From positions 558,001 to 622,000 of the forward strand of contig OZ251239.1 of the NCBI GenBank assembly GCA_965240325.2: a DNA stretch of 64,000 bases. The letters are read 5' to 3'. Source of the DNA: Rebecca billardiae RCC1528. Taxonomy: Eukaryota; Protista; Haptophyta. The translations under genes were made by a program, and so were the position numbers. This document shows positions 1 to 64,000 of the stretch, in pieces; position 1 is the first letter of the stretch; each line of letters begins with the position of its first letter. The notes under the pieces are model-generated. The model saw only the letters and a list, made by a program, of their open reading frames with translations. It was not told the DNA's origin and made no database searches.

Positions 1-2
1 GC

Positions 3-1076
3 GTGCTCCGCGCGTACACCGAGGTGCACACCGAGGCGTGCACCAGCGTCGCCTTCCACGGCGGCGACCGCCGGGCGCTGCTAAGCGGCTCGGTGGACGG
101 CCTGCTCTGCGTGCTCGACACCGAGCGCGAGCCGAGCGACGACGAGCTGGTGCGCAGCGTGTGCAACCCGGGCGACGCGGTCGTCCGCGCCGGCTCGTTC
201 GACGGCTGGCCCCCCGCGCACACCAGCGCGCACGCGTACTGTGTAAGTGGCACGGAGGTGGTGAGTGCCTGGGACCTGAGCAGCGGGCTTCGCCGCGCCG
301 AGTGGGCCAACCTAAGCCGCTCGGCGCTGCAGCTGCTCGCCGAGGCGGAGGAGCCCGGCGCGGGCGCGCCGCGCGCGCACGGGCCCGCCGCCGACTACAT
401 CGTCGACTGCGTCCACGACGCGCGCGCGAGCGCGCCGCTCGTCATCGTCGCCGGCACGCACGGCGGCGAGCTGCGGCTGCTTGCGGGCGGTGCGGCGGGC
501 GGCGAGGCGCGAGCGCTCGGCCGGCTCGGGCTGGGCGGCGCCGAGCCTGCGAACGGGCACGGCGCGAGCGTGCGCGCGTGCGCGTGGGTGCCCGCCGCCG
601 CGCGGCTGCTCACCGCGGCCGAGGACGGGCGGCTGTGCTGCTGGCGAGGCGACGAGCTGCTGGCCGAACCGCCGGGCGCGGAGGAGGCGGCGGAGGCGGC
701 GGAGGGCGCGGAGGGCGCGCCGGCCGCGCGTGCGACCGGCGCGGCCGACGCTGGTAGGGCGGAGCGCGCTGCGGAGCACCACGCCGACGCCGAAGCCGAC
801 GCCGACGTGGAGCACGCCGGCCGCCGGCGCGCGGCCGGGGCGCGGCAGCTGCCCACCGCTCGGCAGCGCGCGGCGCGCAGCGCGCTGCGCGCCTCCGCCC
901 GCGGACCCAAGCTCTCGCGCGCCGCCGCGCTCGCACTGCTCGCCGAGTGCCGCCCCGCGCACGTGCGCGCGGTGACGCACGAGCGCTACGGCGCGCGCAC
1001 GCACTGGCTCGGCCGCGTGCGCGCGCTGGCCACGCGCCACCGCCGCCGAGCGGACGCGCTCTTCGACGGGCTCTGA
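3..1076 (+). CDS. WDR89: WD40-repeat protein, WDR89-like (5' end outside window)
   Basis: HTEACTSVAFH...LLSGSVDGLLCVLD, the E/D-rich loop before 'RSVCN', and terminal GHGASVRACAW...LLTAAEDGRLCCW WD repeat match the WDR89 pattern. The low-complexity C-terminal extension may contain an unrecognised intron. Confidence 0.7.
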   Translation: MLRAYTEVHTEACTSVAFHGGDRRALLSGSVDGLLCVLDTEREPSDDELVRSVCNPGDAVVRAGSFDGWPPAHTSAHAYCVSGTEVVSAWDLSSGLRRAEWANLSRSALQLLAEAEEPGAGAPRAHGPAADYIVDCVHDARASAPLVIVAGTHGGELRLLAGGAAGGEARALGRLGLGGAEPANGHGASVRACAWVPAAARLLTAAEDGRLCCWRGDELLAEPPGAEEAAEAAEGAEGAPAARATGAADAGRAERAAEHHADAEADADVEHAGRRRAAGARQLPTARQRAARSALRASARGPKLSRAAALALLAECRPAHVRAVTHERYGARTHWLGRVRALATRHRRRADALFDGL

Positions 1077-1659
1077 TCTGCGCCGTCCGCGCCGACCAAT
1101 CACGTCCGGGCACTGACTGGGCAGGCTGCGTGCGCTCACATTGAGCATACCGGTCCGACGCCATTAAGTGTGGCTCAGTCGCAGCATGCGCACTCTCATG
1201 CCTCAGTGATCCAACGCCAACGGCAGTCCGGTGCTGCGGGCTGGCGGCCTGTAACGCTTCAGACTCATGTCATGGCCAGATCAAGCCGATTGGGTACTCA
1301 TTCGATCTATATGATCATGCGTTATGATGACAACTGGAACTGTATTTTACCCGCCAATTTTGAATACAATGATGATGATATACGTAGTTATTCTTACTTG
1401 CACGCCCATACGCATATATATATATGTATAATATATGCTACTGTTGGAACCCTGACGTGCTCTCCTATTTCGTCATAAAGCTTCTGATGTATTTGACCCA
1501 TGGCGTTTTCCAATAGTATCGATTACAAGTGCCGTTGGACCTAGTCGGTGGAACCGGCGGGAGATGCTGATCTTGCATGGGAACCCTGAAAGAATATACC
1601 GATCTCACGGCTCACCACCGCAACTGTACCCGCACCGACGCTCGTGTTGCCGCAGCGCG

Positions 1660-4600
1660 ATGCCGAGCCCATTGGCCTCGCGGCTGCACCGGCTGAGCTG
1701 GCCATCGCCACCCGAGCTCGTGCTCATCTCCGACCCGGGACCTGACCCCGACGACGTCAAGGCGATCCTCATCGCGGGCACGCTGCACCGCCGCGGCATC
1801 GTCGCGCTCAAGCTCGTCGTCGCGAACGGCGGCGGCGAGCAAGTGCGCGCCCGCGCCAAGCTGGCGCGCTGCCTGCTCGACGCGATCGGGGCGAGCGGGG
1901 TGCCGGTGGCCGTGGGCAGCAGTGGTAGATCATACCAGCCAGTCGCGCACGAGTACCGCCTCGACGGCTTCGACGCCGTCGACGAGGCGCGGCTCGAGCC
2001 CGACGGGCACGCGGCGCTGTGCGCGGTGCTCCGGGCGGCGCGCCCCAAGGCGCTGACGGTGGTGTGCATCTCGAGCCTGCGCGACTTTGCGGACCTGGTC
2101 GCCACGCACCCTGCGCTCGTGCTCGCCAAGCTCGAGCGCGTCGCCGTGCAGGCCGGCCTCGAGTACGACGAGGCGGCGGCGCGCTGGGTCGCCGACACGT
2201 CCACCAACAACAACTTTGACGTGAGCGCGGCGCAGGCGGTGTACGACTTCTGCTTCGGGCGGGGGCTGCCGCTCACGGTGGTGAGCCGGCACGCGGTACC
2301 TCTGCTCCCCATGCAGCTCGCCCGCTCGTTCGCCACGCGCACGCACTCGCCCGTGATGCGCTACCTCGCGGACGCGCAGTTCCTCGGGCTCGAGGGCCTC
2401 TGGCAGAAGCTGTGCGAGGGCAAGCTGCCCGCGCGCTGCTCCAAGGCGTGGTACTTTGAGACGTTCTGCGGCGTGGGCGCGGAGGCCTTCGATGCGGCGG
2501 GCCACGAGCGCCTCGACGGCACCGCCGACATCGTGCCGCACCTCAACGGCTACATCAAGCCGTACGACGGTGCGGCCTGCGGACCAGCGTGCGCCCCACA
2601 CCCCACCCTCGGAGCGTGTGTGTCGCGTGCCCGCCTCGCGCGCGCACGCACCCGCCTCGCGCTCGTGCTCGCGCGCGCGCACGCGCACCGCCCTTGTGCG
2701 CGAGCGGCGCCGCGCGGTCGCACCACATTCCCGATCCCATCCGTTCACCGCCGCTCACCGCCGCGCCGCCGCGGGGTGCGCGCTCTCTGCGCGGGGCGTG
2801 GTGTGCCGCAGTCGTCACGCTGATGAGCGCACTGCCCGGTGCGCCGTCGGAGCCGTTCGCGCGCTGCGCCCGCGCCGAGCTGCGGCTCTCGCCGTCCGCA
2901 CCGGCGGCGGCACACGCGCTCTTCCTCAGCGCCGAGCACGGTATCGGCGCGGAGCCGGTGATTGACACGCTGCGACACGTGTATCGTGAGACGCACCGCG
3001 CCACGCGTCGTCCGCGCCGCGTGCCGCGCCCTCCCGCGGCGCCGCCGCACGCGCTGCACAGCGGCGGTCTGGGCCTCACCTGCGCTGCACGTGCGCCCTC
3101 TCCCGCGGCGCGCGCCGCTGTCGGTGCGCGCGCAGACGACGTCGTGCTCGTCACGGCGCCGCCGCTCCCCGTCAACCGCCATCTCATGGATGAGCCGGTG
3201 CGCAAGAACTCGCGCGAGTTGAACCGGAGTGCCCTGCCGCCTGCCACGCTCGAGCCCGCCGCCGAGCGCGCGGACACTGAGCTCGGTCTCGGCGTACCCA
3301 CGAGCGCGCCGCCAGGAGTGTCGCGGCAGACACTCACCGGCGCGCGCCACGCGGCGCGCGGCATGGCGAGCACGGCCAAGGGCCGCGCGCCCTCGGCGCG
3401 CGCCACGCACGCGCCCGGCGACGACGTGCTCGAGCCGGAGGCCATCGTGGCGCTGCTCGACGCTGCGCTGACGGACGCACACGGCCGGCTGCAGCAGGTG
3501 ACGCGCGTCGCAGCGGTCTGCTCCGTCCTTCTCTTCGCGCTCGCGGCGAGCCTGTGGGGCTGGGCCGTGTTCGTGCCGCCGCCGGCCGAGGCGGGCATGG
3601 CGGGTCGCTCGTCCCGCCAGATGGTCGGGGTCGTGAGCGGCACTGGTCTGGTCCTCAGCATGGTGCTTGCGGCGCTCGCGCTGCAGCCAATCGCATCGCA
3701 CGCGAGCGCCACGACCGCGCTGGCGCTCGTGATTGCGGTCGGCCACGTCTTCCTGGTGATCTCTGTGCTGCAGCTCATGCTGGCGCAGCTGCGGCACGAG
3801 CCGGGCTCGATCGCCTTCTGCGGCGGCGCGCCCACGCACGCGATGTACGTGGCGAACTCCGCGCGCCTCTGCAGCGCGGCGGTCGTCACCACCGGAGGGC
3901 TCATGTTTCTTGGCGGCACGTGGGCGCGCTCGCACGCGCTCGACGGCGCGCGGCGGCAGTCGATGCGGCTGCGCGCGCTTTGGGCAATCGTCGTGGTGGA
4001 GTTCGTGCTGGTCGCGACGCCGACCGCTGTGATCATCTTCGCGCGCTGCGTGCACGAGCGCGAGGCGGGCGTCTGGCAGGACGCCGCCCTGCTGCCCGTC
4101 ACAGCCGCGCGCGCGGTCGTCACGCTTGCGCTGTGCTCGGCTTTGCTCGCGCCGCACGCGCGCACGCGCGCCCAGGCGCTGCTGGCGTGGACCGCGTGCG
4201 CGCGCCGAGACGCCGTGGCTGTCGCGCTTGCACCGCTCGTGGGCTTCGGCTCGGCCGAGGCGGTGGAGCCGGCGAGGCTCGTGCCGGAGGCGCTGCGCGC
4301 GCTGCACGGTGTGCCGCTCGACTCGCGCTTGCTCCGCGTGCTGCGGCTGCGGCACACGCCACCCGCCGGACACGCCGCCGCCGTCGGTGGGTGGCGCGCG
4401 TGGCTGCCCCGAGTGGCGGGGCGCAGGGGCGACGCCCGCGTCCGTGCCCGCGCCGCGCCCGCGCTCGTCGCGCCGTTCAGCGCCGGCGATCTGGACGTCG
4501 TGGCCGCCGAAGTCAACGAGCGCGCGACGGACTCTGCAACAGTGTCCGCGGATTCGGCCCACGCCGCGACGCAACGGCACTCGGGCCGTAAGCTCGCGAG

Positions 4601-5306
4601 CGCGGCGCGAGGTGTGCTGCGCCGTGGCTTCAGCCTGGCGTCGCGCGTCGCGACCACGCGCGTGGACGTGGTGGACCGTGCGCAGCAGCCGCACGCAGTC
4701 GACTGGCTAGTCGTGCACTCGCGCGCCGACGAGCCAGACGCGCGGCTGCGCGCGCTGCGCGGGTGGGCGCGCGCGCACGCGGCGCGCACGGGCGCAGCAC
4801 CGACGGTGTGGCTCGACGAGCTGTGCGCCGACCCGATCCTCGACGCGCGACAGCAGCTCGCGCACGAGACGGTTGCCATGTGCCGCGCGCGCCGGCTGCT
4901 CTGCCTCGTCGGCCCGCGCTTCGCCGAGGACGTGGGCTGCGTCGGCAGGCTGGTCGCTTGGCGCGCGAGCGGCGGTGCCGCCGCCGACGTGGACGTGCTC
5001 GTCGTCGGCGCGAGCGCCGAAGCGCGCCGCGCCGTCGTCTCCGCCATCGACGCGTTCCACGTGATGTGGACGAGTGCCTCGCCAGGCGGCGCGCCCGAGC
5101 CGCGCGGTGGCGCCGGCGACGCGAGCCGCGCGCTTGCGCACGCCATCGAGCTGATGACCGTCTCGCGCGCCAACGCGGAGGTGCGCGCGCTGCTGCCCGC
5201 CGTGCAGCGCGTGGTGGCGGAGATGGGCGACGAGGCGGAGTCCGACTCGATGCAGCACCAGCTGAGCATCACCGCCGCCGCCGCCGCCGCCGAGGCCCAC
5301 GGATGA
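1660..5306 (+). CDS. Nucleoside-hydrolase-fold (XopQ/HopQ1-like) protein fused to a multi-pass membrane region and a degenerate TIR-like domain; 2 exons (intron 2570-2811)
   Basis: Motifs LISDPGPDPDD, NNNFDVSAAQAV and LEGLWQKLCEG..WYFETF. Removing GT..AG intron 2570-2811 gives KPYD-VVTLMSAL, the hydrolase C-terminal motif. About 5 hydrophobic helices at ~3500-4200. C-terminal WLVVHSRAD..VWLDELC..LLCLVGPRF resembles protist TIR-like domains. Confidence 0.7.
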
Positions 5307-5748
5307 CGGAACTGACGTCTGACGACAGTCTTGCAGAGTCGCGCGGCGGTGCCTCAGTGCCGCTGGCTGTCCGTCTTAGCGGCGCCACGACTCAGGCCCC
5401 CCCCCCCCGGCATGGGCAAGGCCCGAGTCCGCCCGCCTGGTTGGTGGGCGCCTGGGCGGTGGGCCGGTGGCTCTGATACCTACCGGTACCGATTTACCGG
5501 TGCGTCCGGTATCTTTCTGGAGCCCAGTTTGAAGTTGAGAGCCCTTCTACAGTTTACAGTTTACTACAGTTTACTAAGATAAGAGACGCACACAGCTCAG
5601 GCAGGCGAGATTCCTACCTGTGTCGTTAAATCATAGAATGAGTATGGGGGTATTAAAACCCCCCCTTTCATTCCTTTGCGCACACACTACACAGGGTGCC
5701 GCAGTGCGGCAGTGGCGCAGTCGGGCCCTCGCTGTCGAGGAGATCGTG

Positions 5749-7470
5749 ATGACGGGTGGGCTCGGGTGCAGGCTGGCGTCAGCTACGGCGGGCGAGGTCA
5801 CTGGGGCGTGCAGGTGGCGTTTCGTGTCGCTGGTACGAGTATTCGCCGCCGCCGCGCTGCTTCCCGCAACGACGGCCGTCGTCAGCCACCGTGTCGCCGC
5901 CGTCGACGCGCTCCGTGATGCAGTCGTCGCGTGTGAGCGCCGCGAGCAAGAGGCGGTGCGAACGTGCGTGCTGCCGAGCCTTGCGAGCCTCGGCCTGAGC
6001 GACGGAGCTCATCGCAGTTGGACGCCCAAGCTTCAACGGTTGTCATGGGTATATGGCACGCCTTTCGGAGGCCTCGGGCTCGAGCTCTTCATGGACTTGC
6101 CAACGTGCAAGCAAGGCAGAGACGGACTCAATGGCGACTGCGCACAGTTTGCACCAGCAGAGCGCCAGTCGAAACGGGTTGGCCTCCTCACGTCGCATCC
6201 TTGGGGAGACAACTTCCAGCACTTTCACATGGAGCAGCTCCCGGGGATCCACTTCTATTACGCACTGCTGCAGCACGCGTACAACAGCATGGTTGCAGGT
6301 GGCGCGAGCTCATCAGACAAGCACAAGAACTCCGAAGGACGACGAGGGCCCGAGTTGCACCTGCTCTTCGTCAACAAGGCTGGGCGGAAGAACGAGAATC
6401 AGACTCTTGCCGACGTGGGGCCTTCTGCATGGCAGCGCGAGGCGATGGAAATGCTGGGCATCCCAACTAGCCTCATCAGGGGCTGGCCGCCAGCACAGCG
6501 ATGGCTTATGTGGAGGGCAGTCTGGACGGGCACGACCATCACCGCGAGTGTGCGTACCGCTTCGGTGCAGCCCTTCTTGGCCGAGACGATAGGCCGACTC
6601 AACTTCGGGGCTCGAGCTGAGTTTGAGCGTTCGTGGGACGCCCAGGCAGGAGCTGGGCAGCGCCCACCTGCTGCTACTACCGACGGCGAGCTGTTCTACG
6701 TGACTAGGGGCAAGAGCAAGCGCACTGTCGCCAACGAGGCCGAGCTGATCGCTGCGCTGCGTCCGCTCGGGTTCCGCGTGGAAGACTTCAACAAGCACAC
6801 ACTTCGCGGCCGCGCAGCGATGCTTGGCCGCGCACGCCTCGTGGTCCACCCGTACGGCGCTGGCGTTGTCAACATGGCCTATTCGTCCTGCCCGCACACT
6901 CGCTGGCTTTTCATCTGCGGCTTGTTCTGCCAATGGGAAGTGCCGCACATCTTCGCTTCGATAGTGGGCACAGCGCAAGCGCGCGTCGTGCAGGCGAACT
7001 ACTCGAGCTTGGCGCAGAGTGATGAGCACGAGCGCGCAGCGCTGGCGGCATTGCACAACAAATGGGCCATCACTCACCACCCGTTCCACGTGGACGTCCC
7101 ACAGGTGGTTCGTGCAGTGCAACGCATGCTGGAGGAGCAGGAGAGGGGCAATGCGACCGCCTCGTCATCGTCATCATCGTCGGCTGCTACGCACCCAAGG
7201 ACGCATGCAAACACTTCCGACGAACAGCCATCGCGGCGCATGGGCCGTCATCCAGGCTGCAGCTGGAGCTTGCCAGGAGCTTCCTCCGAGTCGCCACCGC
7301 GCTCATCTCTGCCGACTTCAACAGCACAGTGGCAGGAACTCTGGGACCAGCAAGACTTCCCGGGCGAGGCCCAGCCACCGAAAAAGGGTGACACCGAGTG
7401 GACAAGAGCTCTAAAAATCGCAGAGGAGGCCGCACGCATCCAGGAAGCAGCACGACGCGGCGGGCACTAA
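5749..7470 (+). CDS. Glycosyltransferase family 61 (DUF563-type) protein
   Basis: N-terminal hydrophobic anchor; NFQHFHMEQLP; FYVTRGKSKRTVANEAELIAAL; ARLVVHPYGAGVVNMAY (variant of the GT61 HGAGLxN motif). Intronless. Confidence 0.7.
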   Translation: MTGGLGCRLASATAGEVTGACRWRFVSLVRVFAAAALLPATTAVVSHRVAAVDALRDAVVACERREQEAVRTCVLPSLASLGLSDGAHRSWTPKLQRLSWVYGTPFGGLGLELFMDLPTCKQGRDGLNGDCAQFAPAERQSKRVGLLTSHPWGDNFQHFHMEQLPGIHFYYALLQHAYNSMVAGGASSSDKHKNSEGRRGPELHLLFVNKAGRKNENQTLADVGPSAWQREAMEMLGIPTSLIRGWPPAQRWLMWRAVWTGTTITASVRTASVQPFLAETIGRLNFGARAEFERSWDAQAGAGQRPPAATTDGELFYVTRGKSKRTVANEAELIAALRPLGFRVEDFNKHTLRGRAAMLGRARLVVHPYGAGVVNMAYSSCPHTRWLFICGLFCQWEVPHIFASIVGTAQARVVQANYSSLAQSDEHERAALAALHNKWAITHHPFHVDVPQVVRAVQRMLEEQERGNATASSSSSSSAATHPRTHANTSDEQPSRRMGRHPGCSWSLPGASSESPPRSSLPTSTAQWQELWDQQDFPGEAQPPKKGDTEWTRALKIAEEAARIQEAARRGGH

Positions 7471-9037
7471 TAATTGGGACTGCTCAGTAGTGGGGTCGCG
7501 TCTTTTTGCGCGTTGACGTGCAAGCGGGCGTCGCTCTTCGCCACGCGCAACAGGTCCTCATCGTCTAGCAGCCGACTCAAGTTGGCTGCTGCGGCACAGC
7601 CCGTGCTCACGCCCTGCGCGCCAGATCCAACGCTGGCGCGGACACCGCGCGAGGATTCCCGAGACGTTTTTTCGCCCGATTCGCGATTGCTGCCCTCGTC
7701 GTCTCGTGTGCAGGTCGAACGAGGTCGAGGACCAAAATCGACCAGCGTGGAGCCGGTACGCCGGCTCGGCGCCGTCGGCCCACCGAATCGTGTGACCCGT
7801 GGGGCGACCCTCGCCAGACTTGCACGGCGAGCGCTCGCACCGGCCATAGCACCAGGCGCTGCGCACGATGGCAACCTCGCGCGATCCACCGGAGCGCGTC
7901 GGGCTCGGTGCGGAAAGGCCCTCATCACGAGGTGTCTCGCGGGCGGGAAGCGCCATCGCACGCGCCGGCGGGGCAAGATTTGGCGCGGCCATCATTCTGA
8001 ACACCATCACCGGAATCCACGACGGCGGCTCCTCTGCAGGGACGCGGGGCGCATGCAAATCCGTTTGCTACACCGAAGCCCACGTCCGGCCTGCATGGCG
8101 TTGATGGTGGCCAATGCGACGGAAGCGCAGCGCAAAGAGCACCTCCCGGGTCTGTCGTCGTGGCAGGAAGCGCATCTTGGCGAGTCGGCGGCCCTCGCCG
8201 CAGCGCGACACAGACGAGCCAATGCTGCCATCCGCAGAGATGTCACGGATGAAACGGCCGAGCGTGCAACATTTTTGCGCCATCCTCCTCCATGGCACGG
8301 GCGCTGCGGGACGAGGCGGACGTCGTCAAGCTGTTGGCAGATGCGCTGCGATTCGTGTACTTGCTCGAGCAGCTCGTGCCCACCCTCGATCGCGAGTTGT
8401 ACACGCTGTCGCTGTGCGCACGCACGCACCACCAACAACTCCTCGTGCCGCCGAACACGCGGGTGCCTGACCTGGTCCTGTCGCGCGGAGCGGCGAGCAC
8501 CGACGACCGCTAGCTTGGACGTGGACGCGCTAGTGCGCAATATCCGTAGTACTACTCTGAACGAATGAATACAGCATATATATATAATGATGGCGTTGCC
8601 ACACGTCACTGTCACTATACTAGCTGCCGACGAGCCGTATTGCTTAATTAATGTCTAAATGACCGACAACAGCGGGCCCGAGGCCGTCGAAAATCCGTAG
8701 CTACAATAGTAATAATACATATATATTATTTAATATATATATATATATATCGGAACCACAGGCTCCACAGCAGGCACAGACGCGACGGCCCGCAAGGACA
8801 ATATTGCGACAGCACTATCTGGCACGGCCCGCCGCCCCCCCCCGCGGGCCGGCCCCCGCCCGCCTGCCGCCAGCAGGTGGCCGCCAGCAGGGCAATATAT
8901 ATATATATATATACTACGTGCGCGAGTGCCATTATCAAGCGGCGGGCAGTAGGCGGTGACCACGACTACGCCACGGTGGCCCGCAGTGGCCGCACCTCGT
9001 GACCTCGTCCGAGCCTGAGCCGCTGAGGTTGCCCTGC

Positions 9038-11732
9038 TCAATCGAAATATCTGTCGTCGTCCTCGTCGCTTCGTCGCTCGTAGTCAGCGCGGCCGCTGGC
9101 GGCATAGTCCCCGCCAAGCCCAGCATCGTCGTCGTCGTCGTCGTCGTCTTCGTCGTCGTCAGCATCGTCCGCGCCGCCGTAGCTCGCGCCCGGCTCCTCG
9201 TCGTCGTCGCGACCGTGTCCGTGACCGTCGCGGCGATCGTCGTCGCTTCCAGCGCTCTGCTCGCCATCGGCGCCGCGACGGCCGCGAGCGGAAGGTGCGC
9301 GACGGCGCGCGCGCTCCGCCGCGCCGTCGAGCTCGAGGCCGAGCCCGAGGTCGAACGTGTCCGCCGCCGCCCCCTCCTCCTCGTCCCGCTCTGACGCGCT
9401 GCTGTGCGCACCCCAGGGGCCGAGCGCGCGCGCGGCGGACAAGCCGCCGGCATCGCTGCCGGTCGCGGCCGTGCGCACGCGGGCGCGCGGACTGCTCCGA
9501 GCGGCGGCCCCTGCGGCCCTGGCGCCGCTGCGCTTGGGCGTGCTGCCCCCGCTGCTCGGGCGGGCGGGCGAGCGCGCGGGCGCGCCGCGCCGCGCGTCCG
9601 CGCCGCCGCTCCCATGAGCCAGCGTCAGCATGGCCGCCGCACGTGGTGCAGGGCTGGGCTCGGCGCCGGCGCGCGGCCGAGCGCGCCGCGCCGCGCCTGC
9701 CGCGGGTGCGGCGCGGCGCGAGGCTGTGGGAGCTTCCCGGCGCGGTGGCGCCGATGCCACGCGGCGCGCGTACGGCGCCCGCGCCTGCTCCTGCTCGCCC
9801 CTCTCGCGCGCGGCGCCCAGCACGGCGCTCTCGCCGCTGCGCGGGTGCGCGCGCGGCGCTGTTTGCTCAGGCTCTGCAGCGGCGCGCTCTGCGGCGCGGC
9901 GGCGCGGCGGCGCGCGGCCCGTGAGCAGCTGCGCCTCGAGCGCTTGCAGCTCGCGCATGGCGGTGCTCAGCTCGCCGCCGCCACTCGGCGCACCGCCCGC
10001 CGCGCCGCGCGCCGAGCGGCCAGCCGCGCTGCCCGGCGCTCCCGAGCCGGCCCCTGCCGAGCGCGGCGGCGGCGGCGTGGGGCCCGCGCTCGGCTGCTCC
10101 GCTGCAGGCGGCCGCGGACTGCGCTTGGCGGATGCGGCGGCAGCGGCCGCGCCGCCGCCGGGCCGCCACGCCGCCGGTGGCGCCCACGGCTTGGTTGGCG
10201 CGCGCTTCGACTCATCCGCCTCCGGCCGCTCGTTGACCTCCATCCGCTCCGTGAGCAGCCGGACAGTCCGGGCGAGCACGTCCAGCCGCGCCTGCTGCCG
10301 CCGCTCCGAAGTCCGGACCGCGTCCAGAGTCCGGGACTCCACACCGGACAGGGCGGCGTGCAGCGCGTCGTCGGCGGGCGAGCCGGGCGAGCCGGGCGTG
10401 CGAGCCGTCAGCGCGGCCGCCGCGCCGTCGAGCGTGCCGCGCGCCCGCCCGCCCGTGCGCGCACGCACCCAGCCATCATACACACCGTCAAGCACGCTGC
10501 TGCCGCCAGCGCGCGGCGCACGCGCGCGCGGCGCGGCGCGCGGCGGCGCGGCCTCCTCGCCCTCGGCGGCGGCGCGCTGGCGGCGGCGGGACGGGCTGGG
10601 CGGGCTGGTGTCCGCGCGGGCGGCGGCGGCGAGCACCTCCTCGCGCAGCTCGTCCACGCGAGACAGGCACTCCTGCGCCCGGCGCGGCGCCGACGGGCGC
10701 GCGCGCGTGCGCAGCACAGCGCGCACTGAGGTGAAGGCTGAGGGAGCGCGGCGCAGGCGCGGGGCGCACGCGCGGCGCGCGCGCGCGGGTGCGGGCGCAG
10801 CGAGCCGCCGCGGCGATGCGCGGCGGCAGGCGCACGCCGCGTCGTCCGTGCGCGCGGCGGCACGCACCGCCGCCGGCCGCACCGCCGCGCTCGGCGCGCA
10901 CCTCCGCCACGCGCGAGCACGCCATCTCGGCGCGCCGGCAGCGTTCGTCGGCCGATCGCCGCGCCGCCTCCGAGCGCTCGCCGAGCGCACGCACGCCCTC
11001 CGCCGCCTCCTGCTGCGCAGCCTCGCGCGCGCGGCGCTCGCTGGCGAGGAGCTTGCTCAGGTGCGCGTCCGACGCAGCAGCGCCCGGCGCTGGCTGGCTT
11101 TCCACGCGCGAGAGCTGCGCCCGCGGCGGCCCGTGCCCCGGCGCGGTGCGCGGCCGCGCGCGCGTTCGGCACAGCGCGTGAACGCGCAGCCGCGCGGCGT
11201 GCGCGGCGTGAGCGGCGCGGCAGGCGTGCGCGAGATCACGGCATCGTCGCGCGGCAGCGAGTGCACGCGCGCGCGCGCGCACCCGCGTGGCCAGATCCGT
11301 GACCTGCGCACCGAGCGCATGCAGCTGGGCGGACCCCGCCACCGGGTCGGAGCGAGCGCGCAGCTCCGAGCGCAACGCGCTGACCTCCGCCTCGAGGCGC
11401 GCGCCGGTCTCGGTGGCGGTGCTCTCGACGCGCGCAACCGCCTCGCGCTCCCTCGAGAGCGCCGCGTGCGCGTCGTGCAGCTCCGCCTCGAGCGCGCGCG
11501 CGCGCTGCTCCGCCTCCGCCGCCCTGCTCTCCACCATCCGCGCGAGCCGCACGGTCTTGAGAACATTCTCATCGGTGGCCGCTGACTTGCGCTCGAGGTC
11601 GTCGAGGCGCTGGGCGAATGCGGAGACCTGCAGGCTCGCGGTCGTCACCCGCTCGAGCTGAAGCTCGAGGAATGCCGTGTACTGCCGAGCCGTGTTCGAG
11701 GAGGCACCGCTCGGCTGGAGCGTGCGCGCCAT
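9038..11732 (-). CDS. Multi-exon coiled-coil protein of unknown function with acidic C-terminus
   Basis: ATG 11732, MARTLQP..QYTAFLELQLERVT.. heptad-rich segment. GC-rich GT-AG introns apparent near 11282-11117 and 10900-10673. Last exon ends DDDRYFD*. Exon boundaries approximate. Confidence 0.5.
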
Positions 11733-11902
11733 CGTTCGTGCGCGCACTTGAACTGGAGAAGGCCGGTGCCGTTTCGTCTCGCGGAATCAATAATGAAGCC
11801 GGTGGAGTGCCGCTTCGCTTTCCCGCGAGCTGGCTCTTTCAGCGACCCGCGGCCGGCCCGCCCGCCATCATCGCCAGCGCACACAACGTCGAGCAGGCGG
11901 TC

Positions 11903-12685
11903 ATGGCCAGCGCACACAACGTCGAGCAGCCGGTGCGGCGGCGCAAGCGCCCCCCCGGCTCGATCAAGTACGAGCCGTCGGAAGAGGAGCTCGCGGACGA
12001 GAAGTTCCTCAACCACGTCGACGTCGGCGAGCACGAGGCCGCCATCGCCATGCTCAAGAAGGGGCAGCAAGTCAACGTCGCGTCCGAGCGAGGCGAGACG
12101 CCCGTGCACAAGGCGGTGCGGCGCGGCGACACCGAGTTCGTCGCGCAGCTCCTCGCCGCCGGCGCGGTGTGCGACTACGCCGACGTGGACGGCATCACGC
12201 CCGTCGTGATCGCCGTGCAGTACGGCTTCAACGAGATCGTGCAGCAGCTGATCAAGAAAGGCGCGAGCCTGACCGCCAAGACGGTTGACGGCTCGACGCT
12301 GCTGCACAGCGCGGTGTACGGCGCGCACGAGCCGACGGTGGCGCTGCTGCTGAAGGAGCGGGCGATCCTCGACCTGCTGGAGGAGAAGGACGCCAACGGC
12401 CGCACCGCGCTGCAGGTCGCGTCGTACCGCGCGCCCACCTCCGTGTGCGAGCTGCTGGTCCAGGCGGGCGCGGACACGCACGCGACGGACAAGCGCGGCA
12501 ACACGCCCGCCACGCTCGCTGCCGCCGGCGGCCGGCGCAACTCGAAGGAGTTCTTCGACAAGGTCGACATCGAGAAGGCGGCGGCGATGCACGAGGCGGC
12601 GCAGAAGCAGAAAATGGTCGGGCGCCGGCTCTCGGGTGCGGCCAAGTACTACAGCCAGCATGGCGTGCACGAGCCCTCCCACTGA
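11903..12685 (+). CDS. Ankyrin-repeat protein
   Basis: Consecutive ankyrin motifs GETPVHKAV, GITPVVIAV, GSTLLHSAV, GRTALQVAS, GNTPATLAA. Confidence 0.85.
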   Translation: MASAHNVEQPVRRRKRPPGSIKYEPSEEELADEKFLNHVDVGEHEAAIAMLKKGQQVNVASERGETPVHKAVRRGDTEFVAQLLAAGAVCDYADVDGITPVVIAVQYGFNEIVQQLIKKGASLTAKTVDGSTLLHSAVYGAHEPTVALLLKERAILDLLEEKDANGRTALQVASYRAPTSVCELLVQAGADTHATDKRGNTPATLAAAGGRRNSKEFFDKVDIEKAAAMHEAAQKQKMVGRRLSGAAKYYSQHGVHEPSH

Positions 12686-12695
12686 GGAGCCGTTC

Positions 12696-13200
12696 TGAGG
12701 CGCTCGCGGGCGCGCGCGGCGCCGTGCACGTGAGCGCGGGCTGGTCGCGCAGCCTGGTGGTGGACGCAGCGGGCGGCGTGCGCTCATTCGGAGAAGCACC
12801 TGTTGGTTGCCCAAACCACCCGATGGCGGCGGGCGTGCGCGCCGTGCGCGCCTGCGCAGGCCTTTGCGCCTGGTGTGGTGGTGGGCATGGACGGCAGCGT
12901 GCACGTGTGGGGCGACCCGGTTCGCCTTGCGTGCCTCAACCACCGCCTTCGGCCGTGGCGGTGGGAGGGCCTCGAGGCCATGGTGCCCGCGCGCGTGAGA
13001 CAGGAGTGCGTGTCGGCCTGCGCGCTCGGCGGGGATGCCCGAGCGCGCTGCTCGTCGGATGGCGGACGGCAGCGTGCGCTCGTGCGGCACGCAGAGAGCT
13101 GCGCTCGTCCTCGGCGTGAGTCACGATCCCACCCCGGGGCAGCCAGTTGGGGCCAAGGTGGCGCCCACGCGCATCGCGCAGCTGCCACCGCTGCAGCGTC
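12696..13200 (+). pseudogene. Frameshifted RCC1-repeat fragment (paralogous to the C-terminal part of 25299-26843)
   Basis: EALAGARGAVHVSAGWSRSLVVDAAGGVRSFG in one frame continues as VVVGMDGSVHVWG...VSACALGG in another. No start codon or intact frame. Confidence 0.55.
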
Positions 13201-13587
13201 GGCACTTCGAAGCACCTCTCGACTGGCCCGCTGGCGGCTGGGCCTCACGCCCTCATCGGGGCGGGATCTTCGTCTCGTCTTCGTCTGACGTCTGATCGAT
13301 TCCTTTTTAAATTCCCCTTTATATCCTCTTATTACTGTTGCCTGAGCTGTGTGCGTCTCTTATTCTTAGTAAACTGTATTCATCATTCGGTTGGATCCCG
13401 CGCGTACTTCATCGTACAAAGGTACCCGCAAATATCAATCGGAATCGCTCGCGCGGTTACACCTCGGCTCGTATTCACTGCGCCTGGACGTACGTAACAA
13501 GAAGTGGCGGCCTCGGCCTGTGGGGTGGCACGCTGCCTGCCCCTCACCGCCGCTGGCGCTCGGCTGAGCGCTGCCGGTTGATCCGGC

Positions 13588-16068
13588 ATGTTCGACGACG
13601 AGGACTGGGTGTACACCCCCGGCGCGTACATCGCGTACCCCCAGTACGACTACAAGCCCACAGAGCGCCGCGAGGACTTTGCGTTCCAGTCGCAGCTGGG
13701 GTACAAGCGGCGCTCGGCCGCGACCGCGCGCCGCTCCAACCACGGGCGGGTGGGTTGGAACTCGAGCCTGAAGGCGCCATACCGGCCGCTCGGCACGCCC
13801 CGCTTCGACATCACCGCCCGCCCCAAGCCGCCCGTCGAGGACGCGCGCCTTCAGATCAAGCACCCGTCGCGAGGCAAGCAGCGCGACGCGGGCGAGCGCG
13901 AGTCTGACGCGCACAAGAACCTCGAGCCCGGGAAGGAGGTGATGGGCAAGGTGAGCCAGTTCAAGTTCCAGGTGCGCGTCGCGTCAGCGCGCCGCGCCCG
14001 TGGCGCGACGCTCGCCGCGCGCACCACGACGAGTCGGCGCGCGCGCCTCACGCGCGCGCTCGCTGCGCCGTGCGCGCCCGTTGCGCGCCCTACGCCGCGT
14101 GCCGCGGCGGCGATGGCGATGGCGATGGCGATGGCAGTACTACATGATCTACGTGCCGTCCGGGCGGATCCTCACCGTGCAGCTCACCGCGCTCACGGGC
14201 GACCCTGACATGTTCATCGACAACACCAACCAGTACCCCACGGGCAAAGAATCTCTGTGGAAGTCGGCAGAGGTGCGCCGCGGCGCGGCGGCGCCGGAGG
14301 CAGCGGCGGTGGCGGCGGCGCAGCGCGGCGGCGTGCTGCCTCGGCGCGGCGGGCGCGCGGGTGCGAGGTGTCGCGCGCTCACGCACACGCCACGCCCGCG
14401 CGCGCGCGCAGGTCGGCGAGGACAAGGTCACCATCACACCCGACGCGCCGGGCGCGCGGCCCGGTATGTATTACATAGGCGTATACGGTCCCAAGGACAG
14501 CCGCTTCTCCATACTGGCGAGCCTGACCACGCCCGCGCGCAAGATGCCCGTGGTGCAGGAGCCGACGCTGAACGGGTACGGGCTGATCCGGCAGGAGCTG
14601 GAGCGCGCGCAGGCGCGCAAGCTCGCCGCCAAGCAGGGCAACCCGCTCGAGTGGGACCTGCCACACTTCGCACAGGCCGCCGCGATGAGGCCAGCTTCAC
14701 TCGGCAGCGCCGGCCTCGCGGCCGCGCGCGAGGCGGTGGGCGCGGCGGACGGCGAGGGTCGCGGCGGCGAGGGCGGCGGCGAGGGCGGCGAGGGCGTGGA
14801 TCCACGGCCGGGCAGCAAGGCGTCCACGCGGGGCGAGGGCGGCGAGGGCAGCGTGGGAAGCCGCCCGAGCACAGTCGACGCGCGCGCCGTGCTCGCCGCA
14901 GCCGCCGCCGCTGCCGAGGGGGGCGACGCGCGCGGCGCAGCCCTCGGCGCAGCCAGTCCGTTCGCGCGCCGCCGAAGCTCGGCGCGCGACGGGGACTCGA
15001 TGCAGCGGCGCAGCCCGCCCTCGGCGCCGCTGCGCGTGCTGCCGGTGCCCGCGCTCTCGGACGTGGCGCTCGCGGCCGAGCGCGCCGCCATCGGCCAGGT
15101 CGAGCGCACGCTGCTGCGCTCGCGGCAGGCGGCCATCATCGGCGCGTCGCGGCCCAAAACGACTGGTCTGACCGGCGGCGTCGGCCGCGGCGGCGGCGGC
15201 CCGGCCGCGGGCTCGTTTGGGCGCGGGCGCGCGGTGACGGCGAACAACTCGCCGACGGGGGAGGACGTGCGCAAGATCGCGCCCGCGCGCTTCTACGCGA
15301 GGTCCGTCTCGCCCGGCGGCACGCACTACGGGCCTGGCGGCGGCGCGGGCGGAGATGGCGGCGCGGGCTCGGCGCCGCCGACGGCGGACGGCAACGATGC
15401 GCGCACGCGCGCCGGCGCCGCGCTCGCGCGCGCGCGCTCGAGCGGCAGCGGCGCGGGCGGCGGCGGCGCGGACAAGGCGCACTCGCCGCGCGAGGAGGTG
15501 CCACTGGAGCACAGGCTGGTGCGCGCGCGCTCGCGGCGCGCCCGCCCGCGCCGCGCTCCCACCCTCGCTCCCACCGCCGCCGCCGCGCCCTCGGCTGAGC
15601 GCCGCGCCGCCGCCGCCCGCCGCGCCGCTCCGCACGCCCGCCCTGCACGGCGCCGCGCCGCGCCGCGCCGCGCAGGCGAGCCAGCGCTCCGAGTACGCGC
15701 GGCTGAAGGCGGAGTACAACCGCAAGCTCGTGCACTCGCTCGAGCGCATGGAGGCGGAGCGCGCGCTCAACCACCGCCTCCGGCAGGGCGCCTTTTCGCG
15801 CGTCGACCCGACTGCACACGGCCTGCAAGGGGACGTGATCCTTCGAATGATGCGCACCGACGCGTACGCGCTCAAGCTCGAGCTCGAGCGGGTGCGCAAG
15901 GAGCGCGCGCACGAGATGGGCGAGGCGACGACGTGGGACGAGAAGCTCGGCCGCGGCGCGCTCGCGCGCAGCCGACTCGACGCCATCGCCAAGATCGGGC
16001 AGGGCACGTCGCTCGTCCAGTCGGCCGTGAACAAGTCGCGCCGCGGCAGCGCCGTCGCGGCGCCGTGA
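13588..16068 (+). CDS. Protein with a PPC (pre-peptidase C-terminal)-like beta-sandwich domain and long low-complexity region; 4 exons (introns 13972-14137, 14273-14411, 15519-15675)
   Basis: Splicing gives GKVSQFKFQ-YYMIYVP..LTVQLTALTGDPDMFI..YPT..WKSAE-VGEDKVTI..GMYYIGVYG..FSILA, a typical PPC-like pattern. All three introns are GT..CAG and keep frame. Confidence 0.65.
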
Positions 16069-16913
16069 CGAGTGTTCCGAGTTTGTGAGCCACGGGGTGT
16101 GGCATATGGCCGTCGGCCCGGGCGCCCGCGGCGCAGCCGCCGCGGCCTCTGGCCCTCGCTGATCGTCGCTGACGCGAGCAGGCTAACTACGCTGTGAGCG
16201 GCCGGTGATTGATGCCAGTCTCACTAGTCACTGACACTGTCATTAGTGTCAAGCATCACTCAGTGTCAGTGACTTACAGGAATTGGTCTATACAGAGTGC
16301 ATGGTTGTCCGGTGCTGTGAATGATTAGCTTATAGAGTCCGGCGGAATCTACAACTTGTGGTCTGATTCTAAACAGGAGATCTCATTAAGAGGCGCGCGG
16401 TGATATCTCCGTGTCGAGCAGTTACTTTCGCTTCATGATCAGCCAGAAATGTTTCGTGCGCCAGTCTCCTCTGGATATGAGTGGATAACCGCGTCGGTAG
16501 CCGCGTCGATATTCAAAGGCTCATTTAGCTCGCGCGATCAGGACCGCGTCAAATGTTTAAGGCTCATTAAGTTATCTCCAAAACGGCGGGGCGCCAATGG
16601 CGTGGCTTCCCGCGACGATAGATATTGACTGAATCCTGCTGCTATTTTCTGCTATTTCGCAGGGCCTTCGGGGTAGTGTCGGCGACTTCGGAAGCCGAAG
16701 GCGAATCGGCAGAAGTGCACCAATGGGAATCTTGACGTTCCGCCACCCTTACATGAATAAACATCAGGCGGTGGTCAGGGCGGTTCTCGGAGACCTCCAT
16801 CTGGGGTGCACTTACCCAAGCGAGATTGGACCTCGTCACCAGGGAACGCGCATCTTGCGGAACCGTCTCAAAGAGCGACGGTGCTGCGCACGCACCCACA
16901 CAACACCCCAGGC

Positions 16914-18926
16914 ATGGGCGACGCCCTGCACGCGGGCGAGGCGAGCCTGCCCATAAGCGATGTGCTACGCCACATCTGCCACGACCTGCGCTCGCCGCTC
17001 ATCGCTGCGCTCAGCTCGCTCCGATCCTTTGCGGACGTCGACCAGAACGCGCCGCTCTCGTCGGCGCAGGTGCAGTCGCGCATCGCGACGGCGCTGGCTG
17101 CGGCGGAGCTGATGGAGGGGGTCGTGAACAACATGATCGACTTCGAGGCTCTCCAGTCGGGCCGCACCGCCGTCCACTACGGCTGCCTCCGCCCGTCGCA
17201 GGTGATGGGCGGTGTCGGCGAGGCATTTGCGACGCTCGCGCTGAGCAAAGGCGTCGCCCTGGACGTGGCGCCGCCGCCGGCGGAGCTGGAGTCGACGGTG
17301 CGATCGGCCGACCTCCGCCTGCTGCGCACCTGCCTGCACACCGGCATCGCCAACGCCCTCGCCTTCACGCCCGAGGGCGGGCGCGTGCGCGTGAGCATGC
17401 GCCCGAGCGCCGACGACCCGGAGACGTTCCTGGTGTGCGTCGAGGACACGGGCGTGGGCGTGGGCGCGGCACTGCTGGAGCAGCTGCGGCAGGGCGGCGC
17501 CTTCAGCCACCTCACGCCGGGCCAGCTCGGTGGGCACGGCGGCGCCGGCCTCGGCATCGCCATCGCGCGCCGCCTCCTGAGCATGCACCGCGGCTCATCG
17601 CTCGCGCTCCACTCGGATGGCGAAGGCCACGGCTTTGAGTTCACCATGGCGGTGCGCGCGCCGCTCGTGTACAGCGGCGCGCCGGCGGCGCCGCCGGCCG
17701 CCCCGGCCTCCGAGCGCCTCGCCGCGAAGCGCTCGTTCTCGCTGGGCGCCGAGCCGGCCGGCGCGCCCGCGCTCGGCCTGCGCGTGCCCGCGGCCGAGGC
17801 CGAGCTGCCCGCCGGCGCGACGGGCGCGGCGGCAGACGAGGCGATCGCCGACGGCCTGCACGTGCTGCACGTGGACGACGACCCGCTGATGCTCCTCACG
17901 ATGCCCGCCACCGTCTTCGACCCGCTCGGCTGCTTCTGCGAGCAGGCCGAGTGCGGCGCGGACGCGCTCGCGCTCGTCGCCGCGCGCCAAGCGCCGTACG
18001 ACGTCATCGTTCTCGATAACCAGATGCCGGGCATGACCGGCGCACAGGTGGCGCGGGTGCTGCGCGCTCGCGGGTGTGAGAGCCTGCTCGTCGGGCTCAC
18101 CGCCGACCCGCCCGGCTCCGCCGACCGCGAGGAGTTCGAGGCGTGCCTCGACGTGTGCGCCGACAAGGACACGTTCGGACTCGAGCGACTGCGCTCCGTG
18201 CTGCGCGCGCGGCGCGCGGCCGGCGCGCGCCAGCCCGCGGCGGTTGCGGAGGCGCCGGCGGTTGCCGAGGCGCCGCCGGCGGCGGCGGAGCCGCCGGCCT
18301 CGGAGCCGAGCGAAGCGCAGCCCGGCCTGACGCCCTGGTCCTTCGGCCATGGCCTCATCCCGGACGACGCGGAACTCGACCTCTGCGCCGAGCTGCCGCC
18401 GGCCGGCGCGCCGCCGCTGGCCACCTCCGTCTCGATCTCCGACTCGAGCGTGTCGTCGCCGTCGCACACGCCGCAGCAGCGGCTGAGCCGGCTCGCCGGG
18501 CTGCGCATGCGCCTGGCCGGCCACGCCGGCGTGCGCGGCTCGAAGCCCACGTCCGGCTCGCGCCCCGGCTCGAAGGGCGAGAGCGAGCGGCACCAGCAGC
18601 AGCCGCCGCCCCGGTGGAATGAGCGATTCGAGCCGCCCAGCTGGCGCGCGCACGGCTCACGGCCGCAGTCTCCGCTCGGCAGCGCAGGCAAGTCGCCGCT
18701 CGGCAGCGTAGGCAAGGGCGTGCTGCCGCAGGGCACCCCTGCCTTCGCGAGCCACACGCTTGCTCCGGTGCCCAAGCTCACGGGCAAGCCCGCGGGCACG
18801 TCGCCGCCGCCGCGCAACAAATGGCCGACTGCCAAGCTGGCACCACTCGGCCCGCCGCAGGCGCCGTCGCACCTCTTTCCGCGTCGACCCGGCGCCAGCC
18901 TCGTCAGCACGCCAAACCCGCGGTAA
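16914..18926 (+). CDS. Hybrid sensor histidine kinase (HisKA + HATPase_c + receiver) with Pro-rich tail
   Basis: H-box CHDLRSPL, N-box GIANALAFT, G1 VEDTGVG, G2 GGAGLGIAIA; receiver LHVDDD, VLDNQMPGMTG, GLTAD. Confidence 0.88.
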   Translation: MGDALHAGEASLPISDVLRHICHDLRSPLIAALSSLRSFADVDQNAPLSSAQVQSRIATALAAAELMEGVVNNMIDFEALQSGRTAVHYGCLRPSQVMGGVGEAFATLALSKGVALDVAPPPAELESTVRSADLRLLRTCLHTGIANALAFTPEGGRVRVSMRPSADDPETFLVCVEDTGVGVGAALLEQLRQGGAFSHLTPGQLGGHGGAGLGIAIARRLLSMHRGSSLALHSDGEGHGFEFTMAVRAPLVYSGAPAAPPAAPASERLAAKRSFSLGAEPAGAPALGLRVPAAEAELPAGATGAAADEAIADGLHVLHVDDDPLMLLTMPATVFDPLGCFCEQAECGADALALVAARQAPYDVIVLDNQMPGMTGAQVARVLRARGCESLLVGLTADPPGSADREEFEACLDVCADKDTFGLERLRSVLRARRAAGARQPAAVAEAPAVAEAPPAAAEPPASEPSEAQPGLTPWSFGHGLIPDDAELDLCAELPPAGAPPLATSVSISDSSVSSPSHTPQQRLSRLAGLRMRLAGHAGVRGSKPTSGSRPGSKGESERHQQQPPPRWNERFEPPSWRAHGSRPQSPLGSAGKSPLGSVGKGVLPQGTPAFASHTLAPVPKLTGKPAGTSPPPRNKWPTAKLAPLGPPQAPSHLFPRRPGASLVSTPNPR

Positions 18927-19133
18927 CACTCACTCCCGGTCTGTCGTCCGAAGGTCATTATTACGGAGGCTCGACTGTCGCGTCGACGACACTTCTGAGT
19001 CCGAGCACACTCTCGTGGACGTGTAGCCAACTCGGTTGCCGATTGACTAAGAGCGTCTTACTCTTGAGGACCGAGTAGGAAGCTAGGAGCACGGTGATTG
19101 GCACTGCTGACGGCTCCGATTGTGAGCTTACTA

Positions 19134-21721
19134 CAGGCAATCGCGGGCAATACAGTACAGGCTGGTCTCACCAAGAACTTCCCGAGCGCTGCCGACGTGT
19201 CCGCGTTCGCGGCGGGCGAGCACGGGGAATCGGCTGAGTACGATCGCTCGCATCGTGGGTCTAGTCCCCGACAAAATTGTCCGCGGAGCCGCGCGCGTCG
19301 CTCACCTCGTGCCCGGCGCTCCGCCGCGGAGGCGCCGTCACAGTGGTTTTCACAGTGGGCCGAGCAGTCTGAAGTGGCGCTGAACTGAGGTTTCGTCGGG
19401 GTTTCCGCAGTCCGGCGGGCTTCTGCCGCTTCGGACGCCCAGGCGGCATCCATCACCACGAGGTCGGCCACGCGCGGACCTGGCCCGCGCGGAGGCGGAG
19501 CATGGCGCACTGCTTGATGACTGCGCCCGCGCGAGCCGTTCCATGATCGCTGTGGTTACAGCCAAAGCCCCTGCCTCTGTTGGTGGGACCTCGCCAGATG
19601 CACTTGTCACTTGCGCGCCGCTCGAACGGCTCCGAACGAACACGACGAGCACATTGCACTTCGTCGCAGTTGGCTCACTCGCAGCAGGTATTCGAATCTG
19701 TCGCAGTGGAAGCGGGGGGTGCGAGAGCCTACGTACGTCTGTCAAGGGCAGCCGCACGCTTCAACATTGCGAAGGAGTTCCGCCCTGAACAGTGCGGCGG
19801 CAAGGCGGGTTGAGTGTGCTCCAAGCAACATCGTCTGGCACTGATACAGGTGGGGAGGCGCAGGAAGGACGTTGCAACGAGCGCGATGAGGCCCACATAC
19901 CTCGACAGCATGGGAGAGACGCGCTGTGGGACATGAAGACACCTGTCACTCATGCCAGGTCCCACGTTGACCCGCAACGCTCGGCGGCTTCTGCGGGCGA
20001 GAACAACGACGCAATGTTTCAGTGCTACAGCGAGGGTGGGGATGAGGAGAGGGGCTTGGGGTACGGGCAACCGTGTGAACAACACCACTAGGGGTCGCAC
20101 GGACCGAGATCGCGCGCCGTTCATTTTTTGCAGGGGGGTGGGGGTTTGAATCTCGACAACGGCGAGGCGGACAGAGGCGTGCGACCCCTCGTCGGAGAGC
20201 TCTCGATGCGGCCGATTTAATGGCGCCATCGAGAATTTTCCGCAGACGCAGTGGGACTGAAAAAAAAATCCAAAGCCTCGGGAAGTTCTTGGTGAGACCA
20301 GCCTGTAAGAAGTCAGAGATCTCACGGCTAGCCTCGGTTTCTTAGCCGTTCGGTAGCCCGAGCGCCTACGGAGTCTCAGTTTCTTAGCTAGGTCCGCCCG
20401 CCGCGCAGGCGCCCGGGGGGCGCAGGGGGGCAGAGCCGGCCTGTTTTAATTCTACGAGAGCCCAACGGCGACATCAGCCAAAACGCGGTGAATTTAATGG
20501 CGGCTTGGCAGCCGGCCGGGGCGGGTGCAGCGGTAGTGCAGAGTAGTGGCGGCCCCGCGGCACGTCGTTGGCGCATCCTCGTACTAAGACGCTGAGCTGT
20601 GGCGACAGACGTTGCCCAGACGTGCTGCTTCGACTTGCCGAGGTGCTTAGCCTTGACACAGGGGTTCCTCGCGGCGCACGCGCGCGACCAGCCACTGCAT
20701 GAACTGCAGCGGCGGGCCCGCTGCAAGCTGCAAGCACTCTGCGTTGGCTGCGTCTAGCCCGTGCCATGTGACGACCAAGGCCGGCTGATAGAAAGATAGT
20801 CTGCCATCGAAACCAGCTCTACACGCTCCGCCGCCACTACCTTGTCGGGCTTGGCTTCTGTTGCGTGCGCTCGCATGCGGCCTGCTGCCTGCTTTTGAAC
20901 GTGATCGCGGCAGGTCGGCTGGCCGGATTGTCAAGCCTCCTCGGCGTAGACTACGACACGATGCGTGCTACACGCACCCATGACACGCCGAAAGGCGTAT
21001 GCACGCGTCATCGCGCATCTGGCAGGCTGCAGTCTTGGCCAAATGGATGAGAACAAGCCTGCATCAAGCGCTCGCCGCGCAGGCGCGAGCGCGCGGAGAG
21101 TTCTGGGGCGACCCATGGTGCCTTGTTGGGGGACGCAACTCCTCCTCAACGGCTGCGAGCAGCGACACCGGAGCTAGATCGCTGCACTCAGCACTCCTCG
21201 CTGAGTGCAGCGTGACCCTCGGAGTCGTGCGTCTCGGCTTCCCGCCGGAGCCTTTGCGTCCCCCACCTGCGGGGCGTGACACCGATTCCCACTGGCGGGC
21301 ACGGGTTTGTCGCCGTGACATAGTAAATGGAATCTGGTAGAAATAAAACAGGCCAGCCCGCCCCGCCGAGTCTTTAGGCCCGGCCGGCGAGGCCGACGAA
21401 AGTTTTGGGCGGCCTTTTTGGAGCAAATCTGGCATGATGTTGCATGGATGCTGCGGTGCACTGGCCAGGAGTCAGTCATCAGGAGAAGTCGGGACTTGGC
21501 CTGTACTCGTAGTCGGGCCGCGCGCCGCGTCCCCGACGGGCCGACTGCGCCTCGCCCCTCGGCGGACCACTCGTCAGCCGGGACGACGTAGTCCCGGTTT
21601 CTTAGTGTGACTATGCGTATAGCGAACCAGCCAATCGCTAGCCTCAGTTTCTAGGCCAGATCCGCAGATAGCAAGCCCCAGTTTCTTAACGTGACAGCTC
21701 CTTATTGCCCGCGATTGCCTG
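19134..21721. mobile_element. Non-autonomous Tc1/mariner-type element (outer), 19-bp TIRs, TA target duplication
   Basis: CAGGCAATCGCGGGCAATA (19134-19152) is the exact reverse complement of 21703-21721. TA flanks both sides. Internal motif AG(C/T)C(T/C)C(A/G)GTTTCT(T)A occurs about 5 times. Confidence 0.8.
19158..20305. mobile_element. Non-autonomous Tc1/mariner-type element (inner, nested), 29-bp perfect TIRs, TA target duplication
   Basis: CAGGCTGGTCTCACCAAGAACTTCCCGAG (19158-19186) is the exact reverse complement of 20277-20305. TA at 19156-57 and 20306-07. Confidence 0.88.
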
Positions 21722-21724
21722 TAG

Positions 21725-23456
21725 TTACTGCCCATGCATCATTGACAGGTTGCACAGGAAACTGTCCTTGGTGTTACATTTCTCAGAGACGGCGCCTCTG
21801 AAGGATGGCGCCCGCCCACTCGCCGCTCGTGGGTGGCGCGCGCCTCGCGTGTCGATGCAGCCCCGCATGATGACTAGCTGAATGCGCGTGTCGTCAGGAC
21901 TTGTCCGCGTGCGCTACATCCCTTGAGCTAGCACAGCCGGGACACCCTCGCCGTCGGCAGTGACTGTCATCATCCCAGCACACGTCGCGTGATGAGACGG
22001 CAAAGCCACAGCAGCATCACCCTCTCGACCAGGATCATCAGGCAGCTGGAGACAGTCCTCCCTTCGACGCGTCTCGGAGCGAGCGCACACGCCCGGCTCT
22101 ATCTGCTTCACACCGCCCGCGCCATCCGCCTCGAGCCCGCCAACGCCCGTCACCACGCGCAGTATGGCAAACCGTCATGATCGGACCGAGCTCGTCGACG
22201 AGTGCAGCCTTCGCCAGCAGTGCCGCGCGCGAGCATTCGAGTTCGACAGTAAGTCGTCAGCGACTTGTGGGCCGGCGGGGAGATCCACGCGTGGCATGAT
22301 AGCATGTAGGTCGTCAGCTCCTGCTCGGTGTACGCACGCGCTCTGCATCTGAACACTCGATAGAAGCTTTCGATGATCACCATCGAGCTGTCTACGTGAG
22401 CCTGTGCGACCGTCTGCGCAACACCTCGCGCCTCACCCTTGGTGCTGCGCTCACGCGAGACAAAGAAGGCTATGTAGGGCTCACTGACCATTCGTACAGT
22501 AAGAGCGTCCTTGCCGCAGCGAGTGACAGCTTCCTTCGCCCGCTCCTTAGCACTCGCCCTGCTGTTCTTGGGCGTGAGTGAGGCGTGGTGCCTCGTCAGC
22601 CTGCCGAGCAGTTCTTGTCGATGCGTGTCACAGCGCGGAAGCACGTGTGCGTTCGAGAGGCGTCGTGCGTGGATGCCGTTCTTCATGCTGACGACATAGA
22701 CGGACTGCGTAGCGGCCATCTCCTCATCCAAGAGCCTCGAGCATGCCACGACTCTGACACTTCAGCGCTCCGGCCGGCGCGCATGCACCATCAAGTGCAA
22801 CCGAGCGATTGAGAGGTAGCCGCCGCCAGCTTTTCGACCCTCACCAACACGCGCTGGATGAACATTGCAAGGTTGTCGCATTCTATGAGTGTCGCGTGTC
22901 TCCCCCCGCGACTGTTGCTGCGCAACGTGATGTGCAAGACCAGTCGCGCGCGCGCTCCATCCAATGCATGCACAGCTGATGCATGGACGTGGCCGAGCGC
23001 AAGCACGCACGCGCGAGTCGTAGGCTGCGAACGTCGTGTGCGGCCAGACTGCGATGTGCATGGCACGTATCCACCTTGCATTGCTACCTCTCTTCACACC
23101 GGGCCTGGAACTCTTCCAGGCTGAGACGGCCTGCTCTGCTGCCCTCTGCGACTCAGATGCCACGTGAACGTGCCGCGCGGCTGCGCGATGTCGCGATTGG
23201 AGCTCAAGGGTGGTTGACTTTCGGTACATGCTACTCAAGCAGGAAGAGGCCGATCGAGGCGCGGAGTGGCGCGCTGCACCCGCAACAGCGGGCATCGTGC
23301 AGCGCGCGAGAGCGCGCGCCGCTTCCGAGCGCACGGCGACGGCGCCATGTACCGAAAGACGGGTGGACAGGTCGCGTCCACTGGGAATGTAACATCTGTC
23401 AGTCGCGGGCGGTCATTTTTCCGTGCAACCTGTCCATTGCATGCAGAGCCGCTTAA
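21725..23456. mobile_element. Old, degenerate TIR element with broken coding remnants
   Basis: Imperfect inverted repeats: GACAGGTTGCAC and TGTTACATT (21744-21786) pair with GTGCAACCTGTC and AATGTAACA (23381-23445). TTAA at 23453-56. Interior has only short broken ORFs. Confidence 0.5.
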
Positions 23457-24041
23457 CATCGACAGCGTCAGTCGTAGTATTTTTTAATTAAGAGTCGGCC
23501 AGTTATTATTATTGTAAATGATGAATAACCAACGAATATATATAATCATAATATATATATATATATGTGTTGTCGTATATATATATATTATTAACGACGT
23601 GCGGTATGCAACCGGGGCAGGCCGTCAGAGTCAGACAAGCTGTAGCAGCAGATCGAGCAGCAGAAACAAACACTACCAGGATCAGCGCTCCTCGCCGTCG
23701 TTCTTCCCCCCCCCTTCGACTTCGTACTCGTAGCCGCCCATCATTCCATCGCCGAGCGGAAGCTCGACGCACCGTCTGGCGTCGACGCGCGCGCGCCGCC
23801 GCGGTGGTCGCGGACTCGCGGTGCCACGCGACACGCGTCGTCAGCCGTCGTCTCGAAGTAGTCGTCGCACGCAGCGCCCGGCCGCGGGCGCGTGCCCCCG
23901 GGCGCACGTGCGCCATGCGCGCGCGGGCGATGAGCATCTTATTGGCCTGGCCACGCTGACGCAGGCATCAGCCGCAGCGCATGCCCAGCTCGCGCCGCAT
24001 AATCGATAATGGTGCCGCCGAGCCGAGCGCGGCTCCGGTCA

Positions 24042-24969
24042 CTGTCCGGGACGTCCAGCAGGGGTGCATTCAGACTCTCTGGGGGGGTCTGGGGGGGGCT
24101 CCCCCCAGCCGATCGAAGGACCAAATACGCCTCAATAAGGCCCCAACTCGCCAGAATTCGCATAGCAGACCGTGTTCGCCGTGGTGTTGGCTGAGGGCTG
24201 CGTCGTGCGGCGTCGGCTCTGCGCCGGGCGGCCATGACGCATTGCACACAGCCCCAATATCGGCGCCTCCCTCGCGAGTCAAGACGTAGCGTAGTGCAGG
24301 ATCGAGCAACGCATTGACCGCTGCGGCGCACCGCGCAGGCCACGCCGCACCTTAGCACTCGCGAACAAGCTCTGAGCCAGCCAGCTGTGGCAGTCCTCTG
24401 AGGAGCTGCAGCCAAGCACGAGCTCGTGCGCATACCCGTGGCACCACGAGCTGACGGCGCGGCCCGGGGCGCGAGCAGCTAGAAGCCGACAAGCTCATGC
24501 GCACGCCCGCACCGCCGCGAGGTGTGGCCGCCGGCGCGAGCAGCTCAACGCGGAAAGCGCGCAGCTTGCTCGAGTCGACGAGCAGCTTCTCGCCCATCGG
24601 TGACTCTCAGTGCACGAAGGTGCACCCGGGGCGCGAGCGCGACAGGGTGCCGCGGCCAACCAGCGGATGCGCCCGGATCAAGGCCTCCAAGACGTCTCGT
24701 CTCCTCGCCCGCTCGGCGGCGCTCCATCGTGCGAGAGACCGGTCCGGGAGCCCAAAAAAAAGTTCAGCACGATGGAGTCCTCCGTGTTCGACTGTGACGA
24801 CGCGTTCAAGGACAAGGAAACATACGAAATCGTCTGCGGCTTCGGTTTTGAACCTGCGGCTTCGTCCGCCGCCCCGGACATCTTTCGATTGGTACCCTCA
24901 TCGCTCCCTGGCTCCCAGGGGTTCGTCTAAATGCACCCCCCCCATAGGGTCAGTGGACGTCCCTGACTG
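24042..24969. mobile_element. Putative MITE with imperfect terminal inverted repeats
   Basis: GGGGTGCATTCAGAC (24061-75) pairs with GTCTAAATGCACCCC (24925-39), 1 mismatch. CTGTCCGGGACGTCCA (24042-57) pairs with TGGACGTCCCTGACTG (24954-69), 2 mismatches. Confidence 0.5.
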
Positions 24970-25030
24970 TCGGGCTGGAGCCGCGCGCGCTCATATATAT
25001 GTACTTAGAGTGAGACTGCTAGAGCCGTCC

Positions 25031-25290
25031 GGAGAGAGAGAGAGAGATGAGAAAGAGAGAGCAGAGAGAGAGAGAGAGAGATGTATGTACTATATATATA
25101 TAAAAATATATAATATAATGATGATAACGATGCGCATCAGCGCCGCAGCCGCAGACTGACTCTGTCTCTTAAGGCACTGCTGACCTGCCTGAGACCGCCT
25201 CATGGCCGTACGGAGAGAGAGAGAGAGTCAGAGTAGAGAGAGCAGAGAGAGAGCTGAGAGAGCCATCAGAGATAAGAGATGAGAGAGAGT
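25031..25290. repeat. (GA)n and (TA)n microsatellite tracts
   Basis: GAGAGA runs at 25031-25080 and 25212-25290; TA run at ~25090-25115. Confidence 0.85.
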
Positions 25291-25298
25291 CGTCATCA

Positions 25299-26843
25299 CT
25301 ACCACGGCTCCATCCGCATCGTCAGTGATGCCAGCGGCGGCAGCTGTGCGAGGCGCGCGGGCGTGCAGAGCCCCGTGTCCAAGTCCACCGCCGTCACCGG
25401 GCCCGGCGGCGGCGGCTCCGAGCCTCGTGCCGGCACTCGGGCAAACCCCAGCCCAAGCGCGGGTGAGTACTGTCCGCACGTGTGCACGCCGCCGTCCGCC
25501 GTGACGAAGAGCGCGTGGGCGCCGCCCACCGAGCACTCGACGACGCGCTCGCGCCGCAGCGCGTCCACCCGCGTCGGCGCGGGCACGTTGTGCCGCGCCA
25601 GCCCGAGGCCGAGCTGGCCGTCGTGGTTGGAGCCGAACGTGTGCACGCTGCCGTCTACGCCCAGCACCGCCGCCGAGCCCGGGCATGCACTCGTGCGCAC
25701 GGCATGCACGCCGGCCTGCCCCAGCGCGTTGAGCCGCGTTGGCACGGGGTGCCAGCCTCGACGCCCGCCGTCGAGTGAGCCGGTGATGTGCACGCCGCCC
25801 CCTGCGTCCACCACCAGGCTGCACTGCGCGCCCGCACACACGTGACGGACACGCACGCCTGCGAGCGCCTCGATGCGCCTAGGCGTGCTCTGCTGCTCAC
25901 AGTAGACGTGGCCACGCTGGCCGAAGCCAGCTTCGCCACACGCGTAGACCACGCCACTCGCCGTGAGGAAGAGCGTGTGCGCCCTTCCCGCCGACGCGCC
26001 GCCCACGCGCACGCCGTCCAGCGCCTCGATGCGCGTCGGCTCCGGGCGGCGCGCCGTGTCGCCGTGGCCGAGCTGGCCGTGGTGGTTGCGGCCCCAGCTG
26101 TACGCGCAGCCAGCGGCGGTGATGGCCAGGCTGTGGTGGGCGCAAGGCCCAGCGGCGATGCCCACGACCAGCTCGCCGTCGCACGCACGGCACGGCGCGA
26201 ACACCCACCGCGTGTCGAAGCCGCCAACCCCCAGCTGGCCATGCGAGTTGTCGCCGCAGCCGTACACGGCGCCAGCCTCGCTCAGCGCGAGCAGGTGGGT
26301 GAGGCCTGCGGCCACGGCGCTGACGCGCACGCTCGAGAGCGAGGCGACGCGCGTGGGCACGTATTGGACGCGCCGTTCCGTGAACATCCCGTGGCCCACC
26401 GCCGGCAGCGGCCACGGCCAGCGCGCAGACGGATGCCGGTGGCTCGTCTCAACTCGCATGCAAGCGCCACACGTGTGCACGCCGCCGGCGTGATCGACAA
26501 ACGCGCTGAACTCGCCGGCGTCGTCACCGGCGGTGACGGCGGCGGAGGCGTGCAGGCGTGCGAGCACGTACACGCGCTCGCGCGCGAACAGCTCCTCGAC
26601 CCATGTGCACGCGCGCGCGGGCAGCTGGGGCGGCAGCGCGAGTGTGTGCCCACGCGCCTGCACGCGAGCGCGCAGTGCGCTCTCGATGGCGGAGCGGCGG
26701 CCAGGCGGCGCGACGCGGAAGACGCGCGAGGCCGCGTTGGCGGCGGCAAGATCGCGCACATCCTGCGCCAGCTGCGCGACGATCCGCTCGATTACGTCCG
26801 GCGGCAGGTCGCGCAGAAGCAGCGGTCGTCGTCGGGCAGCCAT
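25299..26843 (-). CDS. F-box + RCC1-repeat protein
   Basis: N-terminal LRDLPPDVIERIV F-box. Repeated VAAGLTHLLAL..YGCGDNSHGQLG, YSWGRNHHGQLGHGD and TFGSNHDGQLGLG. Confidence 0.9.
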   Translation of the reverse strand: MAARRRPLLLRDLPPDVIERIVAQLAQDVRDLAAANAASRVFRVAPPGRRSAIESALRARVQARGHTLALPPQLPARACTWVEELFARERVYVLARLHASAAVTAGDDAGEFSAFVDHAGGVHTCGACMRVETSHRHPSARWPWPLPAVGHGMFTERRVQYVPTRVASLSSVRVSAVAAGLTHLLALSEAGAVYGCGDNSHGQLGVGGFDTRWVFAPCRACDGELVVGIAAGPCAHHSLAITAAGCAYSWGRNHHGQLGHGDTARRPEPTRIEALDGVRVGGASAGRAHTLFLTASGVVYACGEAGFGQRGHVYCEQQSTPRRIEALAGVRVRHVCAGAQCSLVVDAGGGVHITGSLDGGRRGWHPVPTRLNALGQAGVHAVRTSACPGSAAVLGVDGSVHTFGSNHDGQLGLGLARHNVPAPTRVDALRRERVVECSVGGAHALFVTADGGVHTCGQYSPALGLGFARVPARGSEPPPPGPVTAVDLDTGLCTPARLAQLPPLASLTMRMEPW

Positions 26844-28139
26844 CGAAAGGGGTCCAGATGAAGTTTCATATTATTTTAGTTTCCCACTTCGGAAAGGAAG
26901 CCATGGCGGGATCCAAGGCCCCAGCGCCACGGCCGGGTCACCGGGGCGTGGCGTAGGCAGGTTGGTGCGGTCGTACGAGCGCATGGGCATGAGTGACAGC
27001 TTCCTTTCCGACTTTTCGACCACTCTCACGTCCATGTCCACGTCCTCGTGCGACCGGCGCGCGTGAGGCTGCGCATGGGAAAATGGGCTGAGTAGGGACC
27101 AGGATCACCGTTCTGACGGCCATGCCGACCTCTTTGCTATGCCTTGCGACGGTGCAGACCAGTCAATGTTCCGTCTGACCCAACACAAGGTGAGTCTGAT
27201 GATCAATGTTGACTGCGCGGTAGTCGTGCGACCGCCATCCGACACGGCTGCCGTGCGTGCGTGAATACGTGTGCAGCTTATTGTGCACGCCTGTCAACAG
27301 ACAACAGCGAGGCGATCATCGACCGACATGGCTAGCGAGCTGATCAGGACTAAAACCAACCTTGTCTGGGACTACGCCACGCCATTTGGCGACCTCGCCG
27401 CTGCTCAATGCCCGTCCAGAGGCACGGACGTGCCCGCACTACCTGGCCAGCCAGCGCCCGTGAATTATTTCAATTATAAGTGGGGCCCACTACCACCTGG
27501 CAGACCCCCCTGTAGTCGTCGATATCGATGACGACCGCCATCAGTGAGGCGGCACAGTGATTCTACAGCAGCCTAGCTACAGTAGTCAGCTGTACTACTG
27601 TCGTCAGCTCAGAATCAGACATCAGCAGTCGTTCGGATATGCCGTACTCATACCGTGCCATTGGCTCCGGTTGCGACGACGACGCCGGATGAGAACCGCT
27701 GAAATAACGACGGCAGCACTCAGCAGCCTGCTATCTATCACGTGGGTCGTGATGCGGCAATATCGTCGGCGGACGAAGGCTAGCACTCTAGCAGCTATAT
27801 CGCGTCAGCAGACTGATGAGAATCACCCGGACTGACGACAACTATAGTATATATATATATATAGTGATCATCACGCGTCGGTTACACCGAGTAACTATTA
27901 TATTACTAGTTACCGACCGAGAGTAGGACCGAGTCCGACTCTGACAGTGTCAGTAGCATTCAGCCAGTCTCGAGGACGAGGTCGGTCCCGGATTAGGCTC
28001 AGACTCAGAGTCAGTGACTGTGCAGGGCTTCAAACGCTAGCTGCTAATATACCAGACGAGACGATGATCGTCCGCCTGGCAACTCCATTATTATTATTGA
28101 ACCAGCACGTTGGCAACAGACAGCTCAGTATCATAGTCA

Positions 28140-29141
28140 TCAGCTCACGACCGACGAGGCTGACGCCGCCGCGGCACCGCGACCGCTGCCACTCTGAGAC
28201 TGACTGCCTCTTGACATCGCCTGCGCCCGCGGGGCAGCGCCCGCGGCGTCCGGCGGTTGCGAGCTGGTGCTGGCCGCGGCGTCCCTCATCCGCTTCAGCA
28301 GGGCTAGCACCGTCACTGCCCGGAACTCACCGTGCCCCTCTCCTGGCACGACCGTGAGCTCGGCCGCGCTGAGATTGGTGGCGTGCCATCGCGCGCAGTT
28401 GATGTCGGTCGTGTCGTCGAGCGCGCCATGGATGATGTGCACGGGGCAGCGCACGGCGTCGTGCGAGAAGTCAAGCGGCTTGACCTCCACGTGGATGTCC
28501 GCCACCGCCCCCTGCGGGCAGCACCCCGCGCAGCACCCTGCGCAGCAGCACGGGCCGCACGCGCCGCCCGGCCGGCACTTTTCAAAACCGTCCACATACG
28601 TGATGGCACGTGGGTCCTCTGGCGGGACCGCGTTGGCGTGCCGGCCCTTTGGGAAGCCGGGCGCGTAGTTGGCGTCGGCTGAGACCAGCCCGACCGCGGA
28701 CACCCGGCCGGGCGCGCGCGCAGCGACCGCCAACGCGTTCATTCCGCCGGAGGAGACGCCGAGCGCCGCGAATGACGAGGCGCCCACTGCATCCATCACG
28801 TCGAGCGCGTCCGCGGCGAAAAGGCCGTACGCCCAGTCGCGCGGGTGGACGCCGTGCATCGTGCTAGCGCCGTACCCGGGGCGGTTGACGCAGACGATCT
28901 TCCATGGCAGCGCCTCGAGCTGCTCCGCCGTGAGCCGCGGCTTGGCCAGCGCTGGCAGGTGCCGCCACGACTCGCCCGGCGGGAGGCCGAAGAGCTGGAA
29001 GCCGTTCATCGCCATGCCCGAGCAGAACAGGAGCGCGGGGTCGTCCGCGCCCGCGCGGCCGACGACGCGGTACGTGATCGAGCGGCCGGAGGTGCATTTG
29101 ACCGTATGCGTCACACCCTTCGCGCTCATGTCGGTGGCCAT
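28140..29141 (-). CDS. Alpha/beta-fold hydrolase
   Basis: VNRPGYGAS, nucleophile elbow GVSSGG, IIHGALDD (Asp), VPGEGH (His). Confidence 0.85.
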   Translation of the reverse strand: MATDMSAKGVTHTVKCTSGRSITYRVVGRAGADDPALLFCSGMAMNGFQLFGLPPGESWRHLPALAKPRLTAEQLEALPWKIVCVNRPGYGASTMHGVHPRDWAYGLFAADALDVMDAVGASSFAALGVSSGGMNALAVAARAPGRVSAVGLVSADANYAPGFPKGRHANAVPPEDPRAITYVDGFEKCRPGGACGPCCCAGCCAGCCPQGAVADIHVEVKPLDFSHDAVRCPVHIIHGALDDTTDINCARWHATNLSAAELTVVPGEGHGEFRAVTVLALLKRMRDAAASTSSQPPDAAGAAPRAQAMSRGSQSQSGSGRGAAAASASSVVS

Positions 29142-29400
29142 GGCTCCGGGCCGAGCGACTTAGAAGAGTACTACTGGTAGCGAAACGCCGCCGCGAAACA
29201 ATCGCGCGTTTTCAGTTTCCGCAGCAAAAAGTTTTACGCGCGCTTCTGCGCTTCTGTAACGGGATTTCAGGTTCGTCGCGGAAAAGCCCAGGCCGCAACT
29301 CATGAACGAACGCGCGCACGGCCGCGCCACCGCACTTCGCGGACGGTGGGTGACCTTTCGCTGACGCGCATCCGCCGCCAGCCGCTCGCCGTACTCCGAG

Positions 29401-30766
29401 ATGCTTGCCGCCGCCGTCTTCGCTGCGGCCGTGCTCGGGGCGCCGGTTGTGCCGGGCCCGTCGCTGGTCACGCCATCGCGCCACGAGACGGAGGTTTGGA
29501 CCGCTGAGCAGGAGGCTGCAGCCGGTGTCGTGCGCTCGTCGGCAGCGCGGGCGCCGCCCGCGCGCACCTACCGCTCAGAGGTGTGGACGCGCGAGGAGGA
29601 GGCGGCCGTTGGGATCGTGCGCGAGCGTGCGGTGAGCCCGAAGCCCGCCGACACGCTGGGCGCTGTCGAGCTGCCGAGGGCCTTCACCTGGTGCAACAAG
29701 GACGGCGTCAACTACTGCACAATGTCGAGTGCGCGCGTGCGGCGAGGGGGGACGTGCGCGCGTGCGCGCGGCGTGCGCCGGGGCTGACGCGCGCGCGACC
29801 GCGGCCGGCACGCCCGACCTCGCCGCGCGTGCCGCCGCCGCAGGGAACCAGCACCTCCCCCAGTACTGCGGCTCGTGCTGGGCGCACGGCGCCGTGTCCG
29901 CGCTCGCGGACCGCATCAAGATTGCGCGCGGCGCGAAGGGCATCGACATCAACCTGAGCGTGCAGCACATCCTGAACTGCGCGGGCGTGGGCTCGTGCCA
30001 CGGCGGCTCGATCGCCGGCGTGTACTCCTGGCTCTACGACATCTCCACCACCACCGGCACTGGGCTCTCTTACGAGACGTCGAACCCGTACCTGGCGTGC
30101 TCGGCCGAGTCGACCGAAGGGCTGTGCCGGGCGGCGGACTGGTCGTGCTCCGCGGAGAACGTGGCGCGCACGTGCGACACGTTCTCGTCGTCGGGCGGCA
30201 AGTGCGTCGCCATCGCCAAGTACCCCAACGCCACCATCTCCGAGTACGGCGAGGTACGCGGCGCGCACGAGATGCGCGCCGAGATCTACGCGCGCGGCCC
30301 GATCTCGTGCGGCATCGACGCGGAGCCGATCCTCGGGTACAGCGGCGGCGTGTCCGCGCTCAAGGGCGGCGGCGTGAACCACGTGGTCTCCGTGGTCGGC
30401 TGGGGCGAGGAGGAAGGCCAGCCGTACTGGATCGTGCGCAACAGTGCGCGCGCGCGCGCGTGCGAGCGGGCGCCTGCGCGCCGGCGCCGCGCGCCAGCCT
30501 GCCCGGCGGCCGAGCACCGCTTGCCGCGCCTCCGCGCTGCCACGCTGAGCGCTTCGTCCGCGGCGCGCGCTCGCGCCCGGCGCGCAGGCTGGGGCGAGTA
30601 CTGGGGCGAGATGGGCTACATCCGCGTCGCCATGGGCTCGAACGCGCTCAACCTCGAGGAGGAGTGCTCGTGGGCAGTGGTGAAGGGCTTCACCGCGCCT
30701 GAGATGGGCATGAACTACCCGTGCGACGAGGGCGGCGACAACTGCCTCGTCAAGGCCAAGGGATGA
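29401..30766 (+). CDS. CTSZ: Cathepsin Z/X (papain family C1A); 3 exons (introns 29729-29843, 30444-30587)
   Basis: Signal peptide; spliced [69 protein letters not shown]. Confidence 0.93.
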
Positions 30767-31415
30767 GTGGGTCGCTGGCGCGCTGCTGCTGCAGCCGAGA
30801 GGTCTGCAGCGCATGCGCGCACCTGACGATTCCCGCCGCGCAGAGCAGCAGCCGAGTTCTCCGCCGAGCCGGGCGACACGCGCCCAATAAGACCACGCTA
30901 ACAACGTTACGCGGTTACGTGATAACTATTTAACTACTTTTAAAACGAGTACGGCAGCTCCGTGAGGCGTGACATGAATTGATGAAAGCCACGACGCTCG
31001 GCCCGGGGCCCCGTCACAGACACCGAGGCCCAGGGCCAGGCGACTGACGCCACCGTCAGAGTCCGAGTCAGAGTGGCGCGGGCGGGGCCCCGCGGCGTCA
31101 GACCGACCGGGCTCCGCGCGCACTGGCACCGCCAGTCTGAGTCACAGTGAGTGTGACCGAGTCGGAGTCGGACCCGAGGCTCACTGACACTGACCACCCG
31201 CCCGACCCGGGTGAACATCAGCAGTATATAAATATATATATATAGTCAGTATCTTTGAATAAGATCCTGACGAGTGCTCTTGCCCTTGGTTCATTCGGAG
31301 TCTTGGTTCACTCTCAGTGACTCATCACTCATGTCTCGCATCGGCTCTGATCGTATACAGCGGTACTGCGGTAGCCGCTACTCGGTTTAAGCTAGTCAGA
31401 TTAATAATAATATAA

Positions 31416-32795
31416 GGGTCGATTTTTTTGGCTTCGGCGCACGGAGCGCCGATCTCGTCAACGAGCGGCCATCGTGAAAGCGCGCGAAAGTTGCGTTTGC
31501 GGGGGCTCGCGCCTGCCGGGGTCGTGCGACGCGGGCGAAGGGCGCGCGGCCCCTCGCGCTGGTCGGCGGTGACGAGGACACCCAGGTGCGCCATCTCGCG
31601 CGCCGCCACGCCCCTCTCCGCGTCTGCCTCGCGCACACGCAGCGATTGCATTTGGATGTTGCATTCTTGCGCATGCTTGCGCGCCACGTTGCGGGACGAG
31701 AAAAAGCGTCATGCGGTTAGGTTTGGCAGTTTGAGATGGTTCAGATGATGTTGTGACAGGAACTGGAAGACCTAACCGCATGACGCCCTTCCTGCGCGCG
31801 CTACACGCATCACGTGCTCTCCGCGCAGGTGAGCTTGAAAATTTGAAGCTGCTGCTCCTCTGCGAGGCCATCGAGGCGAGCGGCGGCTAGCATGACGCAG
31901 CGCTCTCCCCAGCTGCCACGGCCAGCCACCTGCACCCGGCTGTGCTCGCACTCGCCTTGAGTGTGTGCACGGTTGACACGTCGACGGTGCTCGGCGGTGT
32001 GTTTTTGACTGCTGGTTGGTACGCACGCATCATGGGCCCACAGTGGAGTTGGGGTGCGTGCCGTGGCTGTGGCGCGCACGCGATCGACCCATACTACACA
32101 CGCACAGCGCAGCTCGGCATCGTTACGGGCTTCAAACGTCGGCCAGAGCTTGTTTGCTATCCGCGTGCTGCGATCGTCGGCTCCGAGCAATCCACGAGGA
32201 TGACAACAGGCGGTGCGTGCGCTGTTTGAAGGCGTTGGGCGCGGCGTCTGCTGGCTGTGCAGTCGCGCCTGGGTACGGCTCGCATGCTACGCAGCGGCGG
32301 ATACCAGTCTGATGTGGTTTGACGCACGGGCAGTCATCTGCTTTGCTCTGCACGCGTGGCCGGCTGATCATCCTTTCGCAACGCGTGTCTGCGCGTGCGG
32401 TGACTGCTCCCAGATGGGCTCGACGCGAGGCAAACGCGTGCGAGACTCATCGATACGGAGCTCCCCTCCAGGCAAGCGAGCGTTTGAGCGCGCTCACCTC
32501 ACTCATGCCTACCCACGCGCATGTTTGCGCGGCCCACTGGTTCGAATGATGCGACGAGGTCGGTGCGGCGTGCTCGTGGGCAGGAGTGCGCGCTCAGTCG
32601 ACGGTCAAGACGCGCGCCACGAGGAGCAGTCATGTGCCCAAGGTCGCTCGACCAGCGCGCGACCAACGGCACCCGCGTAGGGCAGCGCAGGAGCTCGCGT
32701 TTGACACAGTGGAGCGCCACTGGGGCGGACGGGCGCCATGGGCGCCCATCGGCGCTACCAGCCCTCCCGTGCGCCGAAGCCAAAAAAATCGACCC
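31416..32795. mobile_element. Non-autonomous TIR element, 29-bp perfect TIRs, 4-bp target duplication (ATAA)
   Basis: GGGTCGATTTTTTTGGCTTCGGCGCACGG (31416-31444) is the exact reverse complement of 32767-32795. ATAA lies immediately outside both ends. No intact ORF inside. Confidence 0.88.
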
Positions 32796-34404
32796 ATAAT
32801 AACTCTCTCTCTCTAGCTCTATATATATATAGTATACGGTAACCAATGCAAGCCGATCCGACGGACTGATCAGTTTATTGGTAACGCCACTCTGAGAGTG
32901 AGTGGCGCGCAAACCGCGTGCAGACGGCACGCGCGCTGCGCAACGCGGGCCAACGCCTGGCAAGCCAGCCGGCCTGGACGAATCGGCCGTGCCGACCGCG
33001 CGTCACGCCGCTCACGCGGCAGGCCGGCAGCGACACACGCCCACGGTCGCTGACGGTCGGCGTGAGTGGCGGCCCCGCTGCTCTGTTCGGACATGCTCTG
33101 TGTGCCTGAATAGTCCCCCTCGGGGCACGATGGCTGCCGGCAGTTGAGGCAAAAGCCTTGCCGCAAGGCTTTTGGAGTTTCAGGTTCGTGATGGCGACCC
33201 GCTGGCGCTGTGTGCCAGTGCGGTTCGACGCTCAAGGGCCGAGGTATGGGAGGCATGAGAGTGCGGGCACGGCAGGGCGCGGGGGTTTGGTGGTCGTAGA
33301 TGACTCTTCTTCAGGAGTTGGCATCGCTGGGCGACTCGTATCCATCTCTCTCCAGCTCCTCTTGTCCCTGCTTCCGCATGGCCTGTGATCGACGTGCACG
33401 CCGACCGTGCACGGGCAAAGGCAAGTGCATAACGCCGGGGGAGTCCGGAGTTGTGGGTGGTGGATGTTTGCGCATCTTTCATAGAATGCCGTCAGCGCTC
33501 GCAGCTCGCCTGTAGCTTCGCTCGCCGCTCCAGGGCCAGCGTCTCCGCTCCCGTGGTAGTATACCAGGCATGACGGTGATTGCTTTTTGAATTGGGATTT
33601 TTCTGCAGCTTCTGTCGTGTATGGCTCTGGAGCTCTTGGGGGTGTCTGCAAGGATCGGATGGGCTCGAGAGCTCGCGCACGCGCTGGCAGCCTCCCTCCG
33701 AAGGCTACGTGCACTGCTCACTTTCACCCATCCAGGAGCACAGGGTAAGAATCCGAGCAGGGAGCCGTGCGGGCAGGCGTCCGATCAAACGGATCACAGC
33801 AGCGGTCGCTTGCACATGCCAAGCGACAGTGGAGGTAGATTGCAGGCGCCAATGTGCATAGATACCTCATGCACGTGCATGACACACAACCCGTAACGCC
33901 ACACGCGCCGTCGCGCCCGTGGTGTCCGGGTGGGCGCTCCCTCGTTGTACGAGAGATGGCCCACGCTGGGAGCGATGGGCCGATGGGCAGCCATCTCGCA
34001 GAGTCGCGGCAAGGCTTTTGAGCCGGACTGGCGCCCCGACCCGAGGGGGACTATGGGCGTGGGGCTGCGCACGTGACTCAGACTACTCGAAGAGTCAGGG
34101 CGGCGGGGCGGGCCACCCGCCGGCCTGGCGGCCACTCGCATTTCGCCGTCATCATCGCCACAACAACCGCCTTCATAATCATAGCCAAGCGTCACCCATC
34201 TGGCCATCTCACACCAAGGGGGTTCAAATATCAATCACACCCAAAGAGATATTATTATCTGCTAGCAGATGAGCTTTTAGATAATGGAATTCAGGCTGAC
34301 GGCTGTCTTTGGCGGGCACCCGCGCGCGCCTGCGGCGCCCCTGCGCTGCGACTCGCCGGTGGCGGCCCTGCCGCGCCGACGGGGCTGAAAAACAGCACGC
34401 GACG

Positions 34405-36347
34405 ATGAGCAGCGCGGTGCCCCCTCAGCAGCCCGTCCAGGTGGAGGAGGAGAAGCCCAGCTTCGGCAGCAGGGTCAAGGCGGCCTGCTGCAAGCGCAAC
34501 CTCCCATGCTGCTGCATGTGGACGTGGAGCATTATCATCGCCCTCCTCGTGGGCCTCGTCACCTACCTCTTCGTCTTCCTCGGCGCGCAGGCGAACAACC
34601 CGCCGCCCATCGTCACCCGGGCCCCGGATGATGCCAAGCTCACATCCAAGGTGAACATAGAGCTCGGCTTTGGCAACACTGCTGGTCTGGACACGTTCCT
34701 GGACGAGATGGAAAACGAGGACTCGACCATGTACTCCGCCATGAAGGACGCATGTAACGGCCTGCTCGACTCGGCGCTCGAGGTCGACAAGTTCGAGGCC
34801 AAAAGCCAGCGCCGTCGATTGGCGGTGTCCGACGACGGGCGCGTTGATGTCGCCGTCGCGGTGACGCCGAAGGAGAACGCTGATGGTGGTGACGCCCTCA
34901 ACGAGCTCACCGGTGAGATCAACGGCGCCTCGTCCGAGCAGAACAATTGGAAGGAGACGGTGGCAGCTGCTGCAGAGAGCGCCCTGGCGGCAGCGTATGG
35001 TGTGAACGCCACCGTCACTGGTGAGGGCGTCGGGGCAGTCGTTGACAACATCTTCTTCTACTGCGTCCTCGAAGAACCCTTCGAGAACAAGGAGTGCGGC
35101 GGTGCCCTCAACACGGCGCTACGCCAATCTCAGGAAGTGGCTGATGCCATCAGGCAGGTATGCGCTCGTCGATGCGCGCTGTTGATGAGTGTTGCTGCTA
35201 CGGCCGGACGAGTGCGGACGACATGCGCTCATCAGCCGCCGCGTGCGCGCCTTTGCGTTGCACCATCCACAGTTCTCCGAGGACTGCTTCTTCCATCCGG
35301 ACTCCTTCCCCATCGCATACAGTGGGGTGCGTGCAGTGGGCTGAGGATTGATGTCATCATTGTGATGATGATGCTCACTCACTTACTTGCATGGATGGAT
35401 GGGCGGTGCTCGACGCACACGCTGCCCCCTCCCGCGCCCCATCGCCTCTTGCGCACTGCTTGCAATCGCGATCCCTCATCCCATGCATGCCCACGAATGC
35501 CACTGTGCCCTTCCCTCTCGCGTGGGCCACATGCCACCGTGCGCAGTGCCTGGACGAGGTCCTCATCAGTGCGACGTGTGATGCCAAAGTGGGCCAATAT
35601 GACTTCCTGTGTCGGCTTGAGGACGCGATGGACAAGGAGGTCGGCCGGCTTCGAGGCTTTGCCGAGCAGTACGGGCTCAACAACTGCGCAGCAAGTGGCA
35701 AGGTCACGTGCTGGACTGACCCGCTCATCTCCCAGACAAGCGGCACAAGCGGTGGCACGTCGTGCGACTACATTCTCAATCGGTGCAGGTCGTGCGGCAC
35801 CAAGACGGTCGGCAGTGATGACAAGATTGTGTGCAGGACCAGGCAGACTGGCGTGGAGAAGACTGACTTCTGCCCGTGGGCGTCGGGCAACGCCTGCTCT
35901 GGTGGTGAGGATCCAACCCCTACGATTTACCTCATCAACGAAGACGATTCATCTTCAGGCGGTCTGTTTGGTGACGAGCAGTCGGAGGAGGACAATGCCT
36001 ATGCGCTTGGCGTGGCGGTGGCTGCGGCCGGCGGCACTCTTGCTGTCGTCGCTGCTGGTTTCTCCATGTGCAGAGCAGGTGCAGAAGGGTCAGAGGGCAA
36101 TGGATGCATCAACACGGGCGCAGATCCTGGCGACGCTGGAACAACTGGAGGAATGAACGTCCTAGTGGAGAACGAGTTCGCTCGCACGGACGAAGGACGA
36201 GCGATCGCTCTTGGGGGCATACTGCTCGGTGCGGGCGCAGGTGCTGCAATTGGTGTCGGAGGCGCATCGGCAGGCGCCGCCGCCGGCGGAGCGGTGACGA
36301 AGAAGTTCGCTGTCAAGGGTGCTATCGCTGTCCCCAAGTATATTTGA
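34405..36347 (+). CDS. Membrane protein of unknown function (N-terminal transmembrane helix, RRRL motif, Cys-rich region, hydrophobic Gly/Ala C-terminus); intron 35158-35546
   Basis: ATG 34405; TM segment WSIIIALLVGLVTYLFVFLG; GT..AG intron joins DAIRQ-CLDEV in frame; coding-like codon usage to stop at 36347. Confidence 0.6.
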
Positions 36348-36920
36348 TTGACGACGTTTTACGTTTATTGACGACGATTGACTGCATCATGGCCGTCCTG
36401 ATCCTCAACACTAGTCGCCAAATTCCCGATCTTACGCCGCGACGGCGCTAAATTTCACCGCGTGCTGCCTTTCGTCACGGAGTCATCCGCGGAACTGGTT
36501 TGCGGTCCGATCGTACTCCAGATTCCGTCCAGGACCGTACGACGTCGTACTCATCATCATCATCATCGTACAGCATATCATCATTATTCAGCGGGCCACC
36601 GAGTTTACAACTCATCAGCATAAGGCATTCAGGCTCTGCAGTAGTACGGTCATTCATCACTCCGTGGCACATCAGTATACGCCTCGTAGACGCGTAGTCG
36701 TAGACAGTAGTCTGATGACAGTACGGCCTGTCGCCGCACCCGCACGTGAACTCGCCGGTCCGGCAAGGCCAAGTGGCCGACGCGCCGGACCGCCGGTCCG
36801 CGGTCGGCGGCCCTCGTAGTCGGCGGCCGACGACGACGCGACTTCTATATCATATCAGCAACATGCATCATCGTCATAACCCACGTGCGAGATCTATACT
36901 ACATTGGAACATATCGATCG

Positions 36921-39164
36921 CTAGTGCCACGGCCGGCAGGGCGGCTTTGTCGTGGTGCGCGTGCGGCGCATGGCTAGGCCGAATGGCTTGAGCGGCGTGC
37001 TGCGCGAGGTCGGCGGGTGCGGCAGCGCGCTGCGCGCCATCGCGCGCCGCGCCGCCGCGCGCGAGTACACGTGCCAGTGGTCGAGCCGCCCCGCGCCCGG
37101 CGGGTGCTCACCGTGCTCGCCGTGCGGCAGCGCGTCGTTCTCGGCGGCGGCCATCAGCTCGGCGAGGCTCTGCAGGATGTCCGCACGCCCGGTCTCCTCG
37201 GCGAGGAGCTCGCGCTCGAGCGAGCGCTCGCCCTCCGTCTCGGTGTCCAGCGCGGCCATCATCTCGCGCGTCTGCGCGGACAGCAGCTGCGCCACGCTCG
37301 GCGCCACCACCGCCTGCAGGCTCTCCGCCGGCACGAGTGTCGCGAGCACCGCCGCCGGGTGCGGTGGCGGCGAGTAGGAGACAGGGGGCACGAGCGCGAG
37401 CGCGGCGTCCTCGGCGGGCTCGCCGTCGAGCCAGGCGCAGAGCTGCCCCGGCGACGGCGCGAGCCGCGCGCCGTACGCGTACGAGTAGTCCGGGCACTTG
37501 CCGTCGATGTACATCTGCAGCGTCCACAGCACGCCGCGCAAGTACTCCCGCGCGTCGAACAGGTCGCCCGTGGCCGCGGCCGCCGGCTGCTCCTCGTCGT
37601 CGTCGTCGTCGCCCTCGGCGGCGGCGGCGGCGGCCCCCGCGGCGGTGCCGCGCTCCTCGTACCGGTGCAGTCGGCGACGCGCCGCGTCCACCGCGCGCTG
37701 CGCCGCTTCGAACCGCTCCGGGCACAGCGCGCCCAGCGCGCGCTTCGCCGCGGCCCACTGCGCGGACTTGGCGAGCGGGTGCGGCCCCGATCGGAAGCGC
37801 TGGCCACCGAGAACGACGGTCGATCGCCACTGCGCGCCGCCGCGCCCCGCGCGCTCGTCGATGTACCGCGGGCGGTTGGTGAGCCGCAGCACCTGCGCGC
37901 ACTCGTTCAGCTTCATCGCGTACACCGCGCCGCGCACCGTCGCCTCGTCCGTCGCGCGCCGCATCTGCGCGAGGTCCGCTGCACTCACGTGGGTAATCTC
38001 CTGGGCGCGCTCGTCCAGCGTCGCCATTAGCGCGCGCAGGAACTCGACGTCGAAGGAGCGGCGGCGCGCGTCGACGAGGCCGCGCGCGCCGCCGAACTCG
38101 GGGGTACCCTTGTGCCGCACGTACGCGCCGTACAGCTCGGAGATCGTCACGCCGCGCAGCCTGGGCAAGTAATCATTTCCATACATGCAGAGCAGCGCGG
38201 TCAGGTCATGCGTCGTCTGTACGGCCGAGCAGTTGGGGAAGGACGCCTCGAGCTGCGCGGCGAGCTCGAGGACGGAGATGCGCACCCACGGCAGCTGGCC
38301 GCGCCGCGGCGCGCCGGCGTGCGTCTTCGCCACCGTCGAGTGCGTGAACACCTCGAAGCGGAACGCGCCGCCGCCGCCATCACTGCCGCCGCCATCGCCA
38401 CGCTCGCTCCCGCCGCCGCCGCCGCCGCCGCCGCTGCCGCCGCCGCCCCCCTCCGCCGAGCCGAGCGCGCCGTGCACCTCGAGAGCCGAGCCCATCAGCC
38501 TTGGCAGCGCCGAGATGCACTGCAGCACCAGGTCCACGTCCGAGCCGATCACGCAGATCGAGCGCGTGTCCGGGCCGTCCGGCTGCGCGGGCGGCAGGTG
38601 GCAGTTGAGCCAGTCGATGATCTTCACCTCACCCTCACCCGCCACCTGTGAGCCCGAGATCCAGAAGCGGACGGAGCGGTAGGCCGGGTCGGTCTGCAGC
38701 CTGCGGCAGGCGTAGTACGCGCACGCGTCGAGCATCTCGCGCATGAAGTCCGAGCCGGGCGTGATCACCATCGACGAGAGCTTGCCCGCGGGCGTGCGGC
38801 GCTTGGCGCGCCGCCGCCGCTGCGTTAGGAGCTTGGCGCGCGGGCCCGGGCCGTCGAAGGCGAGGACGACGGACTTGGTCGGCACGCACCGGCGGAGCTG
38901 CAGGTTCAGCTCCATGAACACCAGGATCTTCGCGTGCTCCAGGTCGTTCGCCTTGCGCACCGAGTGGTGCAGCACCTGGTTCATGTCGAGCAGCACGTGC
39001 TCGTACTCGCGCGTCGCCGCCTCGCTGATGTGCTCGAAGGCGGACGGGAACTTCTTGCGGAACCACGTCTGCAGCCCGGCGATGCCGCCGTCCACCGGCG
39101 TCGCGTGCCACGCCGCCGCCGCCGCCGCGCACCACACCCACCACGACGGCTTGCGCGACGCCAT
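36921..39164 (-). CDS. XRN-family 5'-3' exoribonuclease with N-terminal signal-like extension and inserted dsRNA-binding motif
   Basis: GIAGLQTWFRKKFP, LLDMNQVLH, AFDGPGPRAKLLTQRRRR, ITPGSDFM, AGEGEVKI, GSDVDL, GNDYLP, YLRGVLWTLQMY. dsRBM-like KLNECAQ..PRY..STVVLGG..AKSAQWAAAKRAL. Confidence 0.88.
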   Translation of the reverse strand: MASRKPSWWVWCAAAAAAWHATPVDGGIAGLQTWFRKKFPSAFEHISEAATREYEHVLLDMNQVLHHSVRKANDLEHAKILVFMELNLQLRRCVPTKSVVLAFDGPGPRAKLLTQRRRRAKRRTPAGKLSSMVITPGSDFMREMLDACAYYACRRLQTDPAYRSVRFWISGSQVAGEGEVKIIDWLNCHLPPAQPDGPDTRSICVIGSDVDLVLQCISALPRLMGSALEVHGALGSAEGGGGGSGGGGGGGGSERGDGGGSDGGGGAFRFEVFTHSTVAKTHAGAPRRGQLPWVRISVLELAAQLEASFPNCSAVQTTHDLTALLCMYGNDYLPRLRGVTISELYGAYVRHKGTPEFGGARGLVDARRRSFDVEFLRALMATLDERAQEITHVSAADLAQMRRATDEATVRGAVYAMKLNECAQVLRLTNRPRYIDERAGRGGAQWRSTVVLGGQRFRSGPHPLAKSAQWAAAKRALGALCPERFEAAQRAVDAARRRLHRYEERGTAAGAAAAAAEGDDDDDEEQPAAAATGDLFDAREYLRGVLWTLQMYIDGKCPDYSYAYGARLAPSPGQLCAWLDGEPAEDAALALVPPVSYSPPPHPAAVLATLVPAESLQAVVAPSVAQLLSAQTREMMAALDTETEGERSLERELLAEETGRADILQSLAELMAAAENDALPHGEHGEHPPGAGRLDHWHVYSRAAARRAMARSALPHPPTSRSTPLKPFGLAMRRTRTTTKPPCRPWH

Positions 39165-39445
39165 CACCGCTCCCCGCGAGAGGATTACGATACGACGTCG
39201 TGATGGCTGTCGCTCGGCGTGCGTGCCGCCGTGCCCGCCGCTTCGGGCCGAGCACCATTCGGAGGCATTCAGTGCGCCATGCTGATGAAAAGGCTGATTT
39301 CATGATGATTATTTTGGTCACGTTGTTCCCGGACGGATCACGCGACTCTGCTGCTGAGACTGGTCATCCCGTCGGACGTCGTGGCCGCGTACCACCCAAA
39401 GTGGCAGTATAGTTCCACGTAGTCGCTGGCCCCGCCGCCACTCAC

Positions 39446-41101
39446 TCACGCCTCCGCGCCGGCGGGCGAGGCGGCGTCCTCCGCCAACGAGCTGCAGAGG
39501 GGCTGCTGCCGCTGCTTCGGGCTTCGGCGGAGCGGCGGTGAGCCTTTGTCTTTGAGCTCGGCGGGGTGCGCGCTCGTCGGCTCGCGCGGCAGCTTGCGGT
39601 GCAGCCTGCCAAAGTCACCGAGCACCGCGTCGAGCCGCTTGGCGAAGAGCTCGATCTCCGCGCGCCGCTGCCCCACCGCGCTCGCCACGGTGAAGTAAGG
39701 CGTGGGATAGTCAGCGCAGTGCGCGCCAAACCCCTGGAAGTGAACACCCTCAATGGTCTTGGCGCCTGACGGCACGACGACGCGCGCGCCCGAGACGAGG
39801 CGGGAGAAGAGGCGCGAGCCGAACGCGGTGAGCTGCTCGGCCGACGCGTCCGCGGCGCCGTCGGCCGCCCCCTCGCCCGGGCTCGCCCCGCTCCCGCCGC
39901 CGCCGCTCCCGCGCCGCAGGCAGCCCCTCAATGTGATTGCTCGCGAGATCGGGTTGGCCGGCGTCGAGAGCACGCGCTCGCCGTGCGCCTCGGCGACGCG
40001 GCCGACCTGCTCGACGAGCGCGCGGAAGTTGTGCTCGCGCTCGGCCAGCAGCGCGTCCCACCCGTCCGCGCCGAGGTACAGCAGCGTGACGAACAGGTCG
40101 AGCACGGGCGCGGCGGACGCACGGCCGGCGTAAGTCTTGGAGACTTGGGCGAGTAGCGCGGGCGCGTGCGGCGCGCAGCCCTTGCCCCTCGCCGAGACGG
40201 CGACGATCGCGCCGCCGACGGGCACGAGGAAGTTCTTGTCCGTCGACTGGATGATGGCGTCCACGCGCCCGTGGTTCATCGCCGCGTCCAGCGCCTTCAT
40301 GATCGGCCGGCACTGCACGCCGTAAGCATTGTTTACGACATGCGGCACGTTTTTTGCCGCGCACTCGCGCGCGAGCGCGAGCACGTCGTCGGGGGCGCGC
40401 GGCGCGAAGCACGAGGTGGTGGAAAGGACGCAGAGGACGGCGTCGGGACCGAGCCGCTCGATCGCCGCGCGCACGGCCGGCACGTCCGTCACGATCTGCT
40501 CGCCGCCCTGCGTGTCGTCCCGTACGCCGTCGACGACGACCGGCGTGAGTCCGGCCGCGAGGATGGCCTTGAAGCACGCCTTCTGGTCGATGCGCGGCCA
40601 GATGACGTGCGTGGCGGCGGCGCCGCGGAGCCTGCGCAGCGCGAGGAGGGTGAGCGTCATCGTCATCCCCGTCGCGAGCGGCAGCACCAGCGCCTGCGAG
40701 AGCATCGGCGCGCCCGCGCGCCGGAGCGCGTCGAGAGCGAGCGCGTTTGCCAGCTTGAGCATCAGCGAGGAGCCGGCGGCCTTGGGCTGGACCTCGGCGA
40801 TGTCGCCCGAGCGGCCGATGCCGTGGGCGAGGCGGTAGTGCCGCCGCGCGACCAGCGGGCAGACCACGCGCCCCTCGCGCTCGCCCACGCCCGCGTTCCC
40901 CACGAAGTTGTTCGAGTCCATCGACGCGAGCTCGTGCAGCAGCAGCTCGATGGACGTCTCGTCCCAGCCGTGCGTGGGCAGCCGGCGCTGCGCGAGGAGC
41001 GACTTGACGAGGCTCTCGCGCGTGTGCCGCGACTGCGCGCCCTGGCGCACGTACGCCACGGGCACCAGCTGCTCGGCCAGCGCGAAGTTGGCGTCGTTCA
41101 T
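39446..41101 (-). CDS. SEPSECS: O-phosphoseryl-tRNA(Sec) selenium transferase (SepSecS)
   Basis: MDSNNF..GVGEREGRV, HGIGRSGDIAEVQPKAAGSS, WPRIDQKACFK, TTSCFAPR, HVVNNAYGVQ, PLP-lysine motif QSTDKNFLVPVGG. Confidence 0.96.
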   Translation of the reverse strand: MNDANFALAEQLVPVAYVRQGAQSRHTRESLVKSLLAQRRLPTHGWDETSIELLLHELASMDSNNFVGNAGVGEREGRVVCPLVARRHYRLAHGIGRSGDIAEVQPKAAGSSLMLKLANALALDALRRAGAPMLSQALVLPLATGMTMTLTLLALRRLRGAAATHVIWPRIDQKACFKAILAAGLTPVVVDGVRDDTQGGEQIVTDVPAVRAAIERLGPDAVLCVLSTTSCFAPRAPDDVLALARECAAKNVPHVVNNAYGVQCRPIMKALDAAMNHGRVDAIIQSTDKNFLVPVGGAIVAVSARGKGCAPHAPALLAQVSKTYAGRASAAPVLDLFVTLLYLGADGWDALLAEREHNFRALVEQVGRVAEAHGERVLSTPANPISRAITLRGCLRRGSGGGGSGASPGEGAADGAADASAEQLTAFGSRLFSRLVSGARVVVPSGAKTIEGVHFQGFGAHCADYPTPYFTVASAVGQRRAEIELFAKRLDAVLGDFGRLHRKLPREPTSAHPAELKDKGSPPLRRSPKQRQQPLCSSLAEDAASPAGAEA

Positions 41102-41245
41102 CGCGCACGCGCTCGAGAGGCCGCACGCGCGCACGCCCACTCGAGCGGTTTCCACGATGGCAGTCCTGCGCGACTTCCGCTTCACGCTGCTCACCAGGTC
41201 GTGAGGGGTGCGCGGAACAACGGGCTCGCGAGCCCGCCGCCGCCC

Positions 41246-43036
41246 ATGTACGGCGGCGGCGGCGGCGGTAGGCAGCCGAGGACGGAGGTCTCGCCCCGGG
41301 CGTCGGAGCGCGCGGAGCCGAGCGAGGTGTCCATCCTGAACGACCTCTTCTCGCCGCTGCGCTCGGTGCCCTCGCCCGCCATGCCGACGCGCGCGTCGCA
41401 TGCGTCGATCGAGGCGCACCTGATCTGCGTCAGCCTCGTATTTATTGCGTGCTGCTGCTTCGGCGTGCTGCTGGTGTACCTGCAGCCGGTGCTCAAGCCG
41501 CTCATCTTCGCCCTCTTCCTCGCCTACCTCCTCTCGCCCGCCGTCGAGTTCCTCACCACGCCCTTCTCGCCCAGCCAGATCTTTGCGCGCCTCACGGGCG
41601 CCAAGGCGGAGCGGCGCGACCTGGACGAGGAGGAGGCGCTGGTCGTCGGCCCGTTCCGCTCGCGGCGCACGCGCGCGCCGAACGACGCAGGCCTCATCGC
41701 GTGCCCGCACTCGCTCGCCGTCTTCTTCGTCCTCTTCCTCACCTCCATCGTGATCTTCATGCTCGTGAACCTCGTCATCTCGTCGATCGCCTCGCTGCAG
41801 GAGAAGTTCCCAAAGTGCGCGCGACCCGCGCAGCGCGCAGCGCACAGCGCGCAGCGCACCGCGCGTGCGGCGTACGGGCGGGAGCGTGCGCACGGGCGCC
41901 CGCCAATGTCGCTGCTGCCGGGGCTGCGCGCGCAGCCGCTACCAGTCCCTTTGCGACGGATCCTGACGATCGCCCGTGGCGCCGCCCCGCCACTGCCTGC
42001 CCGCCCTGGCGCCGCCGTGCCCCGCCCCGGCAGGTACAAGGAGCAGGCGATCACGCTGATCCACTACGCGCGCTCGACGCTCGGGCGCGACACGCCGCTC
42101 TCCAAGTTCCTCCGCTCGGCGCACATCTCGCTCTCACTGCCAGGAGCCGCGTCCCCGGTCGAGCTCTCGCGCGTGCCCGCCGCGTGGCTGAGCAAGTGGA
42201 TCCAGGAGGTGCCTATCACGTCGTACCTGATGAGCATCGCGTCGGCGGTGCTCGCGTCGATGCAGACGGTGGCGATCGTGCTGCTCTTCGCGGTGTTCCT
42301 CATGCTCGGCTGGGGCCGCGGGGAGCACGGGGCGCACGGCCCTGGCGTCGGCGGCGGCGGCGGCGGCGGCGGCTTGGCCTATGAGCGCGAGCGGCGCGCG
42401 GCGCGCGCGCGCGCCGAGTCGGACGCGGACGAGGAGGCGCGCGCGGAGCGCATGCCGCTGGCGGAGAAGATCGACCACCAGGTGCGACGGTACATCGTGC
42501 TCAAGTCGGGGCTCTCGGCGCTCACCGCCGTGAGCGTCGGCGTCACCCTCGGCCTGCTCGACGTCGACCTCTCATTTCTTTTCGGCCTTTTCTCCTTCTT
42601 CGCGAATTTCATCCCAAACGTGGGCGCGGTCGTGGCGACGCTGCTGCCGCTGCCAGTGGTGTGCCTTGACCCGACGATGACGTGGTGGGGCGGGCTGCTG
42701 GCGATCCTGCTGCCGCTCGCGATCCACATGGTGATCGGCAACGTGATCGAGCCCAAGGTCTTCGGCATGGGTCTCGCACTGCACCCGGTGGTCGTCCTCT
42801 TCACGATTCTCCTCTGGGCCCTCGCGTGGGGCATCTCTGGCATGATTGTGAGTGTGCCGCTGACGGCGGTGCTGCGCATCGTGCTCAAGGAGATCAGGCA
42901 TCCGTACAGCGCGGTGGTCGTCGACCTGCTCGAGGGGCGCTGGCTGCCGCAGCGAGGCGCGGGCGTGCCGCTCTCCTCACAGCCGCGCGGCCGGCCGCCG
43001 GACGGCCCCGTCACGCCGACGCCGCACCACATCTGA
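41246..43036 (+). CDS. AI-2E (UPF0118/PerM) family transporter; intron 41815-42033
   Basis: VLKPLIFALFLAYLLSP; RYIVLKS; FFANFIPNVGAVV; IGNVIEPKVFG..LHPVVVL..WGISGMIVSVPLT. An in-frame 219-bp GT-AG intron interrupts FPK-YKEQ. Confidence 0.9.
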   Translation: MYGGGGGGRQPRTEVSPRASERAEPSEVSILNDLFSPLRSVPSPAMPTRASHASIEAHLICVSLVFIACCCFGVLLVYLQPVLKPLIFALFLAYLLSPAVEFLTTPFSPSQIFARLTGAKAERRDLDEEEALVVGPFRSRRTRAPNDAGLIACPHSLAVFFVLFLTSIVIFMLVNLVISSIASLQEKFPKCARPAQRAAHSAQRTARAAYGRERAHGRPPMSLLPGLRAQPLPVPLRRILTIARGAAPPLPARPGAAVPRPGRYKEQAITLIHYARSTLGRDTPLSKFLRSAHISLSLPGAASPVELSRVPAAWLSKWIQEVPITSYLMSIASAVLASMQTVAIVLLFAVFLMLGWGRGEHGAHGPGVGGGGGGGGLAYERERRAARARAESDADEEARAERMPLAEKIDHQVRRYIVLKSGLSALTAVSVGVTLGLLDVDLSFLFGLFSFFANFIPNVGAVVATLLPLPVVCLDPTMTWWGGLLAILLPLAIHMVIGNVIEPKVFGMGLALHPVVVLFTILLWALAWGISGMIVSVPLTAVLRIVLKEIRHPYSAVVVDLLEGRWLPQRGAGVPLSSQPRGRPPDGPVTPTPHHI

Positions 43037-43387
43037 CGCGCGGGCCGCCGGCGCACCGCCTCCGCGCATCCCGCCGGTACGGGCAGCGCGGCGCCCGAGC
43101 CCACGCTGCTGACGCGCACGGGCCTGCGGCATCAGGCATGATGACGGCCTGGCATCGGCCTGGGCCCGTTTCCGGGCCGGTCGGCGGGGATCGGCGCCGT
43201 GCGGGCTGCGCGGCCCGGCGCACCCTGCGGCGCAGTGGGTGGACGTACGCACAGTCCCCATGCATCATCGTCATGCTCGTCCTGCTTATCATATGCTCGT
43301 CCTGCTTATCTACATTCATCATGCAGTACTATACTACTTGACTGTTATTAGCTGCAGTCGTCATCAGTCAGCACGCGACTACTGATG

Positions 43388-44116
43388 CTAAGGCTGAGGC
43401 TGAGCCGCCAGTGCCTCGAGCGTCACCTTGTGCACCTCATGGACCTCGCCCCGGCGGAGCACGTCCCAGAAGCGGCGCGTGTCGGCGTGCGAGGCGTCGG
43501 CGAGCTCGAGCAGCGTCCTCTCCGCCGAGTGCAGGTGGTCGCGGCAGCGGTAGCCTCGCAGGTCACGCCCACCCAGCGACCACCATCGCAGCTTGAGCGT
43601 GGCGTCAGGCACGGTGGCGCGCGCGTCGACGCATGCGCGCTCGACCTCGGCAGGACCGAGCTCGCTGCCGGAGAGGATCACGCGCATGAGCGCGACCGCC
43701 GCGATCACCTCCTCCGAGCGCATCGCCAGCTCGATCAGCGAGAGCTGCGCGCCGCGGCCGGCAGCGCCGAACGCGGCGGCGAGCTGCTGCTCCGCGTCTG
43801 CAAACGCTGCGCAGCGCACAGAGCGCTCCGGCGAGCCGAGCACGCGCACGCTGGCGGTGGCACGCTCGAGCTCGAGCCGGGCGGCCGCGCGCGCTGCGCG
43901 GAAGCGCGCGCGAGCGTCCGCGCCGCACCCACCGCCGCCAAAGCTGAGCGCGCTCAACCTCTCCCAGAGGTCCGCGCGCCGGGAGACGGCGGCGAGCGCG
44001 CGGCACGCGAGAGCCGCGGGGCGGAGGGCGAAAGTGTGCGGCGGCTCGGAGACCTTGAGCATGATCTCTACGAGCACGTCGGGCGGCAGCTCGGCCAACG
44101 TCGCGGCGGTCGCCAT
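43388..44116 (-). CDS. F-box-like protein
   Basis: N-terminal LAELPPDVLVEIML..ALACRALAAVSRRADLWERL. Confidence 0.6.
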   Translation of the reverse strand: MATAATLAELPPDVLVEIMLKVSEPPHTFALRPAALACRALAAVSRRADLWERLSALSFGGGGCGADARARFRAARAAARLELERATASVRVLGSPERSVRCAAFADAEQQLAAAFGAAGRGAQLSLIELAMRSEEVIAAVALMRVILSGSELGPAEVERACVDARATVPDATLKLRWWSLGGRDLRGYRCRDHLHSAERTLLELADASHADTRRFWDVLRRGEVHEVHKVTLEALAAQPQP

Positions 44117-44489
44117 CCCCCGCCCGCCTTTCCGCCGAACGTCGCGGCCCGCACGTCCACAGCCCTCTTCCGCGGCGATGGTTCTTACACGAGAGCATCA
44201 ATCTTCGCGCGCGCGAATTTGATGACAGCCGCCCTGCCTTTTCGTTCGCGATGAGCGCAACCGGCAAACCGTCGTGTTCGGAATCGATATAAGATTCCGA
44301 TTTCCGTCATCGCGGCGGCCGGTCTCCTGGTCGGAGCGAGCAGGCCAGCGCGCACTCGGCAACTCACTCAGAGTCCTGCTGGCCAGTGCTCGGCAAAGGC
44401 GTCCATGCTCGCCGGACCGTGACGGGCTGTCCGGGCACGCAACGGGCCCCGCCCCCGCAGCACGCTCACATGCTGGCAGCAATACGTGC

Positions 44490-46844
44490 TCAGTCGAGCG
44501 CCAACGCCAGCCCGCGCGCGCGCCGGCGCGCGGCGCGCGCGCCGAGCAGCCGACAGCCAAGCGCGCGCGCGCGCGCCGATCCCTCGAGCAGCGCCGCCTC
44601 CGCCACGAGCGCGAGGAGCGCGGGGCCGAGCGCGAGGAGCGCGAGCGCGCCGAGCGGCGAGCGCGCGAGCTGCACGGCGTGCGCGCGCACCAGCATGCGC
44701 GCCAGCCGGTTGCGCCGCGCGAGCCGTTGCAGCCGCCACGGCGAGAGGCGGCGGCGCGTGCGCACCCGGAGCCCGCGAGGGAGCGCGCGCGCCGCGCTCG
44801 CAACGCCGAGCAGCGCGGTGCGCGCGGCGGCGAGGACCGTCGCGCGGAGCGCGCTGCGCTCGCGCGGGCTCGCGTCGCACAGCATCTCGCGCTGCGCGCG
44901 CACCACGCCGCGCAGCGCCGCGCCGCACAGACTTGGCGTGCTCACGGACACGGCGACGCGGCGCAACGCGCCGCCTTCAACCGACGGTTCAAGCACCAGC
45001 GCGCCGGCCTCGGCGGCGGCGCGGCGGAGGCGTGCCTCGGCGCTGCTCGGGCCGGCCGAGGCGGGGTCGGGCTGCTGCGCGGCGGCGCTCGGGCCGGCGG
45101 AGGCGGCGGCCTCGTCGCGCCCGCCCAGCAGCCGCAGCCGCGCCCAGCGCGGCACGCCCTCCTCGTCGACGCACAGCTCGCGCAGCGCGCGCCGCCCCTC
45201 CGCGGTCCGTGGCGTAAGCGCGCGGCGCACCGCGTGCGGCAACGCCTCGTCGACGGCTGAGATCGGGGTGGCGAGCTCGGAGGCGAAGCCGTCGAGGGTG
45301 ACGACGGCGCGGATGATGAAGACCATCCACGAGGGCAGCACGAAGCGGTAGCTCAGCGAGAGGCTCGAGAGCGCCGTCGTCATCTCCGAGAAGGATCGAT
45401 CGGCGCCCGCCTCCTGATCCATGTGTGCGACGAACGCCGCTGCAAACGTTTTCTCGTCGACGCTCGCCCAGCGTCCGGGCGCGAGCGGCCCGGCGGGCTC
45501 GCCGGTGCGCGCGTCGACCCAGAGCGAGGGGCGCGGCGGGAGCAGCCCGAGCGCGCGCAGGTCGCCGATCAGCTCCTCCCACCTCCGGCCCAGCGTGTGC
45601 AGGATCCCCAGCGCCATCGCCTCCTGCTGCGCCACGGTGCACGACGTCACAAGCCCAAAGTCTAAAAGAGCGAGCTGGCCGCGTGGTGTGTACAGCATGT
45701 TGCCGTAGTGCGGGTCGGCGTGGATCACGCCGGTGCGCAGGAGCTGGAGGAAGCACGCGCGCAGCCCGAGCCGGATCATCGCCTCCTGCTCCGCCGCGCC
45801 CAGCTCCGTCAGCTTCCGCCCGTCCACCCAGCCCATTGTGAGCACGCGGCGCGCGCTCAGCGCTCGGAGCGAGCTCGGAACCGTTAGCTGTGGCATCAGC
45901 GGCGTGTGCACGCGCTCGAAGGCGGCGGCCTGCTCGGCCTCGAGGCGGAAGTCGATCTCGCGGAACAGCCCCGCGCCCACCTCCGCCGTCATCTCCTCGA
46001 TGTCCGCCTCCTCGCTCAGCACGCCCAGCGCGCGCAGCCAGCGCAGCAGCAGCCGGACCACCGTGCAGTCGAGCGCAACGTTGGAAGCCACGCCCGGGCG
46101 CTGTACCTTGACTGCGACCGCCTCGCCGTCGGCGGTGACGGCGCGGTACACCTGCGCGAGCGAGGCCGCGGCGATCGGCGCGTCCGATATCGCCGCGAAG
46201 AGCGGCGCCGCCGACTCCGACCCCGACCCCGCCGCCGCGTCCGCGCCCGCGTCCGCCACCGCCGCCGCCGCCGCGCGGCGCAGCTCCCACTCGCGAGGTT
46301 CGAGCGCGGCCGCGGGCACGCGCGCGGCCGTGACGTGCTCGGGCGCGACGCCGAGCTCGCGCGCGATCGTGCGCATCGCAACCCCGTCGTCGAACACGAC
46401 GTTCGCGTCCTGCAGCGACGCCAGCGCGTCGGCCGCCTCGTCGCCGATAATGTCGGGCCGCGTGGCGAGCGTCTGGCTCAGCTTGACAAAGACGACACCG
46501 AGCGAGGACATGGCGTCACGCAGCCGGTCGCCACGGTCCTCGGCGCGCGTGAGCCACGCGAGCGCGACCGATGCGCCCGTCGCGCCCACCTGCGCCAGCC
46601 GCACCGCGACGGTGAGCGGGCGCGCGGCGTAGAAGTCGCCGATCAGAGCCATCTTCGATTCAAACTGCATGTCGCGTGCGACCATGGCCTCCTCGAGCGG
46701 GTTGACGTGGACGGGCGCGGCTGGGACGGACATGGACATGGCCACGGCACGAGGCGCCGTGGAGCAAAACTGGACCCCTCTGCCCGAAGAGCGGGCGCCG
46801 GAGATGGCGCTCGCGGCGAGGACGGCGGCCCATGCAGGCGTCAT
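44490..46844 (-). CDS. ABC1/UbiB atypical kinase (ABC1K), probably plastid-targeted; alternative start 46898
   Basis: FVKLSQTLATRPDI, PIAAASLAQVYRA, VAVKVQRP, REIDFRLEA, HADPHYGN, LLDFGL; N-terminal signal-like MTPAWAAVLAASAISG. Confidence 0.9.
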   Translation of the reverse strand: MTPAWAAVLAASAISGARSSGRGVQFCSTAPRAVAMSMSVPAAPVHVNPLEEAMVARDMQFESKMALIGDFYAARPLTVAVRLAQVGATGASVALAWLTRAEDRGDRLRDAMSSLGVVFVKLSQTLATRPDIIGDEAADALASLQDANVVFDDGVAMRTIARELGVAPEHVTAARVPAAALEPREWELRRAAAAAVADAGADAAAGSGSESAAPLFAAISDAPIAAASLAQVYRAVTADGEAVAVKVQRPGVASNVALDCTVVRLLLRWLRALGVLSEEADIEEMTAEVGAGLFREIDFRLEAEQAAAFERVHTPLMPQLTVPSSLRALSARRVLTMGWVDGRKLTELGAAEQEAMIRLGLRACFLQLLRTGVIHADPHYGNMLYTPRGQLALLDFGLVTSCTVAQQEAMALGILHTLGRRWEELIGDLRALGLLPPRPSLWVDARTGEPAGPLAPGRWASVDEKTFAAAFVAHMDQEAGADRSFSEMTTALSSLSLSYRFVLPSWMVFIIRAVVTLDGFASELATPISAVDEALPHAVRRALTPRTAEGRRALRELCVDEEGVPRWARLRLLGGRDEAAASAGPSAAAQQPDPASAGPSSAEARLRRAAAEAGALVLEPSVEGGALRRVAVSVSTPSLCGAALRGVVRAQREMLCDASPRERSALRATVLAAARTALLGVASAARALPRGLRVRTRRRLSPWRLQRLARRNRLARMLVRAHAVQLARSPLGALALLALGPALLALVAEAALLEGSARARALGCRLLGARAARRRARGLALALD

Positions 46845-46982
46845 TAGCGCGACAAGACCCGATACTTGTATGCGTGGTGACGAAAACGTTGGCGCCATTT
46901 TCTCGCACCACGAATCCTTGGTTCGGCCCGCCCGGGTCGGGCGGCGCGCGCAAGCCGGTGCGCCACGCACAAGCTGGCCGGC

Positions 46983-48491
46983 ATGGCCAACGTGAAGAGC
47001 CCCAGCTGTGATCACGCTGGCTGCACCAAGCAGCCTTCGTTCGGCATGCCGGGCGACGCGCGCGCCAGCCGGTGCGCTACGCACAAGCTGGCCGGCATGG
47101 TCGACGTGATGAACCGCAAGTGTGATCACGCTGGCTGCACCAAGCAGCCTTCGTTCGCCATGCCGGGTGGCGCGCGCGCCAGCCTGTGCGCTACGCACAA
47201 GCTGGCCGGCATGGTCGACTTCAAGCACCCCAAGTGTGATCACACCGGCTGCACCAAGGTGCCTTCATTCGGCATGCCGGGCGACGCGCGCGCCAGCCGG
47301 TGCGCTACGCACAAGCTGGCCGGCATGGTCGACGTGATGAACCGCAAGTGTGATCACGCTGGCTGCACCAAGCAGCCTTCGTTCGCCATGCCGGGTGGCG
47401 CGCGCGCCAGCCTGTGCGCTACGCACAAGCTGGCCGGCATGGTCGACGTGAGGAGCCCCAAGTGTGATCACGCTGGCTGCACCAAGAAGCCTTCATTCGG
47501 CATGCCGGGCGACGCGCGCGCCAGCCGGTGCGCTCCGCACAAGCTGGCCGGCATGGTCGACGTGAGGAGCCCCAAGTGTGATCACGCTGGCTGCACCAAG
47601 CAGCCTTCATTCGGCATGCCGGGCGACGCGCGCGCCAGCCGGTGCGCTCCGCACAAGCTGGCCGGCATGGTCGACGTGAGGAGCCCCAAGTGTGATCACG
47701 CTGGCTGCGCCAAGCAGCCTTCGTTCGGCATGCCGGGTGACGCGCGCGCCAGCCGGTGCGCTACGCATAAGCTGGCCGGCATGGTCGACGTGAGGAGCCC
47801 CAAGTGTGATCACGCGGGCTGCACCACGCGGCCTTCGTACGGCATGCCGGGCGACGCGCGCGCCAGCCGGTGCGCTACGCATAAGCTGGCCGGCATGGTC
47901 GACTTCAAGCACCCCAAGTGTGATCACACCGGCTGCACCAAGGTGCCTTCGTACGGCATGCCGGGCGACGCGCGCGCCAGCCGGTGCGCTACGCACAAGC
48001 TGGCCGGCATGGTTGATAGTCGTCTCGCCGTCCCCAAGCGCAGGCTGGAGCATGGCACGGATGGCACCGGCGACCAGGGCACGCGCGCCGCGAAGCGACG
48101 GCACAAACCCACCAGCTGCGTTGCCGCTGTTTCGGACGCCGCGCCGCAGCTTTCACCACCGCCGCCGCTGGTCCCTGTCAGCATCGTCCGCTGGCGCTCG
48201 CCAGATGGCACGATCCATTCGGTTGACGACGGGGTGGTCAATAATGGTGTCTCAGTCTGGGCCCTGGACGAGCGGTATCAGCGTGGCAACGCAGGTGAGA
48301 ACGCAATCCGGGCTGCCCATGCCGGCCATGGAATCTACGACCAGGGTCTACCAGCACGCATCAACACCACAGCGGTGCCAGCACTACCGCCGTCACCATC
48401 GATGGTGGTGGGAGCAGCACGCCGGCAGCAACCGCAGGACATACCTGTGGTGATGGCCAGGAGGGCCAGGGTCCGGGACGCTGCAGGCTGA
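46983..48491 (+). CDS. EsV-1-7-like Cys/His tandem-repeat protein, copy 1 (9 x 38-aa repeats + 160-aa tail with basic NLS-like motifs)
   Basis: Unit MVDVRSPKCDHAGCTKQPSFGMPGDARASRCATHKLAG (C-x4-C-x16-C-x2-H) matches the EsV-1-7 cysteine repeat pattern. Tail contains PKRR and AAKRRHK. Confidence 0.85.
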   Translation: MANVKSPSCDHAGCTKQPSFGMPGDARASRCATHKLAGMVDVMNRKCDHAGCTKQPSFAMPGGARASLCATHKLAGMVDFKHPKCDHTGCTKVPSFGMPGDARASRCATHKLAGMVDVMNRKCDHAGCTKQPSFAMPGGARASLCATHKLAGMVDVRSPKCDHAGCTKKPSFGMPGDARASRCAPHKLAGMVDVRSPKCDHAGCTKQPSFGMPGDARASRCAPHKLAGMVDVRSPKCDHAGCAKQPSFGMPGDARASRCATHKLAGMVDVRSPKCDHAGCTTRPSYGMPGDARASRCATHKLAGMVDFKHPKCDHTGCTKVPSYGMPGDARASRCATHKLAGMVDSRLAVPKRRLEHGTDGTGDQGTRAAKRRHKPTSCVAAVSDAAPQLSPPPPLVPVSIVRWRSPDGTIHSVDDGVVNNGVSVWALDERYQRGNAGENAIRAAHAGHGIYDQGLPARINTTAVPALPPSPSMVVGAARRQQPQDIPVVMARRARVRDAAG

Positions 48492-48561
48492 TGAAGTCGT
48501 GAAGCGTGGCTGCATATCGTTTTGGCCCTTTCAGAATTCAGGAAATAAAGGGTTTAGTGAT

Positions 48562-50346
48562 GGGAGTTGGCACTACCAAACCGAGCTCAGAATGAGGAGT
48601 GTACCGAGCTCAGCGGATGTACCATGGTACACTTTATTGGTACATTGAATTGATGGTGACACACCGTAGTATTGGCAATACTGCTAGTATTGGCGGTATT
48701 CATGACTACTCATGTCCGAGAGATGTCGTACCAAATGTACCGCCAATGGTGTATATATACCAATTATGTACCGACAATGTGTACCAACGCATCCCGGTGA
48801 CAATGTACCAAAGTAAGTCATTGGGTGTACCATGGTACACTTTGGTATACACTTTGGTACATTTTGGTACATTTTTGAATGTATACCAGCAGTGTCGTCA
48901 ACTGCTCCGCGCTCCAAAAATGTACCAACTCCTCCCAAGAATGTACCAACATGTACCAACGTCGCCTAAAAATGTACCAAATGTACCAATAACTCATATC
49001 CCCAAGATGTACCAAAATGTACCACAGCAGCCAGCGATTCGGAGCTGGTACACTTCATGAGTGTACCAGTACATCAGGGTGCCGGACCGCGATCGCGGCT
49101 GACTCGGCTGCTTCCCAATAATGTACTAGACGAGTCGTGCGGGGGACGAGTGCGCCCATCATCGACATGGCGGGCACGCTCGACATCGACGACGTTACGT
49201 GGGACGGCCACTTTGACCCCGAGCTCAAGCACGACGAGCCCCTGCGGGAGGCCGAGCGGGTGCCGAGCGGGCGCTATCCTAAGTATCTGAGAGCTCGAGC
49301 AATCCCTCCAAGTCCAACAGCGCGACACCAGTGTCGAGGCAGTCATGATGACGGCGGACATCCGCCGACTCAACCCCGTCTTCGCAAGCTTGGGGACGTC
49401 TAAGGAGGGTGGGAAAGCCGATGCCGTGCTCACCCCTCTCTACTCGCGCATGGCCACCCGGCAAGCTGACTACGGCAGCGCGAGGCACGCGGCGGCTTGG
49501 CTGCTGCAGCAGCCAGCCACCAGCATGCCGCACACGACAGGTGGCGTGCCCGCTGCTGCGCCCGGCCTAAGGGCAGATGTGGCGCGGCCGCCGGCGGACG
49601 ACGCGCAGGCCGAGGTCGGCCGCGCCGGCCTGATGCGCCTGCCTGATGCGCCGCATGTGCGTCGCCACGGGCACCGGCCGCAGCGGTCGCCGGCCGGCGG
49701 ATGCCGTCATGCGCGCGCGTGCGCGCTCAGCAGGCCGCGCGCGGTGGGCGAGCGGAACGCGCACGCGTGCGCGATCGCTCGAATGCGCTGCGCCCGCGCC
49801 ACTGCGCGTGACTGTGTGCGCGCACCCACGCACCGGGCCTTTTCACTCGTGCCAGGCGTGCACGTGGCTCAGCACGCAGCCACGACCGCCGCAGCGGCCC
49901 TTGCGTCGGGAGCAGGGGCGGGGAGCGGGCGCACACCGCGCGCTGCACGACGCGTGTGTGCTGCAGCGTACGCAGCCCAGCACATGCTCGACCGCGCGAG
50001 CGTGCTGTCGACCGACCAGGCACGGGCGTGGAATGCGCCGCTTGCGACGCCATCGCTCCGTTGCTGGTATACATTTGGGAGAGTTGGTACATTTGGTACA
50101 TTTTGGTACCTTTTAGGATACGTTGGTACATTCTTTGGACGAGTTGGTACATTTTGGTCGGATTTGGTACACCTGGTACATATCTCGGTGCGAACTGGTA
50201 CATTTCGATACATTTGGTACAGCATTTTGGTACACGTTGGTACACTTGAAAAATGTACCAACCTGTACCAAAGTGTACCAAAATGTACCATGGTACATCG
50301 CCTGAGCTCGGTACACTCCGGTTCTGAGCTCGGTTTGGTCGATCTA
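48562..50346. mobile_element. 1.78-kb non-autonomous DNA transposon (possible hAT deletion derivative), copy A
   Basis: Absent from the equivalent spacer at 63121-63140. AGTGAT duplicated at 48556-61 and 50347-52. ~57-bp subterminal inverted repeat (48575-48631 vs 50284-50339). Arrays of TGTACCA at left and TGGTACA at right. Remnant RQADYGSARHAAAWLL resembles hAT LHAAAYxL. Confidence 0.75.
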
Positions 50347-52609
50347 AGTGATCCCAACGTTGGCGGCTTGGCGCCTTTTCACGCATCGCCACATACGCGC
50401 GTCGCGCTCCTTCTGGCGATCCGGTGTTTACGATAGGCGGATGCAGGGGTTGCCTGGGGCCGCCAGTCGCCACGGGGGGGGGACAGGGCGGCGAGGCAGC
50501 GCCCGCCCGGCAGCACATCGCCCCCCCCGTGGACGCTGACTCAAGCCGCACCCACCCCAGCGCGGCGATCCCACGCCAGGGAGGGCGGGCGGGAGGCGGA
50601 GGAGCGCCGCTGGCTGTCCGTGAGTGTGCCGGCGCCGCCGCGGCCTGCCGCCCGGGGGCCCCGGGCCCGGGCGGGGCCGCTGTGCTCAGGCGTCGGCCGG
50701 GGCAGGGTGCGCCGGGGGGCAGTCGCGGCGGAAGCGGTCGGCTGCACGACGTGGGCTGCCCTGACCGGCCCCGAAGGTGCGCCTGTCACGCCGAGGGTCG
50801 GCCCTCCTGCAGGTACGCTCACTTTCCGCTTGGTACCCGCGCCGCAAAGGCGAGCTGCTTCCGACTCACATCTCGTCACCGTGCGGTCACTCCGGCGATG
50901 CCGCTGCGAGCGCCGAGCCCGCGTCCGGCCAGGTATACGCCCACCTAGCGGGGAGGGGCACGGGCGGCGGCGGAGCAGCGACGCGGCAGTCATAACGCGA
51001 TAACCGCCGCGGACTGCCAAACCCACCACTCCCGTCGCGTCGGCCATCGCCCCATAACCGCGCGCGCGTCGCGCTCCTTCTGGCGATCCGGTGTTTACGA
51101 TAGGCGGATGCAGGGGTTGCCTGGGGCCGCCAGTCGCCACGGGGGGGGGCAGGGCGGCGAGGCAGCGCCCGCCCAAAGAGGCGCAGCGCCAGGCGCCACG
51201 CCGGCGTGGCCGGCGTCGGCCGGCGCGGCCGAGGCCAGGCCCGGCCCCGACCCCCAGAGGCGCAGCGCCCTGCCCACCACCACGCCGCACGCCGCCGGTG
51301 TGAGGCCGCGGAGCGGCGGACTGGGTGCCCCCCCCCCCTCCCCCCCAGCGCTCAGCCCCTGCCAGAGGTCGCCGAGAGCCCGCAGCGACCGGCGGACCAC
51401 AGGACCACTGGCGTAACCCGCCCGTCGTCGCGCGCCGGCACAGGCCAGGCGAAGCGCTGCAGGTGACCCGCAGGCCACGCCGTCCACTTGCCCGACGAAA
51501 CCGCCCAGCAGCACGCGCGCACCGCCGCCGCCGCCGCCGGCCGGCGAGAGCGCATGCGCCCGAGCCGTCGCGGAACACACCCGAGCCGACATGAGGCGCA
51601 GGTATCGACGTCGGCTTGCCGACAACGTCGTCAACCACGCGCGATGAGCGGTGCACGCGCGGGCGGATCGGAGCGCGCGCATGATAAACGGCGCATGATA
51701 CTCGGCGCGCGCGCATGACGGCGCGCGCGCATGATGATCGGCGCTGGTCGGTGCGCGCGCATGATGATCGTCACGCGATGATCGGCGCGCGCGCATGACC
51801 ATGCGCGCGCGTGACGAATTCGCCGCAACGGCTCGCGCGAGAGGCACAAGGCGATTGACGATGAACGCGACCACGTTCGAGCGCTCGAGCGAAGCAGGAG
51901 GTGATGAGTGAGGAAGATGGCACAGGAATGGGAGAGGAACGCGTGGCGCGTGGCGGGAAGGGCCAGGCACGCTCGGCGTGAGGAAAGGAACGCGCGTAGA
52001 AACGGAACGGAACGGAAAGCAGCGGTTCGAGCGATAGACAGGAGGTGATTGACGACGATGAGCGCGTGCGCGCTCGAGCGACGCAGAAGGTGACGAGCGA
52101 GGAAGACCAAGGCCAGGTGAAAGCGCCGCAGGTGGCCAGTGGGCCACGTCGCTTTTCGCGCCCGAAAACGCCCAGCAGCGCGCGCGCCCCGCTGCAGTGG
52201 CAGCCGACCGGCGAGAGCTGCATCCGCCAGGGCCGCCACGCGGCGCAGGTATCAACGCCGGCCCGCCGACAACGTCGTCCCCGACACCCCGGCCACAGAC
52301 ACCACGTACACCCATGTAAGCGCGCCGAAAGGTGCGCGCGAGGATGGCGCACTCGGCACCCGAATGATGATGATGGTTGCGCGGAGCACGAATGATGATC
52401 GGCGCGCGCGGGTATCAACGCCAGCCCGCCGACGACGTCGTCCCCCACGCCCCGGCCACAGACACCACGTACGCCCATGTAAGCGCGCCGAAAGGTGTGT
52501 GCGATGATGGCACGCTCGGCACCCGGATGATGATGCGATGGTTACGCTGAGCACGAAGTGATGATCGGCGCGCGCACATGATGATGATCGGCGCGCGCGC
52601 ATGAGAAGA

Positions 52610-53272
52610 CAGGTGCGAGTGACGCGCGGAGAAGATGCGCGCGGAGACGATAGGCGCGGAGGACATAGGCGCAAGTAACGCGCGGAGGAGATAGGCGCAA
52701 GTAACGCGCGGAGAAGATAGGCGCAAGTAACGCGCGGAGAAGATATAGTAGGCGCAAGTAACGCGCGGAGACAGGCGCAAGTAACGCGCGGAGAAGATAG
52801 GCGCAAGTAAACGCGCGGAGAAGATATAGTAGGCGCAAGTAACGCGCGGAGACAGGCGCAAGTAACGCGCGGAGAAGATAGGCGCAAGTAACGCGCGGAG
52901 AAGATATAGTAGGCGCAAGTAACGCGCGGAGACAGGCGCAAGTAACGCGCGGAGAAGATAGGCGCAAGTAAACGCGCGGAGAAGATATAGTAGGCGCAAG
53001 TAACGCGCGGAGACAGGCGCAAGTAACGCGCGGAGAAGTAGATAGTATAGGCGCAAGTAACGCGCGGAGGAGGTATAGGCGCAAGTGACGCGCGGAGACA
53101 GGCGCAAGTAACGCGTGGGGAAGTAGATATAGTAGGCGCAAGTAACGCGCGGAGAAGTAGATAGGCGCAAGTGACGCGCGGAGACAGGCGCAAGTAACGC
53201 GCGGAGAAGTAGATAGTAGGCGCAAGTAACGCGCGGAGATGAGATAGGCGCAAGTGACGCGCGGAGAAGATA
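52610..53272. repeat. Minisatellite, ~22 copies of core AGGCGCAAGTAACGCGCGGAG with short variable linkers
   Basis: Direct count of GGCGCAAGT cores. Linkers AC, AAGAT and AAGATATAGT recur cyclically. Confidence 0.9.
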
Positions 53273-53319
53273 GGGTGCGCACACGATGATCGGCGCATGA
53301 TGATCGGCGCGCGCGCGAG

Positions 53320-53399
53320 GGATAGACAGATAGACAGATAGACAGATAGACAGATAGACAGATAGACAGATAGATAGACAGATAGATAGACAGATAGAC
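53320..53399. repeat. (GATA/GACA)n microsatellite
   Basis: gatagacagatagacagata... visible directly. Confidence 0.92.
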
Positions 53400-54979
53400 G
53401 CGCGAGTGAGCGACGGCGAGCTGTAGAGAAGGGTGAGTCGTGCGGCGGCGAGTGGCGGCGGCGTGCTTGCAGCGCGGCAGCGGCGTGCGGCGAGCGCGAA
53501 CACGCGGAGCGCGCGCGGCTCCGCTGTTGCGCCCCGAGGGGCCCGCGCCGAAGAAGCGCGCTCGCTCGAGCGGGGGGCAGATCGAAGGTGATGAAGCGCG
53601 CGGTTCCGCTCAAGCGAAGTAGAAGGTGATGAGCGACGAGTGTGCCCGACGGACGACAGCGCAACGACACCTCACGCGCCGCCCCGCCGGCCGCCCAACA
53701 GATGGCCGAGAACGGGACGCCGAAGTAGCATGTGTGCGCTCACTGCCCGCGCCGCCGACATGCGCTCCAGCTCGGACGAAGGGCAGAAGGTGTTGTTGAG
53801 CGCGCCCCCGCGAGCGCGCAGCAGCTGGTGAGGAGCGTGTTGTTGAGTACGCCCCCGCGAGCGCGCAGCAGCTGGTGAGGAGCGTGGAGCGTGCCCGACA
53901 CACGCCCGCTGGCGCCGCCCCGCCGTGCGCCCAGCCGCCGGACGCTGCCGATGGACGCAGAAGCAGCATGGATGCGCACGAGTCTCGTCCAGCGCCAAAA
54001 TGCGCTCGCGCGCGAGCGAGGCAGACAGCGCCGAGCGCGCCCACGCTCGAGCGAAGCAGGTGGAGATGAGCGAGGAGCGCGCACGACGGACGGCAGCGCA
54101 CCGGCACCTCACTTACCACCCCGATGTGCGTCCCCGATGTGCGCCCGGCCACCGGACGCCTCAGAAGGACACCCAGCACAAGCGTGGTCGCGCACGAGCG
54201 GATGAGAGAAGCAGAAGGCGCTGAGCGTTCCCCTCGAGTAAAGCAGTGGGCCATGAGGAGGAGGGAGCACGACGGACGGCAGTGCCCAGCACCTCGCGCT
54301 CCGCCTCGCAGTGCGCACGACCGTCGGATGCCGCCGCAGAAGGACGCCGAAGCAGCATCGTGAGAGTTCGAGCGTGATGCACGCGCACCACGCCAGGGGG
54401 GGACAACGAGGAACGGGGAGCGAAGGAGGCGGAGGAGCGCCGCTGGCTGTCCGTGAGTGTGCCGGCGCCGCCGCGGCCTGCCGCCCGGGGGCCCCGGGCC
54501 CGGGCGGGGCCGCTGTGCTCAGGCGTCGGCCGGGGCAGGGTGCGCCGGGGGGCAGTCGCGGCGGAAGCGGTCGGCTGCACGACGTGGGCTGCCCTGACCG
54601 GCCCCGAAGGTGCGCCTGTCACGCCGAGGGTCGGCCCTCCTGCAGGTACGCTCACTTTCCGCTTGGTACCCGCGCCGCAAAGGCGAGCTGCTTCCGACTC
54701 ACATCTCGTCACCGTGCGGTCACTCCGGCGATGCCGCTGCGAGCGCCGAGCCCGCGTCCGGCCAGGTATACGCCCACCTAGCGGGGAGGGGCACGGGCGG
54801 CGGCGGAGCAGCGACGCGGCAGTCATAACGCGATAACCGCCGCGGACTGCCAAACCCACCACTCCCGTCGCGTCGGCCATCGCCCCGAATATCCTTGGTT
54901 CGGCAGCCCCTGCCCCCTGCAGGCCGGGCGACGCGCGCGCCAGGCCGCCAGCCGGTGCGCCACGCACAAGCTTGCCGGC

Positions 54980-56710
54980 ATGGTCGACGTGAGGAGCCCA
55001 GAGTGTGATCACGCCGGCTGCACCACGTGGCCTTCGTACGGCATGCCGGGCGACGCGCGCGCCAGCCGGTGCGCCACGCACAAGCTGGCCGGCATGGTCG
55101 ACGTGAAGAACCTCGAGTGTGATCACGCCGGCTGCACCACGCGGCCTTCGTTCGGCATGCCGGGCGACGCGCGCGCCAGCCGGTGCGCCACGCACAAGCT
55201 GGCCGGCATGGTCGACGTGGTGAACCGCAAGTGTGATCACGTCAGTTGCACCAAGCAGCCTTCGTTCGGCATGCCGGACGGCGCGCGCGCCAGCCGGTGC
55301 GCTACGCACAAGCTGGCCGGCATGGTTGACGTGAAGCGCCGCAAGTGTGATCACACCGGCTGCACCAAGCAGCCTTCGTTCGGCATGCCGGGCGACGCGC
55401 GCGCCAGCCGGTGTGCGACGCACAAGCTGGCCGGCATGGTCGACGTGAGGAGCCCCAAGTGTGATCACGCGGGCTGCACCAAGCAGCCTTCGTACGGCAT
55501 GCCGGGCGACGCGCGCGCCAGCCGGTGCGCTACGCATAAGCTGGCCGGCATGGTCGACGTGAAGAGCCGCAATTGTGATCACACCGGCTGCACCAAGAAG
55601 CCTTCGTTCGGCATGCCGGGCGACGCGCGCGCCAGCCGGTGCGCTACGCACACGCTGGCCGGCATGGTCGACTTCAAGCACCCCAAGTGTGATCACACCA
55701 GCTGCACCAAGGAGCCTTCGTACGGCATGCCGGGCGACGCGCGCGGCAGCCGGTGCGCCACGCACAAGCTGGCCGGCATGATCAACTTGAAGCGCCCCAT
55801 GTGTGATCACGTCAGTTGCACCAAGGAGCCTTCGTTCGGCATGCCGGGCGACGCGCGCGCCAGCCGGTGCGCTACGCACAAGCTGGCCGGCATGGTCGAC
55901 GTGAAGAGCCGCAATTGTGATCACACCGGCTGCACCAAGAAGCCTTCGTTCGGCATGCCGGGCGACGCGCGCGCCAGCCGGTGCGCTACGCACACGCTGG
56001 CCGGCATGATCAACGTGAAGCACCCCAGCTGTGATCACGCTGGCTGCACCAAGCAGCCTTCGTTCGGCATGCCGGGCGATGCGCGCGCCAGCCGGTGCGC
56101 TACGCACAAGCTGGCCGGCATGGTCGACGTGAGGAGCCCCAAGTGTGATCACGCCGGCTGCACCACGCGGCCTTCGTACGGCATGCCGGGCGACGCGCGC
56201 GCCAGCCGGTGCGCTACGCACAAGCTGGCCGGCATGGTTGATAGTCGTCTCGCCGTCCCCAAGCGCAGGCTGGAGCATGGCACGGATGGCACCGGCGACC
56301 AGGGCACGCGCGCCGCGAAGCGACGGCACAAACCCACCAGCTGCGTTGCCGCTGTTTCGGACGCCGCGCCGCAGCTTTCACCACCGCCGCCGCTGGTCCC
56401 TGTCAGCATCGTCCGCTGGCGCTCTCCAGATGGCACGATCCATTCGGTTGACGACGGGGTGGTCAATGATGGTGTCTGGGCCCCGGACGAGCGGTATCAG
56501 CGTGGCAACGCAGGTGAGAACGCAATCCGGGCTGCCCATGCCGGCCATGGAATCTACGTCCAGGGTCTACCAGCACGCATCAACACCACAGCGGTGCCAG
56601 CACTACCGCCGTCACCATCGATGGTGGTGGGAGCAGCACGCCGGCAGCAACCGCAGGACATACCTGTGGTGATGGCCAGGAGGGCCAGGGTCCGGGACGC
56701 TGCAGGCTGA
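54980..56710 (+). CDS. EsV-1-7-like tandem-repeat protein, copy 2 (11 repeats + 158-aa tail)
   Basis: Intact ORF with the same 38-aa unit and tail as copy 1 but different repeat variants and order. Confidence 0.85.
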   Translation: MVDVRSPECDHAGCTTWPSYGMPGDARASRCATHKLAGMVDVKNLECDHAGCTTRPSFGMPGDARASRCATHKLAGMVDVVNRKCDHVSCTKQPSFGMPDGARASRCATHKLAGMVDVKRRKCDHTGCTKQPSFGMPGDARASRCATHKLAGMVDVRSPKCDHAGCTKQPSYGMPGDARASRCATHKLAGMVDVKSRNCDHTGCTKKPSFGMPGDARASRCATHTLAGMVDFKHPKCDHTSCTKEPSYGMPGDARGSRCATHKLAGMINLKRPMCDHVSCTKEPSFGMPGDARASRCATHKLAGMVDVKSRNCDHTGCTKKPSFGMPGDARASRCATHTLAGMINVKHPSCDHAGCTKQPSFGMPGDARASRCATHKLAGMVDVRSPKCDHAGCTTRPSYGMPGDARASRCATHKLAGMVDSRLAVPKRRLEHGTDGTGDQGTRAAKRRHKPTSCVAAVSDAAPQLSPPPPLVPVSIVRWRSPDGTIHSVDDGVVNDGVWAPDERYQRGNAGENAIRAAHAGHGIYVQGLPARINTTAVPALPPSPSMVVGAARRQQPQDIPVVMARRARVRDAAG

Positions 56711-56780
56711 TGAAGTCGTGAAGCGTGGCTGCATATCGTTTTGGCCCTTTCAGAATTCAGGAAATAAAGGGTTTAGTGAT

Positions 56781-58562
56781 GGGAGTTGGCACTACCAAAC
56801 CGAGCTCAGAATGAGGAGTGTACCGAGCTCAGCGGATGTACCATGGTACACTTTATTGGTACATTGAATTGGTGACACACCGTAGTATTGGCAATACTGC
56901 TAGTATTGGCGGTATTCATGACTACTCATGTCCGAGAGATGTCGTACCAAATGTACCGCCAATGGTGTATATATACCAATTATGTACCGACAATGTGTAC
57001 CAACGCATCCCGGTGACAATGTACCAAAGTAAGTCATTGGGTGTACCATGGTACACTTTGGTATACACTTTGGTACATTTTGGTACATTTTTGAATGTAT
57101 ACCAGCAGTGTCGTCAACTGCTCCGCGCTCCAAAAATGTACCAACTCCTCCCAAGAATGTACCAACATGTACCAACGTCGCCTAAAAATGTACCAAATGT
57201 ACCAATAACTCATATCCCCAAGATGTACCAAAATGTACCACAGCAGCCAGCGATTCGGAGCTGGTACACTTCATGAGTGTACCAGTACATCAGGGTGCCG
57301 GACCGCGATCGCGGCTGACTCGGCTGCTTCCCAATAATGTACTAGACGAGTCGTGCGGGGGACGAGTGCGCCCATCATCGACATGGCGGGCACGCTCGAC
57401 ATCGACGACGTTACGTGGGACGGCCACTTTGACCCCGAGCTCAAGCACGACGAGCCCCTGCGGGAGGCCGAGCGGGTGCCGAGCGGGCGCTATCCTAAGT
57501 ATCTGAGAGCTCGAGCAATCCCTCCAAGTCCAACAGCGCGACACCAGTGTCGAGGCAGTCATGATGACGGCGGACATCCGCCGACTCAACCCCGTCTTCG
57601 CAAGCTTGGGGACGTCTAAGGAGGGTGGGAAAGCCGATGCCGTGCTCACCCCTCTCTACTCGCGCATGGCCACCCGGCAAGCTGACTACGGCAGCGCGAG
57701 GCACGCGGCGGCTTGGCTGCTGCAGCAGCCAGCCACCAGCATGCCGCACACGACAGGTGGCGTGCCCGCTGCTGCGCCCGGCCTAAGGGCAGATGTGGCG
57801 CGGCCGCCGGCGGACGACGCGCAGGCCGAGGTCGGCCGCGCCGGCCTGATGCGCCTGCCTGATGCGCCGCATGTGCGTCGCCACGGGCACCGGCCGCAGC
57901 GGTCGCCGGCCGGCGGATGCCGTCATGCGCGCGCGTGCGCGCTCAGCAGGCCGCGCGCGGTGGGCGAGCGGAACGCGCACGCGTGCGCGATCGCTCGAAT
58001 GCGCTGCGCCCGCGCCACTGCGCGTGACTGTGTGCGCGCACCCACGCACCGGGCCTTTTCACTCGTGCCAGGCGTGCACGTGGCTCAGCACGCAGCCACG
58101 ACCGCCGCAGCGGCCCTTGCGTCGGGAGCAGGGGCGGGGAGCGGGCGCACACCGCGCGCTGCACGACGCGTGTGTGCTGCAGCGTACGCAGCCCAGCACA
58201 TGCTCGACCGCGCGAGCGTGCTGTCGACCGACCAGGCACGGGCGTGGAATGCGCCGCTTGCGACGCCATCGCTCCGTTGCTGGTATACATTTGGGAGAGT
58301 TGGTACATTTGGTACATTTTGGTACCTTTTAGGATACGTTGGTACATTCTTTGGACGAGTTGGTACATTTTGGTCGGATTTGGTACACCTGGTACATATC
58401 TCGGTGCGAACTGGTACATTTCGATACATTTGGTACAGCATTTTGGTACACGTTGGTACACTTGAAAAATGTACCAACCTGTACCAAAGTGTACCAAAAT
58501 GTACCATGGTACATCGCCTGAGCTCGGTACACTCCGGTTCTGAGCTCGGTTTGGTCGATCTA
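56781..58562. mobile_element. 1.78-kb non-autonomous DNA transposon, copy B
   Basis: Nearly identical to 48562-50346 (3 bp shorter), same insertion point, AGTGAT at 56775-80 and 58563-68. Confidence 0.75.
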
Positions 58563-58699
58563 AGTGATCCCAACGTTGGCGGCTTGGCGCCTTTTCACGC
58601 ATCGCCACGAATACTTGGTTCGGCAGCCCCTGCCCCCTGCAGGCCGGGCGACGCGCGCGCCAGGCCGCCAGCCGGTGCGCCACGCACAAGCTTGCCGGC

Positions 58700-61600
58700 A
58701 TGGTCGACGTGAGGAGCCCAGAGTGTGATCACGCCGGCTGCACCACGTGGCCTTCGTACGGCATGCCGGGCGACGCGCGCGCCAGCCGGTGCGCCACGCA
58801 CAAGCTGGCCGGCATGGTCGACGTGAAGAACCTCGAGTGTGATCACGCCGGCTGCACCACGCGGCCTTCGTTCGGCATGCCGGGCGACGCGCGCGCCAGC
58901 CGGTGCGCCACGCACAAGCTGGCCGGCATGGTCGACGTGGTGAACCGCAAGTGTGATCACGTCAGTTGCACCAAGCAGCCTTCGTTCGGCATGCCGGACG
59001 GCGCGCGCGCCAGCCGGTGCGCTACGCACAAGCTGGCCGGCATGGTTGACGTGAAGCGCCGCAAGTGTGATCACACCGGCTGCACCAAGCAGCCTTCGTT
59101 CGGCATGCCGGGCGACGCGCGCGCCAGCCGGTGTGCGACGCACAAGCTGGCCGGCATGGTCGACGTGAGGAGCCCCAAGTGTGATCACGCGGGCTGCACC
59201 AAGCAGCCTTCGTACGGCATGCCGGGCGACGCGCGCGCCAGCCGGTGCGCTACGCATAAGCTGGCCGGCATGGTCGACGTGAAGAGCCGCAATTGTGATC
59301 ACACCGGCTGCACCAAGAAGCCTTCGTTCGGCATGCCGGGCGACGCGCGCGCCAGCCGGTGCGCTACGCACACGCTGGCCGGCATGGTCGACTTCAAGCA
59401 CCCCAAGTGTGATCACACCAGCTGCACCAAGGAGCCTTCGTACGGCATGCCGGGCGACGCGCGCGGCAGCCGGTGCGCCACGCACAAGCTGGCCGGCATG
59501 ATCAACTTGAAGCGCCCCATGTGTGATCACGTCAGTTGCACCAAGGAGCCTTCGTTCGGCATGCCGGGCGACGCGCGCGCCAGCCGGTGCGCTACGCACA
59601 AGCTGGCCGGCATGGTCGACGTGAAGAGCCGCAATTGTGATCACACCGGCTGCACCAAGAAGCCTTCGTTCGGCATGCCGGGCGACGCGCGCGCCAGCCG
59701 GTGCGCTACGCACACGCTGGCCGGCATGATCAACGTGAAGCACCCCAGCTGTGATCACGCTGGCTGCACCAAGCAGCCTTCGTTCGGCATGCCGGGCGAT
59801 GCGCGCGCCAGCCGGTGCGCTACGCACAAGCTGGCCGGCATGGTCGACGTGAGGAGCCCCAAGTGTGATCACGCCGGCTGCACCACGCGGCCTTCGTACG
59901 GCATGCCGGGCGACGCGCGCGCCAGCCGGTGCGCTACGCACAAGCTGGCCGGCATGGTTGATAGTCGTCTCGCCGTCCCCAAGCGCAGGCTGGAGCATGG
60001 CACGGATGGCACCGGCGACCAGGGCACGCGCGCCGCGAAGCGACGGCACAAACCCACCAGCTGCGTTGCCGCTGTTTCGGACGCCGCGCCGCAGCTTTCA
60101 CCACCGCCGCCGCTGGTCCCTGTCAGCATCGTCCGCTGGCGCTCTCCAGATGGCACGATCCATTCGGTTGACGACGGGGTGGTCAATGAGGGTGTCTGGG
60201 CCCCGGACGAGCGGTATCAGCGTGGCAACGCAGGTGAGAACGCAATCCGGGCTGCCCATGCCGGCCATGGAATCTACGGGTGGAATTCCCATTTTCTGGC
60301 GCACTTCCGCACTGGGGAGGCGGAAAAGCGCCATTTAATACGAAAATAAGCTAATAAAAAGGCATTTATAATCATCAAAGAAATAAGCGCGCATGCAGTG
60401 CGAATAAGAAATTGTTTCGACGGCGGTGTAGTATGCGAATCACCATGGATCTGCGTACGCGGCGTCCCGAGCACCCTCGGGGCTCAGCTGCGGCTCGGCC
60501 TGCGCACGCTCAGCAAGCTCGCGTGCGGCAGCCTTTCCCTTGCCCCGCCTCGAGCAAGACTCACTATGAGGATCGACGTATGACTATGAGTGAGCGTGTG
60601 CCGCCGAAAGCTGCTGTCCGACAGCCACCCGCGGCTGCAGCCGCTGGCCGCGGTGCCTGGCCTCGGCGCGGGCCCCGCAGGCCTCCTCCTCCTGCGCGCC
60701 TCCTCCAGGCGTTTGGGCCGCCGCCGCCTTGGCCGCCTCGTCCTCGTCGATCAGCTGAACGGCGGGAGTGATGTCTGTGCTCAGCTGACTGCGACTTGAC
60801 GAGCGAGGCGACGAGCGACAGCAGCCCGATGACCAAGCCGACGAGCTCGTCGTACGAGCCGTCACGCGTGCGCTCGTGCTGTGTCTGAGCTGGCTCGCGC
60901 TCGTACGCCGACCAGGCTTTGCTCGGACTGAACGCGTCTGCTCGGGTGTCTTTGCGTGTGCGCTTGGGCGGCCGCGGGCCGTCATCTGGTCCGACCGCGC
61001 GCAGCTCGAGCTCGGAAGCGTTGAGCTGCTCCACGGTCGACTCGCTTTCTGCCTCAGGCTCGACCACGGCAGCAGGCCCCGCAGCAGCCGCCTGATAGCA
61101 TCGGCAGGGGCCCCTGCGCCACCCGCCGCCGTCCGCACATCGGCCAGCTTGGCGCACACGCTCTGGACCACGGCCTCGCCGCGCTTGACGCGGATGTGGT
61201 GCCAGGTCGTCGTGCCAATCGCTTGGCGATTGGCAACGGGTTCGGGCACCTCGATGACGACAACGCCTGTCGCGTAGGCTGTGTAGCGATGACCGTCCAC
61301 GACTCCGTCGCGGGTGGACGGCGCCATGCACCGGCACGCCATCGCGGCCGTGGACGCAAGTGAATTCATGAATTGTTTTTGAATTCACTAATTCGCCCAG
61401 GCCGCTACGTTGAACTCGAGCACGGACAATGTTACAACCGCGATCTTTTGACTGTGTGAATGGGGCGCCGCCCCATGCTCAAATCCGAAGAGAACGAAGT
61501 TGTAACATTGCCTGGTCCCTAGATACTATGCTGTCCGGGTCCAGTCCGGGGCGGATCTGAGCAGCCGGATTTTCCGCCCGGACAGGCCAGAAAATGGGAT

Positions 61601-61766
61601 TTTCACCCCTACGACCAGGGTCTACCAGCACGCATCAACACCACAGCGGTGCCAGCACTACCGCCGTCACCATCGATGGTGGTGGGAGCAGCACGCCGGC
61701 AGCAACCGCAGGACATACCTGTGGTGATGGCCAGGAGGGCCTGAGGGTCGGGGACGCTGCAGGCTG
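58700..61766 (+). pseudogene. EsV-1-7-like tandem-repeat gene, copy 3 (11 repeats), tail interrupted by a TIR element (ORF now ends at 60349)
   Basis: Repeat array has the same protein sequence as copy 2 (offset 3720 bp). Tail breaks at 60277 and resumes at 61609. Confidence 0.8.
60278..61608. mobile_element. 1.33-kb TIR element, 23-bp TIRs (2 mismatches), 4-bp target duplication CTAC
   Basis: GGGTGGAATTCCCATTTTCTGGC (60278-60300) pairs with GCCAGAAAATGGGATTTTCACCC (61586-61608). CTAC at 60274-77 and 61609-12. Empty site GGAATCTACGACC is seen in copy 1. Confidence 0.9.
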
Positions 61767-61988
61767 ATGAAGTCGTGAAGTAGCGTGGCTGCATGTCGTT
61801 TTATTGATGGCGCGCTTTCAGAATTCAGGAAAAGAGTTTGGGAGTGGTCCCAACGTTGGCGGCTGCTTGGCGCCATTATTTTTCTCGCATCGCCACGACG
61901 AATATCCTTGGTTCGGCAGCCCCTGCCCCAGGCCGGGCGATGCGCGCGCCAGGCCGCCAGCCGGTGCGCCACGCACAAGCTTGCCGGC

Positions 61989-63011
61989 ATGGTCGACGTG
62001 AGGAGCCCAGTCCCAGAGTGTGATCACGCCGGCTGCACCACGCGGCCTTCGTTCGGCATGCCGGGTGACGCGCGCGCCAGCCGGTGCGCCACGCACAAGC
62101 TGGCCGGCATGGTCGACGTGAAGAACCTCGAGTGTGATCACGCCGGCTGCACCACGCGGCCTTCGTTCGGCATGCCGGGCGACGCGCGCGCCAGCCGGTG
62201 CGCCACGCACAAGCTGGCCGGCATGGTCGACGTGGTGAACCGCAAGTGTGATCACGTCAGTTGCACCAAGGAGCCTTCGTTTGGCATGCCGGGCGACGCG
62301 CGCGCCAGCCGGTGCGCTACGCACAAGCTGGCCGGCATGGTCGACGTGAGGAGCCCCAAGTGTGATCACGCTGGCTGCACCAAGCAGCCTTCATTCGGCA
62401 TGCCGGGCGACGCGCGCGCCAGCCGGTGCGCTACGCACAAGCTGGCCGGCATGGTCGACGTGAGGAGCCCCAACTGTGATCACGCGGGCTGCACCAAGAA
62501 GCCTTCATTCGGCATGCCGGGCGACGCGCGCGCCAGCCGGTGCGCTACGCACAAGCTGGCCGGCATGGTTGATAGTCGTCTCGCCGTCCCCAAGCGCAGG
62601 CTGGAGCATGGCACGGATGGCACCGGCGACCAGGGCACGCGCGCCGCGAAGCGACGGCACAAACCCACCAGCTGCGTTGCCGCTGTTTCGGACGCCGCGC
62701 CGCAGCTTTCACCACCGCCGCCGCTGGTCCCTGTCAGCATCGTCCGCTGGCGCTCGCCAGATGGCACGATCCATTCGGTTGACGACGGGGTGGTCAATAA
62801 TGGTGTCTCAGTCTGGGCCCTGGACGAGCGGTATCAGCGTGGCAACGCAGGTGAGAACGCAATCCGGGCTGCCCATGCCGGCCATGGAATCACTACGACC
62901 AGGGTCTACCAGCACGCATCAACACCACAGCGGTGCCAGCACTACCGCCGTCACCATCGATGGTGGTGGGAGCAGCACGCCGGCAGCAACAGCCGGACAT
63001 CCCTGTGGTGA
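61989..63011 (+). CDS. EsV-1-7-like tandem-repeat protein, copy 4 (5 repeats; +2 frameshift in tail)
   Basis: 5 units, the first with a 2-aa insertion. GGAATCACTACGACC at 62886-62900 shifts the last part of the tail into another frame. Confidence 0.75.
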   Translation: MVDVRSPVPECDHAGCTTRPSFGMPGDARASRCATHKLAGMVDVKNLECDHAGCTTRPSFGMPGDARASRCATHKLAGMVDVVNRKCDHVSCTKEPSFGMPGDARASRCATHKLAGMVDVRSPKCDHAGCTKQPSFGMPGDARASRCATHKLAGMVDVRSPNCDHAGCTKKPSFGMPGDARASRCATHKLAGMVDSRLAVPKRRLEHGTDGTGDQGTRAAKRRHKPTSCVAAVSDAAPQLSPPPPLVPVSIVRWRSPDGTIHSVDDGVVNNGVSVWALDERYQRGNAGENAIRAAHAGHGITTTRVYQHASTPQRCQHYRRHHRWWWEQHAGSNSRTSLW

Positions 63012-63272
63012 TGGCCAGGAGGGCCAGGGTCCGGGACGCTGCAGGCTGATGAAGTCGCGTGAAGCGTGGCTGCATACCCCCATACTGTATCGTTTTGGCC
63101 CTTTCAGAATTCAGGAAAATAAGGGTTTAGTGATCCCAACGTTGGCGGCTTGGCGCCATTTTGACGAATTTTCTCGCATCGCCACGAATATCCTTGATGG
63201 TTCGGCCTGCCCCAGGCCGGGCGACGCGCGCGCCAGGCCGCCAGCCGGTGCGCTACGCACAAGCTTGCCGGC

Positions 63273-64000
63273 ATGGTCGACGTGAGGAGCCCCACGTGTG
63301 ATCACGCCGGTTGCATCAAGATGCCTTCGTTCGGCATGCCAGGCGACGCGCGCGCCAGCCGGTGCGCCACGCACAAGCTGGCCGGCATGGTCGACTTGAA
63401 GCACCCCATGTGTGATCACGTCAGTTGCACCAAGGAGCCTTCGTTCGGCATGCCGGGCGACGCGCGCGCCAGCCGGTGCGCTACGCACAAGCTGGCCGGC
63501 ATGGTCGACGTGAAGAGACCCAGCTGTGATCACGCCGGCTGCACCAAGCGGCCTTCGTTCGGCATGCCGGGCGACGCGCGCGCCAGCCGGTGCGCTACGC
63601 ACAAGCTGGCCGGCATGGTCGACGTGAGGAGCCCCAAGTGTGATCACGCTGGCTGCACCAAGCAGTCTTCATTCGGCATGCCGGGCGACGCGCGCGCCAG
63701 CCGGTGCGCTACGCACAAGCTGGCCGGCATGGTCGACGTGAGGAGCCCCAAGTGTGATCACGCTGGCTGCACCAAGCAGCCTTCATTCGGCATGCCGGGC
63801 GACGCGCGCGCCAGCCGGTGCGCTACGCACAAGCTGGCCGGCATGGTCGACGTGAGGAACCGCAAGTGTGATCACACCGGCTGCACCAAGAAGCCTTCAT
63901 TCGGCATGCCGGGCGACGCGCGCGCCAGCCGGTGCGCTACGCACAAGCTGGCCGGCATGGTCGACGTGAGGAGCCCCAAGTGTGATCACGCTGGCTGCAC
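63273..64000 (+). CDS. EsV-1-7-like tandem-repeat protein, copy 5 (6 full repeats plus part of a 7th; runs off the window)
   Basis: ATG 63273 followed by uninterrupted 114-bp units to the window end. Confidence 0.8.
   Translation, partial: MVDVRSPTCDHAGCIKMPSFGMPGDARASRCATHKLAGMVDLKHPMCDHVSCTKEPSFGMPGDARASRCATHKLAGMVDVKRPSCDHAGCTKRPSFGMPGDARASRCATHKLAGMVDVRSPKCDHAGCTKQSSFGMPGDARASRCATHKLAGMVDVRSPKCDHAGCTKQPSFGMPGDARASRCATHKLAGMVDVRNRKCDHTGCTKKPSFGMPGDARASRCATHKLAGMVDVRSPKCDHAGC

Follow-up and report, generated by a model that had tools for sequence, protein, structure and literature searches.

Cassette-shuffled EsV-1-7 repeat arrays in a haptophyte gene cluster, candidates for modular DNA reading

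The 64-kb window considered here, meaning the whole stretch of DNA that was analysed, contains a cluster of five paralogous tandem genes, each a single ORF here, that belongs to a haptophyte nuclear genome. The genes are members of the known EsV-1-7 family, and they are not homologues of either TALE or PRDM9. We propose, at a probability of about 0.55, that the cluster encodes cassette-shuffled modular arrays that read DNA. The product of each gene would be a basic rod, made up of 5-11 Cys3His modules and ending in a bipartite NLS-like tail, and the specificity of the rod would be set by codons 4-8 and 16-17 and by the order of the units. The arrays are inferred to read DNA because their nearest relatives place the same kind of array before an endonuclease of the Vsr/EDxHD type, with positions 17, 6, and 5 again among the most variable. 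As the window genes do not encode a nuclease, their products would bind DNA without cutting it, and would act in the nucleus as regulators or site-occupying proteins.

The locus and its family

A regular expression scan of six frames identified 42 units of the form C-x4-C-x16-C-x2-H, all on the plus strand, between 46983 and 64000, with all four ligand residues kept in 42 of the 42, and no further Cys3His unit in the rest of the 64-kb window. Together with Tandem Repeats Finder, which recognized five 114-bp arrays with 90-93% matches, the scan confirmed the first-pass annotation, in which five head-to-tail genes were described as built from 114-bp units and carrying 9, 11, 11, 5, and at least 6 of these (A1 to A5, with six units and a cut seventh in A5). 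The cluster is composed of the following parts.

46983..48491, + strand: gene A1, a 9-unit array (46983-48008) and a 160-residue basic tail; ORF of 502 aa; PF19114 at E 5e-131, 9 stretches
48492..50392, no strand assigned: spacer 3' of A1, duplicated downstream of A2 at 56711-58608
50393..54886, no strand assigned: 4.5-kb insertion splitting the A2 upstream element, outside the gene family
54980..56710, + strand: gene A2, an 11-unit array (54980-56233) and a tail (56234-56710); ORF of 576 aa; PF19114 at E 8e-157; array pI 9.3
58566..58699, + strand: conserved upstream element, the intact copy before A3, from the upstream alignment
58700..60349, + strand: gene A3, an 11-unit array, DNA-identical to the A2 array, with a truncated tail
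61989..63011, + strand: gene A4, a 5-unit array (61989-62564), then a tail; PF19114 at E 5e-79
63273..64000, + strand: gene A5, at least 6 units, ending at the window edge

Every ATG is preceded by the conserved upstream element, of approximately 100-150 bp, that terminates in a degenerate partial unit, the other copies ending at 46982, 54979, 61988, and 63272, with blast matches among the copies at 83-97% identity. In A4, whose first unit carries a 2-residue insertion (VRSPVPE), the conserved ATG at 61989 is positioned behind this shared element. In A2 the element is split by the 4.5-kb insert, which is flanked by CATCGCCAC and CATCGCCCC and contains 300-bp direct repeats (99% identity) along with minisatellites, while the A2-A3 junction represents the empty site. 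Three of the five copies look damaged: A2 in its split upstream element, A3 in its truncated tail, whose homology to A2 stops at 60278, the tail alignment diverging past ...AHAGHGIY, and A4 in its frameshifted tail, in which the alignment shows a frame change past ...AHAGHGI. The tails are basic and NLS-like, as the earlier statement had it, and that of A2 holds a bipartite NLS-like motif, KRR..KRRHK.

A2 and A3 differ by one base over approximately 1.66 kb (about 54895-56558), and their arrays, being identical in DNA, must be counted as one observation, not two. Such a difference would also be expected if the assembly were in part an artefact, with A3 a mis-assembled duplicate of A2, long tandem repeats being hard to assemble and the exact A1 and A2 products having no recorded match in the short-read assemblies of this organism. 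However, A3 has an intact upstream junction of its own, its downstream breakpoint differs from that of A2, and the other four arrays differ in composition, making an artefact very improbable. Logan contigs from this organism align to the window at 100%; as they follow the genome collinearly over three genes, they do not represent transcript evidence.

The genes neighbouring the cluster encode an ABC1 kinase, GT61, a hybrid histidine kinase, RCC1, XRN, and SepSecS, the last of these closest to haptophyte proteins. Location of the cluster within a viral insert is ruled out for the 47 kb upstream, which carries host genes and no viral hallmark genes. No TE or viral domains are recognized in the spacer ORFs, and no Rfam families match. 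The proposed role in virus or transposon surveillance finds no support.

As to family membership, all the arrays match PF19114 (EsV_1_7_cys) at E values of 1e-79 to 1e-157 (260-510 bits, the gathering score being 25 bits, over 6-11 stretches per protein), and this HMM check substantiates the resemblance to EsV-1-7 repeats that had been noted from the sequence. When the window units are aligned with 55 database segments, the ligand columns remain invariant. PF19114 is the only family found in the window proteins, which contain no TAL repeat, C2H2 fingers, or PR/SET or KRAB domain, so that the likeness to TALE and PRDM9 drawn earlier holds for the way of working and not for homology. A PDB sequence search with the array produced no match. 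In the metal-free AF2 model of the array (pLDDT 82), each unit forms a knuckle, a small hairpin, and a short helical turn, and fold searches with a 4-unit array model returned only Foldseek matches at E>2 and, otherwise, a best Z of 2.8 (VIA; a RING domain). The Cys3His modules are probably zinc-binding and treble-clef-like.

Cassette shuffling and position-specific variation

The arrays evolve as cassettes, with units duplicated, lost, and exchanged between genes, and with the 3' half of the unit kept homogeneous. The 2384 bp that follow the A1 and A2 arrays agree with each other at 99.45% identity, and the arrays themselves differ in both the number (9 vs 11) and the order of units. Identical units recur between arrays (A2.2=A4.2, A4.4=A5.5) as well as within them (A2.6=A2.9, A1.2=A1.4), in agreement with the reshuffling that had been suggested. 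The near-invariance of residues 21-38 at the DNA level needs to be qualified as a pS of 0.067, with 13 of the 31 units possessing an identical 54-nt 3' half, irrespective of their 5' type.

Entropy and pN, on the other hand, concentrate at codons 4-8, 12, 16-17, and 20, of which codons 4-8 and 16-17 flank the first zinc knuckle, C9-x4-C14. The dipeptide strings at residues 16-17 are exactly as originally listed, including the seven states of residue 17 (Q, K, R, E, V, W, M), with the identical strings of A2 and A3 reduced to a single observation by the near-identity of these genes. The patch at residues 5-6 and residue 17 assort independently. When changes are counted over a spanning tree of 25 distinct units, the ratio of nonsynonymous to synonymous changes (N:S) is 51:2 at codons 4-8, 16, and 17 (omega about 6, p 9e-4), for a codon set that was picked after the data were seen, with a GC3 of 0.87 that lowers the synonymous rate and so inflates N:S, and with recombination also biasing the test. 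At codons 5, 6, and 17 the ratio is 31:0, and at codons outside all the variable positions it is 21:18 (Fisher p 1e-6 vs 51:2), while the pairwise pN/pS of the scaffold is 0.27, a pattern that upholds the notion of a homogenised scaffold with position-specific variation. For an independently defined codon set (3, 5, 6, 17, 19), omega is about 1.5 and the excess falls short of significance (p 0.27), residue 19 being fixed in the window arrays. The excess of nonsynonymous change anticipated by the first-pass annotation is thus seen at the codons it named, and it does not extend significantly to the independent set. Adenine mutagenesis of the DGR type was considered and rejected, as variability is not tied to A (minor-allele fractions, grouped by consensus base, of 0.072 for A, 0.052 for C, 0.061 for G, and 0.029 for T); no reverse transcriptase is found near the cluster.

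These data also bear on whether the genes are decaying, non-functional copies of a virus-derived or selfish repeat family that was spread by segmental duplication and is now a coding minisatellite, its variable positions unconstrained. The lesions in A2, A3, and A4 would fit such a scenario, A2 and A3 are so nearly identical as to be mute on constraint, and at 70% GC long ORFs are expected by chance and open frames mean little, the arrays being open on their antisense strand as well. Against this, 168 of the 168 ligand codons are intact, and purifying selection on the scaffold is implied by its ratio of 21:18 where the sites number roughly 64:20. Nonsynonymous change at codons 4-8, 16, and 17, moreover, proceeds at about 3.6 times the synonymous rate of the unit as a whole, above neutral expectation, and the same residue vocabulary is used by distant relatives. 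We therefore regard decay as unlikely.

Nuclease-bearing relatives and the case for DNA reading

The nearest relatives of the window arrays come mostly from giant viruses, and of the 120 database proteins that match most closely, at least 68 have a conserved motif C-terminal to the array. In this C-terminal domain, residues D98, E99, H102, R113, R130, N132, and P133 are invariant. A PDB profile search with the domain returned only a weak match, to Hjc (E 1.4), and its fold therefore had to be shown by structure. The AF2 model of the domain (pLDDT 89.7) retrieved almost only PD-(D/E)xK nucleases with Foldseek, and a second structure comparison placed it next to I-Bth0305I (Z 8.1, 95 of 97 residues aligned), NGO0050 (Z 7.7), and Vsr (Z 7.0). 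From this confident model, the domain is predicted to be a Vsr/EDxHD-like endonuclease of the homing-endonuclease type. The domain family is represented by 5589 cluster representatives at E<=1e-10, and almost all of the best 150 carry 3-12 EsV-like units.

Variability in the relatives resembles that in the window at individual positions. In a set of 26-29 homogenised arrays from the database, variability is highest at positions 17, 19, 6, 5, and 3, and the residue vocabulary is as in the window. Three of the top five variable positions coincide between the window and the database (hypergeometric p about 0.015), with no correlation between the whole variability profiles (rho 0.05). In one set of three nuclease-bearing proteins that are 92-95% identical, residue 17 differs in 3-4 of 5 units. 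Neither the array-endonuclease fusion nor the position-specific hypervariability is found in any paper of the searchable literature on EsV-1-7. The nucleic-acid target suggested at first reading is thus supported indirectly, by the nuclease fusion of close relatives and by the sharing of variable positions 17, 6, and 5.

The Vsr-fold catalytic domain is absent from the five genes of the window, according to Pfam, homologue, and profile searches of the tails, and the fusion argument therefore reaches these genes through array homology only. The tails match no Pfam domain and no homologue, in line with the earlier view that they contain no recognisable enzyme domain; the idea of the tail as a degenerate nuclease was rejected by hhalign against the nuclease domain of the relatives (probability 0.1%).

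Many treble-clef and knuckle zinc modules are scaffolds or adaptors, and the arrays could likewise be functional in binding protein or RNA, and not DNA. The window genes do lack the nuclease, the array model has no counterpart among solved structures, its best score, a Z of 2.8, going to a protein-binding module, the RING domain, and IMM, the sole family member studied genetically, has no known biochemical activity. Yet a domain of the homing-endonuclease type is fused to the array in most close relatives, the arrays are basic (pI 9.0-9.5), and the variable residues (S/N/H/D, Q/R/K, and K/T) appear dominated by side chains typical of base contacts, and we hold a protein or RNA ligand to be improbable.

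In brown algae, few gene families are larger than that of the EsV-1-7 proteins, to which a developmental regulator belongs. The searchable literature gives no biochemical function for EsV-1-7 proteins, holds no binding, zinc, or localisation data for any of them, and contains no description of EsV-1-7 arrays reading DNA module by module. The fusion of the array to a homing-endonuclease-type domain in thousands of relatives, along with the same residues varying in independent arrays, makes modular DNA recognition a testable hypothesis. If true, it would explain the expansions of the EsV-1-7 family, bring a large class of homing endonucleases into the biology of giant viruses, and could offer a new scaffold for designed DNA binders. 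More tentatively, EsV-1-7 arrays might stand beside C2H2 fingers and TAL repeats as one more natural class of modular repeats that read DNA and can be reprogrammed, in which two to three specificity residues per 38-residue module (5/6 and 16/17, in viral arrays also 19) would set the target. Giant viruses might use them to aim Vsr-type homing endonucleases, and the alga might keep large, fast-shuffling, nuclease-free families that read nuclear DNA, perhaps at the same kinds of sites.

Comparison with known systems

The closest system is the EsV-1-7 family itself, whose described members include Ectocarpus IMMEDIATE UPRIGHT and EsV-1 ORF7 (Macaisne et al. 2017, cited after 10.1101/2024.02.19.579948 and PMC12993054). 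The window genes share with it the Cys3His repeat, the composition of proteins from repeats with no other Pfam domain, the link to giant viruses, and the clustering of genes in tandem, which is reported for brown algae. They differ in their haptophyte host, and in having units that homogenisation has left almost identical in DNA, with variation confined to few codons. Another example is the EDxHD/Vsr-like homing endonucleases (I-Bth0305I, PDB 3R3P; PMC3239194), with which the database relatives share the arrangement of an N-terminal DNA-targeting region and a C-terminal Vsr-fold nuclease. The conserved D83, E96/D98, H102, and D134 of the relatives appear to be spaced like D51, H64, H69, and D97 of Vsr (numbers from PMC3239194). 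The targeting region of I-Bth0305I, however, consists of NUMOD/HTH motifs and not of zinc repeats (PMC3239194), and the five genes of the window, unlike these enzymes, have no nuclease domain.

Two further systems are comparable in their way of working. The C2H2 arrays of PRDM9 and KRAB proteins are tandem zinc modules, as the window units are predicted to be, and both are encoded by a minisatellite-like repeat with a homogenised scaffold, in which the number and order of modules turn over. An excess of amino-acid change at few positions per module may be a further shared trait. Their fold and ligands are unrelated, C2H2 over 28 aa versus C-x4-C-x16-C-x2-H over 38 aa, the window lacks PR/SET and KRAB, and DNA binding is here only predicted. 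The repeats of TAL effectors are metal-free helical hairpins of 34 aa that share no homology with the window units, which vary in two patches (5-8 and 16-17) and have no known code. TAL repeats are, however, similar to the window arrays in being nearly identical to each other, in possessing a hypervariable di-residue, and in being followed by a C-terminal region that bears an NLS (in the window, an NLS-like motif), and their natural or engineered fusion to a nuclease retargets cleavage.

Repeat arrays and family membership

Five arrays of 114-bp repeats, with 90-93% matches within them, were recognized by Tandem Repeats Finder, one in each of the head-to-tail genes A1 to A5.

Arrays of 114-bp repeats (forward strand)
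46944-48013, array 1 (A1)
54946-56238, array 2 (A2)
58666-59958, array 3 (A3)
61955-62569, array 4 (A4)
63239-64000, array 5 (A5)

A six-frame scan of the 64-kb window detected 42 C-x4-C-x16-C-x2-H units, all on the forward strand and within 46983-64000, and none elsewhere in the window. In a 38-residue register these yield the unit counts given in the first-pass annotation (9, 11, 11, 5, and 6 with a truncated seventh); the strings of dipeptides at residues 16-17, like the seven states found at residue 17, were recovered identically. Of the five arrays, A1, A2, A4 and A5 are distinct, while the A3 array is the A2 array again, with a single base difference between A2 and A3 over about 1.66 kb; that A3 is a mere assembly duplicate we consider very improbable. 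In A4, unit 1 contains two inserted residues. The suggested kinship with the EsV-1-7 repeat holds, as all four complete proteins match the Pfam model EsV_1_7_cys (PF19114; cut-off 25 bits) with E-values of 5e-79 to 4e-157, and no other Pfam domain was found in the four. The genes are thus true members of the known EsV-1-7 family.

All arrays are open on the antisense strand as well, for up to 722 aa, and a 917-aa ORF with an ABC1 kinase domain (44490-47243, reverse strand) extends antisense into units 1-2 of A1. These frames are explained by the 70% GC, and ORF length is therefore no evidence of coding here.

A four-unit array model built from 62 aligned segments (pLDDT 82, pTM 0.51) predicts, for each unit, small beta bridges at residues 20-21, 30, and 2-3 of the following unit, and a short helical turn at C-x2-H, a knuckle-hairpin-helix arrangement with neighbouring units in contact. 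Fold searches with this model found no solved structure resembling it.

Variation and cassette shuffling

Pairwise comparison of the 25 distinct unit sequences gave a pN/pS of 0.27 for the scaffold versus 1.35 for the codons that the first-pass annotation had named variable, with pN of 0.31-0.45 versus pS of 0-0.06 at codons 5, 6 and 17. An excess of amino-acid change at codons 4-8, 16 and 17 was seen on a minimum spanning tree, with 51 nonsynonymous and 2 synonymous changes, versus 21 and 18 outside all variable positions (Fisher p 1e-6), and with 31 and 0 at codons 5, 6 and 17 alone, these counts coming from a codon set chosen post hoc, a GC3 of 0.87 and a tree that ignores recombination. 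With a set defined independently, from database arrays (3, 5, 6, 17, 19), no significant excess remains, residue 19 being an invariant serine in the window. The variation beside the first zinc knuckle is consistent with diversifying selection. Because C9 and C14 should coordinate one metal and the variable patches adjoin these residues, the two patches are probably neighbours in space.

The proposed reshuffling of the units is also supported. Identical units recur (A2.2 and A4.2, the second units of A2 and A4; A4.4 and A5.5; A2.6 and A2.9; A1.2 and A1.4), and the A1 and A2 arrays, which differ in unit order and number, lie within near-identical flanks, with 99.45% identity over the 2384 bp 3' of each. 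The 54-nt 3' half is identical in 13 of 31 units despite 5' halves of differing types, and patch 5-6 assorts independently of residue 17 (p 0.25-0.30), with residues linked within a patch. Together, these observations show that the arrays evolve by cassette shuffling and scaffold homogenisation. Mutagenesis of the DGR type was excluded, since variability is unrelated to any consensus base.

Flanks, tails and genomic neighbourhood

Upstream of each array lies a conserved element of about 100-150 bp that terminates in a degenerate partial unit; the first in-frame ATG downstream of it encodes the M of unit 1. The complete arrays all lead into a common tail whose first 109 residues, including a KRR-x16-KRRHK motif, are almost invariant among the four copies; it has no Pfam domain, nor any homologue in a collection of 5.8 billion proteins. 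Past residue 109 the copies diverge, the A3 homology ending at 60278 and A4 shifting frame; that the arrays are decaying and have no function is, in our judgement, unlikely. The A2 tail carries a consensus-like putative splice donor (AG|GTGAGA, 56508-56516), and AATAAA occurs at 56766-56771, 55 nt 3' of the A2 stop codon.

An insertion of 4.5 kb splits the A2 upstream element about 95 nt before the A2 ATG. It is bordered by a 9-bp near-repeat (CATCGCCAC / CATCGCCCC), its empty site is seen at the A2-A3 junction, and it yielded no protein domain. The spacers 3' of A1 and A2 contain runs of the 10-mer TTGGTACATT and its reverse complement AAAATGTACC, that is, GGTACA/TGTACC motifs clustered in both orientations, which might represent binding sites or the remains of a decayed element.

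Insertion and spacer features
50393-54886, the 4.5-kb insertion
50583-50882 and 54416-54715, 300-bp direct repeats (99%), inside the insertion
50396 and 51063, 87-nt exact repeat, inside the insertion
52603-53274, 23-26/81-nt minisatellite, inside the insertion
50084-50290 and 58300-58506, TTGGTACATT/AAAATGTACC runs
48833-48989 and 57049-57205, further such runs

Between A3 and A4, an ORF (60564-61385, reverse strand) matches Pfam SelK_SelG at 23.4 bits (gathering threshold 23.3) and may be a selenoprotein K gene, sited where the A3 tail homology stops; a gene for SepSecS (selenocysteine synthase) lies 20 kb upstream. The 47 kb upstream of the cluster encode ordinary nuclear genes (ABC1 kinase, GT61, hybrid histidine kinase, RCC1, XRN, SepSecS), placing the cluster outside any recognisable viral insert; a location within such an insert was considered and, on the content of these 47 kb, rejected. 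SepSecS is closest to the Emiliania and Prymnesium proteins (56-58% identity), and the host is therefore a deep-branching haptophyte.

Relatives with a nuclease-like domain and the likely mechanism

The best 120 database matches (27-68% identity) all contain PF19114, the named ones including proteins of green and brown algae, of a dinoflagellate and of an uncultured virus, and at least 68 of them possess a conserved C-terminal motif after the array. In an alignment of 60 of these C-terminal domains (about 190-230 residues each), D98, E99, H102, R113, R130, N132 and P133 are invariant and R81, P82, D83, E96, Q101 and D134 nearly so. The domain has no Pfam match. Its AlphaFold model, a confident one (pLDDT 89.7, pTM 0.83), retrieved almost exclusively PD-(D/E)xK nucleases with Foldseek, at weak E-values (PDB and Swiss-Prot models), and a second aligner gave the following matches.

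Structural matches to the C-terminal domain
I-Bth0305I catalytic domain, Z 8.1, 95 of 97 residues aligned (top match)
NGO0050, Z 7.7
Vsr, Z 7.0

Residues D83, E96/D98, H102 and D134 appear to be spaced much as D51, H64, H69 and D97 are in Vsr. A profile search with the domain recovered 7886 cluster representatives (5589 at E<=1e-10); nearly all of the best 150 have 3-12 or more EsV-like units before the domain, and a few are stand-alone. An Atlas look-up found these clusters labelled Nucleocytoviricota, and suggests that the domain is also joined elsewhere to WRKY19-type, C2H2 and HA modules. The tail of the window proteins was considered as a relative of this domain and rejected, having no profile similarity to it.

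Two proteins, P0082 (Effrenium voratum) and P0206, have an all-cysteine unit variant (C-x-C...C-x2-C). The C-terminal region that follows the array in P0082 is of another type, with motifs (RPD, EFLGNYYHG) that resemble Vsr by eye; it would represent a second form of array-nuclease fusion, here from a dinoflagellate. Another protein, P0069 (317 aa; contig L001:763-1716; Logan ERR14847148), combines four EsV-1-7 units that are not homogenised with a KRQRR motif and a tail rich in Pro and Met; its best local match is 68% identical to A2. As the same run yields contigs 100% identical to the window, it is probably a divergent paralogue from the same organism, of the same architecture.

Window units were compared with 26-29 database arrays of mutually similar units (identity of 60% or more), 22 of the 29 bearing the nuclease motif. 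Variability is highest at positions 17, 19, 6, 5 and 3 in the database arrays and at 17, 8, 6, 5 and 12 in the window, and the residue vocabularies coincide at the four positions listed.

Residues by position (database arrays; window)
Position 5: K>V>R>I; R>K>M=V
Position 6: S>N>H>D; S>N>H>R
Position 16: K>T; K>T
Position 17: Q>R>I>H; Q>K=R>E>V

Across the whole profile, variability in window and database arrays is uncorrelated (rho 0.05), the 3' half of the window units being frozen, and the agreement is thus limited to the top positions. Three nuclease-bearing proteins with an overall identity of 92-95% have different residues at position 17 in 3-4 of five units.

The literature searched on EsV-1-7 describes tandem expansions in brown algae, the developmental mutant of IMM (IMMEDIATE UPRIGHT, Ectocarpus) and a proposed viral origin; it mentions neither a nuclease fusion nor hypervariable unit positions, and gives no biochemical role for the family. 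Binding of protein or RNA by the arrays seems to us a rather improbable role, and we found no evidence for the surveillance of viruses or transposons that had been suggested. The most likely mechanism, with a probability of about 0.55, is modular DNA recognition: the array would recognise DNA module by module, and the window arrays would act in the nucleus, without a nuclease. Among known systems, the EDxHD family, with the homing endonuclease I-Bth0305I as its prototype, has a C-terminal Vsr-fold nuclease aimed by an N-terminal DNA-binding region (PMC3239194).
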